UHGV virus genome: UHGV-1980310
Strand: one strand, 5' to 3'
Length of the DNA: 21,283 bases
Source of the DNA: a virus
Shown: piece after piece, positions 1 to 21,283 of the stretch
Numbering within the stretch: position 1 is the stretch's first letter
Layout: each line of letters begins with the position of its first letter
Made by a program: the position numbers and the translations under genes
Notes under the pieces: generated by a model
What the model saw: only the letters and a program-made list of their open reading frames with translations
Told to the model about the DNA's origin: nothing
Databases searched by the model: none

Positions 1-2091
1 ATGTATGTCATTGCAAAAGAACTGATTGGCGCGCCCGGAATGCCTGCTACAACAAAAGGTATTCGCCAGGCATTACAACGTTACGTACAAGGGAAAAGCT
101 GTTGTTCCCGTCGTCGCTCAGGCTCTAAAGCAACTGAATACAGCATCGACTGTTTACCTGAAGTGACGCAGCAGGCATTACGTGAACGCTACGCCCTGCA
201 ACTGATGACGCAAAAAGCCGATGAATCACCGGCTCCGGTGGTGACAAAGGCCAGACGCTCACCTGCCGTGGTTGATGCGGTGGAGGCATATCGCGGATCA
301 CCCCAACTGATGGTCGAACGCCTCAATGCCCTGACTGAAAACCAACGTAAAGTGGCAGAGGCACGAATAGCGATCGTCAGCGAGGTGCTGAAAATCGCGC
401 AACAACCCGGCTTTAGTTGCGCTAAGGCTATCCGGTTCCTCGTTAACAGCCTGGCACGATCACAACTGGACGAGCGCATTGTGGCAATGGTTGAGACGGC
501 GAACGCCAAAAAGGGAAACAGCCGCGCGTTGAGTGAAATCACGCTGAAACGCTGGATTGCGGCCTTTAACAAGGCACAGAACGCCGCTGAACGCCTGCTT
601 TTACTGGCACCGGGTAAACGCCAGGAAATAAAAGCCGAAGATATTAACTGGCTGCCCGAATTTCTGGCGCAGTATCGCCAGTCAAACGGCCGACCAATGA
701 CCGAGGCTTACGAGGATTTTGTTGCTGAATGGCAGCACCGGCACGCTGATGAGCCTTATATGCTCGATATCATGCCCTCTTATGACACCATTCGCCGCGC
801 AATGAAGAAACTGCCGGAAGTGGTGAAACAAAAAGGCCGGGTAACTGGCAGTGAATACCGTCAGCTTGAGGGATTCACGCGCCGCGACTGGTCCAGAATG
901 CCGGTGAATTATGTCTGGATTGGTGACGGTCACGGCATGAAGCTGAAATGCGCGCACCCGGTTCACGGGCGGCCATTCGCACCGGAAGTGACCTTTGTTA
1001 TCGACGGTGGCACGCGCTTTGTGGTGGGCTGGAGCCTTGACCTGGCTGAAAATGTTTTCGCCGTAGCCGGTGCCATACAGCACGGTATTCGCCATCATGG
1101 CAAACCGTTTCTGTATTACTCGGATAATGGCTCCGGGGAAACCGCCGACGTCCTGGATAAGGAGATTGTGGGGATACTGCCACGACTGGGGATTAATCAC
1201 CCGACAGGGATTGCCGGTAATCCGCAGGGACGGGGCATTATCGAACGGCTTAACCGCACATTACCGATGCGCATAGCCCGTAAATACCGCACCTATTTCG
1301 GGAAAGGAGCAGATCGCGAGACGTTACGTAAAACCAACCGCGATTTACGCTCGGCATTCAGTGCCCTGCAACAGGGCAAACGGCTGAACGCCCGGCAGCA
1401 GTCAGCGATGCGTGATTTACCGTCCTGGTCTGAACTGATTGATGCCATTCGTGACGGTGTTGAGTGGTACAACAACCGGCCGCACGATGAATTACCCATG
1501 AAGCCGAACGGTAAACATTACAGCCCGGCGGAGTTCAGAAAAAAACGCCTGGCGGAAGAGGACACGGAAATTGAATGGCTGTCCGATGTTGAACTGCGGG
1601 ATATGTTCCGGCCGATGGTGGAGCGCCCTGTAAGACGCTGTGAAATACGCTGGCTGAATAATATTTACTACGCGCCCGAGCTGCGTGACGAGCATGGCCG
1701 TAAGGTACTTATCAGCTATGACATTCATGATGCCGAACGAATTACCGTGCGCCGCCCGGATGGCAGCGTGATTTGCGAGGCGGTATGGGACGGCAATAAA
1801 CGCGAAGCCTTCCCTGTCAGCGCGGAATACTACAAACAGCAGCAGCGCCTTAAAGGCATGCGTAAACGCGCAGAGGAAAAAATCCGTGATGCCGAGGATG
1901 AGGTTGTCAACGTGCTGGAGCACAAGCCGCAGGAGCCCTGGCTGGAAAACATATACCGCCCTGTGGGTAATACGGTGACCGTTCAGCAACCGGTCGCTGA
2001 CGATGAACCTGATGAAGAATACGAGCGTAATTTCCAGCGGGGATTGCAACTGCTCGAAGCGAAATTAAAAGAAAGTGATCCGCTGGCCTGA
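1..2091 (+). CDS. A: DDE transposase, MuA-like (696 aa)
   Basis: N-terminus (KELIGAPGMPATTKGI) resembles the MuA end-binding domain start; length matches MuA (~663 aa); followed directly by a MuB-like ATPase. Homology judged from memory of MuA. Confidence 0.85.
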   Translation: MYVIAKELIGAPGMPATTKGIRQALQRYVQGKSCCSRRRSGSKATEYSIDCLPEVTQQALRERYALQLMTQKADESPAPVVTKARRSPAVVDAVEAYRGSPQLMVERLNALTENQRKVAEARIAIVSEVLKIAQQPGFSCAKAIRFLVNSLARSQLDERIVAMVETANAKKGNSRALSEITLKRWIAAFNKAQNAAERLLLLAPGKRQEIKAEDINWLPEFLAQYRQSNGRPMTEAYEDFVAEWQHRHADEPYMLDIMPSYDTIRRAMKKLPEVVKQKGRVTGSEYRQLEGFTRRDWSRMPVNYVWIGDGHGMKLKCAHPVHGRPFAPEVTFVIDGGTRFVVGWSLDLAENVFAVAGAIQHGIRHHGKPFLYYSDNGSGETADVLDKEIVGILPRLGINHPTGIAGNPQGRGIIERLNRTLPMRIARKYRTYFGKGADRETLRKTNRDLRSAFSALQQGKRLNARQQSAMRDLPSWSELIDAIRDGVEWYNNRPHDELPMKPNGKHYSPAEFRKKRLAEEDTEIEWLSDVELRDMFRPMVERPVRRCEIRWLNNIYYAPELRDEHGRKVLISYDIHDAERITVRRPDGSVICEAVWDGNKREAFPVSAEYYKQQQRLKGMRKRAEEKIRDAEDEVVNVLEHKPQEPWLENIYRPVGNTVTVQQPVADDEPDEEYERNFQRGLQLLEAKLKESDPLA

Positions 2092-2173
2092 AATAAAAAA
2101 ATAACCCGAGGGGTGACTCAGGTTATTTGAGGTTTCAGTCTCGGAGAATGCTGTCTCAAGCGAGGTGAATAAT

Positions 2174-3106
2174 ATGACCGATATTAACGATGTAATCAAG
2201 ACCATTGATGAACTTATTGATGGCGGCGTACTGACGCAGTATGCCATCGCCAGAGAGGCGGGAATTTCCGACGGCACATTATCGGCTTTCCGTAAGGGAA
2301 AATATAAAGGCGATAACGCTGCTGTGGCTGCTTCCCTGCGCTCCTGGTATGAGAACTGGAATAAACAAAGCGCACTGCCGGAACCGCCGCAGTTTGTGGA
2401 AACTCAGACAGTCCAGGAGCTGCGCGCACTGTTTCAGGCGGTTCGCCTGATGGGCTGTATTAACGTTATTGTGGGCGTACCGGGTGTGGGTAAAACGGCC
2501 ACTGCCCGTAATTACTGCCAGGAGCAACCAAACACCTGGATGATCACCCTGTCACCCGCGCACTCCAGCGTCACGGAGTGTCTGCTGGAGCTGGCCGATG
2601 CGCTGGGGATTGATTACACCCGCGCGAACAAAGGGGCATTATCCCGCGCCATCCGCCGTCGCCTGATGGGAACGCGTGGACTGGTGATTGTGGATGAGGC
2701 GGATCATCTTGGTATTGACGGTCTGGAGCAACTCCGGGCAATTCAGGACGCCACGGGGATCGGGATGGTGCTTATTGGTAACCCGCGCGGATTGTTTAAA
2801 GGTGGACGCCGCGCCTTTGATGATTTATCGCGCCTGTTCAGCCGTCTTGCCCGTACAAAACAACTTCGCAAGGCCAAAAAGGCGGATGTGTTGGCCATTG
2901 CCATGGCGTGGGGGATCAGTGGTGAGGCCGAGCTGGCCGTCATGCAGGCTATCGCTGAAAAGCCGGGAGCGTTACGCGTTCTGACACATACGCTTAACCA
3001 GGCGTGGCTCACCGCCAGCGGTGAAGGCGCGGCGCTGACAGAAAAACATATTAATGCGGCCTTTAAAGAGGTTTATACCAACCCTGAATTACTCTCACAG
3101 GTGTGA
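2174..3106 (+). CDS. B: Transposition ATPase / target DNA activator, MuB-like
   Basis: Walker A motif GVPGVGKTATARNY; motifs PEPPQFVETQTV, LVIVDEADHLG and AEKPGALRVL parallel MuB. ATG at 2174 preceded by GAGG; the track start at 2165 is GTG. Confidence 0.85.
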   Translation: MTDINDVIKTIDELIDGGVLTQYAIAREAGISDGTLSAFRKGKYKGDNAAVAASLRSWYENWNKQSALPEPPQFVETQTVQELRALFQAVRLMGCINVIVGVPGVGKTATARNYCQEQPNTWMITLSPAHSSVTECLLELADALGIDYTRANKGALSRAIRRRLMGTRGLVIVDEADHLGIDGLEQLRAIQDATGIGMVLIGNPRGLFKGGRRAFDDLSRLFSRLARTKQLRKAKKADVLAIAMAWGISGEAELAVMQAIAEKPGALRVLTHTLNQAWLTASGEGAALTEKHINAAFKEVYTNPELLSQV

Positions 3107-3108
3107 TT

Positions 3109-3330
3109 ATGGCGGTATTTAATATTCCTGATATTTACGGACGCTTTTACCTGGTTAATTTCGATAACGTGAAGGTGATTTCACTGGCCGAAAATAAAGA
3201 ATGTGGCGATTTACTTTTTGAATTTAATGACCGCACACGAATGGTGATATCTGCCGGACTTGATCGCGAAGGTGCGACAGAAGTTTACAGCGGAATATGC
3301 CGTTCTGTTGGTGCGAAACAAGTCAGCTAA
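3109..3330 (+). CDS. Hypothetical small early-region protein
   Basis: ORF immediately after B, position equivalent to the Mu semi-essential early region. No recognisable motif. Confidence 0.4.
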   Translation: MAVFNIPDIYGRFYLVNFDNVKVISLAENKECGDLLFEFNDRTRMVISAGLDREGATEVYSGICRSVGAKQVS

Positions 3331-3342
3331 ATGAGGTGTTAT

Positions 3343-3597
3343 ATGAATATGCAATCCTGCGGTAACAAAATGAATTTATTCGACTCCCTGAACAGCGCGC
3401 GCCGTCTGACCGAACTTGCCGGTGCGGTACTGGAACGCAGTAAGCGCTATCCGCAACGTTTTGCACTGAAAACCACGCCGCCGGTAGGCAACGTGCAGGG
3501 AACCGGTGAAATTGAAATCACCATACAGACCAACGGCCTGCGCCGCCGTGTGAAGGCCACCCGCATCAGCGGCTGCACGGTTTACTGGGAGGTGTGA
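3343..3597 (+). CDS. Hypothetical small early-region protein
   Basis: ORF with GAGG 6 nt upstream of ATG at 3343 (track start 3331 lacks an RBS). Confidence 0.4.
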   Translation: MNMQSCGNKMNLFDSLNSARRLTELAGAVLERSKRYPQRFALKTTPPVGNVQGTGEIEITIQTNGLRRRVKATRISGCTVYWEV

Positions 3598-3598
3598 G

Positions 3599-3880
3599 GT
3601 GAAAAAAAATCTCATTGCATGGGCGTGGTCGAGTGGTCTTATTGAGTTTGGTTACGTCCTGCCGGAAGGTGCATTGCCGATAGTTGCCGGAAAGCCTGCC
3701 ACGGTACGGCATGTGATTGAGGTTATGGCGCGTCATGGACGTGATGAACAGGAGCAGTTACTGGTTCCGGGGATACCGGAAGCGGTGACGGAGGAAGAAG
3801 CCTTTAATGCCATGATTCGGTTCTGCCGTGAGGTTAGACGCCGGGTCAGTTATCCAAACAGAACGAGGACCAGAGGATGA
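3599..3880 (+). CDS. Hypothetical small early-region protein (GTG start)
   Basis: Tightly packed ORF, GTG start adjacent to the preceding stop. No recognisable motif. Confidence 0.4.
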   Translation: MKKNLIAWAWSSGLIEFGYVLPEGALPIVAGKPATVRHVIEVMARHGRDEQEQLLVPGIPEAVTEEEAFNAMIRFCREVRRRVSYPNRTRTRG

Positions 3881-4149
3881 GTAAAGTCGTACGCATTATT
3901 TTCGAATACAAGGAAGATGTTATCTGCAAAAACTCTGATGGCAGCACGCACAGAGGGGTAAGTCTGGATATACGTTCAACCGGAATAAAGAAGAAAGATA
4001 ATGGACCCGCCATGATTTTTGGGGTGGTTATGCTGGCAGAAAGCAGAAACTTCGCAGAGTTTGTGGCAATGAAAGCCAGTGCATTCATGAAAGACAGAGG
4101 CATGGCTTCCGGGGTTATTAACGGTAATGAATTTAATCAACAGGGGTAA
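3877..4149 (+). CDS. Hypothetical protein; N-terminus paralogous to the next ORF
   Basis: ATGA start/stop overlap with the upstream ORF. N-terminus MSKVVRIIFEY matches MSKVRVIFEF of the downstream ORF. Confidence 0.4.
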   Translation: MSKVVRIIFEYKEDVICKNSDGSTHRGVSLDIRSTGIKKKDNGPAMIFGVVMLAESRNFAEFVAMKASAFMKDRGMASGVINGNEFNQQG

Positions 4150-4153
4150 TTCC

Positions 4154-4447
4154 ATGAGCAAAGTACGCGTTATTTTTGAATTTAATCATGTTTCGCATGA
4201 CGAAAAGTTGGCAGGCAATGACTGTGTTGAAGTGCATGAAAAGATTGGAGTGGATGTGAAAACAGAACGTGATACGGATAACAGGCCGACGTCACTCTGT
4301 GACGTTTATGCAAGTATTCTCCAGTATCACAGTCCTGCAATTATTCAGTTTCTCTCAGCGGAATTTCAGGCATCTGCACAGTCTTTTGGAGCGGATGCCA
4401 TCATTAAACGCCACCGCGTGCATAAAGCATCAGGCACACTGCAATAA
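4154..4447 (+). CDS. Hypothetical protein; N-terminus paralogous to the previous ORF
   Basis: ATG at 4154 preceded by AGGGG. The first ~30 nt resemble the start of the 3877 ORF. Confidence 0.4.
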   Translation: MSKVRVIFEFNHVSHDEKLAGNDCVEVHEKIGVDVKTERDTDNRPTSLCDVYASILQYHSPAIIQFLSAEFQASAQSFGADAIIKRHRVHKASGTLQ

Positions 4448-4458
4448 GGAAAAACAAA

Positions 4459-4989
4459 ATGGCTAAACGCGTTACAAAATTAAAGGCCGCAGCCGAGGCG
4501 GCACCGCAGACCCGGGAAGAAGTCAGCCGTGATATCCGCACCCTGGGAGATATTCAGCGAGAGGCGCTGCGCCTGGAAACGGCGATGAATGACGAAGTGG
4601 CAGAAATCACCGCCCGTTATACGCCGCAGATTGAAAATCTTAAAAAGCAAATCAAAGTGCTTTTTAAAGGGATTCAGGACTGGTGCAAAACCAACCGTGA
4701 TGAGCTGACGAACGGCGGCAAAACCAAAACAGCCAATCTGACCACCGGAACGGTGTCATGGCGGCTGGGAACGCCATCATGCAGCGTCAGCCGTGATGTG
4801 GAAGGTGTGATTGAAATGCTGCGCCGTATGGGGCTTGAGCGTTTCATCCGCACGAAAGAGGAAGTGAACAAGGAAGCCGTCCTGGCGGAGCCGGATGCTG
4901 TGAAAGGCATTGCCGGTATCAAGGTGAATAAAGGCGCTGAAAGTTTTTATGTCGAGCCTTTTGAACAGGACGCCGGACTGAATAAATAA
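4459..4989 (+). CDS. gam: Gam-like host-nuclease inhibitor (DNA-end binding), 176 aa
   Basis: Size, position after the early small genes, coiled N-terminal region and overall similarity to Mu Gam (~174 aa). AAGGA RBS upstream of ATG 4459. Confidence 0.75.
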   Translation: MAKRVTKLKAAAEAAPQTREEVSRDIRTLGDIQREALRLETAMNDEVAEITARYTPQIENLKKQIKVLFKGIQDWCKTNRDELTNGGKTKTANLTTGTVSWRLGTPSCSVSRDVEGVIEMLRRMGLERFIRTKEEVNKEAVLAEPDAVKGIAGIKVNKGAESFYVEPFEQDAGLNK

Positions 4990-5134
4990 CACCGCATTAA
5001 TCAATTAAATATCACTTCATTTTAATTATGGCGCTCGCGTCAGGGGACTGCTTGCGCCTGAAAACAGAAAATAAGGGTTAAGAAATATGAAATACGTTTA
5101 TATCGTCATTAATAATGTGGTGGGGAAATAAATC

Positions 5135-5668
5135 ATGATTGATGCAAAAGTGCTTGAAGGGGTTAAAAACTGGCTGTGTATTTATGGCCGCCTGACCTGC
5201 GGTGTACTGGCTGAAAAAATGAATATGCCGCCATCCTCCATGGTTTATTTTCTGCGTGATGCGGTTGATGCAGGCGTGCTGACGGAATGTAACGGTTTTT
5301 ATGATATTCCGCGCCCCCGCCCGGTGCAGCCGGTTCGTCGCAAATGCAGCCAGGAATCTGCGGCTGATGATGTTCAGTGGTGCGGCTTCAGAAAATCCCT
5401 GCCATGGATTGAGGGGCATGATATTCCGTCGATGGCGTGGGAATTTGCTCAGGGCGTTCTGACCTGTGAAACCGTTTATGTGGTGGCTGAAGTTGATGAG
5501 CAGGCCATGAAAGAAGGCGTGCCCCAGTTTGTGATGGCGTATATCGACATACGCCTGGGCGTCATTATCTGCGGTTTAAGCGGCTGGAATATCACTGAAC
5601 ATGTTCTGCGCTACCTGATTGTTGACCGGACAGCAGCGCCTGCCGGGATATCTGCGGAGGTGGCGTAA
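5135..5668 (+). CDS. Hypothetical Cys-rich protein with a possible helix-turn-helix segment
   Basis: RBS GGGGAAA upstream of ATG 5135, preceded by an AT-rich intergenic region (4990-5134). Segment LTCGVLAEKMNMPPSSMVYFLRDAVDAGVL looks HTH-like. Function unknown. Confidence 0.45.
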   Translation: MIDAKVLEGVKNWLCIYGRLTCGVLAEKMNMPPSSMVYFLRDAVDAGVLTECNGFYDIPRPRPVQPVRRKCSQESAADDVQWCGFRKSLPWIEGHDIPSMAWEFAQGVLTCETVYVVAEVDEQAMKEGVPQFVMAYIDIRLGVIICGLSGWNITEHVLRYLIVDRTAAPAGISAEVA

Positions 5669-6039
5669 TGTTCTTTAAAACATCAAACCCTTCCGCGCTG
5701 GCTGCGTGGCAAAAATACCAGCAGGACTGCCAGAAAGTTAAGGATGAGGCAAAACGCCTTGAGGCCGTGCTGAATGTTGCGTGCCGGTCGGTATTTGTAT
5801 CCGGTATCAGTGGATTTTGCTTTAAGGGACTGCGTTTTACGGAGGACAAATATCCTTTTCATCGCGACTTATGGCGAAAACCGACTGCGTCGAATGGCGC
5901 TGATTTACAACGTGAACACCCGTGTGGCTTACAATGCCGGGCGTTACACGCAGATGATGAACAACACGGACACGCATCCGTTCTGGCAGTATGTGGCGGT
6001 CATGGACAGCCGTACCCGCCCGTCGCATTCCGCCCTTAA
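5668..6039 (+). CDS. ORF of uncertain status (translationally coupled start, then overlaps the F-like gene in another frame)
   Basis: GGAGG RBS and TAATG overlap with the upstream gene support a real start at 5668, but the frame stays open across the F-like ORF start. May be the 5' part of a frameshifted F gene. Confidence 0.25.
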   Translation: MFFKTSNPSALAAWQKYQQDCQKVKDEAKRLEAVLNVACRSVFVSGISGFCFKGLRFTEDKYPFHRDLWRKPTASNGADLQREHPCGLQCRALHADDEQHGHASVLAVCGGHGQPYPPVAFRP

Positions 6040-6889
6040 CGGTCTGGTATTCCGCTATGACGATCCGTTCTGGAAAACACACTACCCGCCCAATGGCTGG
6101 AACTGCCGCTGCCGTGTGCGGCCATTGTCTCAGGCCCGTCTGGATGCAATGGGGTTATCCGTTTCATCCGGTGAGGATCATCTCTCCACCCGCAATGTTG
6201 AGGCTGGCGTGGATAAACAGACCGGAGAAGTCAGAGAAATGCCGGTGACCACATATTCAGATGGCACCAGAACCATGACACCGGATGTGGGCTGGTCATA
6301 TAACCCCGGCTCGGCAGCGTTCGGCACAGACCAGGCGCTGATCCGCAAACTGATCGAGGTGAAAAGCCCGGCGTTACGGGAAATGGTGGTTCAGGAGATG
6401 AACAACAGCCCGGAGCGGCAGCTGGCGTTCCGCATCTGGGCAAAAAACATCATGCAGACCCGGCGAGGTGGTAACGATATCCGCACGCTGGGCTTTATGA
6501 CTGAAAGCATTGCGCAGGCAGTGGAAAGCCGGACGGGAACGCCACCGGCCCGCCTGCTGGCGATGAGCGGTAAAAATGTGCTCCATGCGGACAGTGTGAA
6601 ACATCAGAATGACGGCATCGCTCTGACGCCGGAGGACTTCGGGCGCTTACCGGCAATGCTGGCAAAGCCAAAAGCGGTACTGTGGGACAAACGGCACAAC
6701 AATCTGATGTATATCGTGGAAAATCAGGATGGCAGTGTGCAGATTGCCGTTAATGCACCGTACAGTCTGAAACGTCAGCCCGACAAACTGGATGTGATTG
6801 TGAATGCTTACCGGGTTATCAATATGGATAAGCTGAAATCGGATATCCGGGGCGGAATGCTTGAGGTGCTGGAAGGACAAATTGATTAA
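5774..6889 (+). CDS. Head morphogenesis protein, Mu F / SPP1 gp7 family; 5' end uncertain
   Basis: Motifs RLRRMALIYNVNTRVAYNAGRYTQM and WQYVAVMDSRTRPSHSALNG are typical of the Mu F domain. ATG 5774 has GAGG ~10 nt upstream. Confidence 0.65.
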   Translation: MLRAGRYLYPVSVDFALRDCVLRRTNILFIATYGENRLRRMALIYNVNTRVAYNAGRYTQMMNNTDTHPFWQYVAVMDSRTRPSHSALNGLVFRYDDPFWKTHYPPNGWNCRCRVRPLSQARLDAMGLSVSSGEDHLSTRNVEAGVDKQTGEVREMPVTTYSDGTRTMTPDVGWSYNPGSAAFGTDQALIRKLIEVKSPALREMVVQEMNNSPERQLAFRIWAKNIMQTRRGGNDIRTLGFMTESIAQAVESRTGTPPARLLAMSGKNVLHADSVKHQNDGIALTPEDFGRLPAMLAKPKAVLWDKRHNNLMYIVENQDGSVQIAVNAPYSLKRQPDKLDVIVNAYRVINMDKLKSDIRGGMLEVLEGQID

Positions 6890-7010
6890 CGGTCAGTGGC
6901 GGGGGTCGAACCCGCATACATGATCCACCCGGAGGCAGGCACCGACTTTACCAGTTAAGCGTACACTGACCGCCTGTTTATTTTATATTCATCCTTTATG
7001 CGGAGGCAAT

Positions 7011-7484
7011 ATGTCATCCATTGATGCCGCTGTCGTTGTTGACGTTACGCGTCTCCAGCGAGTGTTTGCCCGGCTTCAGTTTGTGGGCGGCGGAAAAGAC
7101 CTGGCCCGCAGTGTGGCGGCGAGTCTTCTGTCATCGTCAGAAATGGCGTTTGAGCAGGAAAAAGAGCCGGATGGTGAACGCTGGCATGACTGGTCAGATC
7201 CTTACCGTGAGTGGCGTACCCGTAAGGGATACACGCCCGGCAAAATCCTGACGCTGAACGGCGATCTGGCCCGCCGCCTGACCACGGATTATGGCGATAC
7301 CTGGGCGCTGATTGGATCAAATGAACCTTATGCAGCCATTCATCAGTGGGGTGGCCTGCCTGGTATGCCACCGGGACCGGCGGCCATTGGCGCACGTCCG
7401 TATATGGGCTTTGATCAGGTGGCAGAACAGGAGATCATGGACGAAATCAGAAAACGCTTTAAAAAGGCCACAGAAACGCCGTAA
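7011..7484 (+). CDS. Virion morphogenesis protein, Mu G-like
   Basis: 157-aa ORF directly after the F-like gene with GGAGG RBS; position and size match Mu G. Confidence 0.6.
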   Translation: MSSIDAAVVVDVTRLQRVFARLQFVGGGKDLARSVAASLLSSSEMAFEQEKEPDGERWHDWSDPYREWRTRKGYTPGKILTLNGDLARRLTTDYGDTWALIGSNEPYAAIHQWGGLPGMPPGPAAIGARPYMGFDQVAEQEIMDEIRKRFKKATETP

Positions 7485-7661
7485 TGGTTTAAGGTATGCA
7501 AACGTATTACCTTACCCCCTTCAGGCGCGTGTCGTGATTTTCTAACCTGTATTTAACGGGCTTTAAAATCTGCGTGAAGCGCCTTTCTCATTCCCCCCCT
7601 GTCAGCACTTTCTGAAGTCCCGCAAAACCAGCCCCAAAAATACCCGGCTTATGCTGCCGGT

Positions 7662-8795
7662 ATGAAGACAGAAAATCACCCAAAAGACGCAAATCGCCCC
7701 TCCGGTTTAGCCGTGCTTTCAGCTTCGCTGACTGCATCCGGCGACGGATGGTGTCAGTTACTGCCAGCCGGTCGGGTAAAGGCCCGTGACGGTCGCCCGG
7801 AAAAACCGACTGAAGGCTGGCTGATTAACGAATCCGCCTGTAACCGGATGAAAGCCGGGCTTTCCGCCCTGCATCAGCCGTTACTGATTGATTATGACCA
7901 TCACTCCGTGAATGCGCAGAAAAACGGATTCAAGGCTATTGCTGCAGGATGGGTTAAGCCGGAAAACATCGAATGGCGTGAGGGTCAGGGGATTTTCATT
8001 AAACCTGAATGGACACCACAGGCACAAAAACATATTGATGACCGTGAATATGCCTATCTGTCTGCATATATGCATTATTTCGCTGACACCGGGGAACCCT
8101 ACCTGTTGCGCATGGCTTCCCTGACGAATGATCCGGGTATTACGGGTATGAACCCTGTCGCGGCACTCAGTGCTGATGATCTCTATGTCGTTTCCCCTTC
8201 TCAGGAGCAATCCCCCATGAATGAGCAATTACGCCAGTTGCTGACGGCGCTCGGTCTGACCGTGGCTGACGGTGACGAATTTACACCGGAACTGGGCACG
8301 GCGGCGCTGTCTGCCCTTACCGGGATCAAAACCCGTGCGGATGCGCACGACACCCTGAAAACGCAGGTTGCCAGCCTGTCGGCAGAGCTGGAAACCGCAA
8401 AAGGCACACCAACTGGCGGCACTATTGATCTGACGAAAAACGTGCCCGTTGAGACGTATAACGCCCTGCGTACCGAATATGTCGCGTTGTCGGCACAACA
8501 CGGCAGCACCACGCTGGAGCAGTTGCTGGATAAGGCCGAGTCCGAAGGACGCATTTTCAAAAGCGAACGCGGATACATGGAAGGACTCGGACAACAGATT
8601 GGTGTTGCGGCACTTTCTGCACAGCTTGACGCCCGCCAGCCGGTTGCGGCTCTGACCACTCTTCAGACCGACACCGTAACCGTGCCGGATAAAAAGACCG
8701 CCACCGCTGCGCTGTCGGCTGAAGATATCGCCGCCGCCCATCTGCTGGGTAAAACCGAAGCCGAGTTCCTGAAAATGAAAGAGGAAATGCAATAA
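7662..8795 (+). CDS. Head protease/scaffold protein, Mu I-like
   Basis: 377-aa ORF immediately upstream of the major head gene with a stop/start overlap; Ala-rich acidic C-terminal half typical of scaffolds. Assigned by synteny. Confidence 0.6.
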   Translation: MKTENHPKDANRPSGLAVLSASLTASGDGWCQLLPAGRVKARDGRPEKPTEGWLINESACNRMKAGLSALHQPLLIDYDHHSVNAQKNGFKAIAAGWVKPENIEWREGQGIFIKPEWTPQAQKHIDDREYAYLSAYMHYFADTGEPYLLRMASLTNDPGITGMNPVAALSADDLYVVSPSQEQSPMNEQLRQLLTALGLTVADGDEFTPELGTAALSALTGIKTRADAHDTLKTQVASLSAELETAKGTPTGGTIDLTKNVPVETYNALRTEYVALSAQHGSTTLEQLLDKAESEGRIFKSERGYMEGLGQQIGVAALSAQLDARQPVAALTTLQTDTVTVPDKKTATAALSAEDIAAAHLLGKTEAEFLKMKEEMQ

Positions 8796-9742
8796 TGCCT
8801 ACCCCGATCACACCGGCGATGATCACCGCCCTGATGACGGGCTACCGTTCTGATTTTCAGGCCGGGATGTCCATGGCTCCGTCTCAGTACCAGAAAATTG
8901 CGATGACCGTACCGTCCACGTCGAAATCCAACACCTACGGCTGGCTGGGGCAGTTCCCGCAGTTCCGTGAGTGGATCGGCTCCCGCGTCATCGAGAAGAT
9001 GAAAGCCTATGGCTACGCCATCGTGAACAAAACCTTTGAAGGCACCGTTGCCATTAGCCGCGATGACTTTGAAGACGACAATCTTGGCATCTACTCCCCG
9101 TTGTTCCAGGAGATGGGGCGCGCTGCGGCGGCACAACCGGATGAACTGGTCTTTGCTGCACTGCGTGATGGTCTGAATGCGGCCTGCTATGACGGCCAGA
9201 ACTTCTTTGATACCGAACACCCTGTTTACCCCAAAGTGGATGGCTCCGGTGATGCACAGATGGTCAGCAATATGTTTGTGGCAAAAACCGGCTCTGTCGG
9301 TGCACAGGCGGATTACAGCGGCCCGGCCTGGTATCTGCTTGACTGCTCCCGCGCGGTAAAACCGCTGATTTATCAGGATCGCCGCAAGGCCGAACTGGTT
9401 GCCCAGACAAAAGTCGATGAAGGCCGTGCGTTTACTGATAACGAGTTTGTGTTCGGTGCTTCCGCCCGTCGCAATGTGGGCTACGGCTTCTGGCAGATGG
9501 CCTACATGATGCAGTCACCGCTGACGCTGGATGCGCTGTGGCACGGCTGGTCAGCCATGCGTGACTTTAAGGCTGACGGTGGCCGCAAACTCGGCATCAA
9601 ACCCACCCATATTGTTGTCCCCACCTCGCTGGAAAAACAGGCGGTGCAGCTGCTGGAGCGCGAGCTGTTCGCGGACGGTAACACCACCGTCTCTAACGAG
9701 ATGAAGGGCAAGCTGGAGCTGGTTGTCGCGGATTATCTGTAA
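8795..9742 (+). CDS. Major head (capsid) subunit, Mu T-like
   Basis: 315 aa, follows the I-like gene with TAATG coupling; size and position match Mu gpT. Confidence 0.65.
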   Translation: MPTPITPAMITALMTGYRSDFQAGMSMAPSQYQKIAMTVPSTSKSNTYGWLGQFPQFREWIGSRVIEKMKAYGYAIVNKTFEGTVAISRDDFEDDNLGIYSPLFQEMGRAAAAQPDELVFAALRDGLNAACYDGQNFFDTEHPVYPKVDGSGDAQMVSNMFVAKTGSVGAQADYSGPAWYLLDCSRAVKPLIYQDRRKAELVAQTKVDEGRAFTDNEFVFGASARRNVGYGFWQMAYMMQSPLTLDALWHGWSAMRDFKADGGRKLGIKPTHIVVPTSLEKQAVQLLERELFADGNTTVSNEMKGKLELVVADYL

Positions 9743-9785
9743 ACGGTGAGCCGGGCTTACGGCCCGGCCCCTGCGGAGGGCAAAT

Positions 9786-10145
9786 ATGAATGAACATCAC
9801 ACTGTGGCAGCAACAGATGATTTAGGCCTTCAGGTCAGTGGTGACAGTCCTGTCACGGTACTGGCAGAAGTGCGTTGCAGTCGTGCGCAGTTTCGTCGTG
9901 CGGGGTTCCTGTTCATGCGGGGACGCCAGCAGGTTGACGTCACCCCGGAGCAGCTTGCCCGACTGGAAGCGGAGCCATGCCTCACTGTACGAATACTACA
10001 GACGCCTGGTGATGATGCGGGAGCCGTGGCGGGTGTGGTTCATGCAGAGACCGGTGCAGATTTAGCCGAAGCCGAAACCGTACAGGATGCTCCCCGGAAA
10101 AAGACCGGCAATAACGCCAGACAGGCGAAAAAGGCGCGCGCATGA
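9786..10145 (+). CDS. Hypothetical head/neck protein
   Basis: GGAGGG RBS; first gene of a tightly coupled block (ATGA overlaps) between the capsid gene and the putative sheath gene. Confidence 0.45.
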   Translation: MNEHHTVAATDDLGLQVSGDSPVTVLAEVRCSRAQFRRAGFLFMRGRQQVDVTPEQLARLEAEPCLTVRILQTPGDDAGAVAGVVHAETGADLAEAETVQDAPRKKTGNNARQAKKARA

Positions 10146-10561
10146 ATTACGCCACCGAAACCGATATGCGGGCACGTTACCGCGAGGATTTGCTCAGGCC
10201 ATTACTGGCCGTGCCCCGTTCGGATGAACCGGACACGCGCAAGCTGAACCGGGCACTGACGGACGCGTCTGCCCTTATCGACAGCTATCTGTCTTCCCGT
10301 TACACGCTGCCGCTGGCGGTGGTTCCGGCGGTCCTTGTTCAGCATTGCTGCACGATTGCCTTTTATTACCTGTGCGATCAGCGGGCATCCGATCAGGCGC
10401 GTGACCGTTACCGTGAGGCGCTGGCCTGGCTGAAAGATGTCATGAACGGTAACGTGCCGGTCGGCGTGGATACAGACGGTGCGGCCCCTGAATCCGGGGA
10501 TTTACCGCAGGTGCAGTCTGATGCGGCGGTGTTCGGGCGCAACCAGAAGGGCTTTATATGA
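10142..10561 (+). CDS. Mu gp36-like (DUF1320-type) head-tail joining protein
   Basis: ATGA overlap with the upstream gene; ~140 aa; N-terminus and position are consistent with Mu gp36 homologues. Assigned from memory of the family. Confidence 0.45.
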   Translation: MNYATETDMRARYREDLLRPLLAVPRSDEPDTRKLNRALTDASALIDSYLSSRYTLPLAVVPAVLVQHCCTIAFYYLCDQRASDQARDRYREALAWLKDVMNGNVPVGVDTDGAAPESGDLPQVQSDAAVFGRNQKGFI

Positions 10562-11121
10562 TTACGGAAACCGAACAGGCATATATCACCCGTATTCGTG
10601 AGTATTTCGGGAATGAACTGGTGTCTGTTGACACACATCCCGGCGACTGGAGCGACAGCGTGCTGCGCACCATGCTGATTAACGCCCCGGCTATCTATGT
10701 TGCCTGGCTGGGTGCCGGTGAAGGGCGTACCCGTGGGCGTCTGGTCAGTCACTGGGTGTTCTACGTCATCGGCGACATGCTCAATGGCCGTGAGGTCAGC
10801 CGTCCCGGGCTTTATCAGATTGTGGCCCGCCTGATTACCGTGCTGGACGGCTTCAGAGCAGAAAAAACCTCACCGCTTTACTTTGAAAAGGCGGTCAACG
10901 GTTACACCGAAACGCAGGCAGGCAGCGGTGCCGTGATGTACGCCCTGTATTTCTCATGCGAGGAAATGATCGACCCGCTGACGGATATCAGCTCGCTGGA
11001 TGATTTCCTGCGCCATTACGAAACCTTTACCGAACCGGAAGGCACGCCGGAATTTAAGGCACACATCCGTCTGCCTGGTGCAACTGCCGCCGGTGAAAAC
11101 GCCGGACTGTCAGAGGAATAA
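10558..11121 (+). CDS. Mu gp37-like protein
   Basis: ATGA overlap with the upstream gene; size and position match Mu gp37. Confidence 0.45.
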   Translation: MITETEQAYITRIREYFGNELVSVDTHPGDWSDSVLRTMLINAPAIYVAWLGAGEGRTRGRLVSHWVFYVIGDMLNGREVSRPGLYQIVARLITVLDGFRAEKTSPLYFEKAVNGYTETQAGSGAVMYALYFSCEEMIDPLTDISSLDDFLRHYETFTEPEGTPEFKAHIRLPGATAAGENAGLSEE

Positions 11122-11124
11122 CAG

Positions 11125-11403
11125 ATGACAACCATTTTTATTAAACCTGCGCCGGGATGCCTGATCCGCGATCCCGACACGATGACTCCGCTCTCTCAGG
11201 ACGGGGAAGAGAAACCCTTCACTCCGTTCTGGTGCCGCCGTCTTAATGATGGCGACGTCATTGTGGTGGATAAAACGGCGGAGCCTGCCCCGGCTGCCAC
11301 AACAGGTAATACCGGCGCGGCGGCAAAACCAGCGGGAGCGGCAGCAGAAAAAACTGCGGCGGTGGCTGAAAAAACCGCAGCATCAGATAAGGGGACGTCC
11401 TGA
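11125..11403 (+). CDS. Mu gp38-like small protein with Ala/Thr-rich low-complexity C-terminus
   Basis: 92-aa ORF in the gp38 position; repetitive AAEKTAA motifs at the C-terminus. Confidence 0.4.
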   Translation: MTTIFIKPAPGCLIRDPDTMTPLSQDGEEKPFTPFWCRRLNDGDVIVVDKTAEPAPAATTGNTGAAAKPAGAAAEKTAAVAEKTAASDKGTS

Positions 11404-13025
11404 TGATTAACTTTGATTATATCGGCGATAACAATCGCATTCCGCTGGTACAGATTGAAATCAATAATTCAATGGCCGTGACCGGCACTCCACCACAGCG
11501 TCAGGCGGTACTGTTGTTTGGTCAGGCTGCAATGAAAGACACCACCATTCAGGGGCGCGGTCAGCTTGATGTACCAGTACGTATTACCCGAGCTTCACAA
11601 GCAAGAGAACTCTGGGGGCGAGGTTCCATGATTGCACTGATGGTAGAGGAATTTATCGCCATTAACCCTGACACAGAGTTATATGCCATTGCACAGGGGG
11701 CTGGAACAGGTCAGTCCAGGGCATGCGTGATGAATATCATTGGAACAGCATTGGCAGACGGGGTGTTAAGTGTTTACATCGGCGGTCGCCGTTACCTCCT
11801 GCCCGTCAGTAAGGGGAAAAAAGGTAAAGAGCTTGTGGAAGAGCTGGCTAAGGTCATTAACGCTGACACTGATGCGCCATTCACTGCTATCGCAGCTGAA
11901 GTCAGTGGTGATAATGCTGAAGGACTTAAAGGCAGCATGGGGGTTAACGCCCGCTTTATCGGTGAATGCTCAGCTCATGATTTACGGGTGAACTATTATG
12001 ACGGTGAAACTACACCGGCCGGTCTTACGCTGGAGCTCGTCGCGCCAACACAGAAGGCAACAAACCCCGATATCACCCGTAGCGTCTCAGGGATGGGGAA
12101 TCGTCAGTACAACTACATCGTCATGCCCTATAAGGATGCGGCAAATCTCAAAATTCTGGCGGATGAACTGCTGAAACGCTGGGGACCGGTAAAAATGTCG
12201 GACGGTATGGTCTGGATGGCGCATACCGGCACCTTCGGTACGGCAACCAGTTTTGGTGAATCCCGTAATGACTTCCTGTTTACCTGCACTTCTATTCCTA
12301 AAGCACCAGAGCCGGATTATGTCTGGGCGGCCTCCATTTGTGCGGTCTGTGCGCCCTCCCTGTCAACGGATCCGGCCCGACCATTACAGACACTGGCGCT
12401 GCCTGCCCGTATGGCACCTGAAGCACCAGCTCGTCTGACGCGGGAAGAGCGAAACAGCCTGCTTTATACCGGCATGTCCACGGTGACCGTCGCGGCCGCT
12501 GACATGGTGCAGATTGAACGTCAGGTGACGATGTACCGTCAGAATGCATACGGCGAAAGCGATCCCAGCTATCTGGATGTGGAAACCATCTACACCCTGT
12601 CATATCTGCGTTATTCCCTGCGCACCTTTATCACGCAACGTTTTCCGCGCCATAAACTGGCTGATGACGGGACGCCTGTTCGTGCAGGTCAGAATATCGT
12701 GACGCCGGAGATCATGAAACTTCAGTTAATTTCGCTGGGTGAAGAATGGGTGGAGCTGGGACTGGTCGAAAATCTGGACACCTTTAAAAAGAATCTGCTC
12801 GTGGAGCGCAACACAAAAGACCGTAACCGTCTGGATGTGATGTGTACACCGGATCTGGTTAACCAGTTCCGCTTCATGGCCGCGCACCCGGATTACGGCA
12901 CGTTAAATGTGCTGATAAACAGCTTTGAAAGTCGTTATAACGCTGCTGAACAGGGCGTGGTTGAGTTCACCATTAATGTCACGCCGGTAAGTGATGATAT
13001 CTGGGGTTACCGGAATGTGATATGA
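11403..13025 (+). CDS. Putative contractile tail sheath protein (Mu L position), 540 aa
   Basis: Large ORF in the sheath position after gp36-38-like genes, with TGATG coupling. Assigned by synteny only. Confidence 0.5.
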   Translation: MINFDYIGDNNRIPLVQIEINNSMAVTGTPPQRQAVLLFGQAAMKDTTIQGRGQLDVPVRITRASQARELWGRGSMIALMVEEFIAINPDTELYAIAQGAGTGQSRACVMNIIGTALADGVLSVYIGGRRYLLPVSKGKKGKELVEELAKVINADTDAPFTAIAAEVSGDNAEGLKGSMGVNARFIGECSAHDLRVNYYDGETTPAGLTLELVAPTQKATNPDITRSVSGMGNRQYNYIVMPYKDAANLKILADELLKRWGPVKMSDGMVWMAHTGTFGTATSFGESRNDFLFTCTSIPKAPEPDYVWAASICAVCAPSLSTDPARPLQTLALPARMAPEAPARLTREERNSLLYTGMSTVTVAAADMVQIERQVTMYRQNAYGESDPSYLDVETIYTLSYLRYSLRTFITQRFPRHKLADDGTPVRAGQNIVTPEIMKLQLISLGEEWVELGLVENLDTFKKNLLVERNTKDRNRLDVMCTPDLVNQFRFMAAHPDYGTLNVLINSFESRYNAAEQGVVEFTINVTPVSDDIWGYRNVI

Positions 13026-13351
13026 CCGGCGCAACCATTCAGGAGCGTCAGCGTTATGCCGGGAATAAATACCGGATGAAACCCTCTCTTAACCGTGAAT
13101 TTTATATCCGGTTTGCGGCAGAGTTTGGTTATGAAATAGATATTCAGCCATCACCGGATTCACAGTGGGTCAGTATTGTCACGATTAACAGTGAAACCGG
13201 CTACCGGAATATGAATGTGCTGGATGATATTCTCACGCCGCTGCGTATTTATGAAGGCGGTGCGCTGGAATGTATTCTGAACCGTTATAAGCCTGCATGG
13301 CAGACGTTTATTTACGTGTATGCAAACAGCCATGAAGAGGAGACTATTTAA
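13022..13351 (+). CDS. Short DUF2313 / Mu gp48-like protein, apparently only the C-terminal half
   Basis: C-terminal motif [14 protein letters not shown] and central [13 protein letters not shown] resemble YmfQ / Mu gp48-family proteins, which are ~190 aa. Sits directly upstream of the tail fibre gene as gp48 does in Mu. Recollection-based. Confidence 0.4.
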
Positions 13352-14241
13352 TGTTTCATGTTGATAATAATTCCGGCGTGGCGAATATGCCTGCGCTGGC
13401 ACCAGCGCAGAGTAATACCACCACCTGGTTTACCGAAGGTGACGGACAAAAAGGTATCAGCTGGATTGGTCAGGACTGGCTGAATATTCTCCAGGCCGAA
13501 CTGCTGAATATTCTGGCTGAAGCCAGTATTCAGCCGGATAAGGCGCAGTTAAACCAGCTTACGCTGTCCATTAAAGCCATTATCGCTGCGAATGCCTTTT
13601 CCCGGAAAAATAACCTGAAAGAAATTGCTGATGCCGGTGCGGAGGCCCAGCGTCTGGCCCGTGGTTATCTTGGTCTGGGGACGCTTGCCACAAAAAACAG
13701 TCTTGGTCCCGCTGACGTTAATGCCCTGGCGAAGGATCAGAATCTCGCCGACCTAGAGAATAAGGGAACCGCCCGTAATAATCTGGATGTTTACAGCAAA
13801 AGCGAAGGTGATAACCGTTACCTGCGCAGGGAGCAGAACGGCGCAGACATTCCGGATAAAGGGGCTTTTATCGATAACGTCGGTTTACGGGAAACGGTAA
13901 ACAGGGCGGCGAATGCTCTGCCATCGGACGGCACCGCCGTTGCCGCGAATAGACTCGCCACCCCAAGAAATATTAATGGGGTTCCCTTTGACGGGACGCA
14001 GGACATAAACATCACTTCTGGTATAACACAGCAGGATGCGGATTCCCGATATATCCAGGATATCAGGCTGGGAGCAGAGAACAGGCAGGTAATGTACGGT
14101 GGGGCATATTACTCTGCGTACGGTAATGTTATGGCAGGCCTGCAGATTGACAGTAAAGTTGATGCTTCAAACGATTTTATAGCATTCAGACCCCTGCAAA
14201 AATTAGTCGGAGGTACATGGATTACGGTATCTCAGTTATAA
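13351..14241 (+). CDS. Tail fibre protein (Mu S / P2 H type); constant N-terminus fused to variable C-terminal cassette Sv in the current orientation
   Basis: C-terminus [29 protein letters not shown] and [12 protein letters not shown] are hallmark P2 H / Mu S motifs. The gene spans the left crossover site at 13868-13893. Confidence 0.8.
13868..13893. repeat. Left crossover site (gix/hix-like 26-bp imperfect palindrome) of the invertible segment
   Basis: TTATCGATAACGTCGGTTTACGGGAA; its inner half is identical to the inner half of the right site and resembles Gin/Hin-family recombination sites. Confidence 0.6.
13881..14005. repeat. Left arm of ~120-bp imperfect inverted repeat flanking the invertible segment
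   Basis: Reverse complement of ~15075-15197 matches this stretch with a few mismatches (for example GGCGGCGAATGC(T/C)CTGCCATCGGACGGCACCGCCGTTGCCGCGAA). Confidence 0.65.
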
Positions 14242-14292
14242 ATAGTCAGTAAATAATATATTTTAAAACAGATTTATTTCCAGGAGGATTTT

Positions 14293-14814
14293 ATGGAACT
14301 AAAAAATATAACCCGTTATTATCCTGAAAATATGCCATATGGTAATAATGTTCAGTATTTCCAGAGTGAAGATGGTAAGGATTTCTACGAATCCCTGCCA
14401 TTATTCACCAAAAAATATAAACTTTGCATAACACCTGACAGCGGCGTTATCTGCTCAATATCACAGGACGCCTCGGCGCTGTATCCTGCGGGGTTTTCTG
14501 TGGTTGAGGTCGATGAACTCCCTGAAGGCACGGATATTTCAGGAAACTGGAAGTTTGATAATGGCATAATCTCCCGTATTCCGGTTAACTACGCAAGAAA
14601 ACTGGAAGCAATGCGCCAGTCATATCTTAATCAGGCATATGAAAAAATTAATGACTGGAGAACGGAGCTACAACTGGGCACCATCAGCGATGAAGACAGA
14701 GCAGCACTTACCCAATGGATGGCATACATCAGTCAGGTGAAGAAAATGGAACTACCCGCCATTAAAACAGAAGCTGAATTTAACGCCATTAAATGGCCTG
14801 AGCAGCCACAGTAA
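14293..14814 (+). CDS. Tail fibre assembly chaperone (Mu U / P2 G type)
   Basis: AGGAGG RBS; 173 aa; C-terminal region (QWMAYISQVKKMELP...IKWPEQP) is typical of tail-fibre assembly proteins. Immediately downstream of the fibre gene. Confidence 0.8.
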   Translation: MELKNITRYYPENMPYGNNVQYFQSEDGKDFYESLPLFTKKYKLCITPDSGVICSISQDASALYPAGFSVVEVDELPEGTDISGNWKFDNGIISRIPVNYARKLEAMRQSYLNQAYEKINDWRTELQLGTISDEDRAALTQWMAYISQVKKMELPAIKTEAEFNAIKWPEQPQ

Positions 14815-14817
14815 TAA

Positions 14818-14837
14818 AGAAGGCCGGAAGGCCTTCT
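14818..14837. terminator. Bidirectional hairpin between convergent U and S'v
   Basis: AGAAGGCC-GGAA-GGCCTTCT: 8-bp GC-rich stem with a 4-nt loop, 4 nt after the U stop and 9 nt from the S'v stop. Confidence 0.5.
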
Positions 14838-14845
14838 GAATATCA

Positions 14846-15197
14846 TTATATACTTGCAGCCGTCACCCATGCTCCATTTAACAGATACTGCAACGGCCGG
14901 TAATACACGCCGCCGACGTTATCTGCCGTATTCTTACCGACATCCTGTACTTTAATTCCGGTAAGAACATTGCCGCCCCCCAGATTCAGATCCCAGCTTT
15001 CCCATGTTCCGGGCATATGTGCGGTCACCGACCCCAGTCTTATGGCGGTTACTGTTCCTGATGAGATAGTGATATCCTGCGTCCCGTCAAAGGGAACACC
15101 ATTAATTGTGTGGGCATTTGCCAGCCTGTTCGCGGCAACGGCGGTGCCGTCCGATGGCAGGGCATTCGCCGCCCTGTTTACCGTTTCCCGTAAACCG
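14846..15197 (-). other. Alternative tail-fibre C-terminal cassette (S'v), promoterless and inverted; would fuse to the constant part of S after inversion
   Basis: Minus-strand frame is open from the right crossover site down to the stop at 14846. It encodes ...[25 protein letters not shown]... (shared with Sv) then a divergent end ...YRPLQYLLNGAWVTAASI that parallels the Sv terminus. Confidence 0.7.
15075..15197. repeat. Right arm of ~120-bp imperfect inverted repeat flanking the invertible segment
   Basis: See left arm; the antisense shadow ORFs of the two arms translate to near-identical peptides. Confidence 0.65.
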
Positions 15198-15210
15198 AGG
15201 TTTTCAGGAA
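15185..15210. repeat. Right crossover site (gix/hix-like) of the invertible segment
   Basis: TTCCCGTAAACCGAGGTTTTCAGGAA, in inverted orientation to the left site; lies ~65 bp upstream of the invertase gene. Confidence 0.6.
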
Positions 15211-15275
15211 AGCCAGGATTAACTCTGTTTTATTCCTCATGCGACAATTCCGGCTTTTTATAATAAGGAAATCGT

Positions 15276-15847
15276 ATGCTGATTGGGTATATCAGGGTGT
15301 CAACAAATGACCAGAATACGGCGCTACAAAGAAATGCGCTGGAATGTGCAGGATGTGAGCTGTTTTTCGAAGACAGAATAAGCGGTAAGACAAGGGAGCG
15401 TCCCGGACTTAAACGCGCATTAAAGCGACTCCGGCCAGGGGATACCCTGCTGGTCTGGAAACTGGATCGCCTTGGACGCAGTATGCAGCACCTTGTCCTT
15501 TTAACAGAAGAACTCCGGCAACGCGGCGTTAACTTCCGCAGCATTACGGACAATATTGATACATCCACTCCCATGGGACGTTTCTTTTCCATATAATGGG
15601 CGCGCTGGCGGAAATGGAGCGGGAACTCATTATTGAACGTACACGCGCGGGTCTTGCTGCTGCCCGTGCTCAGGGGCGTCATGGCGGCAGACCTCAGAAA
15701 CTGACAGAGAAAGAGCGGGAGCAAATCGCCCGTTTGCTGGCTAATGGCGAGTCCCGTAAACAAATCGCACTGATATTTGATATTGGCCTTTCCACCCTTT
15801 ATCGTTATTTTCCTGCCTCACCAGCTCCGTCACCAAAAGTACCGTGA
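15276..15847 (+). pseudogene. gin: Gin/Hin/Pin/Cin-family serine DNA invertase, disrupted by a 1-nt frameshift
   Basis: N-terminal ORF (15276-15596, catalytic motif GYIRVSTNDQ) ends ...MGRFFSI*; the next frame continues MGALAEMERELIIERTRAGL... through the C-terminal HTH. Invertases read ...GRFFFH(V/I)MGALAEMERE, so one T is missing from the T-run at 15585-15588. Confidence 0.8.
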
Positions 15848-15932
15848 CGCTTTTTTGAATTTCCGCAAAACACATATTTTTCAGCGGTCGCTATTCTGAC
15901 TCTGTTTAATTCAGAAACAGGCAGAAAAGACG

Positions 15933-17987
15933 ATGTCAGACTCCAAGTGGAAAATGCTCTCCGCCATGCCCGGAGAGTTTTCAGTCAAGGTTGCCGGTGG
16001 CACGGCGGCATTTATTGAAAGCCCTTTCCGCCCTTCGGGTAATAAAGGGGGGATCACCTTCGCAGACTGCGTGATCCGCTTCAGCACGAAAGAGCCATTA
16101 TGGGTAATGCCGGTATCCGGTAATCCCAGTGCAGAAATCACCAGTTCAGGCGTGACTGGCATCATTCCAATCACATCTGACGTGGCCGGAACGCTCACGC
16201 CCTCCGACTGGAATGCACCGGATAACGCCGGGCCTTCCGGTAGCACGAATGGCAGCAGTTCAGAGCCGGAATATTACTTTGTTGTCATTCTCGCGGGTCA
16301 GTCAAATGGCATGGCCTACGGCGAGGGGCTGCCGTTACCGGATTCGTTTGACCGCCCGGACCCACGCATTAAGCAACTGGCACGCCGCAGTACGGTAACG
16401 CCCAACGGTACGTCGTGTACATACAACGACATCATTCCGGCAGACCACTGCCTGCATGATGTTCAGGATATGAGCGGGATAAACCACCCGAAAGCTGATC
16501 TGGCAAAAGGCCAGTACGGGACTGTCGGTCAGGGGTTGCATATTGCCAAAAAACTGCTTCCCTATATCCCACAGAATGCCGGGATACTTCTGGTGCCCTG
16601 TTGTCGTGGCGGGTCAGCATTCACCACTGGAGCCGACGGCTCATTCAGTGAGGCCAGCGGTGCTTCCGCTGATTCTTCACGCTGGGGGGCCGGTAAACCT
16701 CTGTATCAGGACCTGGTAAGCCGCACCAAAGTCGCGCTGGCGAAAAACCCGAAAAACAAACTTCTGGCTGTGGTCTGGATGCAGGGAGAGGCAGACCTTG
16801 CCTCAGGAAGCCAGCAGCATAATAGTTTATTCACGGCCATGGTTCAGCAGTTCAGAACTGACCTGGCTCCGCTTGCTGCGCAGTGCGTGAGTGGAAATGC
16901 CACCACGGTGCCGTGGATTTGCGGTGATACCACGTATTACTGGAAAAACGCTGGCACCGATAAATATGAGGCAGTATACGGTGGCTACAAAGGCAAGGAA
17001 GCACAGAAAATTTTCTTTGTACCGTTCCTGACGGATGAGAATGGACAGAGCACGCCAACGAATGCTCCGGCGGAAGACCCGGATATTGTGGCTGTCGGGT
17101 ATTACGGTGCAGCATCCCGAACCCAGGGCAGTTTTGTTTCGACACAGCGTGACAGCCATTTCAGCTCATGGGCACGCAGGGGCGTCATTTCAGACCGTCT
17201 GGCCTCAGCTATTATGCTCCATGCAGGGCGCACGGCTGAACTGATGCGCGGGCAGACCGTGACACCACCGGATGAGAAGCCGTCACCTGATACACCATCA
17301 AAACCGTCCACGCCACCCGCAGACACCACGACGATGAGTACGCTATTTGCTTACCGGGCATCTGAGTCTGAAGGACGGTTGACACCACAGGGTTGGGCTG
17401 CCGGAGGTGGCAAGGCTCAAATCGTGGATGATGCCGGAGCCAGCGGGGGTAAGGCAATGAAACTGACCAAGGAAACAGGAAGAGCCCCCTGGTACCTTGA
17501 GCATGATGCTGGTAATGGTGCGGACCTGCTGGGTAAAGGTGGTCTTGTCAGTTGTCGTTTTAAACTCGATGGCGCGCTTACGGCTAATCAGTACGCACTG
17601 GCGCTGTACTGGCCGGTTTCTGCCCTGCCGCAAGGGGTTACTCTGGAAGGAAATGCCGGTCATAACCTGCTGGCATCGTTCTACGTACAGAGCGATGCCA
17701 CAGACCTTAACGTGATGTATCACAAAGGAAACACGGCGCAGAACACGAAGCTGGGGTCATTCGGCGCATTTAATAACGAATGGCATACGCTGGGCTTCCG
17801 TTTTGCCGGTAACAACAGTATTGAGGTGACGCCGGTCATTGATGGTAAGGACGGGACACCATTCATGCTGTCGCAGTCTCCGGTCGGCACGTTTACGGCA
17901 GACAAGTTGCGCGTGACCGATATCACTAAAAATGCGACTTACCCGGTACTGATTGACAGTATCGTGGTGGAAGTGAATAACGCGTAA
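15933..17987 (+). CDS. Putative SGNH/SASA-family O-acetylesterase (NanS-p-like) with a Pro/Thr-rich linker and C-terminal ~210-aa domain
   Basis: Motif VVILAGQSNGMAYGEG (nucleophile Ser, nt ~16296-16307) and downstream WMQGEAD match the sialate O-acetylesterase family. Linker PPDEKPSPDTPSKPSTPPADTTT at ~17265-17335 separates a C-terminal beta-rich domain. Confidence 0.6.
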   Translation: MSDSKWKMLSAMPGEFSVKVAGGTAAFIESPFRPSGNKGGITFADCVIRFSTKEPLWVMPVSGNPSAEITSSGVTGIIPITSDVAGTLTPSDWNAPDNAGPSGSTNGSSSEPEYYFVVILAGQSNGMAYGEGLPLPDSFDRPDPRIKQLARRSTVTPNGTSCTYNDIIPADHCLHDVQDMSGINHPKADLAKGQYGTVGQGLHIAKKLLPYIPQNAGILLVPCCRGGSAFTTGADGSFSEASGASADSSRWGAGKPLYQDLVSRTKVALAKNPKNKLLAVVWMQGEADLASGSQQHNSLFTAMVQQFRTDLAPLAAQCVSGNATTVPWICGDTTYYWKNAGTDKYEAVYGGYKGKEAQKIFFVPFLTDENGQSTPTNAPAEDPDIVAVGYYGAASRTQGSFVSTQRDSHFSSWARRGVISDRLASAIMLHAGRTAELMRGQTVTPPDEKPSPDTPSKPSTPPADTTTMSTLFAYRASESEGRLTPQGWAAGGGKAQIVDDAGASGGKAMKLTKETGRAPWYLEHDAGNGADLLGKGGLVSCRFKLDGALTANQYALALYWPVSALPQGVTLEGNAGHNLLASFYVQSDATDLNVMYHKGNTAQNTKLGSFGAFNNEWHTLGFRFAGNNSIEVTPVIDGKDGTPFMLSQSPVGTFTADKLRVTDITKNATYPVLIDSIVVEVNNA

Positions 17988-18002
17988 GCAGGATAAAAAA
18001 AT

Positions 18003-18035
18003 GCCGCCGGTAAGGGAAAACAAGAAACCGGCGGC
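18003..18035 (-). terminator. Rho-independent terminator-like hairpin (strongest on the minus strand)
   Basis: GCCGCCGGT-N15-ACCGGCGGC: 9-bp stem flanked by an A-run upstream, which is a U-run after the hairpin on the minus strand. Confidence 0.4.
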
Positions 18036-18131
18036 AAAAAGATCGTTATATCCAAAGCAAAAAATGCAGTGCACCTTTTTACCTAACAGATATTACCGGT
18101 GTCAACACCATGTCAATAATTGGGAGGGATA

Positions 18132-18314
18132 ATGACATTTTTACAGCTTATTTTATTGTATTTCTGCACGGCAGTATGTGCGTTATATCTGGTGAGTGGT
18201 GGTTATAAGGCCATCAGAAATTATGTTCGCCGCAAAATTGAGGACGCAGCAGCTGAAAAACTCAGTAAAACAGCGCAGGTAACTCCGCTCCCAAAAGACC
18301 CGACCCAGCCCTGA
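18132..18314 (+). CDS. Small single-pass membrane protein (~60 aa)
   Basis: GGGAGGG RBS before ATG 18132; hydrophobic helix TFLQLILLYFCTAVCALYLVSGGY followed by a basic tail. Confidence 0.4.
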   Translation: MTFLQLILLYFCTAVCALYLVSGGYKAIRNYVRRKIEDAAAEKLSKTAQVTPLPKDPTQP

Positions 18315-18349
18315 TTGCAGGGCTTTATTCCCGCATAAGGAGGATATAC

Positions 18350-18604
18350 ATGCCAGAAATTAAAGGCACCGTCACTGAAGACCTGGTAAAACAGGCACTG
18401 TATTCCGGTGAAGTAAATAAGTTGCTGAAAGCGCAGGTCCGCAAGGATTTTGAGGCACAAATCGACACTTACGTTGATGAAGTGCTGGCAAAACTTATTG
18501 GGCCAGCAGTTGCGGCCAGTGATGCTGATAATGAGCCGAAAACCGACGCGCAGCCAGAGCAACCAGACCCGGCTCAGCCCGGAACTGACAGTACCATGAT
18601 GTAA
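18350..18604 (+). CDS. Hypothetical acidic 84-aa protein
   Basis: Consensus AAGGAGG RBS 6 nt upstream of the ATG; followed by hairpins at 18611-18636 and 18662-18690. Confidence 0.5.
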   Translation: MPEIKGTVTEDLVKQALYSGEVNKLLKAQVRKDFEAQIDTYVDEVLAKLIGPAVAASDADNEPKTDAQPEQPDPAQPGTDSTMM

Positions 18605-18610
18605 CAATAC

Positions 18611-18690
18611 AAACCGGTGGTGTCCTCTGCCGGTTTGACACTAATGAAAACATCTTTGCCGCTATCCAGCCATATGTAATCGCTGGATAG
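18611..18690 (+). terminator. Two hairpins in the convergent intergenic region (candidate bidirectional terminators)
   Basis: AAACCGG-N12-CCGGTTT (18611-18636) and CTATCCAGC-N11-GCTGGATAG followed by TATTTCGTATT (18662-18690). Confidence 0.4.
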
Positions 18691-18771
18691 TATTTCGTAT
18701 TCAGAAATATAGCTGCTTATGGAGCAGTCAATCCTGCTTCCCCATCCGGGCAGGCAAATGAACCGGTATCA

Positions 18772-19065
18772 TTAGTCCGATTCACGCTTTTGTAGAATCG
18801 TTCCCAGAATGCTATACAGCTCATTAGCCTGTTGCTCCATCATTGAGACGGAGGCTATACGGTGCAAAGTGATTTCAGGAGGTGGCACACCTCCATCTTC
18901 TTGCTGTGGAGGAAAAACATAAGATTTAATAAAAAAGTTGAAGCATATGAACTCTCCCGCACTCGAACTGTATTTGCAGGCATCTGAATAATCGGAAAAA
19001 TAATCATTATAGATTTCCGCATTTTCAATCATTTTTCGATTTCTCGTCGTTACATGATTGTCCAT
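18772..19065 (-). CDS. Hypothetical 97-aa protein, opposite strand to the rest of the prophage
   Basis: AAGAGG RBS immediately upstream of the ATG; AT-rich promoter-like region at 19066-19200. Only clearly reverse-oriented gene inside the prophage. Confidence 0.5.
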   Translation of the reverse strand: MDNHVTTRNRKMIENAEIYNDYFSDYSDACKYSSSAGEFICFNFFIKSYVFPPQQEDGGVPPPEITLHRIASVSMMEQQANELYSILGTILQKRESD

Positions 19066-19184
19066 AGCAGCCTCTTACGCTGGCAATTAACCAATTGACT
19101 TCTATAAATTAGTTGATTTGTTTGCTTTGCGGTATTCAAATGTACAATCATTCAGCACTTATGCGTTACAGCACCGTTTAAAAT

Positions 19185-19282
19185 TAGTGATCAAACTCAT
19201 AAATTTTCGCTAATGACATTTCGTGTTATTTGTTGTATCAATTAAATAAATCAAATCGATCGTTTTTGTCGATCGATTGAGT
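19185..19282 (+). promoter_or_regulatory. Putative Dam-methylation-sensitive mom regulatory region
   Basis: Three GATC sites (19189, 19258, 19271) within ~85 bp upstream of com; the last two sit in a palindrome AATCGATCG-N7-CGATCGATT. Confidence 0.4.
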
Positions 19283-19321
19283 GATAAAGATATCAACAAC
19301 AAAGCAGGAGGTTATGCGGCC

Positions 19322-19522
19322 ATGTATCGAAACATACGGTGCCGACATTGTAACAAGCTACTGGCACGAGCCAGCTTCAGTTATCTGGAAGTTAAATGTC
19401 CGCGCTGTAAAACCCTCAATCAAATCACATCTCAGAGCGCCACAGAGCACCCCACATACACAAGGAAATCCTGTCGTGGGGAACAGAAAGCAAGTTACAT
19501 CCCGTATCATCAGCACGCCTGA
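19322..19522 (+). CDS. com: Com, zinc-finger translational activator of mom
   Basis: [10 protein letters not shown]...EVKCPRCK matches the Mu Com CxxC...CxxC zinc-binding pattern; ~66 aa; overlaps the 5' end of the mom frame as in Mu. Confidence 0.75.
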
Positions 19523-20213
19523 ACTTATTCACTATAACGACAATATCGTCGGTTATGGCTCCCGTGAGTTACGGGTTGAGACAATAAGTTGCTGGCTGGC
19601 CCGGCTGGTCGTCGTCAATAAACATTACAGCCATCGTTTCGTAAATAATTCCTACCTTCATCTGGGCATATTTTCAGAACGGGAGCTGGTTGGCGTAATG
19701 CAATGGGGTTATGCCCTTAATCCAAACAATGGTGCACGCGTCGTAACTGGCACGCAGAACCGCGAATATATGGAGCTTAACCGGTTATGGCTGCATGACT
19801 GTATGCCGAGAAACTCCGAATCAAGGGCAATCAGTTACGCGCTCAAACTAATCAGACAACTTTATCCGCAGGTGCAGTGGGTTCAGTCGTTTGCAGATGA
19901 GCGTTGTGGCTGTCTTGGTGTCGTGTACCAGGCAAGCAATTTTGATTATGTAGGCAGTCATGAAACAACATTCTATGAACTTGATGGCGAGTGGTATCAC
20001 GAGATTTGCAAGAATGCAATCAAACGAGGAGGACAGCGAGGTGAACATCTGCGGGCTAATATCGACAGAGCCAGTGTTCATAAATTCCGTCAGTTTCGTT
20101 ACATCCGGTTTCTGGACAAGAGAGCCAGAAAACGCCTTAACACAAAGCTATTCAAAGTCCAGCCTTACCCAAAACCACAAACAGTTAAAACTGGTTTGAA
20201 AGAGAGTGAATGA
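19476..20213 (+). CDS. mom: Mom-like DNA modification protein; start codon uncertain
   Basis: Long ORF overlapping the 3' end of com, last phage gene before the right end, ~237 aa from an in-frame GTG at 19476. The in-frame ATG at 19314 sits too close to the SD, and there is no other in-frame ATG before ~19700. Confidence 0.65.
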
Positions 20214-20249
20214 ACGCTTAAAAACTCATTCTAAAACTCAAAAGAAAAG

Positions 20250-20289
20250 CGCCGATTTAGTATCAAATAAGTTGCGTATCGGCGTTTTT
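20250..20289 (+). terminator. Hairpin plus T5 run downstream of mom
   Basis: CGCCGAT-N21-ATCGGCG followed by TTTTT; the loop is long, so it is a weak terminator call. Confidence 0.35.
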
Positions 20290-20333
20290 CAGCGGTATCA
20301 AATGAAATGCAAATCGGTATCAAAAAAATCGCC
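20259..20333. repeat. Three direct repeats of a GTATCAAA(T/A)-containing motif next to the prophage right end (candidate transposase-binding end sites)
   Basis: AGTATCAAATAAGTTGC (20259-20275), CGGTATCAAATGAAATGCA (20293-20311), CGGTATCAAAAAAATCGCC (20315-20333). Mu-family ends carry multiple transposase-binding repeats. Confidence 0.4.
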
Positions 20334-20336
20334 GCG

Positions 20337-20552
20337 CTATAACTGGCTGATGTTTTGCGCCAGCAACACGCCATCCAGCGACGGAATATTGATATCCAGA
20401 AAAATGGCGTCGACGCGGTTATGCTGCAAAAACTTCAACACGTCCAGACCGTCGTCAAAGGTGCCGACAATCTCCATCTGGCTGTGCTCTTTAATTAGCC
20501 AGCTCAGTTCCTGTTGTGCCAGGAATTCGTCTTCAACAATGATGACTTTCAC
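20337..20552 (-). pseudogene. ypdB: Host LytTR-type response regulator (ypdB-like), 5' fragment truncated by the prophage insertion
   Basis: Encodes (M)KVIIVEDEFLAQQELSWLIKEHSQMEIVGTFDDGLDVLKFLQHNRVDAIFLDINIPSLDGVLLAQNISQ then L*: the receiver domain is cut at ~residue 72. Identity as ypdB (versus paralogue yehT/btsR) is from memory. Confidence 0.6.
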
Positions 20553-20566
20553 AATATCACTCCGGC

Positions 20567-21283
20567 TCAAAGCAATAACGTAGCCTGTGAGGCGACTGGG
20601 GTGCGTTGGTTAGGAATGTAAAACGCAATTTCCGTCCCCGGCTCCAGGCGGCGGATATGCAGCCCCTCGCCATACAATAACTTCACGCGATGATGGACAT
20701 TCAGCAGGCCAATTTTATTGCCCGGCATTTCATTCGCTTCGACCCGCTCAATCACCTTTGGATCGATGCCGTGCCCGGTATCTCGCACCGCAATGCGTAC
20801 CCGATTTCCGCACTCTGCAACGCTGATGGTGACAACGCCTTTACCTTTGCAAGGCTGAATACCGTGGACAATGGCGTTCTCCACCAACGGCTGGATCAGC
20901 AGGCTGGGAATGCAGCAATTCACCTCTTCATCAATATCATAGATAACCGTCAGCTTGTCACCAAAGCGGGCCTGCTCAATGGCAATATAGTCTTTAATTT
21001 GATACAGCTCTTTTTTGATATCGATTTGCTCATCGTCTTTTAATTCAATGCTATAGCGCAGATAACGCGACAGATTAAAGATCAACTGGCGAGCGGTATC
21101 CGGATTCAGACGGATTGACGATGAAATAGCGTTCAGAGCGTTAAACAGAAAATGGGGATTAATTTTGCTTTGCAGGGCGCGAAGCTCTGCCTTATTTGCC
21201 ATTTCACGTAGCTGCTCGGCGCGTGAAACCTCCAGTTGCGTGGAGATGATTTGCGACAGACCGACCGCCATTTCCTGTAATGA
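20567..21283 (-). CDS. ypdA: Host LytS-type sensor histidine kinase (ypdA-like), 3' part; continues beyond the window
   Basis: Histidine kinase motifs [10 protein letters not shown] (H-box) and ATP-binding region ([23 protein letters not shown]); sits immediately upstream of the response-regulator fragment. Confidence 0.65.

What the first reader, a model, noticed from the sequence alone, without database searches (positions are those of the whole stretch)
4990..5850. Missing middle/late regulatory, lysis, terminase and portal genes between gam and the F-like gene
In Mu the region between gam and F holds mor, C, lys and lysis genes, terminase and portal (~8 kb or more). Here gam is separated from the F-like gene by ~0.8 kb containing one unrelated 177-aa Cys-rich ORF. 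The element therefore cannot package DNA or activate late promoters by itself. A one-transposase, head-plus-fibre remnant may be a domesticated or satellite-like element rather than random decay.
Basis: partly seen in the sequence, partly recalled or inferred. Interest (0 to 1): 0.55.

Follow-up and report, generated by a model that had tools for sequence, protein, structure and literature searches.

The report
Deletion scar in decaying Mu-like prophage
The short gap between gam and the F-like gene is the scar of a 9.3-9.8 kb deletion in a Mu-like prophage of an E. coli clone; this is ordinary prophage decay, not a domesticated or satellite element, although the closest complete genome also carries an intact sister prophage.

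Summary
The window is a 21.5-kb defective Mu-like (Sp18-type) prophage inserted in ypdB of E. coli. It is colinear with strain TOE17, differing by 7 SNPs.

The gap is real, but it is not filled by an "unrelated" ORF:
- The 177-aa ORF (5135-5668) is the Mu gp11 homologue (68% identity, full length).
- It is followed by the first 77 codons of gp12 (5668-5898).
- gp12 is joined out of frame, at a 4-bp microhomology (TGGC, 5895-5898), to codon 115 of F.

Compared with complete relatives, 9.3-9.8 kb is missing. That segment carries gemA, the Mor/C-type activator, lysis genes, both terminase subunits, the portal and the 5' end of F. Two more deletions (12885/6 and 12998/9) removed the tail tube through the baseplate, and gin is frameshifted.

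- The junction occurs in 1 of 5,426 complete E. coli genomes and on 22 assembly contigs; the two with host flank lie in ypdB.
- Sister strains with the same insertion have lost more, and another contig carries a further deletion.
- This is stepwise, microhomology-mediated decay in one clone.

TOE17 also holds a complete, probably heteroimmune sister prophage in cheB with identical ends. Helper-dependent "mini-Mu" mobilisation is therefore possible but unsupported.

The parts
1..2091 (+). Mu-type transposase A, full length (696 aa)
   Evidence: PF09299 and PF02316; phrog_310 at 3e-211. It is 98% identical over all 696 aa to the A protein of the complete cheB prophage.
2165..3106 (+). MuB transposition ATPase
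   Evidence: PF09077 and AAA_22. Same protein accession as in the complete cheB prophage of TOE17.
3103..4447 (+). Small early-region ORFs, including a Kil-family gene at about 3343-3597
   Evidence: ORF list. PF26843 Kil_protein on the equivalent gene of L005. phrog_2230 for 4127-4447.
4459..4989 (+). gam (host nuclease inhibitor)
   Evidence: PF07352 at 5.5e-42.
5135..5668 (+). Mu gp11 homologue (the '177-aa Cys-rich ORF'), intact
   Evidence: 68% identity to Mu gp11 over the full length. PF25754 Gp11_C at 5.7e-41. Same protein accession in the complete cheB prophage.
5668..5898 (+). 5' fragment (77 codons) of the Mu gp12 homologue. The ORF then runs out of frame through F sequence to a stop at 6039.
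   Evidence: 47% identity to Mu gp12 residues 1-78. phrog_2314 positions 2-80 of 173. PGAP pseudogene 'missing C-terminus'.
5895..5898 (.). Deletion junction J1: 4-bp microhomology TGGC inside a 9/11 imperfect match (5888-5898). 9,338 bp is missing relative to the 23CRST047 prophage and 9,750 bp relative to the TOE17 cheB prophage.
   Evidence: Three-way alignments.
5899..6889 (+). 3' part of F/gp30 (codons 115-443). It lies in ORF 5774-6889, whose first 42 codons are not F.
   Evidence: 57% identity to Mu gp30 from residue 112. PF04233 matched only from profile position 34. PGAP pseudogene 'missing N-terminus'.
7011..9742 (+). G (virion morphogenesis), I (protease/scaffold) and T (major head protein), all intact
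   Evidence: PF05069, PF10123 and PF10124.
9786..11403 (+). Head-completion genes (FluMu_N, gp36, gp37, DUF2635)
   Evidence: Pfam hits.
11403..12886 (+). Tail sheath gene lacking its last 6 codons. Deletion junction J2 is at 12885-12886 (CA microhomology), with 3.3 kb missing: tube, chaperone, tape measure.
   Evidence: PF04984 and PF17482. Junction mapping.
12887..12999 (+). About 113-bp relic of the DNA-circularisation (N) gene, ending at junction J3 (12998-12999, TA). About 4.4 kb is missing: rest of N, baseplate P, V, gp46, gp47 and the 5' end of gp48.
13000..15214 (+). 3' end of gp48, tail fibre, fibre-assembly gene and the invertible segment (13863-15214). The segment is flipped relative to 23CRST047 and DLI.5a.
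   Evidence: PF10076 (below the curated cutoff) and PF02413. Opposite-strand match at 99.3%.
15276..15847 (+). gin-type invertase, frameshifted (two ORFs)
   Evidence: PGAP 'frameshifted'. Resolvase/HTH_7 split over two genes.
15933..20213 (+). Right-end cargo and com/mom: SASA-esterase/DUF6645 gene, DUF1378, DUF826, com, mom
   Evidence: Pfam hits. PGAP annotation.
20336..20345 (.). Right terminus of the prophage (...GCGCTAT ends at 20340) followed by the 5-bp target duplication AACTG (20341-20345). The interrupted ypdB and then ypdA follow.
   Evidence: The same terminal sequences occur at independent insertions in cheB and elyC.

Best explanation
The window is a defective Sp18-type Mu-like prophage in ypdB of an E. 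coli clone. Region 4990-5900 holds normal Mu early-region content (an intergenic spacer, the gp11 homologue and the start of gp12) followed by a deletion scar.

A single intramolecular, probably RecA-independent, illegitimate recombination event at a 4-bp microhomology (TGGC) joined codon 77 of gp12 to codon 115 of F. It removed about 9.3-9.8 kb:
- the rest of gp12 and several small early genes;
- gemA/gp16 and the only Mor/C-family activator;
- endolysin, spanins, TraR-like, gp25 and gp26 homologues;
- small and large terminase, the portal and the 5' third of F.

Two further microhomology deletions and a gin frameshift disabled the tail module.

What is shown: the gene identities, the three junctions, the rarity of the arrangement, the single insertion site and the stepwise further decay in relatives.

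What is inferred: the deletion mechanism. Also inferred is that the element cannot lyse the cell, package DNA or make particles on its own. It does retain a repressor, ner, full-length A and B ORFs and both natural termini.
For: Gene identities.

Synteny with Mu (gam-gp11-gp12 ... F-G-I-T), with 9.7 kb between gam and F in Mu.

Junction:
- J1 mapped to the base against two complete relatives, with TGGC microhomology and an out-of-frame fusion.
- J2 and J3 mapped with 2-bp microhomologies.
- PGAP pseudogene calls on both sides of J1.

Distribution:
- The deleted segment is present in 236 of 5,426 genomes, and at 80% coverage or more in 228.
- The junction arrangement is present in 1 of 5,426.
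- The exact fusion protein is on 22 contigs. The two with host flank show the same ptsP-ypdC-ypdB flank, and the five shown differ from the window by 1-9 SNPs.

Further decay in the same insertion:
- AST46 and DLI.5a share J2, J3 and the gin frameshift. They carry a larger deletion from A (nt 845) to the sheath gene (nt 11941) at TAAC.
- L007 has an extra deletion of 9689-12884 at CACC.

The 5-bp target duplication and natural termini show that a whole prophage originally inserted by transposition.
Against: - Retained genes (A, B, gam, gp11, G, I, T, fibre, mom) are intact ORFs. This could be read as conservation. However, carriers differ by only a few SNPs, so there has been no time for decay, and intactness is uninformative.
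- A complete sister prophage sits in the same genome. Functional interplay therefore cannot be excluded.
- The deletion mechanism is inferred from the junction sequence only.
Confidence: 0.9

Rival explanations
1. Natural mini-Mu or satellite-like element. The deleted prophage persists because it is mobilised by a co-resident complete Mu-like prophage. The helper's A/B, Mor/C, terminase, portal and tail act in trans on the defective element's ends and pac site. Headful packaging would then carry the 21.5-kb element plus about 17 kb of adjacent host DNA.
For: - TOE17, the closest complete genome, has a complete 39-kb sister prophage in cheB with Mor, lysis genes, gp27, a large terminase (72% identical to Mu gp28), a Portal_Mu protein and a full tail module.
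- The termini are identical for at least about 48 bp at each end.
- The A proteins are 98% identical.
- The repressors are only 44% identical, so double lysogeny is plausible.
- From established knowledge, laboratory mini-Mu derivatives behave this way.
Against: - There is only one copy of the junction in TOE17 and only one insertion site in all contigs with visible flank.
- The junction is absent from IMG/VR and JGI metagenome contigs.
- No dedicated hijacking genes were found.
- Sister strain DLI.5a has no helper-type terminase/portal DNA, and its remnant is simply more decayed.
- The element's own repressor would be expected to block its enhancer (inference).
Confidence: 0.06
2. Domesticated prophage remnant kept by host selection, for example for superinfection immunity through its c repressor, for Mom DNA modification, or for the SASA-esterase/DUF6645 cargo gene.
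For: The right-end block (fibre, DUF6645, DUF1378, DUF826, com, mom) and the c/ner region survive in all three decayed versions: TOE17, AST46 and DLI.5a.
Against: - The insertion was seen in only 3 of 5,426 complete genomes, all nearly identical in sequence.
- The insertion destroys ypdB.
- The parts that are lost differ between sister strains.
- There is no depth of divergence on which selection could be measured.
- Nothing links the gam-F junction itself to a function.
Confidence: 0.03
3. Assembly artefact, or a naturally compact functional phage with this gene order.
For: None beyond the compactness itself.
Against: - The same junction occurs in an independent complete genome, in ENA metagenome scaffolds and in Logan contigs.
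- Both genes flanking the junction are truncated and out of frame.
- No phage record has this order. The best phage hits cover only the F-G half.
Confidence: 0.01

Closest known systems
Sp18-type Mu-like prophages of E. coli (prototype Sp18 of O157:H7 Sakai; complete copies in TOE17 cheB and 23CRST047 elyC)
   Same: Same gene order and 94-99.6% nucleotide identity in all shared segments to these two copies. Same termini, short target duplication and random insertion sites. The com/mom genes and the invertible fibre segment are also present. Sp18 is described as predicted intact in PMC2669165.
   Different: The window element lacks 9.3-9.8 kb (gp12 3' end to F 5' end), 3.3 kb (tube to tape measure) and 4.4 kb (N to gp48), and its gin is frameshifted.
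Bacteriophage Mu (NC_000929)
   Same: The order A-B-kil...gam-gp11-gp12 and F-G-I-T is the same. gp11 is 68%, gp12 47% and F 57% identical at the protein level.
   Different: Mu has mor and C as two separate activators and carries the full middle/late, lysis and packaging block between gp12 and F. DNA identity is only about 73-76%, in F.
Laboratory mini-Mu / Mud deletion derivatives (established knowledge)
   Same: Retains both ends, c, ner, A and B. It lacks morphogenesis functions and is shorter than a headful. A helper of the same family is present in TOE17.
   Different: It arose spontaneously. It retains half of the head module and the fibre genes. There is no evidence that it transposes or is packaged, and its repressor differs from the helper's.
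Cryptic/defective prophages produced by deletional decay (reviewed in PMC6379469; the O157 defective prophage pool in PMC2669165)
   Same: Stepwise internal deletions, pseudogenes, vertical inheritance at one site, and different degrees of loss in sister strains.
   Different: Nothing of note. This is an unusually well-resolved example because complete sisters allow base-level mapping of every junction.

Membership tests
Mu-like transposable prophage | DDE transposase with Mu C-terminal domain, plus MuB ATPase | tested here: met
   PF09299, PF02316 and PF09077; phrog_310 and phrog_296.
Mu-like transposable prophage | Mu early-region synteny: gam followed by gp11 and gp12 | tested here: met
   gp12 is truncated.
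Mu-like transposable prophage | Insertion by transposition: short target duplication, different sites in different genomes, same termini | tested here: met
   AACTG is duplicated in ypdB. Sister copies lie in cheB and elyC with identical terminal sequences. The right terminus ends ...TAT, not the canonical CA; this is unexplained but shared by all three copies.
Mu-like transposable prophage | Mu-type head module (F, G, I, T) and com/mom at the right end | tested here: met
   F is truncated.
Complete (self-sufficient) Mu-like phage | Mor/C-family middle/late activator | tested here: not met
   No such gene in the window. It is present in the deleted segment of relatives (PF08765).
Complete (self-sufficient) Mu-like phage | Terminase small and large subunits and Portal_Mu portal | tested here: not met
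   Absent from every ORF of 4777-6889. They lie within the 9.3-9.8 kb deleted segment.
Complete (self-sufficient) Mu-like phage | Endolysin/spanins, and tail tube, tape measure and baseplate | tested here: not met
   Removed by J1, J2 and J3.
Phage satellite (P4-like, PICI, PLE type) | Conserved compact gene organisation recurring in independent lineages and sites | tested here: not met
   1 of 5,426 genomes. One clone and one site. 0 hits in IMG/VR and JGI contigs.
Phage satellite (P4-like, PICI, PLE type) | Dedicated helper-exploitation genes (capsid redirection, packaging hijack, helper-sensing derepression) | tested here: not met
   Every ORF that gave a match is an ordinary Mu-family gene or right-end cargo shared with complete sisters.
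Phage satellite (P4-like, PICI, PLE type) | Co-resident helper phage | tested here: met
   Complete sister prophage in cheB of TOE17. None in DLI.5a.
Mini-Mu (helper-dependent deletion derivative) | Both termini, plus A and B, intact; shorter than one headful | tested here: met
   21,545 bp against about 39 kb. Termini are identical to those of the complete sister. A is 696 aa and full length. B has the same protein accession as in the sister.
Mini-Mu (helper-dependent deletion derivative) | Demonstrated transposition or packaging with a helper | not testable with these tools
   Needs induction and virion or long-read sequencing.
Domesticated prophage | Long-term vertical conservation under purifying selection | tested here: not met
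   The five carrier contigs compared differ by 1-9 SNPs. Sister strains have lost different parts. There is too little divergence for dN/dS.

The most novel reading that the evidence does not exclude
The ypdB element is a spontaneously arisen natural mini-Mu. When the heteroimmune complete sister prophage in cheB enters lytic growth, the element is transposed and headful-packaged in trans. It would then spread itself and about 17 kb of adjacent chromosome (ypdA through about evgS, or further). Alternatively, the clone retains it for the extra immunity specificity that its distinct c repressor provides.
Probability: 0.08. Interest if true: 0.4.

Novelty: already known. Interest (0 to 1): 0.12.

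Why it matters
The result matters mainly as a negative. The striking gap is a deletion scar, and the "odd" ORF is a standard Mu early gene, so no new regulatory or satellite biology needs to be invoked.

Its modest value is as a clean, base-resolved example of stepwise microhomology-mediated prophage decay:
- there are three junctions in this element;
- sister strains carry further, independent deletions;
- an intact, heteroimmune sister prophage sits in the same chromosome.

That combination is a natural mini-Mu/helper configuration that could be tested for mobilisation and transduction of neighbouring host genes.

Tried and rejected
Negative searches:
- Terminase/portal homology in small or antisense ORFs of 4777-5862: none in Pfam or PHROGs.
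- NCBIfam has no model hitting gp11, gp12 or the extra 180-aa ORF of 23CRST047.
- The junction 34-mer gave 0 hits in IMG/VR and 0 in JGI metagenome contigs.
- ARAGORN and Rfam (gathering threshold) found no RNA gene in the window.

Finding the second prophage in TOE17:
- Two ranked searches did not list TOE17.
- A composite query was used instead: a chromosomal tag unique to the ypdB::Mu junction plus 1.6 kb of terminase/portal DNA. A tag-only control showed one extra terminase/portal place in TOE17, one in AST46 and none in DLI.5a.
- A third ranked search then located the prophage.

Ideas rejected:
- The short gam-gp11 spacer is not a fourth deletion. 23CRST047 has a 180-aa ORF there, but the complete cheB prophage has the same short spacer, so this is a natural polymorphism.
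- The defective copy is not a recent intragenomic duplicate of the cheB prophage. The two differ by 152 mismatches in 6.5 kb and have different repressors.
- The element is not a tailocin or gene-transfer agent. It lacks tube, baseplate, terminase and portal.

Full report
**What the window is.** On the + strand the window encodes a Mu-type set of genes:
- transposase A (1-2091) and MuB (2165-3106);
- small early ORFs, then gam (4459-4989);
- a 177-aa ORF (5135-5668);
- an F-like ORF (5774-6889), then G, I and T;
- head-completion genes and a tail-sheath gene;
- fibre genes, a split gin, a SASA/DUF6645 cargo gene, and com/mom.

Megablast places the window in E. coli. It is colinear, without indels and with 7 substitutions, with strain TOE17 (NZ_CP069093.1), where the prophage interrupts ypdB. 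The prophage spans 21,545 bp. It is flanked by a 5-bp duplication (AACTG) of ypdB sequence, and removing one copy restores the YpdB reading frame. Its right terminus is at window position 20340.

**Checking the observation.** The short distance is real. gam ends at 4989 and homology to F begins at 5899. In Mu the same two genes are 9.7 kb apart, and that interval holds gp11-gp15, gemA, mor, C, lys, the spanin, gp24-26, gp27, gp28 and gp29.

The description of the content is wrong in three ways.
- The 177-aa ORF (7 cysteines) is the homologue of Mu gp11, the gene that follows gam in Mu. It is 68% identical over the full length, matches PF25754 Gp11_C at 5.7e-41 and matches phrog_1949 at 4e-105.
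- It is followed, with the same ATGA overlap as in Mu, by the first 77 codons of the gp12 homologue (5668-5898). This fragment is 47% identical to Mu gp12 residues 1-78 and matches phrog_2314 positions 2-80 of 173.
- The "F-like gene" is a fragment. Homology to Mu gp30 starts at gp30 residue 112, and the Phage_Mu_F domain is matched only from profile position 34.

No ORF on either strand of 4777-5862 matches any terminase or portal family.

**The junction.** I aligned the window with two complete relatives: the prophage of strain 23CRST047 in elyC (L002/L010) and the prophage of TOE17 in cheB (L012). The window follows gp12 up to ...CGTCGAATGGC (5888-5898) and follows F from GCTGATTTAC (5899). 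The two parental sequences share TGGC (5895-5898) within a 9/11 imperfect match.

The missing segment is 9,338 bp in 23CRST047 and 9,750 bp in the cheB prophage. It contains:
- the 3' end of gp12, a SANT/Myb-like gene and several small ORFs;
- gp16/GemA and the single Mor-family activator (PF08765);
- lysozyme, the spanins, a TraR-like gene, DUF2730 and a gp26-like gene;
- gp27 and the large terminase (72% identical to Mu gp28);
- the Portal_Mu portal;
- the first 114 codons of F.

The fusion is out of frame. The gp12' frame runs 46 codons into F sequence and stops at 6039. The F frame is opened by a fortuitous ATG at 5774. PGAP annotates both sides of the junction as pseudogenes.

**Further damage in the same element.** Two more junctions lie downstream.
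- At 12885-12886 (CA), 3.3 kb is lost: the last 6 sheath codons, the tube, the chaperone, the tape measure and the 5' end of the DNA-circularisation gene.
- At 12998-12999 (TA), about 4.4 kb is lost: the rest of that gene, baseplate P, V, gp46 and gp47, and the 5' end of gp48.
- A roughly 113-bp relic remains between these two junctions.
- gin is frameshifted.

Adding the three deleted segments to 21.5 kb gives about 39 kb, the size of the complete sister.

**Distribution.**
- The deleted segment is present in 236 of 5,426 complete E. coli genomes, and at 80% coverage or more in 228 of them.
- The junction-bearing arrangement is present in one genome, TOE17.
- The exact 371-aa fusion protein is on 22 contigs from ENA, Logan and NCBI assemblies.
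- The two contigs with host flank show the same ptsP-ypdC-ypdB context, and the five shown differ from the window by 1-9 substitutions.
- The junction 34-mer is absent from IMG/VR and JGI metagenome contigs.

This is one clone with one insertion.

**Sister strains show continuing decay.** A tag spanning the ypdB::Mu left junction is found in only three complete genomes: TOE17, AST46 and DLI.5a.
- AST46 and DLI.5a share J2, J3 and the gin frameshift.
- Both have a larger deletion from nt 845 of A to nt 11941 in the sheath gene, at a TAAC microhomology. This leaves a remnant of about 10.5 kb.
- A Logan contig (L007) has J1 plus a further deletion of 9689-12884 at CACC.

Five independent deletions were therefore seen in one insertion: three at 4-bp and two at 2-bp microhomologies. 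They are nested in different ways in different strains. This is what deletional decay predicts, and it is not what a selected architecture predicts.

After a composite-query test with a control, a ranked search located a second Mu-like prophage in TOE17 at 2.114-2.153 Mb, inserted in cheB.
- It has a full gene set, and the only pseudogene flag is on the usual partial fibre gene of the invertible segment.
- It is 95-99.6% identical to the defective element in shared parts.
- The terminal sequences are identical.
- The A proteins are 98% identical, and B, gam and gp11 carry the same protein accessions.
- The repressors are only 44% identical. I infer from this that the two prophages are heteroimmune.
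- The two copies differ by 152 mismatches in 6.5 kb, so the defective copy is not a recent duplicate of the complete one.
- DLI.5a has no such helper DNA. AST46 has one place with it.

**Interpretation.** The best-supported reading (confidence 0.9) is ordinary deletional decay of a Mu-like prophage inherited vertically in one clone. The element cannot activate late transcription, lyse the cell, package DNA or build tails on its own.

It still has c, ner, full-length A and B ORFs and both natural ends, so it has the anatomy of a mini-Mu. From established knowledge of laboratory mini-Mu elements, the cheB prophage could in principle transpose it and headful-package it together with adjacent host DNA. 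Nothing here shows that this happens. There is a single copy, a single site and no virion-derived sequence. Nothing indicates selection for the architecture either. Domestication is likewise unsupported.

**Comparison with known systems.** The element is a member of the Sp18-type Mu-like prophage family. Sp18 of O157 Sakai is described as predicted intact in PMC2669165, and Sakai's Sp18 portal/packaging region matches the deleted segment at 96.8%. The element fails every test for a self-sufficient phage. It also fails the structural tests for a satellite; only helper co-residency is met. The finding is of an already-known kind.

Noticed in passing
L012 (TOE17 NZ_CP069093.1 2109000-2156000), prophage at about 4938-44018: A second, apparently complete 39-kb Mu-like prophage is inserted in cheB of the same genome. 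Its termini are identical to those of the defective element. It is 95-99.6% identical in shared parts, but its c repressor is only 44% identical.
   Followed up: yes
window 6889-6974, minus strand (between F and G): A tRNA-like cloverleaf with a 10-bp acceptor stem and a GGUUCGA T-loop. PGAP annotates it as 'tRNA-OTHER' in relatives (for example L012:22845-22924, L002:19004-19083) but not in the TOE17 ypdB copy. ARAGORN and Rfam do not call it, and the folding z-score is only -1.5. One of the 7 SNPs against TOE17 (6906) lies inside it.
   Followed up: partly
window 13863-15214 and 15276-15847: The invertible fibre segment has opposite orientation in the window/TOE17 and in DLI.5a, although the element's own gin is frameshifted in both. 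An intact gin exists in the cheB prophage of TOE17, but DLI.5a has no such prophage. The inversion was therefore made by another invertase or happened before the frameshift.
   Followed up: partly
L003 (AST46) 41630-41636; L004 (DLI.5a) 41661-41667; L007 5546-5549: More decayed versions of the same ypdB insertion. AST46 and DLI.5a have a deletion from A nt 845 to sheath nt 11941 (TAAC). In L007, window 9689-12884 is deleted (CACC), ending within 1-4 bp of the older junction J2.
   Followed up: yes
window 20336-20340; L001 14397 and 35941; L012; L010: The family's right terminus reads ...GCCGCGCTAT rather than ending in the canonical Mu/DDE 'CA'. It is identical at three independent insertions (ypdB, cheB, elyC). 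The cheB copy shows a 5- or 6-bp duplication depending on where the end is drawn. The 23CRST047 left end begins TA instead of TG.
   Followed up: partly
window 5088-5132: A 14-codon mini-ORF lies in the gam-gp11 spacer where 23CRST047 has a 180-aa ORF of unknown family (L002:7364-7906). The complete cheB prophage has the same short spacer, so this is a polymorphism and not decay.
   Followed up: yes
window 15933-17987: A 684-aa cargo gene with a SASA (sialate O-acetylesterase-like) domain and a DUF6645 domain lies between gin and com/mom. It carries the same protein accession in all five prophage copies examined (TOE17 ypdB and cheB, AST46, DLI.5a, 23CRST047).
   Followed up: no
TOE17 genome: The query window:4400-7500 matched 4 places in TOE17. 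The defective copy and the two halves of the cheB prophage explain three. The fourth place was not located.
   Followed up: no
L009 (ENA metagenome scaffold VATA22-2), = window 4297-7514: This contig has the same J1 junction and an identical F' protein, but 9 substitutions in 3.2 kb. Other carriers have 1-4 substitutions in up to 17 kb. This may reflect gene conversion from a co-resident sister prophage or an older branch of the clone.
   Followed up: no
L010 (23CRST047 prophage in elyC): The 'complete' reference relative is itself decaying. It has two IS66-family insertions (ISEc22 and ISEc43, the latter splitting the DNA-circularisation gene) and a frameshifted transposase.
   Followed up: partly

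What the first reader, a model, noticed from the sequence alone, without database searches (positions are those of the whole stretch)
12990..13360. Second internal deletion: tail tube, tape measure and baseplate genes absent between the sheath-position gene and the tail fibre
Directly after the 540-aa sheath-position ORF comes a 109-aa ORF that looks like only the C-terminal half of a DUF2313/gp48-type protein, then the tail fibre gene. Tail tube, tape measure and baseplate genes (about 8-9 kb in Mu) are not present. The ATGA start/stop coupling at 13022-13025 is preserved, so either the deletion endpoints happened to create a coupled junction or this compact arrangement is native to an unusual element.
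Basis: partly seen in the sequence, partly recalled or inferred. Interest (0 to 1): 0.55.

Follow-up and report, generated by a model that had tools for sequence, protein, structure and literature searches.

The report
Deletion scar in decaying Mu-like prophage
The missing tail genes are a real 7.7-kb deletion scar in a dead Mu-like virus embedded in the E. coli gene ypdB, which is ordinary prophage decay that RefSeq already flags as pseudogene fragments.

Summary
The 540-aa ORF (11403-13025), the 109-aa ORF (13022-13351), the fibre gene (13351-14241) and the ATGA overlap (13022-13025) are all there, and no tube, chaperone, tape-measure or baseplate gene occurs anywhere in the window.

The window is a defective Sp18/Mu-like prophage inserted in E. 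coli ypdB. Intact relatives 98-100% identical in the flanks carry 7,732 bp more at this point.

The scar has two junctions, not one:
- J1 (12885/12886, 2-bp overlap CA) fuses sheath codon 494 in frame to codon 84 of the gp43 (DNA-circularisation) gene.
- A 115-bp gp43 island follows (12885-12999).
- J2 (12998/12999, 2-bp overlap TA) joins the island out of frame to gp48/YmfQ codon 70.

The 540-aa protein is therefore a chimera of 494 sheath, 38 gp43 and 8 out-of-frame residues. The 109-aa ORF is exactly residues 78-186 of the intact 186-aa gp48.

The ATGA lies inside gp48 sequence and is present unchanged in the intact gene, so the "coupling" is accidental.

The same scar occurs in three complete genomes and at least 23 contigs, in ypdB wherever the host flank is visible. 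This points to one inherited event followed by further decay. A native compact arrangement is rejected. Interest is low.

The parts
11403..12886 (+). Tail sheath gene fragment, codons 1-494 of 500; the last 6 codons (QIRFIL) and the stop are lost
   Evidence: 98.2-98.9% nucleotide identity to the intact sheath genes of FORC_069 and JE86-ST05 up to 12886. Pfam PF04984 and PF17482 hits. 49% identity to Mu L. PGAP pseudogene 'missing C-terminus' in TOE17.
12885..12886 (.). Junction J1: 2-bp microhomology CA; 3,323 bp missing relative to FORC_069 (sheath 3' end, tube, chaperone, tape measure, gp43 codons 1-83); in frame
   Evidence: Base-by-base extension against L004. Frame arithmetic from the L004 CDS coordinates.
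12885..12999 (+). 115-bp island: codons 84-121 of the gp43 (DNA circularisation protein / Mu N) gene
   Evidence: 100% identical over 115 bp to the 'DNA circularization protein' gene in about 197 E. coli genomes. PHROG 20901 and 184 hits at aa 494-532. PGAP pseudogene missing both ends.
12998..12999 (.). Junction J2: 2-bp microhomology TA; 4,409 bp missing (rest of gp43, gp44, gp45, gp46, gp47, gp48 codons 1-69); out of frame
12998..13351 (+). 3' fragment of the gp48/YmfQ baseplate wedge gene, codons 70-186 plus stop
   Evidence: tblastn gives 100% identity to aa 70-186 of FORC_069 YmfQ. PGAP pseudogene 'missing N-terminus'.
11403..13025 (+). 540-aa chimeric ORF: 494 aa sheath + 38 aa gp43 (HPDYG...VSDD) + 8 aa out-of-frame gp48 (IWGYRNVI)
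   Evidence: Translation compared with intact proteins. The exact protein is indexed in 45 collection blocks.
13022..13351 (+). 109-aa ORF starting at internal Met78 of gp48; a by-product of ORF calling on the truncated gene
   Evidence: 110/110 positions (stop included) identical to the tail of the intact gp48. Matches Mu gp48 residues 79-175 of 180.
13022..13025 (+). ATGA overlap: accidental, pre-existing inside the intact gp48 gene
   Evidence: FORC_069 reads ...GTGATATGACCG... at the same place in its intact gene; JE86-ST05 reads ATGGCC.
13351..14241 (+). Tail fibre gene, intact, whose 3' part lies in the invertible segment (context)
   Evidence: PHROG 1833 hit at 4e-129. Inverted repeats and gix-like sites.

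Best explanation
This is a deletion scar in a decaying Sp18/Mu-like transposable prophage that sits in the E. coli response-regulator gene ypdB.

Shown:
- Relative to intact relatives, 7,732 bp of the tail module are missing.
- The loss is bounded by two junctions with 2-bp microhomologies (CA at 12885/6, TA at 12998/9).
- A 115-bp internal piece of the gp43 gene is stranded between them.
- J1 is in frame and J2 is out of frame. The sheath reading frame therefore runs through the island, goes 8 codons out of frame into gp48, and stops at the first TGA. That TGA overlaps gp48's internal Met78 codon. This produces the 540-aa chimera, the 109-aa stub and the ATGA.

Inferred:
- The joins were made by homology-independent (illegitimate, microhomology-mediated) recombination. 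This could be end-joining of breaks or replication template switching.
- I favour one complex event over two successive deletions, at roughly 60:40. Two independent deletions landing 115 bp apart is improbable, and no one-junction intermediate was found.
- The products are probably non-functional and poorly expressed. The prophage also lacks the Mor-family late activator, the lysis genes, terminase and portal, and every partner of the sheath.
- The scar arose once, after insertion in ypdB. It has been inherited vertically while siblings lost more DNA.
For: - Intact gene order and 98-100% identical flanks in FORC_069, JE86-ST05 and STEC2018-553.
- Junction sequences and microhomologies.
- Chimera composition, and the 109-aa ORF equal to gp48 aa 78-186.
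- The island is 100% identical to the gp43 gene in about 197 genomes.
- No tube, TMP, baseplate, Mor, lysozyme, terminase or portal homologue in the window.
- PGAP annotates three pseudogene pieces in TOE17, AST46 and DLI.5a.
- Both junction k-mers are present in all 9 sibling loci outside the window's own record.
- The exact 540-aa protein occurs in 23 contigs read. In every place shown it is followed by the 109-aa ORF, and it lies in ypdB wherever the flank is visible.
- A 5-bp target duplication AACTG is present, and removing the prophage plus one copy restores the ypdB reading frame.
- Only 3 of 5,426 complete genomes have this insertion, and all three carry the scar.
- E. coli is reported to make large deletions at micro-homologies (PMC4872102, citing Chayot et al. 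2010). Prophage degeneration by deletion is well described (PMC6379469).
Against: - No ancestor with the intact prophage in ypdB was found. The pre-deletion state is inferred from relatives inserted elsewhere, and no single one of them is the closest in all three pieces (the phage family is mosaic).
- The single-event versus two-event question is not resolved by any data here.
- Non-expression is inferred from Mu biology, not measured. A weak GGAA lies 6 nt upstream of ATG 13022, so the 109-aa stub could be translated if a transcript exists.
Confidence: 0.93

Rival explanations
1. Two successive, independent simple deletions (3.3 kb and 4.4 kb) happened to leave 115 bp between them, rather than one complex event.
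For: This prophage lineage demonstrably accumulates many separate deletions, with at least 6 other distinct junctions. Each of J1 and J2 looks like an ordinary 2-bp microhomology join.
Against: No one-junction intermediate was found in 5,426 complete genomes, in the 23 contigs read, or in the viral and metagenome scans. The chance that a second random deletion ends within about 115 bp of an earlier junction in a prophage of roughly 30-38 kb is under 1% (my estimate).
Confidence: 0.37
2. The compact sheath-gp48C-fibre arrangement is native to an unusual element, such as a satellite or a tail-less derivative that borrows tails from a helper.
For: The reading frames stay open, and the ATGA overlap looks like translational coupling. 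The element keeps MuA, MuB and both ends.
Against: The pieces are mid-gene fragments 98-100% identical to intact genes. The ATGA lies inside the intact gp48 gene. The arrangement exists at one insertion site only. Terminase, portal and lysis genes are also gone. Siblings keep losing more, including part of the chimera itself.
Confidence: 0.01
3. The remnant products are retained because they are useful. For example, a sheath with a foreign C-terminus or a gp48 C-terminal stub could poison tail assembly of superinfecting Mu-like phages.
For: The 540-aa sequence is identical in many samples. The lost residues QIRFIL align with the conserved C-terminal motif (AAQVQF) of Mu L. By general knowledge of contractile sheaths, the C-terminal arm links subunits, so an altered one could be dominant-negative.
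Against: The identity follows from the exact-match look-up and from recent common descent, not from demonstrated selection. AST46 and DLI.5a have deleted the first 179 codons of the chimera. No late activator gene remains to drive expression.
Confidence: 0.03
4. The junctions are assembly artefacts.
For: None specific. Short-read contigs do break at the nearby 143-bp inverted repeat.
Against: Identical junctions occur in three complete genomes from different laboratories and countries, and in independent ENA and Logan assemblies. Overlaps of 2 bp cannot cause false joins in k-mer assemblers.
Confidence: 0.01

Closest known systems
Sp18-type Mu-like prophages of E. coli (Sp18 of O157:H7 Sakai; intact copies in FORC_069, JE86-ST05, STEC2018-553)
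   Same: Same phage family. MuA is 96% identical to Sp18 at nucleotide level. The head, tail and fibre genes that remain are in the same order and 98-100% identical. The element has an invertible fibre segment, Com/Mom genes and a 5-bp target duplication. Sp18 is described as predicted intact (PMC2669165).
   Different: This copy lacks 7.7 kb of tail genes. A separate earlier-region deletion removed the Mor-family activator, the lysis genes, terminase, portal and the MuF N-terminus. The copy is 21.6 kb, against about 37 kb for Mu.
Bacteriophage Mu (Muvirus mu) tail module L-M-gp41-gp42-N(gp43)-P(gp44)-gp45-gp46-gp47-gp48-S
   Same: Collinear gene order. The sheath is 49% identical to L, and the 109-aa stub is 51% identical to gp48 residues 79-175.
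   Different: Only distantly related in sequence. Mu is complete, and its fibre and cargo genes differ.
Degenerating ('grounded', cryptic) prophages such as DLP12, e14, Rac and Qin, and the defective Sakai prophages
   Same: Progressive loss of structural and lysis genes by internal deletions, and vertical inheritance at a fixed site (PMC6379469, PMC2669165).
   Different: Here the decay is young enough that every breakpoint can be read to the base against near-identical intact relatives. The element is a transposable phage rather than a lambdoid one.
Microhomology-mediated illegitimate recombination / alternative end-joining in E. coli (Chayot et al. 2010, as cited in PMC4872102), and replication template-switch (MMBIR/FoSTeS-type) complex deletions
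   Same: Junction overlaps of 2-4 bp and kilobase-scale deletions. A short stranded island between two joins is typical of template-switch or fragment-capture events.
   Different: The mechanism was not tested here. The strong excess of TA at junctions in this lineage is not, to my knowledge, a described feature of these pathways.

Membership tests
Mu-like transposable prophage (Sp18/Mu type) | DDE transposase MuA plus AAA+ MuB at the left end | tested here: met
   The 696-aa ORF (1-2091) has HTH_Tnp_Mu_1 and Mu-transpos_C hits, and the 310-aa neighbour has Phage-MuB_C. PGAP names agree.
Mu-like transposable prophage (Sp18/Mu type) | Insertion by transposition with a 5-bp target-site duplication, at varied chromosomal sites | tested here: met
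   AACTG flanks the prophage, and removing the prophage plus one copy restores the ypdB frame. The same left end occurs at many different loci in other genomes.
Mu-like transposable prophage (Sp18/Mu type) | Mu-order morphogenesis genes (I, T, gp36, gp37, DUF2635, L ... gp48, S, U), invertible fibre segment, Com/Mom | tested here: met
   Pfam hits for Mu-like_Pro, Mu-like_gpT, Gp36, Gp37, DUF2635, sheath and Gp48. gix-like sites and inverted repeats. Com and Mom genes.
Mu-like transposable prophage (Sp18/Mu type) | Complete set of genes for a virion (terminase, portal, tube, tape measure, baseplate, lysis, late activator) | tested here: not met
   tblastn of an intact relative's proteins finds none of these in the window. 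It is a defective derivative.
Contractile tail sheath (Pfam PF04984 + PF17482) | Both sheath domains above the gathering score | tested here: met
   116.6 and 76.9 bits against cut-offs of 31.4 and 26.9.
Contractile tail sheath (Pfam PF04984 + PF17482) | Native full-length protein including the conserved C-terminus | tested here: not met
   The last 6 residues (QIRFIL) are replaced by 46 foreign residues. These residues align with the end of Mu L.
gp48 / YmfQ / DUF2313 baseplate wedge protein (PF10076) | Full-length match above the Pfam gathering score | tested here: not met
   30.0 bits against a 37.4 cut-off, with only profile positions 66-147/150 covered. It equals aa 78-186 of the intact 186-aa protein.
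Translationally coupled gene pair (ATGA overlap) | The overlap marks a gene boundary that is conserved in intact relatives | tested here: not met
   In FORC_069 the same ATGACC is Met78-Thr79 inside gp48. In JE86-ST05 it reads ATGGCC, so there is no TGA.
Native compact element / phage satellite | The same arrangement found at independent insertion sites or in diverged relatives | tested here: not met
   The junction sequences occur only in the ypdB lineage. There were no matches in the viral or metagenome contig scans.

The most novel reading that the evidence does not exclude
The deletions in this prophage lineage may not be random illegitimate recombination. They may be products of one specific, recurrent break-and-join process. 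Six of the eight junctions read to the base cross at TA (TA, TA, TA, TA, TAAC, GTAC), although TA makes up only 4.5% of dinucleotides. Three different deletions (5.3, 8.6 and 11.1 kb) start at the same base inside MuA (window 843-845, GGGTA) and end at GGG(N)TA sites. J2 of this finding would belong to that class, and the J1-island-J2 scar would be a single complex event of the same process. Candidates include staggered cuts by a topoisomerase, a nicking enzyme or a transposase, or end protection by the phage's Ku-like Gam protein. The pattern was noticed post hoc and in few events.
Probability: 0.12. Interest if true: 0.45.

Novelty: already known. Interest (0 to 1): 0.12.

Why it matters
For genome annotation, the 540-aa and 109-aa ORFs should be treated as pseudogene debris, not as a novel long sheath or a small baseplate protein. 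The element should not be counted as an inducible phage. Beyond that it is a clean, base-resolved example of how a transposable prophage decays: one early tail deletion, followed by a ladder of further losses in descendants. The recurrent breakpoint and the TA-biased junctions seen in passing are the only parts that might repay more work.

Tried and rejected
- Native or satellite arrangement: rejected because the arrangement is tied to one site and consists of mid-gene fragments.
- Search for one-junction intermediates or an intact ypdB ancestor: none in the E. coli complete genomes. There were 0 hits for the J1 and J2 k-mers in viral contigs and 0 for J2 in metagenome contigs.
- Invertase-mediated deletion as the cause of the TA junctions: the gix-like sites of this phage have a GA/TC centre, not TA.
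- A hairpin or pause site at the recurrent breakpoint near 843: folding is no better than for shuffled sequence, with z-scores of 0.3-0.4.
- An IS element at the recurrent breakpoint: no extra DNA is seen at any junction. The related JMF1 copy does have an IS903B-associated deletion, but elsewhere and at another insertion site.
- tRNA in the window (intact relatives carry a 'tRNA-OTHER' annotation): ARAGORN finds none.
- Literature on a ypdB Mu-like prophage: no paper found.
- Structure prediction and large protein-database searches were not run, because the comparison with intact relatives was already decisive.
Full report
**Observation**

The ORF map shows a 540-aa ORF at 11403-13025, a 109-aa ORF at 13022-13351 and a 296-aa ORF at 13351-14241, all on the + strand. 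The sequence reads ...GTGATATGACCGG..., so the ATG at 13022 overlaps the TGA at 13023-13025.

Pfam places both sheath domains in the 540-aa protein. The 109-aa protein gets only a sub-threshold Phage_Mu_Gp48 hit, covering profile positions 66-147 of 150. PHROGs agrees and adds a detail. Residues 1-495 of the 540-aa protein are tail sheath, but residues 494-532 hit two other families, one of them annotated 'baseplate hub'. The long ORF is not a plain sheath.

**Where the window comes from**

The region is identical over 2,839 bp to E. coli TOE17, and the whole window is 99.97% identical to it. In TOE17 it is a Mu-like prophage that splits the response-regulator gene ypdB. Window coordinate equals locus L002 coordinate minus 1598.

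The prophage is flanked by a 5-bp duplication, AACTG. Removing the prophage and one copy of the duplication restores a continuous ypdB reading frame. The same left end occurs at many unrelated loci in other genomes. Both facts fit insertion by Mu-type transposition. The transposase gene is 96% identical to that of prophage Sp18 of O157:H7 Sakai, which the literature describes as a predicted-intact Mu-like prophage (PMC2669165).

RefSeq's PGAP annotation of TOE17 already marks three adjacent pseudogene pieces at this spot: sheath 'missing C-terminus', a 114-bp piece missing both ends, and a piece 'missing N-terminus'.

**Anatomy of the scar**

Intact relatives in FORC_069, JE86-ST05 and STEC2018-553 carry this order: sheath, tube, assembly chaperone, tape measure, DNA-circularisation protein (gp43/N), gp44, gp45, gp46, gp47, YmfQ (gp48), fibre. 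This is the same order as in Mu.

Aligned to FORC_069, the window matches in three pieces:

| Window | FORC_069 region | Identity |
|---|---|---|
| up to 12886 | sheath gene | 98.4% |
| 12885-12999 | inside the gp43 gene | 100% |
| from 12998 | inside the gp48 gene | 98.1% |

Base-by-base extension gives a 2-bp overlap CA at J1 (12885/12886) and a 2-bp overlap TA at J2 (12998/12999). The missing stretches are 3,323 bp and 4,409 bp, 7,732 bp in all.

- J1 joins sheath codon 494 to gp43 codon 84 in frame.
- J2 joins gp43 codon 121/122 to gp48 codon 70 out of frame.

The 540-aa product is 494 sheath residues, then 38 gp43 residues (HPDYG...VSDD), then 8 out-of-frame residues (IWGYRNVI). The intact sheath has 500 residues and ends in QIRFIL. 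This corresponds to the conserved end of Mu L.

The 109-aa ORF is 100% identical to residues 78-186 of the intact 186-aa YmfQ. It aligns to residues 79-175 of the 180-aa Mu gp48. In all 15 matching phage records the match lies inside a gp48-position gene or an inserted Mu-like region, not a 109-aa gene.

The 115-bp island is 100% identical to the gp43 gene in about 197 E. coli genomes.

**The ATGA**

The ATGA lies 24 nt downstream of J2, wholly within gp48-derived sequence. FORC_069 has the same ATGACC in its intact gene, coding Met78-Thr79. JE86-ST05 has ATGGCC there.

The TGA is an out-of-frame triplet. It becomes a stop only because J2 shifts the incoming frame. The ATG is simply the first start codon an ORF finder meets in the gp48 frame. 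The apparent translational coupling is an accident of the deletion, not a preserved or designed boundary.

**What else is missing**

tblastn with proteins of the intact relative finds none of the following in the window: tube, chaperone, tape measure, gp44-47, the Mor-family activator, lysozyme, terminase or portal. A separate upstream deletion is at 5895-5898, with a 4-bp overlap TGGC inside a 9/11 imperfect repeat. It accounts for the loss of the late activator, the lysis genes and the packaging genes.

The prophage is 21.6 kb, against 36.7 kb for Mu. By analogy with Mu, whose late promoters need phage activators (my knowledge of Mu, not tested here), the remnants are probably poorly transcribed.

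**Distribution and history**

Only 3 of 5,426 complete E. coli genomes carry the ypdB insertion: TOE17, AST46 and DLI.5a. All three have both junctions.

The exact 540-aa chimera is indexed in 45 blocks of the large assembly collection. In the 23 contigs read (7 places shown), it is followed by the 109-aa ORF in every place shown. Wherever the left flank is visible, the host context is ypdC and the ypdB fragment. Both junction k-mers are present in every sibling locus.

The scar therefore arose once, after insertion, and is inherited vertically. Siblings then lost more DNA by different deletions:

| Window coordinates | Locus | Junction overlap | Deleted (bp, relative to the window arrangement) |
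|---|---|---|---|
| 3775 to 8677 | L011 | TA | 4,903 |
| 843 to 9482 | L012 | TA | 8,640 |
| 843 to 6156 | L013 | TA | 5,314 |
| 845 to 11945 | L005, L006 (AST46, DLI.5a) | TAAC | 11,103 |
| 3707 to 6012 | L014 | GTAC | 2,308 |

The 845-to-11945 deletion removes the first 179 codons of the chimera itself. That argues against selection to keep the chimera.

**Mechanism**

- Shown: the junctions have only 2-bp overlaps, and no insertion sequence or extra DNA lies at them.
- Inferred: the joins come from homology-independent recombination. E. coli is reported to produce large deletions at micro-homologies by an alternative end-joining route (PMC4872102, citing Chayot et al. 2010). Deletion-driven degeneration of prophages is well documented (PMC6379469).
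- Open: whether J1 and J2 formed in one complex event (template switching, or capture of a fragment during break repair) or in two steps. I lean to one event, at about 60%. Two independent deletions ending 115 bp apart is improbable, and no one-junction intermediate turned up in the complete genomes, the contigs, or the viral and metagenome scans.

**Alternatives rejected**

- A native compact element is excluded. The pieces are mid-gene fragments, the flanks are near-identical to intact phages, and the arrangement is tied to one site.
- An assembly artefact is excluded by identical junctions in independent complete genomes and independent assemblies.
- A domesticated function for the chimera or the stub is not excluded but has no support.

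**Things seen in passing**

Six of eight junctions in this lineage cross at TA, although TA is 4.5% of dinucleotides. Three different deletions share one left breakpoint inside MuA, at GGGTA. Their right ends all read GGG(N)TA. The pattern was noticed after the fact and rests on few events.

Two simple explanations were tested and not supported. The phage's gix-like sites have a GA/TC centre, not TA. There is no significant hairpin at the hot spot.

The invertase gene has a -1 frameshift in a T-run, shared by all siblings whose invertase region is in the fetched DNA. Even so, the invertible segment is found in both orientations among them.

A near-identical phage in strain JMF1 sits in rhsD and lost its middle through an IS903B-associated deletion.

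**Verdict**

The anatomy is two junctions with a stranded gp43 island, a chimeric 540-aa ORF and an accidental ATGA. This is ordinary prophage decay, already flagged as pseudogenes in RefSeq, and interest is low.

Noticed in passing
window 843-845 (inside MuA); partner sites 6156, 9482, 11945; also 3775/8677 and 3707/6012; loci L005, L006, L011-L014: Sibling copies of this prophage carry five further, different deletions. Three of them share the same left breakpoint (…GGCCGGGTA|AC…), and their right ends all read GGG(N)TA. Across the lineage, 6 of 8 junctions cross at TA (TA x4, TAAC, GTAC), although TA is 4.5% of dinucleotides. This suggests a recurrent, sequence-biased break or join process. 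The cause is unknown.
   Followed up: partly
A truncated hypothetical gene (5668-5898) is joined to a MuF/minor head gene lacking its first 110 codons (5888-6889). The join has a 4-bp overlap TGGC inside a 9/11 imperfect repeat. It removes gp16, the Mor-family activator, the lysis genes, terminase and portal.
   Followed up: partly
window 15276-15847 (frameshift at the T-run 15585-15588); invertible segment 13863-15214; gix-like sites 13868-13893 and 15185-15210: The Gin-like invertase gene is split by a single -1 frameshift (T5 to T4) and is otherwise 100% identical to the intact FORC_069 gene. All siblings whose invertase region was fetched share the frameshift. Yet the fibre/assembly segment is in one orientation in the window, TOE17, AST46 and L008, and in the other in DLI.5a and L009. 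Possible causes are inversion in trans by another invertase, recombination between the 143-bp repeats, or slippage in the T-run.
   Followed up: partly
L015 (E. coli JMF1, NZ_CM139231.1) 18731-34821: A near-identical phage, with the same protein accessions for repressor, Ner, MuA, MuB, Gam, Com and Mom, is inserted in rhsD instead of ypdB. An IS903B-family element stands where everything from the late early-region genes to the start of the fibre gene should be. This is an independent route to the same kind of tail-less remnant.
   Followed up: no
window 20336-20340 and beyond (prophage right end at 20340); ypdA on the - strand at 20567-21271: The prophage interrupts ypdB, the response regulator of the YpdA/YpdB pyruvate-sensing two-component system, with a 5-bp duplication AACTG. 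The host lineage is therefore a natural ypdB knockout.
   Followed up: partly
window ~6890-7010; L001 9494-9573 and L004 10013-10092: Intact relatives carry a PGAP 'tRNA-OTHER' annotation on the minus strand between the MuF and G-like genes. ARAGORN finds no tRNA anywhere in the window.
   Followed up: partly
window 15933-17987: A 684-aa protein with a SASA/SGNH-type carbohydrate esterase domain and a C-terminal DUF6645. It is conserved intact in every sibling and relative examined. It is probably cargo or a host-range-related gene of this phage family, and its function is unknown.
   Followed up: no
window 7911-8129 and 18636-19213: These short stretches have no nucleotide match to FORC_069 or JE86-ST05, although their flanks are 95-99% identical. 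They look like mosaic patches, inside the protease gene and near the right-end cargo genes.
   Followed up: no

What the first reader, a model, noticed from the sequence alone, without database searches (positions are those of the whole stretch)
13868..15210. Invertible tail-fibre host-range cassette with only one chaperone gene and ~120-bp inverted repeats
Two gix/hix-like sites in inverted orientation bracket a ~1.3 kb segment holding the expressed fibre C-terminus (Sv), one tail-fibre assembly gene (U) and an inverted promoterless alternative C-terminus (S'v). Mu's G segment has 34-bp repeats and two chaperone genes (U and U'); here the repeats are ~120 bp, so the first ~40 residues after the crossover are shared, and there is no U'. 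After inversion the S'v fibre would either need no dedicated chaperone or share U from the opposite strand. The repeat arms carry several mismatches, which suggests inversion has not occurred recently.
Basis: partly seen in the sequence, partly recalled or inferred. Interest (0 to 1): 0.6.

Follow-up and report, generated by a model that had tools for sequence, protein, structure and literature searches.

The report
Mu-type invertible tail-fibre switch, one chaperone
This is a compact version of phage Mu's flip-flop tail-fibre switch, sitting in a broken Mu-like prophage of E. coli; it is a known kind of host-range switch, but the whole family carries one fibre chaperone gene instead of two, and most natural copies sit in the orientation where that gene points the wrong way.

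Summary
Two 26-bp gix-type sites (13868-13893, 15185-15210), inverted and sharing the core TC, bracket a 1.3-kb segment. It holds the expressed fibre tip Sv, one tfa (Mu U homologue) and a promoterless inverted tip S'v. There is no room for a U'.

The window is a defective Sp18-like Mu-type prophage, nearly identical to one in E. coli TOE17. Its tail genes are deleted and its invertase carries a 1-T frameshift.

Inversion is real and recent. E. coli DLI.5a has a copy with the same frameshift whose segment is the exact reverse complement of 13880-15198, with no internal mismatch. Only the outer half-sites stay put. The crossover is therefore at the gix core, and it happened after the frameshift, so an invertase acted in trans. 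The arm mismatches lie inside the crossover and travel with the segment, so they say nothing about how recently it flipped.

The single tfa is typical of the family: every divergent E. coli variant examined has it, and so does a Citrobacter relative. Slightly more distant relatives have two. Among 5426 E. coli genomes, 204 have tfa antisense to S and 33 have it co-oriented. S'v is under purifying selection (dN/dS about 0.1).

How the S'v fibre is folded is unresolved. I rate this a new variant of a known kind, of moderate interest.

The parts
13351..14241 (+). Tail-fibre gene S in its present state (Sc + Sv), 296 aa. Residues 1-191 are homologous to Mu S 1-184. The last ~70 residues are homologous to the Mu S/S' tip. 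The ~230-residue Mu shaft is absent.
13868..13893 (.). Left gix-like crossover site, TTATCGATAACG-TC-GGTTTACGGGAA. The outer half-site 13868-13879 stays in place on inversion.
13880..14021 (.). Left inverted-repeat arm (142 nt). It encodes the shared stretch [38 protein letters not shown].
14020..14241 (+). Sv variable tip (73 aa + stop), the tip currently expressed.
14242..14292 (+). 51-nt, 78% A+T untranslated spacer with AGGAGG before tfa. Two-chaperone cassettes have 0-2 nt here.
14293..14814 (+). The only tail-fibre assembly (chaperone) gene, tfa/U, 173 aa.
14818..14837 (-). Hairpin between the convergent tfa and S'v. It scores as an intrinsic terminator for the minus strand, that is, behind S'v.
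14846..15198 (-). S'v: the promoterless alternative C-terminus (arm + 70-aa tip + stop), joined to Sc after inversion to give a 293-aa fibre.
15057..15198 (.). Right inverted-repeat arm.
15185..15210 (.). Right gix-like site (perfect match to the consensus). The outer half-site 15199-15210 stays in place.
15276..15847 (+). Gin/Pin-family serine invertase pseudogene. One T is missing from a T5 run (T4 at 15585-15588), giving a premature stop at 15594-15596. Relatives encode an intact 190-aa protein (WP_000904914.1).

Best explanation
The region is a Gin/gix-type site-specific inversion switch for the tail-fibre tip. It is orthologous to the G segment of phage Mu but compact (1.34 kb against about 3 kb). 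It lies in a defective Sp18-like Mu-type prophage of E. coli.

Mechanism. A serine invertase pairs the two 26-bp sites and exchanges strands at the central TC. This flips 13880-15198. The constant part of S (codons 1-176, transcribed from outside) is then fused either to Sv, followed by tfa, or to S'v, followed by a terminator with tfa left antisense.

Shown here:
- the anatomy;
- the exact crossover point;
- both orientations in nature;
- inversion after the cassette's own invertase was frameshifted, which implies an invertase supplied in trans. The closest genome, TOE17, carries a second Mu-like prophage with the intact enzyme.

In this particular copy the switch has no phage to serve, because the tail tube, tape-measure and baseplate genes are deleted.

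Inferred:
- The single tfa is the ancestral state of this family, not a local loss.
- The S'v state is functional.

For how the S'v fibre folds, my preferred reading (about 0.4) is that the one Tfa serves all tips of this family. Its fibre-binding N-domain is conserved across all tip variants. It would reach S'v by expression that does not depend on orientation, or from another element in the cell. Unaided folding of S'v is the next most likely reading (about 0.3).
For: Sites and repeats.

Crossover mapping:
- Five flipped relatives with an intact invertase keep the outer half-sites, while every inner polymorphism has moved to the other arm.
- DLI.5a copy L018 is the exact reverse complement of window 13880-15198. 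It has 0 internal mismatches and carries the same T4 frameshift.

Source of a trans-acting invertase: TOE17 locus L017 encodes intact WP_000904914.1. The window is TOE17 with 7 SNPs.

Homology:
- S N-terminus and tip to Mu S/S', and Tfa to Mu U.
- Invertase domains Resolvase + HTH_7.

Family trait:
- L010-L013, at 80-94% nucleotide identity and including an O157-type prophage, all have S, one tfa, an inverted tip, the invertase and a DUF6645 gene, in that order.
- Every complete Sp18-like cassette among the IMG/VR loci has exactly one tfa.
- Citrobacter braakii L019 also has one.

Functional S'v:
- dN/dS is 0.09-0.12 among Y-type S'v tips, the same as for Tfa.
- 204 genomes have tfa antisense and 33 have it co-oriented.
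- Sp18 makes packaged, Mu-like particles (PMC2669165).

Tfa N-domain: it is conserved while tip types and the Tfa C-half assort independently. The N-domain is the fibre-binding part in Mu Tfa (PMC9608196 citing North 2019).
Against: - No promoter that could drive tfa in the flipped state was found. There is no sigma-70-like site on the tfa strand between the left site and tfa, or leftward from the right border. The family's late-promoter-like motif is absent from the cassette.
- Tip homologues in Mu, P1, P2, SfMu and Fels-2 each come with their own chaperone. Chaperone-free folding would therefore be unusual.
- The orientation census is inflated by clonal O157 genomes.
- Purifying selection on S'v could partly reflect history in other phages, because tips are exchanged horizontally.
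- I could not show that the window's own host carries an active invertase, only that its closest sequenced relative does.
Confidence: 0.85

Rival explanations
1. Frozen fossil. With its invertase frameshifted and the prophage gutted, this copy no longer inverts and is simply locked in the Sv-tfa state.
For: There is a frameshift at 15585-15588 and tail genes are deleted. The window, TOE17 and DLI.5a copy L001 are all in the Sv orientation.
Against: DLI.5a copy L018 has the same frameshift and the same sheath/gp48 deletion junction, yet it is flipped with no internal substitution. Both gix sites are intact, and the conserved 5' part of the invertase gene is intact too. An intact identical-family invertase sits elsewhere in TOE17.
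Confidence: 0.2
2. Inversion is driven by general homologous recombination between the ~140-bp arms, not by site-specific recombination.
For: NCCP 13905 (L003) differs from NCCP 13983 (L002) by an inversion whose crossover lies in the inner 23-bp identical block GTTCCCTTTGACGGGACGCAGGA (13981-14003), not at the gix core. Arm markers are mosaic across variants.
Against: Six independent flipped copies (L005-L009, L018) have the exchange within the site: between 13879 and 13880 in L018, and no later than the first arm polymorphism in the others. The arms are only 84.5% identical, with identity runs of at most about 37 nt. L003 could also be a chimera from polishing a mixed-orientation culture.
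Confidence: 0.05
3. The S'v fibre folds and trimerises without any Tfa. Tfa is needed, or stays bound as part of the tip, only for the Sv-side fibres, so the two states differ in both the tip and the presence of a Tfa cap.
For: - tfa is antisense, and a terminator follows S'v in the flipped state.
- The flipped state is the commoner one.
- S'v is under purifying selection.
- No promoter for tfa was found.
Against: - S'v tips carry no extra domain that could act as an intramolecular chaperone. They are homologous to Sv tips and to the Mu S', P2 H and P1 S tips, which all have a dedicated Tfa.
- In Citrobacter L019 the Y-like tip is the one next to tfa. Being next to tfa therefore does not go with a particular tip type.
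Confidence: 0.3
4. Degenerate switch. A U' gene was lost from a two-chaperone ancestor, and the S'v orientation now gives fibreless or non-infective particles (a dead-end state).
For: Relatives with 65-70% identical S N-termini (L067, L068) have the classical S-U/U'-S' layout, with genes 0-2 nt apart. All characterised systems have two chaperones.
Against: - The single-tfa layout is kept across variants whose synonymous sites are saturated (dS 0.4 to above 2). Every S'v examined (window, L010-L013) is an intact ORF, with dN/dS about 0.1 among the Y-type tips.
- It recurs in Citrobacter.
- 86% of E. coli copies sit in the supposedly dead state.
Confidence: 0.15

Closest known systems
Phage Mu G segment (Gin / gix; S, U, U', S')
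   Same: - Orthologous position of the crossover in S.
- Near-identical 26-bp site with the same TC core (Mu: TTATCCAAAACC TC GGTTTACAGGAA).
- The invertase lies immediately to the right.
- Homologous Sc, tip domains and Tfa.
   Different: - 1.34 kb rather than about 3 kb.
- The fibre is 296/293 aa rather than 504/488 aa.
- The arms are 142 nt rather than 34 nt.
- One tfa rather than U + U'.
- A 51-nt spacer separates the fibre gene from tfa, rather than 2 nt.
- An extra SASA-esterase/DUF6645 gene lies between the invertase and com/mom.
Sp18, the Mu-like prophage of E. coli O157:H7 Sakai, and its relatives
   Same: Same family. The O157-type variant L012 and the other variants share the gene order and the sites. 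[quoted passage not shown]
   Different: The window copy is defective: two internal deletions and a frameshifted invertase. It carries other tip alleles (Sv type A, S'v type X). I found no paper that describes the single-chaperone layout or its orientation bias.
Phage P1 C segment (Cin / cix)
   Same: Long inverted repeats with the crossover sites at their outer ends, so residues after the crossover are shared between the two fibres (from my own knowledge of P1, not tested here). A P1-type tip is 52% identical to S'v.
   Different: P1 has U and U'. Its repeats are about 0.6 kb (from memory). P1 is a plasmid prophage, not a transposable phage.
Fels-2 / P2-like invertible fibre regions and e14 P segment (Pin)
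   Same: A Gin-family invertase next to convergent fibre tips. Fels-2 was checked here. pinE-type invertases are common in E. coli and match the window's invertase gene at about 71% nucleotide identity. They are candidates for trans action; cross-complementation among Gin, Cin, Pin and Hin is established knowledge.
   Different: Fels-2 has one G-like chaperone gene per orientation.

Membership tests
Gin/Cin/Pin/Hin-type invertible DNA segments | Two 26-bp gix/hix-type sites in inverted orientation with identical central dinucleotides | tested here: met
   Sites at 13868-13893 and 15185-15210, both with core TC when read inward.
Gin/Cin/Pin/Hin-type invertible DNA segments | An adjacent serine invertase (resolvase catalytic domain + HTH) | tested here: inconclusive
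   The gene is present at 15276-15847 but frameshifted in the window. It is intact (190 aa, PF00239 E 2e-51 + PF02796) in relatives.
Gin/Cin/Pin/Hin-type invertible DNA segments | Both orientations occur, with the exchange at the site core | tested here: met
   L005-L009 and L018, compared with the window, L001, L002 and L004. In L018 the exchange lies between 13879/13880 and 15198/15199.
Gin/Cin/Pin/Hin-type invertible DNA segments | A Fis-dependent recombinational enhancer in the 5' part of the invertase gene | not testable with these tools
   The first ~90 nt of the gene are strongly conserved at the DNA level with Mu gin, Fels-2 and Citrobacter, and they lie upstream of the frameshift. Fis binding cannot be shown in silico.
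Mu G-segment architecture (S-U / U'-S') | A constant fibre N-terminus outside the segment and two alternative C-termini inside | tested here: met
Mu G-segment architecture (S-U / U'-S') | A dedicated chaperone gene downstream of each alternative tip (U and U') | tested here: not met
   There is one tfa only. Only 31 bp separate the tfa and S'v stops, and there is no antisense ORF.
Tail-fibre assembly proteins (Caudo_TAP, Mu U / P2 G / lambda Tfa) | Sequence membership | tested here: met
   PF02413 E 4.8e-19. PDB 5yvq_B (Mu U) E 4e-16.
Multiple-inversion systems (p15B Min, shufflons) | More than two crossover sites giving several permutations | tested here: not met
   Only two consensus sites in the window. 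The Citrobacter relative L019 does have a third gix-like repeat.
Sp18-like transposable (Mu-type) prophages | MuA/MuB transposition genes, Mu-type head and tail genes, com/mom, and random insertion sites | tested here: met
   RefSeq annotation of the near-identical TOE17 locus, inserted in ypdB. DLI.5a copies lie at other sites. The structural module is incomplete in the window.

The most novel reading that the evidence does not exclude
Single-chaperone invertible cassettes are a distinct, selected design. One possibility is that one Tfa with a conserved fibre-binding domain serves a pool of interchangeable tips and is made whichever way the segment points. The other is that the fibre of the tfa-antisense state is a Mu/P2-type tip that assembles with no Tfa at all. 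Under this reading the strong bias of natural prophages to the tfa-antisense state marks that state as the E. coli-infective form.
Probability: 0.35. Interest if true: 0.55.

Novelty: new variant of a known kind. Interest (0 to 1): 0.4.

Why it matters
Gin-type fibre switches are textbook material, and the rule has been one chaperone per tip.

A whole family of E. coli (and Citrobacter) Mu-like prophages breaks that rule, and about 86% of its E. coli copies sit with the chaperone gene antisense. If this holds up, one of three things follows:
- Tfa specificity is much looser than the paired U/U' layout suggests.
- Mu/P2-type tips can fold unaided.
- There is an unrecognised way of expressing a gene inside an invertible segment.

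Any of these bears on engineering phage and tailocin host range by swapping tips.

The window also gives a clean natural example of a switch that keeps flipping after its own recombinase has died.

Tried and rejected
1. Sigma-70 promoter scans of both orientations. Nothing was found on the tfa strand upstream of tfa or leftward from the right border. A perfect TTGACA antisense to the invertase catalytic-Ser codons has no usable -10, so I set it aside.

2. A late-promoter-like motif. I derived it by eye from the regions upstream of the lysozyme gene in L001 and of the protease gene in the window (CCGCAAAnCCnGCCCC). It is absent from the cassette.

3. -10-like hexamers in the four different tip-tfa spacers. 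Each spacer has one, but shuffles give this 61-92% of the time per spacer, and 31% for all four. This is not evidence.

4. A hidden U' antisense to tfa. Rejected: there are 5-18 stops in every antisense frame in six cassettes.

5. Reading contig breaks at the repeat in draft assemblies as proof of mixed orientation. Rejected: a 142-nt inverted repeat breaks short-read assemblies regardless.

6. Literature. No description of the single-chaperone layout was found. The long-read-confirmed Mu-type inversion in NAR 2023 (CP066032) is a classical two-tfa cassette. North 2019 and Mori 2024 are not in the library.

7. Ribosomal or transcriptional slippage rescuing the frameshift. Considered from the sequence only. 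There is no slippery heptamer and the run is only four T's, so it is judged unlikely. Not tested.

8. Structure prediction was not run. Only monomers can be predicted with this tool, and the relevant question concerns a 3:3 tip-Tfa complex.
Full report
**1. What is at 13868-15210**

The repeat finder gives two collinear inverted-repeat blocks: 13873-13958 / 15120-15205 (86 nt, 93%) and 13972-14021 / 15057-15106 (50 nt, 84%). Read from the crossover core, the arms are 13880-14021 and 15057-15198. They are 142 nt long and 84.5% identical, with 22 mismatches clustered at 13950-13971 and 14004-14019.

The Gin/Hin-type consensus TTnnnnnAAACCnnGGTTTnnnnnAA hits the 21-kb window exactly twice:
- 13868-13893: TTATCGATAACG-TC-GGTTTACGGGAA.
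- 15185-15210: reverse complement TTCCTGAAAACC-TC-GGTTTACGGGAA.

The inner half-sites and the core TC are identical in the two sites. The outer half-sites differ. Mu's own gix is TTATCCAAAACC-TC-GGTTTACAGGAA and lies in the same codons of S.

The segment contains, in order:
- The end of S (13351-14241, 296 aa).
- A 51-nt A+T-rich spacer.
- One tfa (14293-14814, 173 aa; Caudo_TAP E 5e-19; Mu U 5yvq_B E 4e-16).
- A hairpin (14818-14837) that scores as a minus-strand terminator.
- On the minus strand, an ORF in frame with the right arm down to a stop at 14846-14848. This is S'v. It has a stop 8 codons upstream of the site and no start codon.

S residues 1-191 match Mu S 1-184. The last ~70 residues of both Sv and S'v match the C-terminal tips of Mu S and S' (PDB 5yvq_A, 8ju3_A). 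The two tips are about 31% identical to each other. The fibre is thus a Mu S without its ~230-residue shaft.

Only 31 bp lie between the tfa and S'v stops. No antisense frame of tfa is open. There is no U'.

**2. Where the window comes from**

The window equals E. coli TOE17 NZ_CP069093.1, a prophage inserted in ypdB, apart from 7 SNPs. It is a Mu-type transposable prophage of the Sp18 family, with MuA, MuB, gam, head genes, and com/mom.

It has two internal deletions:
- About window 5888-5898: the annotated early/middle and late functions between the early region and the minor head protein gene are missing here.
- 12884-12998: the sheath C-terminus is fused to the gp48/YmfQ C-terminus.

The tail tube, tape-measure and baseplate genes are therefore gone.

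The invertase (15276-15847) has lost one T from a T5 run (T4 at 15585-15588). This gives a stop at 15594-15596 and splits it into ORFs of 106 and 83 aa. Relatives encode an intact 190-aa resolvase/HTH_7 protein. RefSeq marks the gene 'frameshifted' in TOE17 and at two loci of DLI.5a, so it is not a read error of one assembly.

**3. Is it really invertible?**

Yes. Close relatives in the 5426 complete E. coli genomes fall into two classes: colinear with the window, or with the middle on the other strand.

- In five flipped relatives with an intact invertase (L005-L009), the outer half-sites are where they are in the window. Every polymorphism inside the arms has moved to the other side, including a GTGAATAAGG marker only 27 nt from the start of the site.
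- The sharpest case is DLI.5a copy L018. It has the same sheath/gp48 deletion junction and the same T4 frameshift as the window. Its segment is the exact reverse complement of window 13880-15198 with no mismatch. The only differences from a full flip of 13868-15210 are the ten positions that distinguish the outer half-sites.

The exchange is therefore at the TC core, as expected for a serine invertase. It happened after the frameshift arose and so recently that no substitution has accumulated. The enzyme must have come in trans.

TOE17 itself carries a second, structurally complete Mu-like prophage (L017) with the intact invertase. pinE-type invertases are widespread in E. coli. Cross-complementation among Gin, Cin, Pin and Hin is established knowledge.

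Both cis sites survive in the window. So does the conserved 5' part of the invertase gene, where Mu and Hin carry their Fis enhancer (the enhancer function itself was not tested).

**4.

It does not hold. The mismatches lie inside the crossover points and are carried along by inversion. Site-specific exchange neither needs arm identity nor homogenises the arms. The same differences are present in active relatives in both orientations.

What the arms do show is mosaicism across the family. There is also one odd genome, NCCP 13905 (L003), whose inversion relative to NCCP 13983 has its crossover in the inner 23-bp identical block at 13981-14003. Two readings fit:
- homologous exchange in the conserved [12 protein letters not shown] block, a plausible handle for swapping tips;
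- a chimera from polishing a mixed culture.

I could not tell which.

**5. The single chaperone is a family trait**

Four divergent E. coli variants (L010-L013, 80-94% nucleotide identity, including an O157-type prophage) all have the same order: S, one tfa, inverted tip, invertase, DUF6645/SASA esterase.

Among the IMG/VR loci, every complete Sp18-like cassette has exactly one tfa-like gene.

A Citrobacter braakii Mu-like prophage (L019/L077) also has one tfa. There it lies next to the silent tip, and the expressed 472-aa fibre is followed directly by a terminator.

Slightly more distant relatives (L067, L068; S N-terminus 65-70% identical) have the classical two-chaperone layout, as do Mu, Fels-2 and the long-read-confirmed E. 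coli case of NAR 2023.

In the two-chaperone cassettes examined, the expressed fibre and its chaperone gene abut within 0-2 nt. In the single-tfa cassettes, 51-120 nt separate them.

**6. Is the S'v state functional?**

- Tip alleles are diverse: four Sv-side types and two S'v-side types.
- All S'v tips are intact ORFs. Y-type S'v tips evolve at dN/dS 0.09-0.12, like Tfa at 0.09-0.19.
- A census used tfa N-domain + invertase as a joined query in either relative orientation. It finds 33 genomes with tfa co-oriented with S and 204 with tfa antisense.
- For the window's own alleles, the junction counts are 7 (Sc-Sv) against 24 (Sc-S'v). In IMG/VR the split is 6 against about 25.
- Clonal O157 genomes inflate these numbers, but the direction is consistent.
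- Sp18 is reported as intact and efficiently packaged, and Mu-like particles seen in the same cultures were attributed to it (PMC2669165).

A simple reading, by analogy with Mu G(+) founders, is that particles made in the S'v state are the ones that lysogenise E. coli. This is inference.

**7. How does S'v get folded?**

This is unresolved.

Against chaperone-free folding:
- S'v tips have no extra domain and are homologous to Sv tips.
- They are 45-52% identical to the Mu S'-like (SfMu), P2 H and P1 S tips, each of which has its own Tfa.
- In Citrobacter the Y-like tip is the one adjacent to tfa.

For a shared chaperone:
- Residues 1-85 of Tfa are the fibre-binding domain in Mu Tfa according to PMC9608196, which cites North 2019.
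- They are conserved across all variants, while the C-half comes in two types that assort independently of the tip type.

Against a shared chaperone: I found no way to express tfa when it is antisense.
- No sigma-70-like promoter.
- No late-promoter-like motif.
- -10-like hexamers in the spacers occur at chance level.

My estimates:

| Reading | Probability |
|---|---|
| Shared Tfa, made independently of orientation or supplied in trans | about 0.4 |
| S'v folds unaided | about 0.3 |
| S'v state is a dead end | about 0.15 |
| Something else | the remainder |

**8. Comparison and verdict**

The region works like, and is a member of, the Gin/gix class of invertible fibre segments. The sites, the crossover, both orientations and the constant/variable fibre layout were all tested and met.

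It fails one feature of the Mu G architecture, the paired chaperones. Its own invertase is a pseudogene.

The family's invertible region has been mentioned in the literature (Sp18: 'genes distinct from those of Mu'). I found no description of the one-chaperone layout, of the orientation bias, or of flipping after loss of the cis invertase.

It is a new variant of a known kind. The window copy itself is a relic in a dead prophage. Interest 0.4.

Noticed in passing
window 15276-15847; L001 17926-18497; L018 4996-5567: The same 1-T frameshift in the invertase occurs in three prophage copies at three different chromosomal sites: TOE17 in ypdB, DLI.5a in bglJ, and a second DLI.5a locus. Each copy has a different additional deletion. 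The invertase-defective phage therefore kept transposing or infecting before it decayed.
   Followed up: partly
L003 (NZ_CM167690.1 3447954-3456504), arms corresponding to window 13881-14003: NCCP 13905 is flipped relative to NCCP 13983, but it keeps the left-type arm polymorphisms up to the inner 23-bp block GTTCCCTTTGACGGGACGCAGGA. Its crossover is therefore about 100 nt inside the gix core. This could be homologous exchange in the conserved [12 protein letters not shown] block or an assembly or polishing chimera.
   Followed up: partly
L017 3583-4942 (NZ_CP069093.1 about 3728281-3729640): The second, otherwise complete Mu-like prophage of TOE17 has a scrambled cassette. Window-equivalent 14669-14902 is present twice in opposite orientations and 14164-14382 is missing, which splits tfa into pieces of 46 and 104 aa. 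It may be a real rearrangement or a misassembly caused by two near-identical cassettes.
   Followed up: partly
window 15933-17987 (+): A 684-aa protein with a sialate O-acetylesterase (SASA/SGNH) domain (residues 117-312) and a C-terminal DUF6645 sits between the invertase and com/mom in every family member. Mu has nothing there. It could be a cargo gene like the prophage NanS-p esterases, or a tail-associated deacetylase.
   Followed up: no
window about 5888-5898 and 12884-12998: Two internal deletion junctions make the prophage defective. The second fuses the tail-sheath gene (540-aa ORF 11403-13025) to the C-terminal part of the gp48/YmfQ baseplate gene (13022-13351).
   Followed up: partly
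L019 5319-5352 / 7690-7723 and 5320-5396 / 7280-7356 (Citrobacter braakii): The Citrobacter single-tfa cassette has a third gix-like repeat just upstream of its invertase, in addition to the pair flanking the segment. This could allow more than two arrangements.
   Followed up: no
window 7620-7635; L001 about 13790-13805: A shared motif, CCGCAAA(A/T)CC(A/T)GCCCC followed by an A/T run, lies upstream of the head protease gene and of the lysozyme gene. It is probably the family's late (C-dependent) promoter element. It has no exact or near-exact copy (2 mismatches or fewer) in or next to the cassette.
   Followed up: partly
E. coli complete genomes: There is a strong orientation bias across the family: 204 genomes with tfa antisense to S against 33 co-oriented. 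A freely equilibrating switch in silent prophages should be near 50:50. A founder effect, selection or clonality could explain the bias.
   Followed up: partly

What the first reader, a model, noticed from the sequence alone, without database searches (positions are those of the whole stretch)
15933..17987. Accessory esterase-like protein between the invertase and com/mom
In Mu, gin is followed directly by com/mom. Here a 684-aa protein with SGNH/SASA esterase motifs (GQSN, QGEAD), a Pro/Thr-rich linker and a C-terminal lectin-like domain is inserted. This architecture resembles prophage NanS-p-type sialate O-acetylesterases, which are known from lambdoid prophages. Its placement next to the receptor-binding switch suggests a role in modifying host or mucin glycans, or in adsorption.
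Basis: partly seen in the sequence, partly recalled or inferred. Interest (0 to 1): 0.7.

Follow-up and report, generated by a model that had tools for sequence, protein, structure and literature searches.

The report
NanS-p-type sialate esterase, Mu-like prophage
The gene encodes a phage-type sialic-acid O-acetyl esterase (NanS-p family) of the kind known from Shiga-toxin phages, here carried by a decayed Mu-like prophage and with a different, otherwise unknown N-terminal domain in place of the capsid-binding domain of the known enzymes.

Summary
Residues 110-428 match E. coli NanS/YjhS (PDB 3pt5, E 2e-117, 58% identity), with Gln123, Ser124 and His409 aligned to NanS Gln18, Ser19 and His301. 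Residues 469-683 match the lectin-like C-terminal domain of phage phi24B NanS-p (6yp6, E 7e-98, 69%).

The insert relative to Mu is larger than one gene, about 3.5 kb. It holds the esterase, DUF1378 and DUF826, the same three genes in the same order as upstream of the holin in lambdoid and Stx phages, plus a variable AT-rich slot.

One thing is new. The DUF1737 domain of canonical NanS-p, reported in a 2026 preprint to dock the enzyme on the phi24B capsid, is absent. In its place is an 86-residue all-beta domain followed by a linker. That domain was found only fused to this esterase and only in Mu-like prophages of Escherichia, Shigella and Salmonella. It is under strong purifying selection (dN/dS 0.03). 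DNA homology to lambdoid alleles starts exactly at the first codon of the catalytic domain.

The prophage in the window is defective: it has large deletions and a frameshifted gin.

Verdict: a new variant of a known kind, of moderate interest.

The parts
15933..17987 (+). Complete ORF, 684 aa, NanS-p-type sialate O-acetylesterase (Mu-lineage variant)
   Evidence: NCBI names identical or near-identical proteins 'sialate O-acetylesterase' or 'DUF6645 domain-containing protein'
15933..16190 (+). N-terminal domain, residues 1-86: all-beta, lineage-specific, replaces DUF1737
16191..16268 (+). Linker 1, residues 87-112, Ser/Gly/Pro-rich, predicted disordered
   Evidence: pLDDT below 50 for residues 87-110. 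Aligns with the DUF1737-to-SASA linker of Min27 NanS-p. DNA homology to lambdoid alleles begins at 16265.
16269..17237 (+). NanS-like catalytic domain (SGNH type II / SASA), residues 113-435
   Evidence: PDB 3pt5 E 1.8e-117, residues 110-428, 58% identity; Pfam SASA
16302..16304 (+). Codon of Ser124 (GQSN), predicted nucleophile; Gln123 is the preceding codon
   Evidence: Aligns to NanS Ser19 and Gln18; roles of these residues from PMC9063846
17157..17159 (+). Codon of His409 (SHFSS), predicted general base
   Evidence: Aligns to NanS His301
17238..17336 (+). Linker 2, residues 436-468, Pro/Thr/Ser-rich
   Evidence: Sequence; the least conserved part among relatives
17337..17984 (+). C-terminal lectin-like jelly-roll domain (DUF6645), residues 469-684
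   Evidence: PDB 6yp6 (NanS-p C-terminal domain) E 7e-98, 69% identity; Pfam PF20350
18132..18314 (+). DUF1378 small membrane protein (60 aa), second gene of the shared block
   Evidence: Pfam E 1e-31. 53% identical to Min27 ORF47, which follows nanS-p. N-terminal hydrophobic helix.
18350..18604 (+). DUF826 protein (84 aa), third gene of the shared block
   Evidence: Pfam E 6e-16; 38% identical to Min27 ORF48
15276..15847 (+). gin-type DNA invertase, frameshifted pseudogene (left neighbour)
   Evidence: Resolvase and HTH_7 domains split over two frames. One T is missing from a T run near 15585. RefSeq note 'frameshifted'.
19322..20213 (+). com and mom (right neighbours; Mu right-end genes)
   Evidence: Mom Pfam E 1.6e-77; 78% identical to Mu Mom and 45% to Mu Com

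Best explanation
The gene encodes a functional-looking NanS-p-family sialate O-acetylesterase carried as cargo by a Mu-like transposable prophage. By homology, Ser124 is the nucleophile, His409 the base, and Gln123 plus a block-II glycine form the oxyanion hole, a Ser-His dyad as in E. coli NanS. The enzyme would remove O-acetyl groups from Neu5,9Ac2 and from O-acetylated mucin sialoglycans, and the C-terminal jelly-roll domain would bind carbohydrate. There is no signal peptide, so the protein can leave the cell only by lysis or on a virion. The gene is the first of a three-gene block (esterase, DUF1378, DUF826). Lambdoid and Stx phages carry the same block upstream of their holin, and it has recombined recently with lambdoid alleles. 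What is specific to the Mu lineage is the N-terminus. The DUF1737 domain, reported to dock NanS-p on the phi24B capsid, is replaced at the inter-domain linker by an unrelated, selectively constrained 86-residue beta domain. I infer that this domain does the equivalent job for a Mu-type virion, or is otherwise adapted to the Mu-like phage. Shown here: domain identities, catalytic residues, synteny, the recombination breakpoint, lineage restriction, and purifying selection. Inferred: substrate, release route, and the role of the N-domain.
For: Matches to 3pt5 (E 2e-117) and 6yp6 (E 7e-98). Pfam SASA plus DUF6645. Gln123, Ser124 and His409 align to NanS Gln18, Ser19 and His301 (roles). All tested NanS-p alleles of EDL933 and O104:H4 were active esterases acting on Neu5,9Ac2 and mucin O-glycans (review PMC8065619). 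The window protein is 66% identical to Min27 NanS-p and 89-91% identical to some DUF1737-type alleles over residues ~95-684. The three-gene block is shared with Min27 and with a non-Stx lambdoid prophage. DNA homology to the lambdoid locus runs from 16265 to 18266 at 87.8%, starting at codon 111. The N-domain is not DUF1737: no Pfam hit at E<=1, no BLASTP similarity, and an all-beta prediction against the helix-plus-three-strands described for DUF1737. The N-domain occurs only fused to this esterase. All 34 IMG/VR loci that hold it have Mu-like neighbours wherever the contig extends far enough to show them, as do the other examined loci: a Salmonella prophage, Mu-like phages inserted in two Stx phage records, and three E. 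coli chromosomes. dN/dS of the N-domain is 0.03, from 18 synonymous and 2 non-synonymous differences. There is no hydrophobic signal-like segment. The DUF1737 domain of phi24B gp84 is a capsid-decoration anchor (preprint 10.64898/2026.04.10.717836).
Confidence: 0.8

Rival explanations
1. It is a virion-borne receptor-modifying enzyme. It is carried on the Mu-like particle and strips O-acetyl groups from bacterial surface polysaccharides (O-antigen or capsule) to help adsorption. Under this reading its position beside the tail-fibre switch is meaningful.
For: The gene sits directly downstream of the tail-fibre G segment and gin. SASA/SGNH domains do occur in phage tail proteins: there is a weak PHROG tail-protein hit at 1.2e-6 and an Arthrobacter phage minor tail protein match. 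The review PMC8065619 raises this possibility for NanS-p. The phi24B enzyme is virion-associated.
Against: The catalytic domain is 58% identical to NanS, and related NanS-p alleles have demonstrated sialate and mucin activity. The same three-gene block lies next to lysis genes, not tail genes, in lambdoid phages. Relatives that lost gin keep the block. In phi24B the enzyme is anchored on the capsid, not the tail.
Confidence: 0.12
2. The esterase reading is correct, but the N-terminal domain is not a virion anchor. It would be a second carbohydrate-binding, oligomerisation or solubility module with no specific tie to the Mu particle.
For: The predicted fold is a small beta-sandwich or cupin-like barrel, a shape common among carbohydrate-binding and dimerisation modules. 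No similarity to any virion protein was found.
Against: The domain is confined to Mu-like prophages even though its esterase and C-terminal partners recombine freely with lambdoid alleles; a generic sugar-binding module would be expected to spread with them. It occupies exactly the position of the DUF1737 capsid anchor.
Confidence: 0.3
3. In this window the gene is silent leftover cargo of a dying prophage and does nothing for phage or host.
For: The prophage has two large internal deletions and a frameshifted gin. Its late-gene activators and lysis genes are gone (compare). No convincing promoter lies upstream.
Against: The 684-codon ORF is intact, with every catalytic residue, while neighbouring genes are broken. 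Across relatives the gene is under purifying selection, dN/dS 0.03-0.15 per domain. The same allele is 99.7% identical in intact prophages, so decay is recent and says little about the family.
Confidence: 0.1

Closest known systems
[not shown]
   Same: It shares the NanS-like SASA catalytic domain with the same Ser, Gln and His; the Pro/Ser/Thr linkers; and the C-terminal lectin-like DUF6645 domain (69% identical to 6yp6). It lacks a signal peptide. It is followed by DUF1378 and DUF826. It is 66% identical to Min27 and up to 89-91% identical to some alleles over residues ~95-684.
   Different: The N-terminal DUF1737 domain is absent and replaced by an unrelated 86-residue beta domain. The host element is a Mu-like transposable myovirus prophage, not a lambdoid one. 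The gene lies between gin and com/mom, not between Q/stx and the holin.
E. coli chromosomal NanS (YjhS), PDB 3pt5
   Same: Same catalytic fold, 58% identity over 315 residues. The Ser19-His301 dyad and oxyanion Gln18 are conserved.
   Different: NanS is a single-domain protein of about 326 aa encoded in the chromosomal sialic-acid regulon. The window protein adds N- and C-terminal domains and is phage-borne.
Virion-associated SGNH esterases of phages and viruses (for example the phage G7C gp63.1 tailspike O-antigen deacetylase, and influenza C / coronavirus haemagglutinin-esterases); recalled from general knowledge, not tested here
   Same: A serine esterase that removes O-acetyl groups from glycans and is linked to a lectin-like domain and a particle-attachment module.
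   Different: No sequence relationship beyond the SGNH superfamily was shown here. Virion attachment of the Mu-lineage enzyme is only hypothesised.

Membership tests
NanS-p (prophage sialate O-acetylesterase) | NanS-like SASA/SGNH catalytic domain with the nucleophile Ser and the base His | tested here: met
   3pt5 E 2e-117; Pfam SASA; Ser124 and His409 align to Ser19 and His301
NanS-p (prophage sialate O-acetylesterase) | C-terminal lectin-like jelly-roll domain (DUF6645) | tested here: met
   6yp6 E 7e-98, 69% identity; PF20350 E 7e-68
NanS-p (prophage sialate O-acetylesterase) | N-terminal DUF1737 domain (residues 3-53 in 933W NanS-p) | tested here: not met
   No PF08410 hit at E<=1. BLASTP similarity to Min27 starts only at residue 94. 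The predicted fold is all-beta, against helix plus three strands for DUF1737.
NanS-p (prophage sialate O-acetylesterase) | Encoded in the late region of a lambdoid prophage, downstream of Q/stx and upstream of the lysis genes | tested here: not met
   It lies between gin and com/mom of a Mu-like prophage
NanS-p (prophage sialate O-acetylesterase) | Followed by the DUF1378 and DUF826 genes | tested here: met
NanS-p (prophage sialate O-acetylesterase) | Esterase activity on Neu5,9Ac2 or mucin O-acetyl sialic acids | not testable with these tools
   Activity is shown only for lambdoid alleles (PMC8065619)
SGNH hydrolase superfamily, type II (SASA) | Block I Ser in G-x-S-x, block II Gly, block V His | tested here: met
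   GQSN 122-125, CCRGGS 223-228 identical to NanS, SHFSS 408-412
SGNH hydrolase superfamily, type II (SASA) | Catalytic Asp three residues before the His (DxxH) | tested here: not met
   The sequence is Q-R-D-S-H, so Asp is at -2, not -3. NanS itself lacks the Asp and works as a dyad, so this matches NanS, not the classical triad.
Mu-like transposable prophage (host element) | MuA transposase, MuB-type ATPase, Gam, Mu-type head and tail genes, G-segment invertase, com/mom at the right end, insertion in a host gene | tested here: met
   Annotation of the near-identical locus in strain TOE17 (one mismatch over 14000-19500) and Pfam hits. mom 78% and gin DNA 70% identical to Mu. The right end at 20341 abuts the ypdB fragment.

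The most novel reading that the evidence does not exclude
The 86-residue N-terminal domain is a docking module specific to the Mu virion and functionally replaces DUF1737. Attachment to the particle would then be the conserved purpose of NanS-p N-termini, re-invented for a different capsid or tail architecture. Mu-like particles of gut Enterobacteriaceae would display a sialate O-acetylesterase with a lectin domain, for mucus interaction or for feeding the surviving lysogen population.
Probability: 0.3. Interest if true: 0.6.

Novelty: new variant of a known kind. Interest (0 to 1): 0.4.

Why it matters
NanS-p esterases let pathogenic E. coli use O-acetylated sialic acids from mucin, and they have been discussed almost only as cargo of lambdoid and Stx phages. 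This finding shows the same esterase-DUF1378-DUF826 block living in Mu-like transposable prophages of Escherichia, Shigella and Salmonella, where it still exchanges DNA with lambdoid alleles. It also gives a natural domain-swap experiment. A recent preprint reports that the DUF1737 N-terminus docks the enzyme on the phi24B capsid. The Mu lineage has swapped exactly that module for an unrelated, strongly constrained domain. That makes the question of whether virion attachment is the point of the N-terminus directly testable. Because Mu-like elements transpose and can reach three copies per genome, they are also a separate route for spreading this colonisation factor.

Tried and rejected
- **Single-sequence AF2 of the whole protein:** it failed (mean pLDDT 33) and was not used.
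- **Word-indexed protein searches with the N-domain alone or as a three-sequence profile:** they returned mostly fragments. The exhaustive representative search gave only one real distant relative (P0006) and one weak repeat-protein hit (P0007, a 30-residue stretch), which I treat as uninformative.
- **Scan of GTDB species representatives with the N-domain profile:** it found nothing.
- **Promoter and terminator scan:** the counts were at or below the shuffle expectation, so I make no expression claim.
- **SSP-type autoprocessing motifs:** I looked for the motifs proposed for phi24B gp84. The window has SSSEP in linker 1 and no SSP in linker 2. This is not conserved enough to claim processing.
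- **Papers not held:** Rangel 2016, Saile 2016 and Feuerbaum 2018. Searches for NanS with Mu-like, for DUF6645, and for Mu-like prophage with acetylesterase found nothing relevant. This does not prove that the Mu-lineage variant is undescribed.
- **Genome count (1320 genomes):** I did not use it as a nanS-p prevalence figure, because that 5.5-kb query also contains gin and tail-fibre-assembly sequences.
- **Minus-strand ORF 15911-16246 overlapping the N-domain:** I treat it as spurious. The plus-strand frame is conserved and under purifying selection.

Full report
**Observation**

The window holds an ATG-to-stop ORF at 15933-17987 on the plus strand, 684 aa.
- Pfam finds SASA (PF03629, residues 117-312, E 1.5e-13) and DUF6645 (PF20350, residues 533-650, E 7e-68).
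- PHROG 143, of unknown function, covers residues 71-684.
- Residues 110-428 match E. coli NanS/YjhS (3pt5, E 1.8e-117), and residues 469-683 match the C-terminal domain of phage NanS-p (6yp6, E 7e-98).
- From the printed alignments these are 58% identity over 315 residues and 69% over 215.
The catalytic-His motif SHFSS is at 408-412.
- Gln123, Ser124 and His409 align with NanS Gln18, Ser19 and His301. PMC9063846 describes these as the oxyanion residue and the catalytic dyad of NanS, which lacks the usual Asp.

**Context**

The window matches a Mu-like prophage in E. coli strains TOE17 and DLI.5a, with one mismatch over positions 14000-19500.
- In TOE17 the window corresponds to the element from the MuA transposase gene (window 1-2091) to its right end at 20341, inserted in ypdB.
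- The element is badly decayed. One deletion joins an early gene to a truncated minor head gene near 5668-5898. A second truncates the tail sheath gene near 12884 and removes the tube, tape-measure and baseplate genes (compare).
- The invertase gene (15276-15847) has lost one T from a T run and is frameshifted.
- In phage Mu, gin is followed by com after 94 bp. Here 3.47 kb separate them.
- Against Mu, only gin (15173-15705) and mom (19525-20173) align at the DNA level.

**What was inserted**

The insert is more than one gene.
- After the esterase come DUF1378 (18132-18314) and DUF826 (18350-18604).
- Then comes an AT-rich stretch (GC 32-38%) with a minus-strand hypothetical ORF, and then com and mom.
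- In the Stx2 phage Min27 the order is stx2AB, nanS-p (ORF46), ORF47, ORF48, holin S.
- ORF46, ORF47 and ORF48 are 66%, 53% and 38% identical to the three window proteins.
- A non-Stx lambdoid prophage shows the same order: Q, nanS-p, DUF1378, DUF826, holin, lysozyme, Rz1. That locus aligns with window 16265-18266 at 87.8% DNA identity.

The Mu-like element therefore carries the three-gene block of lambdoid late regions and has recombined with lambdoid alleles fairly recently.

**The N-terminus is different**

Canonical NanS-p has three domains: DUF1737 (residues 3-53 in 933W), SASA and a C-terminal region (PMC10462455).
- The window protein has no DUF1737 hit even at E<=1.
- BLASTP similarity to Min27 starts at residue 94.
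- DNA similarity to both lambdoid loci starts at 16265, which is codon 111, the first residues of the catalytic domain (PEYYF).
- Residues 1-86 have no Pfam or PHROG family.
- With a nine-sequence alignment, AlphaFold gives a five-strand all-beta domain (pLDDT about 75-91 over residues 7-79), followed by a disordered linker at 87-110.
- DUF1737 is described as one helix plus three strands, so the folds differ.

**Distribution of the N-domain**

- An exhaustive HMMER search of 1.84 billion representatives found only fragments of the same protein, a weak repeat-protein hit, and one true distant relative, P0006 (28% identity).
- P0006 is a Salmonella enterica protein with the same layout: N-domain, Pro/Thr linker and a GQSN esterase. 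It is encoded downstream of gin in a Mu-like prophage.
- In phage records the domain occurs only in Mu-like phages that had inserted into two Stx phage records (60% identity). There the order is intact gin, esterase, DUF1378, DUF826, com and a C5 methyltransferase.
- In IMG/VR, 34 loci carry the domain in two subtypes (95-99% and 61-63% identity). Wherever the contig extends far enough, all show the esterase, DUF1378, DUF826 and com with mom or the methyltransferase downstream, and tail-fibre genes with or without gin upstream.
- Among 5426 complete E. coli genomes, 32 carry it, with up to three copies each.
- None of the GTDB species representatives has it.

**Selection and mosaicism**

- Between the window and strain STEC299, the N-domain shows 18 synonymous and 2 non-synonymous differences (dN/dS 0.03). 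The catalytic domain gives 0.11. The N-domain is therefore a constrained, functional part of the protein.
- The C-terminal domain is swapped in some relatives: 34% identity in STEC299 and 40-46% in several IMG/VR loci.
- The esterase and C-terminal part of the window allele is 89-91% identical to some DUF1737-type alleles.

The gene is thus a mosaic whose only lineage-fixed piece is the N-domain.

**Mechanism**

Shown here:
- an SGNH type II esterase domain with the NanS dyad, and a lectin-like domain;
- no signal peptide: the most hydrophobic 10-residue window in the first 40 residues scores 1.19.

From the literature:
- NanS-p alleles of EDL933 and O104:H4 are active on Neu5,9Ac2 and on mono-, di- and tri-O-acetylated mucin glycans, and they support growth on Neu5,9Ac2;
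- they are late genes induced together with the prophage (PMC8065619; PMC10462455);
- a 2026 preprint reports that phi24B gp84 is a capsid-decoration protein whose DUF1737 domain sits as a hexamer on hexon centres.

Inferred:
- the Mu-lineage protein has the same chemistry;
- it is released by lysis or rides on virions;
- its N-domain replaces DUF1737 as the module adapted to the carrier phage.

I put the esterase identity at about 0.9, sialate specificity at about 0.75, and the virion-docking role of the N-domain at about 0.3.

In this particular window the prophage cannot lyse the cell or assemble particles. Any benefit would need other prophages or the other copies of the element in the genome.

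**Rivals**

- *An adsorption-aiding enzyme acting on bacterial O-acetylated glycans.* This cannot be excluded, and the literature raises it. The argument from placement is weak: in lambdoid phages the block sits by the lysis genes, and relatives that lost gin keep it.
- *The N-domain is just another sugar-binding or oligomerisation module.* This is compatible with the fold. It does not explain why the domain never travels with the freely recombining esterase into lambdoid phages.
- *Inert cargo.* This is contradicted by the intact ORF and the purifying selection.

**Comparison, novelty and score**

The protein works like NanS-p and belongs to that family by its catalytic and C-terminal domains and its flanking genes. 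It fails two defining features: the DUF1737 N-terminus and the lambdoid late-region location. I found no paper in the held library that links NanS to Mu-like phages. NCBI already names these proteins sialate O-acetylesterase.

I rate it a new variant of a known kind, with interest 0.4. The enzyme itself is ordinary. The clean N-terminal module swap in a different phage type gives a testable handle on what NanS-p N-termini are for.

Noticed in passing
window 15276-15847: The gin-type invertase is a pseudogene: one T is missing from a T run near 15585, which splits the Resolvase and HTH_7 parts into two frames. Most relatives (for example L012, L019, L010, L003) have an in-frame gin; L024 shares the frameshift spacing.
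   Followed up: partly
window 13873-14021 and 15057-15205: Inverted repeats (86 nt at 93% and 50 nt at 84% complementarity) bracket a roughly 1.1-kb G-segment-like invertible region. It holds the tail-fibre 3' end, the tail-fibre assembly gene and a 60-aa minus-strand tail-fibre C-terminal remnant (14846-15028). With gin broken, the segment is presumably locked.
   Followed up: partly
window 5668-5898 and 11403-13351: Two large internal deletions make the Mu-like prophage defective. One runs from the early region to a truncated minor head gene and removes the lysis, terminase and portal genes. The other truncates the tail sheath gene and fuses it to tail-fibre-region fragments (ORF 11403-13025). 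Strain DLI.5a carries a sister copy with a different deletion pattern that keeps the lysis genes.
   Followed up: partly
window 18605-19321: A variable, AT-rich slot (GC 32-38%) lies between DUF826 and com. It holds a minus-strand hypothetical ORF (18772-19032/19065) with no Pfam, PHROG or NCBIfam hit and its own promoter-like and terminator-like sites. Relatives carry different small genes here, for example a CxxC zinc-ribbon-like ORF in L003.
   Followed up: partly
window 20341-21283: The Mu right end is at 20341. The element interrupts ypdB (fragment at 20343-20552), followed by ypdA. Sister copies sit in bglJ, bcsA, flgL and other genes, as expected for transposition, and some genomes hold up to three copies.
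   Followed up: partly
L010 6001-8133; L040, L041, L043, L044: The C-terminal lectin-like domain of the Mu-lineage esterase is exchanged in some relatives (34-46% identity to the window's), while the N-domain stays 95-98% (L010) or about 61% (second subtype). This is domain-level mosaicism.
   Followed up: partly
L011 and L016 (IMG/VR): In these loci the Mu-type esterase is followed by a lambdoid-type DUF1378 (57% identity) with no DUF826, com or mom directly after it; in L016 com and mom are inverted about 6 kb away. This suggests chromosomal rearrangement by recombination between Mu-borne and lambdoid nanS-p paralogues.
   Followed up: no
L003 12420-13472; L028, L034, L039: Some Mu-like relatives carry a C5 cytosine DNA methyltransferase in place of mom, directly after com.
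   Followed up: no
window 18132-18604: DUF1378 (with a single N-terminal hydrophobic helix) and DUF826 always travel with the esterase in both lambdoid and Mu-like phages. Their function is unknown, and the conserved trio hints at a functional unit.
   Followed up: partly

What the first reader, a model, noticed from the sequence alone, without database searches (positions are those of the whole stretch)
18000..19200. Uncharacterised three-gene accessory cluster upstream of com
Strong ribosome-binding sites support a ~60-aa single-pass membrane protein and an 84-aa acidic protein on the plus strand, plus a convergent 97-aa protein on the minus strand with its own AT-rich promoter region, separated by hairpin terminators. 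None has a motif I recognise. Small membrane/soluble pairs and reverse-oriented genes in prophage accessory slots often encode superinfection exclusion, toxin-antitoxin or anti-defence functions.
Basis: inference. Interest (0 to 1): 0.55.

Follow-up and report, generated by a model that had tools for sequence, protein, structure and literature searches.

The report
Phage esterase cassette plus orphan gene
The three small ORFs are real genes but not one cluster: two are the conserved, still uncharacterised DUF1378/DUF826 companions of a phage sialate O-acetylesterase cassette, here carried by a Mu-like prophage with a probable small-RNA gene beside them, and the third is a rare orphan gene in a swap-prone cargo slot next to com-mom.

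Summary
All three ORFs, their Shine-Dalgarno sites, the hairpins and the AT-rich stretch are at the stated coordinates, and all three ORFs are under purifying selection.

The interpretation needs re-parsing.
- The 60-aa membrane protein is DUF1378 (PF07125) and the 84-aa acidic protein is DUF826 (PF05696).
- With the upstream 684-aa NanS-p-type esterase they form a cassette known from Stx/lambdoid prophages (Q-stx-nanS-p-DUF1378-DUF826-holin).
- Here the cassette lies between gin and com-mom of a Mu-like prophage, and the esterase carries a different N-terminal domain.
- The pair is never seen without the esterase. It occurs without a holin (Mu-like), and holins occur without it. So it is tied to the esterase, not to lysis.
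- The "terminator" after the esterase is probably the 3' end of a convergent PasA/PasC-like sRNA gene (about 17993-18075, minus strand).
- ORF97 is an E. coli/Shigella-only orphan. It lies in a 575-bp segment (18638-19212) that is replaced by at least four unrelated cargos in sister prophages.

No defence, toxin or structural homology was found, and function remains inferred. Overall this is mostly ordinary: known DUF families in a new context, plus one orphan.

The parts
15933..17987 (+). NanS-p-type sialate O-acetylesterase (684 aa), head of the cassette. Residues 1-110 (15933-16262) are a Mu-lineage-specific N-terminal domain that replaces DUF1737.
   Evidence: Pfam SASA plus DUF6645, no DUF1737. 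PDB: NanS 3pt5 1.8e-117 (aa 110-428) and NanS-p 6yp6 7e-98 (aa 469-683). The N-terminus matches only Mu-like prophages. DNA homology to lambdoid nanS-p starts at 16263.
17993..18075 (-). Candidate convergent small RNA of the PasA/PasC type: 10-bp GC-rich hairpin (18002-18036) followed by U7 (18001-17995) on the minus strand, 8 nt from the esterase stop codon.
   Evidence: Fold. Full-length but sub-threshold Esr41 match, 22.2 bits. A model built from E2348/69 PasA/PasC and relatives gives its best hit in 144 kb at 17989-18105, 22 bits, E 0.12. Its position matches PasC, which ends 1-2 nt from the esterase stop.
18076..18105 (-). Promoter-like motif for the candidate sRNA: TTGACA (18105-18100), 18-nt spacer, TAAAAA (18081-18076).
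   Evidence: The TTGAC-N17-20-TAAAAA arrangement is present in 23 of 29 distinct esterase-downstream sequences that are otherwise diverged. It aligns with the region upstream of the mapped PasA/PasC 5' ends.
18132..18314 (+). DUF1378 family protein, 60 aa: N-terminal transmembrane helix, basic cytoplasmic tail.
   Evidence: PF07125 1.2e-31, phrog_494 1.6e-32. Hydrophobic span 3-21, tail charge +3.8. dN/dS 0.14-0.32.
18350..18604 (+). DUF826 family protein, 84 aa: one long amphipathic helix, acidic disordered tail, conserved C-terminal Met-Met.
   Evidence: PF05696 6.4e-16, phrog_311 4.9e-28. AF2: helix 20-50 at pLDDT 80-93, residues 52-84 disordered. Alignment. dN/dS 0.09-0.22.
18610..18637 (.). 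Hairpin that closes the cassette; the last sequence shared with sister prophages before the variable slot.
   Evidence: Fold. Homology to L006, L007, L021 and L029 ends at 18636-18638.
18638..19212 (.). Variable cargo slot (575 bp here).
   Evidence: At least five unrelated fillings among 36 Mu-like loci. GC of the whole DUF826-to-com interval (which includes the slot) is 0.39-0.41. Boundaries come from pairwise BLAST.
18661..18691 (+). Hairpin followed by a U-rich tract on the plus strand, inside the cargo; terminator-like.
   Evidence: I3.
18772..19065 (-). ORF97: acidic 97-aa orphan protein (pI 4.7).
   Evidence: Only its own family among 5.8e9 and 1.84e9 proteins. One 29%-identical 98-aa relative in phage vB_EcoS-733R5. 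dN/dS 0.36. No family hit.
19213..19321 (+). Conserved com/mom upstream region with a GATC-containing palindrome (19254-19278).
   Evidence: 87-92% identical in all slot types. Palindrome (D3).
19322..19522 (+). com (66 aa).
   Evidence: PF10122 Zn_ribbon_Com 1.3e-12. PGAP annotation of homologues.
19476..20213 (+). mom (245 aa); the prophage right end follows at about 20336.
   Evidence: PF25680 Mom 1.6e-77. PGAP coordinates transferred from L006. Sequence.

Best explanation
The interval holds two independent things. (A) 17993-18637 is the tail of a mobile 'NanS-p esterase cassette': esterase gene, a convergent PasA/PasC-like sRNA gene, DUF1378 and DUF826. The cassette is known from Stx/lambdoid prophages, where it lies between Q/stx and the holin. 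Here it has been grafted into a Mu-like transposable prophage between gin and com-mom, with the junction at the esterase domain boundary, so the lambdoid capsid-binding DUF1737 domain is replaced by a Mu-lineage N-terminal domain. DUF1378 is a bitopic inner-membrane protein (N-out, C-in) with a basic cytoplasmic tail. DUF826 is a cytoplasmic acidic protein with one long amphipathic helix and a disordered acidic tail ending in Met-Met. Inferred mechanism: the two are made together, 35 nt apart with no terminator between them, alongside the signal-less virion-borne esterase. They form a membrane-tethered pair on the cytoplasmic face that serves the esterase (its handling, timing or release) rather than the lysis machinery. 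(B) 18638-19212 is a cargo slot. Here it carries ORF97, an orphan acidic protein transcribed away from com-mom, most likely a moron expressed on its own whose target is unknown. Shown: gene identities, synteny, co-occurrence, selection and slot variability. Inferred: the DUF1378-DUF826 interaction, their link to esterase function, transcription of the sRNA, and any function of ORF97.
For: Family membership. Cassette order with near-constant spacing in 8 lambdoid places, in VT2-Sakai, PhiR12_4 and AU6Stx1, and in all 36 Mu-like loci. Phage-database counts with almost identical organism breakdowns: DUF1378 in 309 records, DUF826 in 306 (+2), esterase C-domain in 342. The pair occurs without a holin in Mu-like phages. 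Closely related holins (80-92% identical to the VT2-Sakai S holin) occur without the pair in K-12 DLP12 and Qin, E2348/69 PP2 and Lambda_2B8. No case of the pair without the esterase was seen. Purifying selection. Charge complementarity and topology. DUF826 helix plus disordered tail. The N-terminal 47 aa of DUF826 is 97-100% conserved among lambdoids while the tail varies. Graft junction at 16263 and a 91-96% identical tract shared with a lambdoid prophage. sRNA: with PMC8550237 Table S6 and bioRxiv 10.64898/2026.05.13.724894. NanS-p as a capsid decoration protein anchored by DUF1737: bioRxiv 10.64898/2026.04.10.717836. Slot variability and orphan status of ORF97.
Against: No experiment or structure links DUF1378 or DUF826 to the esterase, and co-occurrence could be simple hitch-hiking in one DNA block. 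The esterase exists without the pair (E2348/69 PP2 and PP5, Lambda_2B8), so the pair is not essential to it. DUF1378 alleles are shuffled independently of their flanks (L016, L019, L020: esterase 100%, DUF1378 87-88%, DUF826 99-100%), which argues against tight co-evolution. The sRNA call rests on marginal scores (22 bits, E 0.02-0.18), and its -10-like hexamer TAAAAA lacks the usual final T. The ORF97 promoter is not supported above chance, and its AF2 model is unreliable (pLDDT 55).
Confidence: 0.55

Rival explanations
1. DUF1378 and DUF826 are lysis-timing accessories (holin or antiholin modulators) of the lambdoid lysis cassette, and merely hitch-hiked with the esterase into Mu-like phages.
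For: In every lambdoid locus they lie directly upstream of the class II (P21-type) holin with constant spacing. A small membrane protein plus a small cytoplasmic helical protein recalls the T4 RI/RIII antiholin pair (from memory, not tested).
Against: They are retained under purifying selection in 36 Mu-like loci with no holin nearby. Closely related holins (80-92% identical) work without them in DLP12, Qin, E2348/69 PP2 and Lambda_2B8. They have no similarity to any holin or antiholin family in Pfam or PHROGs.
Confidence: 0.2
2. One reading: the three ORFs are one accessory cluster that encodes superinfection exclusion, a toxin-antitoxin pair or an anti-defence function.
For: The proteins are small, include a membrane/soluble pair and a reverse-oriented gene, and sit next to the anti-restriction gene mom. 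ORF97 is acidic and lies in a low-GC swap-prone slot.
Against: ORF97 is exchanged independently of the pair. The pair is fixed to the esterase in two unrelated phage types. None of the three ORFs, nor any alternative cargo, hits PADLOC, and Pfam, PHROGs and NCBIfam give none of the three a family of known function. In lambdoids the pair lies in the Q-dependent late transcript, not in a lysogeny-expressed position (PMC4104026).
Confidence: 0.1
3. DUF1378 is a type I toxin-like membrane peptide controlled by the adjacent convergent sRNA.
For: It is a small hydrophobic peptide next to a candidate sRNA gene whose promoter lies in the DUF1378 5' region.
Against: The sRNA is transcribed away from DUF1378 and does not overlap its ribosome-binding site or ORF (coordinates). 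PasA and PasC exist without DUF1378 in E2348/69. Some cassettes (L037 and L039 types) have DUF1378 but no hairpin or promoter motif. DUF1378 also has a conserved 35-aa charged cytoplasmic tail, unlike pore-forming type I toxins.
Confidence: 0.05
4. One or more of the ORFs is a chance reading frame and not a gene.
For: The ORFs are short. ORF97 has almost no relatives.
Against: dN/dS is 0.09-0.36 against diverged copies. All three have strong Shine-Dalgarno sites. The two DUFs are conserved at 41-52% identity across phage types. ORF97 has a collinear 29%-identical homologue of equal length in an unrelated phage.
Confidence: 0.03

Closest known systems
nanS-p / DUF1378 / DUF826 block of Stx and other lambdoid prophages (e.g. 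VT2-Sakai orf42-orf43, 933W, AU6Stx1)
   Same: Same three protein families in the same order, with the same spacing (about 140 nt, then about 35-40 nt). The esterase catalytic and lectin domains are 54-68% identical, DUF1378 51-52% and DUF826 41-46%. The same hairpin and promoter-like motif follow the esterase.
   Different: The host element is a Mu-like transposable myovirus prophage, not a lambdoid. No Q, stx, STnc100/PasD or AsxR/AgvB upstream, and no holin downstream. The esterase lacks the DUF1737 capsid-binding domain and has a lineage-specific 110-aa N-terminus.
PasA/PasC sRNAs of EPEC E2348/69 (EcOnc51/52 in EHEC)
   Same: Minus-strand gene convergent with the esterase and immediately 3' of it. 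Length about 77-85 nt, with an intrinsic terminator whose T-run abuts the esterase stop and a TTGACA-type -35 motif.
   Different: The body sequence is diverged. The covariance model scores only 22 bits (E 0.12 over 144 kb). Expression and Hfq binding are unknown for this copy. It lies in a Mu-like prophage, a context the Pas survey does not mention (no occurrence of 'Mu-like').
Right end of phage Mu (gin - com - mom)
   Same: A gin homologue, com (PF10122), mom (PF25680) and a GATC-rich region upstream of com. The prophage ends about 125 nt after mom inside a disrupted host gene.
   Different: In Mu itself gin is directly followed by com-mom (from memory). Here about 3.4 kb of cassette plus cargo is inserted between them, and gin is frameshifted in this copy.
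T4 RI/RIII antiholin pair (functional analogy only)
   Same: A small membrane-anchored protein paired with a small helical cytoplasmic protein, both made late (from memory).
   Different: No sequence or profile similarity was detected. There is no holin partner in the Mu-like context.
Prophage moron and cargo hot spots
   Same: A low-GC interval (0.39-0.41 from the DUF826 stop to com) with fixed boundaries whose content differs among near-identical prophages; the cargo genes are often reverse-oriented.
   Different: None of the cargos matches a known defence or anti-defence family. No function has been assigned to any of them.

Membership tests
DUF1378 (PF07125 / phrog_494) | Profile score above the curated threshold over the full length | tested here: met
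   109.1 bits against a cut-off of 25, profile positions 1-58 of 59; phrog_494 1.6e-32.
DUF1378 (PF07125 / phrog_494) | About 60 aa with a single N-terminal hydrophobic helix, lying just downstream of a SASA esterase | tested here: met
   Hydrophobic span at residues 3-21; synteny.
DUF826 (PF05696 / phrog_311) | Profile score above the curated threshold | tested here: met
   58.7 bits against a cut-off of 25; phrog_311 4.9e-28 over the full length.
NanS-p phage sialate O-acetylesterase | SGNH/SASA catalytic domain plus C-terminal lectin-like DUF6645 domain | tested here: met
   PF03629 and PF20350; PDB 3pt5 1.8e-117 and 6yp6 7e-98.
NanS-p phage sialate O-acetylesterase | N-terminal DUF1737 (capsid-binding) domain | tested here: not met
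   No PF08410 hit, whereas the lambdoid homologues have one. Residues 1-110 match only Mu-like prophages.
NanS-p phage sialate O-acetylesterase | 9-O-acetyl sialate esterase activity; presence in the virion | not testable with these tools
   Needs an enzyme assay and virion proteomics.
PasA/PasC sRNA | Gene convergent with the prophage sialate esterase and immediately 3' of it, ending in an intrinsic terminator | tested here: met
   Hairpin 18002-18036 plus T7 on the minus strand, 8 nt from the stop codon. PasC coordinates are the same relative to its esterase.
PasA/PasC sRNA | Sequence and structure similarity to PasA/PasC | tested here: inconclusive
   The model from 4 Pas-type sequences gives its best hit at the expected place, but only 22 bits, E 0.12 (rough calibration).
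PasA/PasC sRNA | Transcript detected, Hfq-dependent | not testable with these tools
   No expression data for this prophage.
Esr41 (RF02676) | Rfam gathering score | tested here: not met
   22.2 bits against a gathering score of 102.
Known anti-phage defence or toxin-antitoxin systems (PADLOC-DB, Pfam, NCBIfam) | A significant profile match for any of the three proteins | tested here: not met
   No hit better than E 0.0076 (PbeC, 12.9 bits, partial).
Mu-like transposable prophage right end | com and mom genes at the end of the element, with Mu-type head and tail genes upstream | tested here: met
   PF10122 and PF25680. PGAP annotation of the matching prophage region in JE86-ST05 (the 1351-nt query is 100% identical): gpT major head, sheath, baseplate J.

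The most novel reading that the evidence does not exclude
DUF1378 and DUF826 are a dedicated two-protein device that travels with virion-decorating esterases. The membrane-anchored basic tail would dock the acidic helical adaptor, and together they would hold, time or release a signal-less enzyme that must end up outside the cell or on the virion. That would be a new class of phage accessory function. In parallel, the slot beside mom could be an anti-defence hot spot, with ORF97 as a new acidic anti-restriction-type protein.
Probability: 0.15. Interest if true: 0.6.

Novelty: new member of a known kind. Interest (0 to 1): 0.3.

Why it matters
DUF1378 and DUF826 lie beside Shiga toxin genes in hundreds of sequenced Stx phages (306-309 of 50,697 phage records) and have no assigned function. 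Their persistence with the esterase in a Mu-like phage that has no neighbouring holin gives a natural experiment: it separates 'esterase partner' from 'lysis partner' and makes the question testable by simple deletions. The same comparison shows that the esterase cassette, with its convergent Pas-type sRNA, moves between unrelated phage types by recombination at a domain boundary, swapping the virion-anchoring domain. The variable slot next to mom is a small, well-bounded place to look for new phage accessory genes. None of this is surprising to a phage genomicist, and no function has been shown.

Tried and rejected
(1) My recollection that K-12 ydfR is DUF826 and ybcW is DUF1378 was wrong. 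ydfR is DUF1327 and ybcW has no significant family.

(2) Searches of GTDB species representatives with DUF1378 and DUF826 patterns found nothing. This is uninformative beyond suggesting restriction to E. coli/Shigella, whose representative lacks the genes.

(3) Remote homology for ORF97:
- Pfam, PHROGs, PADLOC, NCBIfam and a PDB profile search gave nothing.
- A full HMMER scan of 1.84e9 representatives returned only its own family.
- IMG/VR and metagenome scans added only the 733R5-type relative.

(4) AF2 of ORF97 was too poor to use (pLDDT 55).

(5) AF2 of DUF826 gave a single helix. Foldseek against the PDB and BFVD found nothing significant.

(6) Literature searches for locus tags (ECs1208, Z1467, L0106/7), for ydfR/essQ and for 'NanS-p' with 'Mu-like' found nothing relevant. 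The only text on the DUFs is one sentence in PMC10462455.

(7) Rfam at gathering thresholds found nothing in the window, and ARAGORN found no tRNA.

(8) No repeats mark the slot boundaries.

(9) The promoter scan gave nothing above chance.
Full report
**Observation.** The three ORFs exist as described: 18132-18314 (+, 60 aa from the ATG), 18350-18604 (+, 84 aa) and 18772-19065 (-, 97 aa).
- Each has a good Shine-Dalgarno site (GGGAGGG, AAGGAGGA, AAGAGG) 5-6 nt before its ATG.
- The 60-aa protein has one hydrophobic span (residues 3-21) followed by a basic tail. The 84-aa protein is acidic (pI 4.2).
- Stable hairpins lie at 18002-18036, 18610-18637 and 18661-18691. GC drops to 0.30-0.34 upstream of ORF97.
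- Against diverged copies the ORFs show purifying selection: dN/dS 0.14-0.32, 0.09-0.22 and 0.36.
- The 97-aa start is right rather than PGAP's 86-aa call. The 79%-identical CI5 homologue conserves the N-terminus and has Thr at the internal Met.
- A promoter for ORF97 is not supported above chance.

**Setting.** The window is the right part of a Mu-like transposable prophage of E. coli.
- A 100% identical match to this stretch lies in a prophage whose PGAP annotation carries Mu-type head, sheath, baseplate and tail-fibre genes, gin, com and mom.
- com (19322-19522) and mom (19476-20213) match PF10122 and PF25680.
- The element ends near 20336 inside a two-component response-regulator gene.

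**Identity of the plus-strand pair.** The 60-aa protein is DUF1378 (PF07125, 1e-31; phrog_494). The 84-aa protein is DUF826 (PF05696, 6e-16; phrog_311).
- The gene just upstream (15933-17987) is a NanS-p-type sialate O-acetylesterase: SASA plus DUF6645 domains, PDB 3pt5 1.8e-117 and 6yp6 7e-98.
- The trio is a fixed block in Stx and other lambdoid prophages, in the order Q, moron (stx, methylase, AraC and so on), esterase, DUF1378, DUF826, holin. Spacing is nearly constant.
- The only text I found on the two DUFs is one sentence noting them between nanS-p and S (PMC10462455).
- In 36 E. coli Mu-like loci the same trio lies between gin and com.

**Does the pair belong to the esterase or to the holin?** In lambdoids this cannot be decided. 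The Mu-like context decides it.
- The pair stays with the esterase where no holin is near.
- Closely related holins (80-92% identical to the VT2-Sakai S holin) occur without the pair in K-12 DLP12 and Qin, in E2348/69 PP2 and in Lambda_2B8.
- I saw no case of the pair without an esterase.
- Phage-database counts agree: DUF1378 in 309 records, DUF826 in 306 (+2 Mu-type), esterase C-domain in 342, with nearly the same organism breakdown.
- The esterase can lack the pair (E2348/69 PP2 and PP5, Lambda_2B8), so the pair is accessory to it, not essential.

**How the cassette reached a Mu-like phage.** DNA homology to lambdoid cassettes begins exactly at 16263, codon 111 of the esterase, and runs to about 18190.
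- Residues 1-110 have no DUF1737 and match only Mu-like prophages.
- A recent preprint shows that in phi24B the esterase is a capsid-decorating protein anchored by DUF1737 (10.64898/2026.04.10.717836). The swapped N-terminus is therefore plausibly a different virion anchor. This is an inference.
- A tract at 16663-17162 is 91-96% identical to a lambdoid prophage, while the flanks are 60-80%. Esterase alleles in Mu-like phages range from 52 to 100% identity while com and mom stay at 94-100%. Exchange with lambdoids is therefore ongoing.

**The first 'terminator' is probably an sRNA gene.** The hairpin at 18002-18036 has its T-run on the minus strand (18001-17995), 8 nt from the esterase stop.
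- Upstream on the minus strand lies TTGACA-N18-TAAAAA (18105-18076).
- Hairpin plus T-run is present in 27 of 29 distinct esterase-downstream sequences, and the promoter-like motif in 23. The stem sequences differ but stay paired.
- Rfam gives a full-length but sub-threshold Esr41 match at 17993-18075, 22 bits against a gathering score of 102.
- Published data place PasA and PasC of EPEC E2348/69 on the minus strand between the esterase and the next gene. PasC ends 1-2 nt from the esterase stop. The EHEC homologues are EcOnc51/52 (PMC8550237 Table S6).
- The Pas survey describes pasA/pasC as flanked by the esterase and the holin/lysozyme genes. Convergent sRNAs at PR' moron sites were noted earlier (PMC4104026).
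- PasA and PasC align with the window element in the promoter, the 5' ACUGC and the terminator.
- A covariance model built only from four E2348/69 and 2B8 sequences puts its best hit in 144 kb at 17989-18105, but at 22 bits, E 0.12.
- I rate a transcribed Pas-like sRNA here at about 0.6-0.65. Family membership by sequence is inconclusive.
- The upstream lambdoid sRNAs (STnc100/PasD, AsxR/AgvB) are absent from Mu-like loci, as expected from the graft junction.

**Protein features and proposed mechanism.**
- DUF1378 has invariant residues in the helix (LYFC, SGGY) and in the tail (RR-I--AAEK) across phage types. By the positive-inside rule it lies N-out, C-in, with a tail charge of +3.8.
- DUF826 is predicted as a short helix, then a 31-residue helix (pLDDT 80-93), then a disordered acidic, Pro-rich tail ending in Met-Met or Met-Leu. 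Its N-terminal 47 aa are 97-100% conserved among lambdoids while the tail varies.
- The two genes are 35-40 nt apart in all contexts, with no hairpin between them.
- My best guess (about 0.3) is a membrane-tethered DUF1378-DUF826 complex on the cytoplasmic face, made with the esterase and acting on it.
- A role in lysis timing (about 0.2) and an unrelated passenger function remain open.
- No solved or predicted structure resembles DUF826.

**ORF97 and the slot.** ORF97 has only 14 near-identical clusters among 5.8e9 proteins and 3 among 1.84e9 representatives, all from E. coli or Shigella.
- It is present in 17 of 5426 complete E. coli genomes.
- One collinear 98-aa relative (29% identity) lies in an accessory region of phage vB_EcoS-733R5.
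- Sister prophages share sequence up to 18636-18638 and again from 19213. Between these points lie at least five unrelated fillings: ORF97; a 154-aa or split Zn-ribbon ORF; a 78-aa forward ORF with 68/99-aa reverse ORFs; a 175-aa Zn-ribbon membrane protein; or the 78-aa ORF alone. GC of the DUF826-to-com interval is 0.39-0.41.
- None matches PADLOC, and Pfam gives nothing beyond weak, sub-threshold zinc-ribbon hits.
- ORF97 is acidic (pI 4.7). Its AF2 model is unreliable. A moron function is plausible but untested.

**Verdict.** Two ORFs are new copies of known but uncharacterised families in a context not discussed in the literature I could search. The third is a true orphan in a cargo slot. 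Interest is modest (0.3).

Noticed in passing
window 15276-15596 (about 15585): gin (the DNA invertase) is a pseudogene in this copy. A single-base deletion relative to the otherwise identical prophage L001 truncates it to 106 aa. IMG/VR locus L017 shows the same truncated gin match in the tblastn table.
   Followed up: partly
window 15933-16262: The esterase N-terminal 110 aa replace the DUF1737 capsid-binding domain of lambdoid NanS-p. They have no relatives outside E. coli Mu-like prophages. This may be a different virion anchor.
   Followed up: partly
window 16663-17162: This tract is 91-96% identical to a lambdoid prophage esterase (L050), while the flanks are 60-80% identical. It points to recent gene conversion between Mu-like and lambdoid phages.
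   Followed up: partly
L003 7237-8289: In a Mu-like phage inserted into an Stx2c phage, com is followed by a 350-aa ORF that looks like a C5-cytosine methyltransferase instead of mom. tblastn with the window Mom found no match there. The methyltransferase label is from reading the sequence only.
   Followed up: no
L080 2460-2580 and 2608-2735 (minus strand): E2348/69 prophage PP2 carries two tandem Pas-type units (promoter motif, hairpin, T-run) between the esterase and the holin. This explains the published 236-nt minor PasA form, which ends at the esterase stop.
   Followed up: partly
window 19254-19278: A GATC-containing palindrome (AATCGATCG-N7-CGATCGATT) lies in the conserved 109 nt upstream of com. 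It probably corresponds to the Dam/OxyR control region of Mu Pmom (from memory), not to a terminator as the pattern scan scored it.
   Followed up: no
window 20337-21271 (minus strand): The prophage is inserted in a two-component system: a histidine-kinase ORF followed by a response-regulator ORF cut to 77 aa at the prophage end. From memory it resembles ypdA/ypdB; NCBIfam gave only weak BtsR-like hits.
   Followed up: partly
L002 4547-4966; L004 4721-5011; L001 20823-21083: Annotation problems in public records. VT2-Sakai orf43 (139 aa) is an over-extended ORF that hides DUF1378 and contains DUF826. The PhiR12 phages label DUF826 'head completion protein'. PGAP starts ORF97 11 codons too late.
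   Followed up: yes
L037, L039 (IMG/VR Mu-like loci): Two cassette variants, with esterase 53-55% identical to the window's, have a short 62-72-nt esterase-to-DUF1378 spacer with no hairpin or promoter motif. They are natural cassettes without the candidate sRNA.
   Followed up: no

What the first reader, a model, noticed from the sequence alone, without database searches (positions are those of the whole stretch)
19185..19530. Conserved com/mom arrangement with a GATC-containing palindrome upstream
A Com-like zinc-finger ORF overlaps the 5' end of a long Mom-like ORF that lacks a well-placed ATG, consistent with Com-dependent translational activation as in Mu. Upstream, three GATC sites include two inside the palindrome AATCGATCG-N7-CGATCGATT, reminiscent of the Dam/OxyR-controlled mom promoter of Mu. 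The nearby AT-rich region could equally serve the divergent 97-aa gene.
Basis: partly seen in the sequence, partly recalled or inferred. Interest (0 to 1): 0.45.

Follow-up and report, generated by a model that had tools for sequence, protein, structure and literature searches.

The report
Mu-like com–mom operon, OxyR/Dam operator
This is the ordinary com–mom DNA-modification operon at the right end of a decayed Mu-like prophage of E. coli, preceded by a two-GATC palindrome that closely matches known OxyR/Dam-controlled switches; it is a known kind of system with a slightly different promoter layout.

Summary
It overlaps mom by 47 nt. mom is 19476-20213 and starts at GTG, as in Mu; it is 78% identical to Mu Mom, with the active-site residues kept. 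The mRNA carries the Com operator hairpin (GAGCGCCACAGAGCACC, matching the published SELEX motif). It also carries a hairpin (CCCCAC/GUGGGG) that buries the mom GUG.

The perfect palindrome AATCGATCG-N7-CGATCGATT (19254-19278) holds two GATCs 13 bp apart. Its core is 21/23 identical to the agn43 OxyR operator of E. coli K-12, and it aligns with GATC II/III of Mu Pmom. The same GATC pair precedes com cassettes of other enterobacterial phages whose late activators are unrelated, which points to a host factor (OxyR plus Dam).

Differences from Mu:
- two conserved GATCs rather than three (the third, 19189, is not conserved);
- the site lies 27 bp closer to com;
- no Mu C box and none of this lineage's own late-promoter motif, so the operator probably overlaps the core promoter, as in agn43 and gtr.

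The prophage is defective: the late activator, lysis, packaging and tail genes are deleted and gin is frameshifted. RefSeq already annotates these genes and the literature mentions them for Sp18. Verdict: a new member of a known kind, of modest interest.

The parts
19189..19192 (.). Distal GATC. Not part of the conserved element.
   Evidence: Present in the window and L010-type sequences but absent from O157/Sp18-type relatives. Lies in a weak inverted repeat, 19180-19207.
19237..19273 (.). Putative 37-bp OxyR tetramer site: half-site 1 at 19237-19251 (ATCAATTAAATAAAT) and half-site 2 at 19259-19273 (ATCGTTTTTGTCGAT).
   Evidence: Scores 13/20 against ATAGnTnnnAnCTAT-N7-ATAGnTnnnAnCTAT. The Mu register over its three GATCs also scores 13/20 and agn43 scores 14/20. 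It is the top score in the window, shared with two unrelated places. Binding is inferred.
19254..19278 (.). Perfect palindrome AATCGATCG-N7-CGATCGATT, centred on OxyR half-site 2 (an LTTR-type T-N11-A box).
   Evidence: repeat I4. Invariant in 11 distinct group-A sequences, with one substitution in L028. Core 19255-19277 is 21/23 identical to the agn43 operator ATCGATCGTTTATATCGATCGAT.
19258..19261 (.). GATC-a, a Dam site, equivalent to Mu GATC II.
19271..19274 (.). GATC-b, a Dam site, equivalent to Mu GATC III, 13 bp from GATC-a and 51 nt before the com ATG.
   Evidence: The same 51-52 nt distance is seen in groups B and C, against 76-78 nt in Mu-type loci.
19283..19296 (+). Candidate -10 region of the com-mom promoter (GATAAA 19283-19288 or TATCAA 19291-19296). 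The transcription start is inferred at about 19295-19304 and has not been mapped.
   Evidence: By position relative to the near-consensus -10 in group B (TATACT) and group C (TATCAT), which starts 7 nt after GATC-b. L023/L033 read TATCAT at the second position. No sigma-70 consensus promoter was found on the + strand.
19306..19311 (+). com Shine-Dalgarno, AGGAGG.
   Evidence: Read. It lies 10 nt before ATG 19322 and is conserved in group A, apart from one substitution (AGAAGG) in L028.
19322..19522 (+). com: 66-aa zinc-ribbon translational activator.
   Evidence: Pfam PF10122, 48.2 bits against a cut-off of 22.9. PHROG 'gpCom control of modification'. 45% identical to Mu Com. Cysteines conserved.
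19435..19451 (+). Com operator on the mRNA: GA-GCGC-CACAGA-GCAC-C. Stem 19437-19440 with 19447-19450, loop 19441-19446.
   Evidence: Matches the SELEX motif GAGNNCC(N)2-3GAGNNCC (PMC6483171). The hairpin covaries in 23 loci: 91% paired, 18 double changes, 0 of 500 shuffles as good. The window has a C.A mismatch at the second pair.
19450..19481 (+). Translation-inhibition hairpin. CCCCAC (19450-19455) pairs with GUGGGG (19476-19481); the loop holds the mom Shine-Dalgarno AAGGAA (19462-19467).
   Evidence: Minimum-free-energy fold of -14.3 kcal/mol, with the same topology as the folds of Mu and Chuche. The z-score is only -1.4.
19476..20213 (+). mom: 245-aa Gly-tRNA(Gly)-dependent adenine N6-carbamoylmethyl transferase, with a GTG start.
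   Evidence: Pfam PF25680, 261 bits. 78% identical to Mu Mom. PDB 8bv8, E = 2e-123. Residues equivalent to W48, H58, Y59, R111, S124, D149, R151 and Y159 are conserved.
20244..20290 (+). Strong hairpin followed by a U run after the mom stop. Likely the operon terminator.
   Evidence: -21.6 kcal/mol, z = -5.5.

Best explanation
The region is the com-mom operon at the right end of a Mu-like (Sp18-type) prophage inserted in E. coli ypdB. One transcript carries com and mom.

Translation. com is translated from a strong Shine-Dalgarno. The mom GUG and its Shine-Dalgarno are locked in a hairpin (CCCCAC/GUGGGG). Com, a zinc-ribbon RNA-binding protein, binds the small hairpin immediately 5' of it (GAGCGCCACAGAGCACC), opens the inhibitory structure and allows Mom synthesis.

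Enzyme. Mom is a GNAT-fold enzyme that uses Gly-tRNA(Gly) to convert adenine in duplex DNA to N6-carbamoylmethyl-adenine. This protects the DNA from many restriction enzymes and is toxic if mistimed.

Transcription. Control is through the palindrome, which is an OxyR half-site carrying two Dam sites 13 bp apart and forms part of a 37-bp OxyR site at 19237-19273. When the GATCs are unmethylated, OxyR binds and blocks the promoter. Dam methylation prevents OxyR binding.

Difference from Mu. In Mu the OxyR site lies at about -90 to -54, upstream of a C-activator box. Here the operator lies about 27 bp closer and probably overlaps the -35/spacer of a weak promoter (as in P22 gtr) or its early leader (as in agn43).

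Shown here: gene identities, the start codon, the RNA motifs and their covariation, and sequence homology of the operator to Mu and agn43. Inferred: OxyR binding, the effect of Dam, the position of the transcription start, and the activity of Com and Mom.
For: - Gene families. Identity to Mu Com and Mom, and the shared GUG start.
- Mom active-site residues are conserved (with PMC13219725).
- The Com operator matches the published SELEX motif, and the hairpin covaries. The inhibitory hairpin that includes the GUG is predicted in the window, Mu and Chuche.
- The palindrome is perfect and is the only match to the palindrome pattern in the window, and GATC-N9-GATC occurs only once there.
- It aligns with Mu GATC II/III at identical spacing and is 21/23 identical to the agn43 operator core.
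- P22 gtr OxyR half-sites also hold GATC pairs 13 bp apart, at -46/-33, and methylation abolishes OxyR binding there (PMC2909390).
- The GATC pair is kept at 51-52 nt from the com ATG in three lineages: the Sp18-type, a Citrobacter-type cassette with a C5-methyltransferase, and a P2-like Chuche/Salmonella type with Ogr. The late activators are unrelated in the two lineages where they were identified (Mor family in the Sp18 type, Ogr in the P2-like type), which argues for a host factor.
- No Mu C box (CCATAACCCC) and none of this lineage's late-promoter motif (CCGCAAAnCCnGCCCC) lies upstream of com.
Against: - There is no experimental evidence for this locus.
- The OxyR consensus score of 13/20 is also reached at two unrelated places in the window (1705-1741 and 18064-18100), so it does not discriminate on its own. 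Half-site 1 is simply AT-rich.
- No promoter meeting sigma-70 consensus was found on the + strand. The stretch where groups B and C have a good -10 is degenerate and variable in the window's lineage, so the start site is uncertain.
- The Com operator has a C.A mismatch in a 4-bp stem.
- The fold z-scores are unremarkable.
- This prophage copy has lost its Mor-family activator gene and many other genes, so the operon may never be expressed here.
Confidence: 0.75

Rival explanations
1. The palindrome is the operator of a phage-encoded regulator (the Mor/C-family late activator, or a repressor) rather than of OxyR, and the GATCs are incidental to a CGATCG dyad.
For: A perfect 9-bp dyad is typical of a dimeric helix-turn-helix protein. 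It lies where class II activators bind, and Mu Pmom does need the activator C (PMC3378877). The promoter here looks too weak to work alone.
Against: - The same GATC pair occurs in com cassettes of Mu-like phages (Mor family) and P2-like phages (Ogr), whose activators are unrelated.
- It also occurs in chromosomal agn43, which needs no phage protein.
- The two recognisable late promoters of this lineage share a different motif, CCGCAAAnCCnGCCCC.
- The palindrome occurs once per prophage.
Confidence: 0.1
2. The palindrome acts as a nucleic-acid hairpin: an intrinsic terminator for leftward (minus-strand) transcription, or a leader hairpin in the com mRNA if transcription starts upstream (candidate aTGACA 19213-19218, 17 nt, TATCAA 19236-19241).
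For: The terminator scan flags it on the minus strand: a 9-bp stem followed by TGATTTATTT. As RNA it folds at -11.9 kcal/mol, z = -2.1. Both candidate upstream hexamers are invariant in group A.
Against: - No minus-strand gene reads into it; com and mom are on the + strand.
- Across lineages the conserved letters are the GATCGAT blocks and their spacing, while the loop changes (TTTTTGT, TTTTTAT, ATAAAAA, GTAATAC). That pattern fits a protein or methylation site.
- The upstream -10 lacks the conserved final T and is not seen in groups B and C.
Confidence: 0.07
3. The two GATCs act through Dam methylation directly or through SeqA, which binds hemimethylated GATC pairs. This would couple com-mom transcription to replication of the prophage DNA without OxyR.
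For: Two GATCs about one helical turn apart form a SeqA-type target (general knowledge). In gtr, methylation also affects promoter activity directly (PMC2909390).
Against: The flanking letters, not only the GATCs, match OxyR operators: ATCGnT...AnCGAT and 21/23 identity to agn43. SeqA needs no such context.
Confidence: 0.05
4. The locus is an inert relic. The prophage is so decayed that com-mom and its operator are no longer used, and their intactness only reflects recent decay.
For: The prophage has lost 9.7 kb (activator, lysis, terminase, portal) and about 7.8 kb (tail), and gin is frameshifted. An even smaller remnant in strain DLI.5a still keeps com-mom.
Against: Both ORFs, all the RNA motifs and the operator are intact and identical to copies in apparently complete prophages. 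This rival concerns present use, not what the element is.
Confidence: 0.03

Closest known systems
Bacteriophage Mu com-mom operon and its promoter Pmom (Dam/OxyR, C, Com)
   Same: - Position at the right end of a transposable prophage.
- com overlaps mom (47 nt against 50 nt).
- GUG start of mom buried in a CCCAC/GUGGG stem.
- Com operator hairpin directly 5' of that stem.
- Mom 78% and Com 45% identical.
- Upstream GATCGAT blocks 13 bp apart.
   Different: - Two conserved GATCs rather than three.
- The proximal GATC is 51 nt from the com ATG, against 78 nt in Mu.
- No C box (TTAT-N6-ATAA / CCATAACC), no T6 tract and no TAAGAT -10.
- com and the upstream DNA are too diverged from Mu to be found by blastn.
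- gin is not adjacent: three 'moron' genes and a divergent orphan ORF lie between gin and com.
agn43 (flu) OxyR/Dam phase-variation switch of E. coli
   Same: The operator core ATCGATCGTTTATATCGATCGAT is 21/23 identical to window 19255-19277, with a GATC pair 13 bp apart and an AT-rich upstream half-site. OxyR acts as a repressor and methylation abolishes its binding (PMC2909390).
   Different: agn43 has a third GATC 19 bp upstream and its operator lies downstream of the transcription start. It controls an autotransporter, not a DNA-modification operon, and has no Com layer.
P22/Salmonella gtr OxyR/Dam switch
   Same: GATC pairs 13 bp apart lie inside single OxyR half-sites. The promoter-proximal pair, at -46/-33, overlaps the core promoter and mediates repression (PMC2909390). 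With the TATCAA candidate -10, the window pair would fall at about the same positions.
   Different: gtr has three half-sites and two GATC pairs, which give an ON/OFF switch with an activating site. Only one pair is seen here.
com-methyltransferase cassettes of other prophages (FluMu HI1522.1-hin1523, Pnm1, B3; here also Chuche, Citrobacter and Salmonella loci)
   Same: A Com zinc ribbon precedes a DNA-modification gene, with a Com-type hairpin before the start codon (PMC3299994).
   Different: The downstream enzyme is an N6- or C5-methyltransferase instead of Mom. The non-enterobacterial cassettes lack the GATC pair.
Sp18-type Mu-like prophage of E. coli O157 (closest natural relative)
   Same: The O157:H7 copies match window 19227-20340 at 95.8% identity, covering palindrome, com, mom and right end. 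The literature already says Sp18 encodes Mom and its regulators (PMC3299994).
   Different: The DNA left of 19227 differs (another divergent ORF) and there is no distal GATC. The 13 nt after the palindrome also differ.

Membership tests
Com (Zn_ribbon_Com, translational activator of a DNA-modification gene) | Four-cysteine zinc ribbon (CxxC ... CxxC) in a protein of about 60-70 aa. | tested here: met
   C7, C10, C26 and C29 align with the Mu Com cysteines. Pfam PF10122, 48.2 bits against a cut-off of 22.9. PHROG 13819.
Com (Zn_ribbon_Com, translational activator of a DNA-modification gene) | The gene lies directly upstream of, and overlaps, the modification gene it controls. | tested here: met
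   com 19322-19522 and mom 19476-20213 overlap by 47 nt.
Com (Zn_ribbon_Com, translational activator of a DNA-modification gene) | A cognate RNA operator, a short hairpin presenting CC(N)2-3GAG, adjacent to a structure that sequesters the target start codon. | tested here: met
   GAGCGCCACAGAGCACC at 19435-19451 fits NGAGNNCC(N)2-3GAGNNCCNN. The hairpin covaries in 23 loci. The stem 19450-19455 with 19476-19481 contains the GUG. Caveat: a C.A mismatch in the operator stem.
Com (Zn_ribbon_Com, translational activator of a DNA-modification gene) | Binds the mRNA and activates translation. | not testable with these tools
   Needs EMSA, toeprinting or translational fusions.
Mom (PF25680; GNAT-fold Gly-tRNA(Gly)-dependent adenine modification enzyme) | Full-length match to the family model and to the solved Mu Mom structure. 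| tested here: met
   261 bits, profile positions 1-202 of 202. PDB 8bv8, E = 2.4e-123, ungapped over 229 residues including the helix-turn-helix-like insertion. 78% identical to Mu Mom.
Mom (PF25680; GNAT-fold Gly-tRNA(Gly)-dependent adenine modification enzyme) | Residues required for activity: W48, H58, Y59, R111, S124, D149, R151 and Y159 in the numbering of PMC13219725. | tested here: met
   All are identical in the alignments ([37 protein letters not shown]). The numbering offset was inferred from the S124A position in 8bv8.
Mom (PF25680; GNAT-fold Gly-tRNA(Gly)-dependent adenine modification enzyme) | Produces N6-carbamoylmethyl-dA in DNA. | not testable with these tools
   Needs LC-MS or a restriction-protection assay.
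OxyR/Dam-controlled operator (Mu Pmom, agn43, gtr type) | Two or more GATCs inside an OxyR half-site, 13 bp apart (gATCGnTnnnAnCGATc). | tested here: met
   GATCGTTTTTGTCGATC at 19258-19274. The spacing is the same in Mu, agn43 and gtr.
OxyR/Dam-controlled operator (Mu Pmom, agn43, gtr type) | Match to the 37-bp OxyR tetramer consensus. | tested here: inconclusive
   13/20 at 19237-19273, equal to Mu (13) and close to agn43 (14). Two unrelated places in the window also reach 13.
OxyR/Dam-controlled operator (Mu Pmom, agn43, gtr type) | Sequence homology to an experimentally established operator. | tested here: met
   21/23 identical to the agn43 core. Aligns with Mu AAATCGATCG-N8-GATCGATT.
OxyR/Dam-controlled operator (Mu Pmom, agn43, gtr type) | OxyR binding is blocked by Dam methylation, and expression depends on Dam and OxyR. 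| not testable with these tools
   Needs EMSA with and without methylation, and reporters in dam and oxyR hosts.
Mu-type C-activated late promoter (Pmom architecture) | A C-activator box (TTAT-N6-ATAA / CCATAACC) between the GATC cluster and a TAAGAT -10, with a T6 tract and a 19-bp spacer. | tested here: not met
   - No such box is present.
- Only 47 nt separate GATC-b from the com ATG, against 74 nt in Mu.
- The lineage's own late-promoter motif is absent within 2 mismatches and within 3 mismatches in the window.
- The activator gene itself is deleted from this copy.

The most novel reading that the evidence does not exclude
In this prophage lineage the com-mom promoter no longer depends on the phage late activator. 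It has no activator box, and the cassette survives in remnants that have lost the activator gene. Instead it would be governed only by the agn43/gtr-like OxyR/Dam operator over the core promoter. The operon would then switch ON heritably in a minority of lysogens, producing subpopulations whose chromosome and resident phages carry N6-carbamoylmethyl-adenine. That would be phase-variable 'momylation' used by the host, not only a late lytic function. Whether mom phase-varies is stated to be unknown (PMC2909390).
Probability: 0.1. Interest if true: 0.65.

Novelty: new member of a known kind. Interest (0 to 1): 0.25.

Why it matters
The operon itself is textbook Mu biology. It is already annotated in RefSeq and occurs in 233 of 5426 complete E. 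coli genomes.

Three things are mildly useful:
- It gives a natural variant of Pmom in which the OxyR/Dam element lies over or next to the core promoter with no C box. That should make it easier to separate OxyR/Dam control from activator control, and to ask whether mom expression phase-varies like agn43 and gtr.
- The comparison shows that operator, promoter, com, Com hairpin, inhibitory hairpin and the first codons travel together as a cassette. In enterobacterial phages this cassette is fused to Mom, C5-methyltransferases or N6-methyltransferases.
- The Com hairpin covariation across distant loci supports the published RNA model.

Tried and rejected
- My first family search used com coordinates one base off (19323) and found nothing. 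Corrected.
- I first took AAAGAT (19286-19291) as the -10 because it resembles Mu TAAGAT and lies at a similar distance from the ATG. I rejected it because close relatives read AAAGGC or GCAAAC there.
- I looked for a Mu-type C box and for the late-promoter motif of this lineage (CCGCAAAnCCnGCCCC, derived from the promoters before lys and I). Neither is present upstream of com. The motif rests on only two promoters, so its absence is weak evidence.
- The sigma-70 scan found no + strand promoter. Three candidate promoters remain unresolved: -10 at 19283-19288, -10 at 19291-19296, and an upstream aTGACA-17-TATCAA.
- The classical papers on OxyR at Pmom (PMC401183, PMC147061) are not held. The exact Mu footprint is therefore from my own knowledge, and the 37-bp register in Mu is my consensus-based inference.
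- The 97-aa divergent ORF gave no hit in Pfam, NCBIfam, PHROGs or tblastn against phages.
- No tRNA gene was found in the window.
- I did not use the large protein searches, structure prediction or Rfam, because family membership was already unambiguous.
Full report
**Context.** The window is most of a Mu-like prophage of E. coli.
- It starts at the transposase gene and ends in host DNA.
- Homology to every E. coli genome begins at 20341, inside ypdB, with ypdA beyond it.
- The region 18600-20340 is 100% identical in ten complete E. coli genomes listed. It is found at 90% identity or more in 233 of 5426, always at different chromosomal sites, as expected for a transposable phage.
- RefSeq annotates the two genes as 'Com family ...' and 'Mom family adenine methylcarbamoylation protein' or 'tRNA(Gly)-dependent adenine aminoacyltransferase Mom'.
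- O157:H7 (Sp18-type) copies match from 19227 to the prophage end at 95.8%.

**Checking the observation.**
- The palindrome has perfect 9-nt arms (19254-19262 and 19270-19278) separated by 7 nt.
- GATC is under-represented in the window (50 found, 75 expected). The three GATCs at 19189, 19258 and 19271 are the only ones in 2.7 kb.
- A perfect 9-bp inverted repeat is not rare by itself (about 0.9 expected per window). One holding two GATCs appeared in only 2 of 300 simulated windows.
- GATC-N9-GATC occurs once in the window and once in the whole Mu genome, at Pmom.
- com is ATG 19322 to 19522, not the longer TTG ORF. It is preceded by AGGAGG at 19306-19311.
- The Mom frame is open from 19281, but the family match starts at residue 96 of that frame. 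Alignment with Mu puts the start at GTG 19476 (MGNRKQ... against MGKEKK...), 9 nt after AAGGAA. The missing ATG is thus explained by a conserved GUG start, which PMC6483171 also describes for Mu.

**The two proteins.**
- Com is 66 aa and passes Pfam Zn_ribbon_Com (48.2 bits, cut-off 22.9) and the PHROG 'gpCom control of modification'. It is 45% identical to Mu Com, with all four zinc cysteines in register.
- Mom is 245 aa and covers the whole Pfam Mom model (261 bits). It is 78% identical to Mu Mom and matches the crystal structure 8bv8 at E = 2e-123 without gaps, including the helix-turn-helix-like insertion.
- The residues that PMC13219725 names as the putative active site (H58, Y59, R111, S124, D149, R151, Y159), of which alanine changes at R111, S124 and D149 greatly reduced activity, and W48, whose mutation also severely reduced activity, are all identical.
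- That paper shows Mom uses Gly-tRNA(Gly) to aminoacylate N6 of adenine in duplex DNA at SAS motifs. A rearrangement then gives N6-carbamoylmethyl-dA.

**The RNA layer.**
- The 3' part of com reads CAGAGCGCCACAGAGCACCCCAC. This fits the SELEX-derived Com motif NGAGNNCC(N)2-3GAGNNCCNN and the loop motif CC(N)2-3GAG of PMC6483171.
- I collected 80 com loci from viral contigs and 27 from genomes. The element GA-[NNGC]-[C N2-3 GA]-[GCNN] is present before the target start codon in most of them.
- On 23 distinct sequences the 4-bp stem is 91% paired. There are 18 cells with changes on both sides (AU/GC/GU at pair 1; CG/UA/GC at pair 2). No shuffle of 500 and no slid register does as well. My regular expression fixed the two inner pairs, so only the two outer pairs are independent evidence.
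- The window, like its nearest relatives, has a C.A mismatch at pair 2. One natural variant (L019) restores U.A.
- Immediately after the operator, CCCCAC (19450-19455) pairs with GUGGGG (19476-19481), which contains the start codon. The Shine-Dalgarno lies in the enclosed loop. Mu and phage Chuche fold the same way. The energies are not exceptional (z = -1.4), so the argument rests on homology, not thermodynamics.
- Mechanism: this matches the Mu model, in which Com binds the small hairpin and opens the translation-inhibition structure.

**The DNA layer.** Alignment anchored on the GATCs gives:
- Mu: AAATC-GATC-GGTAATACA-GATC-GATT
- window: AAATC-GATC-GTTTTTGTC-GATC-GATT

The window pair therefore corresponds to Mu GATC II and III. 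The E. coli K-12 agn43 (flu) regulatory region reads ATCGATCGTTTATATCGATCGAT, which is 21 of 23 identical to window 19255-19277. It has a third GATC 19 bp upstream. The inner 15 bp (ATCGTTTTTGTCGAT) is an OxyR dimer half-site of the form ATAGnTnnnAnCTAT, with a GATC at each end. PMC2909390 describes this same arrangement for the P22 gtr half-sites (GATC pairs at -110/-97 and -46/-33). There, methylation abolishes OxyR binding and OxyR protects the GATCs from Dam.

Scored against the 37-bp tetramer consensus, 19237-19273 reaches 13/20. The Mu register over its three GATCs also scores 13 and agn43 scores 14. This is the maximum in the window, but two unrelated places share it.

That OxyR represses Mu mom unless the GATCs are methylated is from Bolker and Kahmann 1989 and Hattman and Sun 1997, cited in PMC3378877 and PMC2909390. 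I could not read the originals.

**Comparative evidence for a host factor.** The com loci fall into four groups.

| Group | Members | Gene after com | GATC positions from com ATG | -10 |
|---|---|---|---|---|
| A | window, Sp18-type | Mom; a C5-methyltransferase in L035/L036 | -64, -51 | degenerate |
| B | Citrobacter braakii and relatives; Com about 72% identical | C5-methyltransferase | -65, -52 | TATACT |
| C | P2-like phage Chuche (has Ogr), Salmonella | N6-methyltransferase | -82, -64, -51 | TATCAT |
| Mu-type | Mu, D108, SfMu, Yersinia phages, L080 | Mom | -109, -91, -78 (L080: -104, -86, -73) | TAAGAT, after a C box |

- The 13-bp pair is conserved in all four groups. The distance from the proximal GATC to the com ATG is 51-52 nt in A, B and C, against 76-78 nt in the Mu-type.
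- Mu-like and P2-like phages use unrelated late activators (Mor/C family against Ogr). agn43 needs none. The shared element is therefore best explained by host OxyR and Dam.
- Non-enterobacterial com cassettes (Haemophilus, Pasteurella, Acinetobacter, Desulfovibrio and various metagenome-assembled genomes) lack the pair.

**Where is the promoter?**
- In Mu the start is at L001 2247. I derived this from the -58 to +20 fragment of PMC3378877 and its sequence in PMC4461284. The GATCs therefore start at -87, -69 and -56, with the C box and a TAAGAT -10 between them and com.
- The window has only 47 nt between GATC-b and the com ATG. It has no C box and none of the motif shared by the two recognisable late promoters of this lineage (CCGCAAAnCCnGCCCC-N17-TTAYGCT, found before lys in the intact relative and before gene I at window 7620).
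- Groups B and C have a near-consensus -10 starting 7 nt after GATC-b. Natural group-C variants that have lost the GATC cluster keep that -10. There the operator covers the -35 and spacer.
- In group A the equivalent stretch is degenerate and is the most variable part of the region (GATAAA, GAGAAA, GAAGCA). A second candidate lies 9 nt further on (TATCAA in the window, TATCAT in L023/L033). With that candidate the GATCs would fall at about -46/-33, as in gtr.
- A third possibility is an upstream aTGACA-17-TATCAA (19213-19241, invariant in group A). That would put the palindrome in the leader, as in agn43.
- The sigma-70 scan finds nothing on this strand. I therefore leave the start as inferred (about 19295-19304 preferred). 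In every case OxyR bound at 19237-19273 would obstruct RNA polymerase.

**State of this copy.**
- Compared with an apparently complete relative (L013 plus L002), the prophage lacks 9.7 kb: the Mor-family activator, lysis genes, terminase and portal. The junction is at about 5888-5898.
- It also lacks about 7.8 kb of tail genes, with junctions at about 12886 and 12998.
- Its gin-like invertase is frameshifted (T5 to T4 near 15584).
- The fibre segment 13863-15214 is inverted relative to L002.
- com, mom and their control elements are nevertheless intact. A strong hairpin with a U run (20244-20290, -21.6 kcal/mol, z = -5.5) follows mom.

**Comparison with what is known, and verdict.**
- This is a member of the Mu com-mom family by every sequence criterion I could test. 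PMC3299994 already notes that Sp18 encodes Mom and its regulators, and that Com homologues precede methyltransferases in FluMu, Pnm1 and B3.
- The operator belongs with the OxyR/Dam sites of Mu, agn43 and gtr.
- It does not share the Mu Pmom architecture (C box and upstream operator); that feature was tested and not met.
- I file it as a new member of a known kind with a variant promoter layout. Interest is modest. The main open point is whether such an operator-over-promoter arrangement makes mom phase-variable.

Noticed in passing
window ~5888-5898: Deletion junction. About 9.7 kb present in an intact relative (L013rc 9666-19402: Mor-family late activator, lysozyme and spanins, terminase, portal) is missing. 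ORF 5774-6889 spans the junction.
   Followed up: partly
window ~12886 and ~12998: A second internal loss of about 7.8 kb of tail genes (tube, tape measure, baseplate; L002 6560-14397). Only a 116-bp diverged piece lies between the junctions. The 540-aa ORF 11403-13025 is a truncated or fused tail sheath.
   Followed up: partly
window 15276-15847 (frameshift near 15584) and 13863-15214: The gin-like serine recombinase is broken by a 1-nt deletion in a T5 run. The adjacent tail-fibre segment is inverted relative to the relative L002, so it is probably frozen in one orientation.
   Followed up: yes
window 20340|20341; 20337-21271 minus strand: Junction between the prophage right end and host DNA, inside ypdB (the response-regulator gene is truncated to its N-terminal receiver part), with ypdA next to it. 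Three GGTATCAAA-type repeats at 20260-20324 are probably transposase-binding sites.
   Followed up: partly
L035/L036, L037-L042, L095 (Citrobacter), L003/L043-L069/L096 (Chuche, Salmonella): The control cassette (GATC operator, com, Com hairpin, inhibitory hairpin and the first codons GTG GGG AAC/ATC) is fused to different DNA-modification genes. L035 has a Com 98% identical to the window's over residues 1-56 but a C5-cytosine methyltransferase instead of Mom. Group C has an N6-methyltransferase in P2-like phages.
   Followed up: partly
L065, L068, L097: Natural group-C variants have lost the GATC cluster, apparently by deletion between GATCGAT repeats, but keep the TATCAT -10. They look like natural operator-less mutants.
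   Followed up: no
L072, L077, L078, L082, L084 (distant com loci): These carry two tandem Com-type hairpins. The 3' strand of the proximal hairpin is complementary to the stretch just before the AUG (L077 GCGUC...GACGC-AUG; L084 GCCUC...GAGGC), so the Com hairpin and the inhibitory hairpin are mutually exclusive. This is a more direct switch than in Mu.
   Followed up: no
window 18772-19065, minus strand: The divergent 97-aa ORF (RefSeq calls an 86-aa version) has no hit in Pfam, NCBIfam, PHROGs or phage genomes. O157-type relatives carry a different, frameshifted ORF there. It is an orphan gene of unknown function.
   Followed up: partly
window 15933-18604: Three genes lie between gin and com: a 684-aa protein with SASA (sialate O-acetylesterase-like) and DUF6645 domains, then DUF1378 and DUF826. 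They are absent from this position in Mu, where gin is adjacent to com.
   Followed up: no
window 19322-19522 (annotation in RefSeq relatives): RefSeq names Com a 'DNA-binding transcriptional regulator'. The experimental literature describes an RNA-binding translational activator, so the product name is misleading.
   Followed up: no
L002 570-649 (relative, not in the window): RefSeq annotates a 'tRNA-OTHER' between the F and G head genes of the intact relative. ARAGORN finds no tRNA in the window.
   Followed up: no

What the first reader, a model, noticed from the sequence alone, without database searches (positions are those of the whole stretch)
20250..20575. Prophage right end lies inside a two-component response-regulator gene (ypdB-like)
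The minus-strand host ORF encodes only the first ~72 residues of a LytTR-family response regulator and ends with a stop created exactly where phage-like sequence begins (~20340). The cognate sensor kinase gene lies immediately upstream. Random Mu-type transposition into the gene would abolish the regulator while leaving the kinase intact. The other end of the element, with the rest of the regulator gene and a 5-bp target duplication, should lie upstream of the window.
Basis: partly seen in the sequence, partly recalled or inferred. Interest (0 to 1): 0.6.

Follow-up and report, generated by a model that had tools for sequence, protein, structure and literature searches.

The report
Defective Mu-like prophage splits ypdB
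A decayed Mu-type transposable prophage of a well-known E. coli family (Sp18-like) has inserted into the pyruvate-response regulator gene ypdB and cut it in two; this is an ordinary, already-annotated case of phage insertional gene inactivation that a widely sampled E. coli lineage inherits.

Summary
The window is E. coli DNA, 99.97% identical to strain TOE17.

- **Junction:** Host sequence starts at 20341/20342. On the minus strand, ypdB starts at GTG 20552 and keeps 70 native codons. It then reads TTA (Leu) and a TAG stop supplied by the phage terminus.
- **Neighbouring genes:** ypdA lies directly upstream and is intact as far as the window shows. Phage com and mom lie directly on the other side.
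- **Other half of ypdB:** In TOE17 the remaining 534 nt of ypdB sit 1.2 kb upstream of window position 1, and AACTG is present at both junctions.
- **Phage family:** It encodes MuA, MuB, Ner, Gam, gpT, Gin, Com and Mom homologues. It occurs in 232 of 5,426 complete genomes, at many unrelated sites.

- The element is defective: 21.5 kb against about 38 kb for an intact relative, with two large deletions. Two other strains carry it in still shorter form, so this was one ancestral insertion.
- Nine independent insertions show that the phage ends in ...CTATA and that the real duplication is usually 4 bp (ACTG here), not 5 bp.
- The left end supplies an in-frame ATG to the ypdB 3' fragment. Whether that ORF is expressed is untested.

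Novelty and interest are low.

The parts
1..20341 (+). Window portion of a defective Sp18-like Mu-like prophage. It runs from the first codon of the MuA-type transposase gene to the right terminus. The left 1,211 bp (left end, repressor gene, ner-like gene) lie upstream of the window.
   Evidence: 99.97% identical to TOE17 L003 25660-46942. 92% identical over 68-69% of its length to the Mu-like phages inserted in Stx phages LC727881 and LC727895. Pfam: Mu-transpos_C, HTH_Tnp_Mu_1, Phage-MuB_C, Phage_Mu_Gam, Mu-like_gpT, Resolvase, Com, Mom.
1..2091 (+). MuA-type transposase gene, full length (696 aa).
   Evidence: Pfam HTH_Tnp_Mu_1 and Mu-transpos_C. Annotated as intact in TOE17.
2174..3106 (+). 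MuB-type AAA+ transposition ATPase gene.
   Evidence: Pfam Phage-MuB_C (E = 8e-25) plus AAA_22.
5888..5898 (.). Junction of internal deletion 1. About 9.7 kb is missing relative to the intact JE86-ST05 relative (Mor, lysis, terminase and portal genes).
   Evidence: blastn of the TOE17 element against the JE86 phage jumps from JE86 position 7118 to 16857. Gene content of the missing block comes from the L006 annotation.
12886..12998 (.). Junction of internal deletion 2. About 7.8 kb is missing (3' end of the tail sheath gene, tail tube, tape measure, baseplate genes).
   Evidence: The alignment jumps from JE86 position 23850 to 31688. The same junction is kept in DLI.5a and AST46.
19322..19522 (+). 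com-like gene (zinc-ribbon translational activator of mom).
   Evidence: Pfam Zn_ribbon_Com, E = 7.5e-13. RefSeq annotates it as a Com family protein.
19476..20213 (+). mom-like DNA-modification gene, the right-most phage gene.
   Evidence: Pfam Mom, E = 7.8e-78.
20250..20341 (+). Phage right end (attR). It carries three TTTGATAC repeats on the minus strand at 20260-20267, 20295-20302 and 20317-20324, and terminates in ...GCGCTATA.
   Evidence: Motif enrichment. It aligns in register with the left end, with the TTTGATACC core at nt 18-26 of both ends. The terminal A is invariant in 9 independent insertions.
20342..20345 (.). Right-hand copy of the target-site duplication ACTG. Together with the phage A at 20341 it reads AACTG, which looks like a 5-bp repeat.
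   Evidence: K-12 has a single AACTG at this point. TOE17 has it at both junctions. A 4-bp length is inferred from the other insertions.
20337..20552 (-). Truncated ypdB (pyrR): GTG start, 70 native codons, Leu (TTA), then a TAG stop provided by the phage terminus.
   Evidence: 70/71 identical to K-12 YpdB. Receiver-domain profile positions 1-66 of 111 only. RefSeq marks it as a pseudogene missing its C-terminus.
20567..21283 (-). 3' part of ypdA (pyrS), the cognate sensor histidine kinase. It continues beyond the window end.
   Evidence: Pfam His_kinase + HATPase_c. 237/238 identical to K-12 YpdA residues 328-565, with one substitution, N404S.

Best explanation
An Sp18-like Mu-type transposable phage transposed into codon 70/71 of the E. 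coli response-regulator gene ypdB (pyrR) in an ancestor of this strain.

Effect on the gene: the insertion splits ypdB into two pieces. The 5' stub encodes 70 native residues plus Leu, that is about 60% of the receiver domain and no LytTR DNA-binding domain. The 534-nt 3' fragment now lies 21.5 kb away. The regulator is therefore inactivated, while the upstream kinase gene ypdA stays intact.

Later decay: the prophage lost about 17.5 kb in two deletions (lysis and packaging genes; tail and baseplate genes), so it can no longer make particles. Mu-type elements do not excise precisely, so the disruption is permanent and is inherited vertically.

Expected phenotype (inferred, not tested): loss of YpdA/YpdB-dependent, pyruvate-induced yhjX expression.

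Shown: the junctions, the duplication, the gene identities, the deletions, and the distribution across genomes. Inferred: the mechanism of insertion, the loss of function, and the phenotype.
For: - Junction: about 5,400 genomes match only from window 20341 onward. K-12 has one AACTG where TOE17 has two flanking a 21,551/21,552-bp element.
- ypdB pieces: the N-terminal piece is 70/71 identical to YpdB and has partial REC only. The C-terminal piece is annotated in all three carriers and is identical to YpdB residues 70-244.
- Transposable-phage identity: MuA, MuB, Ner-like HTH, Gam, gpT, Gin-like, Com and Mom homologues. Terminal repeats carry a reiterated TTTGATAC motif.
- Near-random insertion: the right end is found at 284 places in 232 genomes. 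Nine examined insertions lie in nine different genes or elements, each with a short duplication.
- Defectiveness: 21.5 kb against 38.2 kb, with two deletions.
- Single ancestral event: TOE17, DLI.5a and AST46 have identical junctions. DLI.5a and AST46 keep the deletion-2 junction and have one further deletion. Their flanks show 0 mismatches in 13.7 kb, against 4 for K-12.
- Spread: the exact 71-aa product is indexed in 265 blocks of public assemblies, in the same context in all 5 places shown.
- Function: YpdA/YpdB (PyrS/PyrR) senses pyruvate and induces yhjX (PMC7730263).
- Precedent: Sp18 disrupts sorM in Sakai (PMC7430833). Sp18 is Mu-like, is packaged and does not circularise (PMC2669165).
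Against: - No expression or phenotype data exist, so loss of function is inferred from domain loss alone.
- The right terminus ends in TA-3' rather than the canonical Mu CA-3', and the family-level duplication is 4 bp rather than 5 bp. The chemistry is therefore Mu-like by homology but departs in detail from the Mu paradigm.
- A 181-aa ORF at the left junction (phage ATG plus YpdB residues 70-244) leaves open that a LytTR-containing fragment is still made.
- The left junction was read in TOE17, not in the window's own genome, which differs from TOE17 at 7 of 21,283 positions.
Confidence: 0.95

Rival explanations
1. The 71/77-aa ORF is a natural stand-alone receiver-domain gene or a normal allelic variant, and the phage merely lies next to it.
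For: The ORF has a start, a stop and a significant Response_reg match. The exact product is common in public assemblies.
Against: 5,417 of 5,426 complete genomes have a contiguous 735-nt ypdB at this locus. The stop codon and residue 71 are made from phage terminal bases. The missing 534 nt sit at the other end of the element. The receiver profile is covered only to position 66 of 111.
Confidence: 0.01
2. The junction is an assembly or scaffolding artefact that joins a phage contig to the ypdAB locus.
For: Repetitive prophage sequence can mis-join contigs. Several carrier genomes hold more than one Mu-like copy (places_in_record is 2-3).
Against: The identical junction occurs in three independently finished genomes from Hong Kong, Myanmar and Japan, and in many independent Logan, NCBI and ENA assemblies. 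Both junctions carry the matching short duplication.
Confidence: 0.01
3. The phage integrates site-specifically, or ypdB is a transposition hotspot that was hit independently in each carrier strain, rather than once in a common ancestor.
For: Three strains from different countries share the site. Mu-type transposases have weak target preferences.
Against: No integrase was seen; MuA and MuB are present. Only 3 of 232 family-carrying complete genomes have the ypdB site, and the other 8 insertions examined are all elsewhere. The junctions are identical to the base, the internal deletion-2 junction is shared by all three strains, and their flanks are identical. All of this points to one event followed by decay.
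Confidence: 0.03
4. The insertion does not simply abolish YpdB but rewires it. The phage left end supplies an ATG in frame (MIHLVT-) to YpdB residues 70-244. A receiver-truncated protein that still carries the LytTR domain would then be expressed by read-out from the phage repressor gene and would act independently of the kinase.
For: A 181-aa ORF lies at L003 23921-24466 on the minus strand and is identical to YpdB from residue 70 to the end. The phage repressor gene (L003 24699-25229) is transcribed in the same direction, and only a weak terminator-like hairpin lies between them.
Against: No recognisable Shine-Dalgarno sequence precedes the ATG (sequence read). The frame match has a 1-in-3 chance expectation. 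The partial receiver domain may not fold. No expression data exist, and all carriers are identical in this region, so there is no signal of selection.
Confidence: 0.06

Closest known systems
Sp18 of E. coli O157:H7 Sakai and the Sp18-like Mu-like phages of STEC (e.g. Mu_JNE122137 in LC727895; Phi804-3 of FRIK804)
   Same: Same gene order and the same end sequences: TGTAACCAGGTGAATCATTTGATACC at the left and GGTATCAAAAAAATCGCCGCGCTATA at the right. 92-99% nucleotide identity over shared parts. Insertion at variable sites that disrupts host genes, for example sorM in Sakai and citF, mhpD, ynjB and elfC here.
   Different: This copy has lost about 17.5 kb (packaging and lysis genes; tail and baseplate genes) and has a frameshifted Gin-like gene, so it is defective. 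Its insertion site, ypdB, did not turn up in the literature search.
Bacteriophage Mu (and D108, SfMu)
   Same: MuA/MuB transposition module, Ner, Gam, gpT head protein, Gin invertible tail-fibre segment, com-mom at the right end, reiterated transposase-binding repeats at both ends, and near-random insertion that causes mutations.
   Different: Only about 73-76% identity over a few hundred bases. The right end terminates in TA-3' instead of CA-3'. The duplication is 4 bp in 7 of 8 insertions instead of Mu's 5 bp (the Mu values are from established knowledge). It also carries a SASA/DUF6645 esterase cargo gene.
YpdA/YpdB (PyrS/PyrR) pyruvate-sensing two-component system of E. coli K-12
   Same: Same locus (alaC-ypdA-ypdB-ypdC). 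The kinase is identical or near-identical. The two ypdB pieces together reconstitute the K-12 gene.
   Different: The regulator gene is split after codon 70 by 21.5 kb of prophage. ypdC is separated from the ypdA promoter.

Membership tests
Mu-like (Sp18-like) transposable phage | MuA-type DDE transposase with a Mu end-binding N-terminal domain | tested here: met
   Window 1-2091: Pfam HTH_Tnp_Mu_1 and Mu-transpos_C.
Mu-like (Sp18-like) transposable phage | MuB-type AAA+ target-capture ATPase adjacent to the transposase gene | tested here: met
   Window 2174-3106: Phage-MuB_C (E = 8e-25) plus AAA_22.
Mu-like (Sp18-like) transposable phage | Imperfect terminal inverted repeats with several reiterated transposase-binding sites at each end | tested here: met
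   Three TTTGATAC copies lie within 82 bp of the right terminus; the whole window holds 5 copies, against 0.54 expected. The ends align in register, 16/26 identical, with a common 9-bp core at nt 18-26. Binding itself was not tested.
Mu-like (Sp18-like) transposable phage | Insertion at many unrelated chromosomal sites, with no attachment site and no integrase | tested here: met
   284 places in 232 genomes. Nine insertions examined lie in nine different targets. No integrase gene appears in the annotations of the elements.
Mu-like (Sp18-like) transposable phage | 5-bp target-site duplication (the Mu paradigm) | tested here: inconclusive
   At ypdB a 5-bp AACTG is repeated. However, the base after ...CTAT is A in all 9 insertions, and 4 of the 8 insertions with both ends exclude 5 bp. 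The duplication is therefore 4 bp in 7 of 8 and 5 bp (or 4 bp plus an extra T) in one. The depositors of LC727895 also annotate 4 bp.
Mu-like (Sp18-like) transposable phage | Termini 5'-TG...CA-3' | tested here: not met
   The left end begins with TG, but the right end finishes ...CTATA (TA-3') in all copies. One copy (L012) also begins with TA.
Mu-like (Sp18-like) transposable phage | com-mom module at the right end, plus Gam, a Mu-type gpT head protein and a Gin invertible segment | tested here: met
   Pfam Com, Mom, Phage_Mu_Gam, Mu-like_gpT and Resolvase. Inverted repeats at 13873-14021 and 15057-15205. The segment is inverted between strains.
Mu-like (Sp18-like) transposable phage | Complete set of lysis, packaging and tail genes (a functional phage) | tested here: not met
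   Two deletions remove about 9.7 kb and 7.8 kb relative to the 38,240-bp JE86-ST05 copy. The Gin-like gene is frameshifted.
LytTR-family response regulator YpdB/PyrR | Complete receiver domain followed by a LytTR DNA-binding domain in one polypeptide | tested here: not met
   The window ORF covers receiver-profile positions 1-66 of 111 and has no LytTR domain. K-12 YpdB has both.
LytTR-family response regulator YpdB/PyrR | Orthologous sequence and position directly downstream of the cognate kinase gene ypdA | tested here: met
   70/71 identity to YpdB. ypdA ends 14 nt upstream of the ypdB start.
LytTR-family response regulator YpdB/PyrR | Pyruvate-dependent activation of yhjX | not testable with these tools
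   Function is taken from the literature (PMC7730263). No expression data exist for carrier strains.

The most novel reading that the evidence does not exclude
The insertion is not a plain knockout. The left end of every Sp18-like phage reads outward as ATG ATT CAC CTG GTT ACA. Here it is fused in frame to YpdB codons 70-244, co-directionally with the phage repressor gene. If the fusion is transcribed and translated, lysogeny would replace a kinase-controlled regulator with a receiver-truncated, LytTR-containing protein whose level follows the prophage repressor promoter. That would uncouple yhjX (and ypdC) from pyruvate sensing in a widely sampled E. coli lineage.
Probability: 0.05. Interest if true: 0.45.

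Novelty: already known. Interest (0 to 1): 0.15.

Why it matters
- **Strain biology:** The insertion removes one of E. coli's two pyruvate-sensing two-component regulators in a lineage that appears in hundreds of public assemblies. Loss of YpdB is therefore tolerated in nature, and the junction can serve as a clean lineage marker.
- **Annotation:** The 71/77-aa ORF should be labelled as a pseudogene fragment, not as a small receiver protein.
- **Generality:** Mu-type phages inactivating the genes they land in is a long-established phenomenon, and it is already documented for this family (Sp18 in sorM), so nothing conceptually new follows.
- **One mechanistic detail:** This common E. coli Mu-like family appears to use a TA-3' right terminus and a 4-bp duplication rather than the Mu paradigm of CA-3' and 5 bp.

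Tried and rejected
- **Site-specific integration:** rejected. No integrase was seen, MuA and MuB are present, and nine insertions lie at nine different sites.
- **Assembly artefact:** rejected. Three finished genomes and many independent assemblies share the junction.
- **Stand-alone small receiver gene:** rejected.
- **Spare intact ypdB copy in the carriers:** none. No genome has more than two ypdB places.
- **Strict 5-bp duplication:** examined and found unlikely for this family. The L009 exception was checked against its empty site and remains 5 bp, or 4 bp plus an extra T.
- **tRNA and Rfam scans of the window:** nothing found.
- **Promoter and terminator scan of the left junction:** no more sites than in shuffled sequence, so it is uninformative.
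- **Literature:** no paper linking ypdB with a prophage insertion turned up. No paper discussing the end sequences or duplication length of Sp18-like phages turned up. Fried et al. 2013 (PMC3562098) is not held in the library, so function is cited from PMC7730263.
- **Flank SNP comparison as a test of common descent:** weakly informative only, because K-12 differs from the carriers at just 4 sites in 13.7 kb.

Full report
**What is at the coordinates.**
The window is E. coli DNA. Reading 19600-21283 and listing ORFs shows a minus-strand ORF at 20337-20570. The annotated ypdB start is the GTG at 20552. From there the ORF encodes MKVIIVEDEF...LLAQNISQ, then Leu and a stop. BLASTP against K-12 YpdB gives 70/71 identities, with only residue 71 changed from Phe to Leu. 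Pfam finds receiver-domain profile positions 1-66 of 111 and no LytTR domain, whereas K-12 YpdB has both domains. The minus-strand ORF at 20567-21283 is the C-terminal 238 residues of the kinase YpdA. It has His_kinase and HATPase_c domains and is 237/238 identical to K-12, and it runs off the window. Immediately to the left of the junction lie mom (19476-20213, Pfam Mom, E = 8e-78) and the overlapping com (19322-19522). These are the right-most genes of Mu-type phages.

**Where host DNA begins.**
A megablast of 20100-21283 against 5,426 complete E. coli genomes finds about 5,400 genomes that match only from window 20341 rightwards, over ypdB and ypdA. Only three match across the junction: DLI.5a, TOE17 and AST46. 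The codons at the junction read AGC CAG TTA TAG on the minus strand. The stop codon and the third base of codon 71 are therefore phage sequence.

**The other end.**
The window is 99.97% identical (7 mismatches) to TOE17 L003 25660-46942. In TOE17 the element runs from L003 24449 to 45999/46000, a length of 21,551/21,552 bp. Its left end lies 1,211 bp before window position 1. That stretch holds the left terminus, a leftward repressor-position gene and a ner-like HTH gene. Beyond it lie the remaining 534 nt of ypdB and an intact ypdC. K-12 has a single AACTG at the site, and TOE17 has AACTG at both junctions.

**What the element is.**
Pfam identifies the following:
- a MuA-type transposase (1-2091) and a MuB-type ATPase (2174-3106);
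- Gam and a Mu-type major head protein gpT;
- a Gin-like serine recombinase fragment;
- Com and Mom.

The closest phage records are the 'Bacteriophage Mu-like phage' inserts in Stx phages LC727881 and LC727895, at 92% identity. Mu, D108 and SfMu match only at 73-76% over a few hundred bases. The literature calls this lineage Sp18-like. It is transposable and sits at variable sites (PMC10132054). Sp18 is packaged and does not circularise (PMC2669165), and it disrupts sorM in Sakai (PMC7430833).

The right-end 391 bp occurs at 284 places in 232 of 5,426 genomes. Nine insertions that I examined lie in nine different targets: ypdB, an Stx1 phage, citF, a JAB-domain gene, mhpD, ynjB, pspG, a DUF4224 gene and a fimbrial usher gene. 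This is the pattern expected of transposition, not of site-specific integration.

**The ends.**
TTTGATAC occurs three times within 82 bp of the right terminus. The whole window holds 5 copies, against 0.54 expected by chance. The left and right ends align in register, with a TTTGATACC core at nt 18-26, but only if the A at window 20341 is counted as phage. In all nine insertions the base after ...GCGCTAT is A. In four of the eight insertions with both junctions available, a 5-bp repeat is excluded while a 4-bp repeat is perfect (AGAG, AGAA, TGAT, TTAG). Three, including ypdB, fit either reading. One (ynjB) has 5 bp (TTTAA), or 4 bp plus an extra T, and I confirmed this against its empty site. 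The depositors of LC727895 also annotated a 4-bp duplication. The most likely reading for the window is therefore that the phage ends at 20341 (...CTATA), that the duplication is ACTG at 20342-20345, and that the apparent 5-bp AACTG is a coincidence of the host base. The right terminus is TA-3', not the canonical CA-3' of Mu.

**State of the prophage.**
Compared with the 38,240-bp copy in JE86-ST05 (99% identical over shared parts), the element lacks two blocks:
- JE86 7119-16856, which holds Mor, lysis, terminase and portal genes; the junction is near window 5890.
- JE86 23851-31687, which holds the 3' end of the tail sheath gene plus tail tube, tape measure and baseplate genes; the junction is at window 12886-12998.

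The Gin-like gene is frameshifted. The prophage cannot form particles. Its A and B genes, its repressor-position gene and both ends appear intact in TOE17, so transposition competence cannot be excluded.

**One event or several?**
DLI.5a and AST46 carry the same two junctions but only about 10.5 kb of phage. They retain the deletion-2 junction and have a further deletion of window 846-11940. Their chromosomal flanks show 0 mismatches to TOE17 over 13.7 kb, against 4 for K-12. This is consistent with common descent but is weak evidence on its own. The nested deletions and base-identical junctions argue for one ancestral insertion followed by decay. The exact 71-aa product is indexed in 265 blocks of the public assembly collection, and it shows the same alaC-ypdA-ypdB'-mom context in all 5 places displayed. 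The allele is therefore common in sampled E. coli.

**Consequence.**
YpdA/YpdB (PyrS/PyrR) is the low-affinity pyruvate-sensing system that induces yhjX (PMC7730263). ypdB is contiguous in 5,417 of 5,426 complete genomes, and no genome has more than two places, so carriers have no spare copy. The 71-aa stub lacks the last 40% of the receiver domain and the whole DNA-binding domain. I infer loss of regulator function, with an orphaned but intact kinase. In TOE17 the YpdA protein carries the same accession as in K-12. The window's copy has one conservative substitution, N404S. ypdC is cut off from the ypdA promoter.

**An untested wrinkle.**
At the left junction the phage terminus reads outward as ATG ATT CAC CTG GTT ACA. 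It is in frame with YpdB codon 70 onward, giving a 181-aa ORF that contains the complete LytTR domain. The ORF is co-directional with the phage repressor-position gene. There is no clear ribosome-binding site, and the frame match has a one-in-three chance expectation. I rate expression as unlikely but not excluded.

**Verdict.**
This is a routine, already-annotated instance of a well-known phenomenon, so interest is low.

Noticed in passing
window 20317-20345; L003 24449-24474; L005-L012 junctions: Sp18-like Mu-like phages end in ...GCGCTATA (TA-3', not CA-3'). They make a 4-bp duplication in 7 of 8 insertions that have both junctions. One insertion (ynjB, L009) shows 5 bp, or 4 bp plus an extra T. 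One copy (L012) also begins with TA instead of TG. This departs from the Mu paradigm of TG...CA termini and a 5-bp duplication.
   Followed up: yes
L003 23921-24466 (minus strand), about 1.2 kb upstream of window position 1: The phage left end provides an in-frame ATG (MIHLVT) fused to YpdB residues 70-244, which include the complete LytTR domain. The ORF is co-directional with the phage repressor-position gene. No clear Shine-Dalgarno sequence is present. Expression is unknown.
   Followed up: partly
window ~5888-5898 and ~12886-12998; L001 and L004: Two internal deletions (about 9.7 kb and 7.8 kb) make the prophage defective. DLI.5a and AST46 carry a further deletion of window 846-11940 that truncates the transposase gene. 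Together they form a nested decay series of a single insertion.
   Followed up: yes
window 13873-15205 (inverted repeats 13873-14021 and 15057-15205); Gin-like gene 15276-15847: The invertible tail-fibre segment has the opposite orientation in DLI.5a compared with the window and TOE17, although the adjacent Gin-like recombinase gene is frameshifted in all of them. Either the inversion predates the frameshift, or an invertase acted in trans.
   Followed up: partly
window 15933-17987 (+): A 684-aa cargo protein with a SASA sialate O-acetylesterase domain plus DUF6645. From memory it resembles the NanS-p esterases of Stx prophages; that resemblance was not tested. It is carried between the Gin-like gene and com/mom.
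   Followed up: no
window 21051: A window-specific SNP (C, versus T in TOE17 and K-12) gives YpdA N404S in the His_kinase region. It is the only host-side difference from TOE17.
   Followed up: partly
L014-L018 (public assemblies): The exact 71-aa truncated YpdB is indexed in 265 blocks of the assembly collection, including Logan runs, NCBI GCA_000714225.1 and ENA metagenomes. The split-ypdB allele therefore belongs to a frequently sampled lineage.
   Followed up: partly
L006 20898-20977, L008 24092-24179, L009 21604-21683, L011 23059-23138, L012 23013-23092: RefSeq annotates a 'tRNA-OTHER' of 80-88 nt on the antisense strand between the head-morphogenesis and virion-morphogenesis genes of intact Sp18-like phages. 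ARAGORN and Rfam find nothing in the window, including the interval between the corresponding genes (window ~6890-7010).
   Followed up: no
L003 9479-10591; L013 9932-11044: An IS421 copy between pdeA and nupC is present in TOE17 and in K-12 but in opposite orientations. It is absent from DLI.5a and AST46.
   Followed up: no
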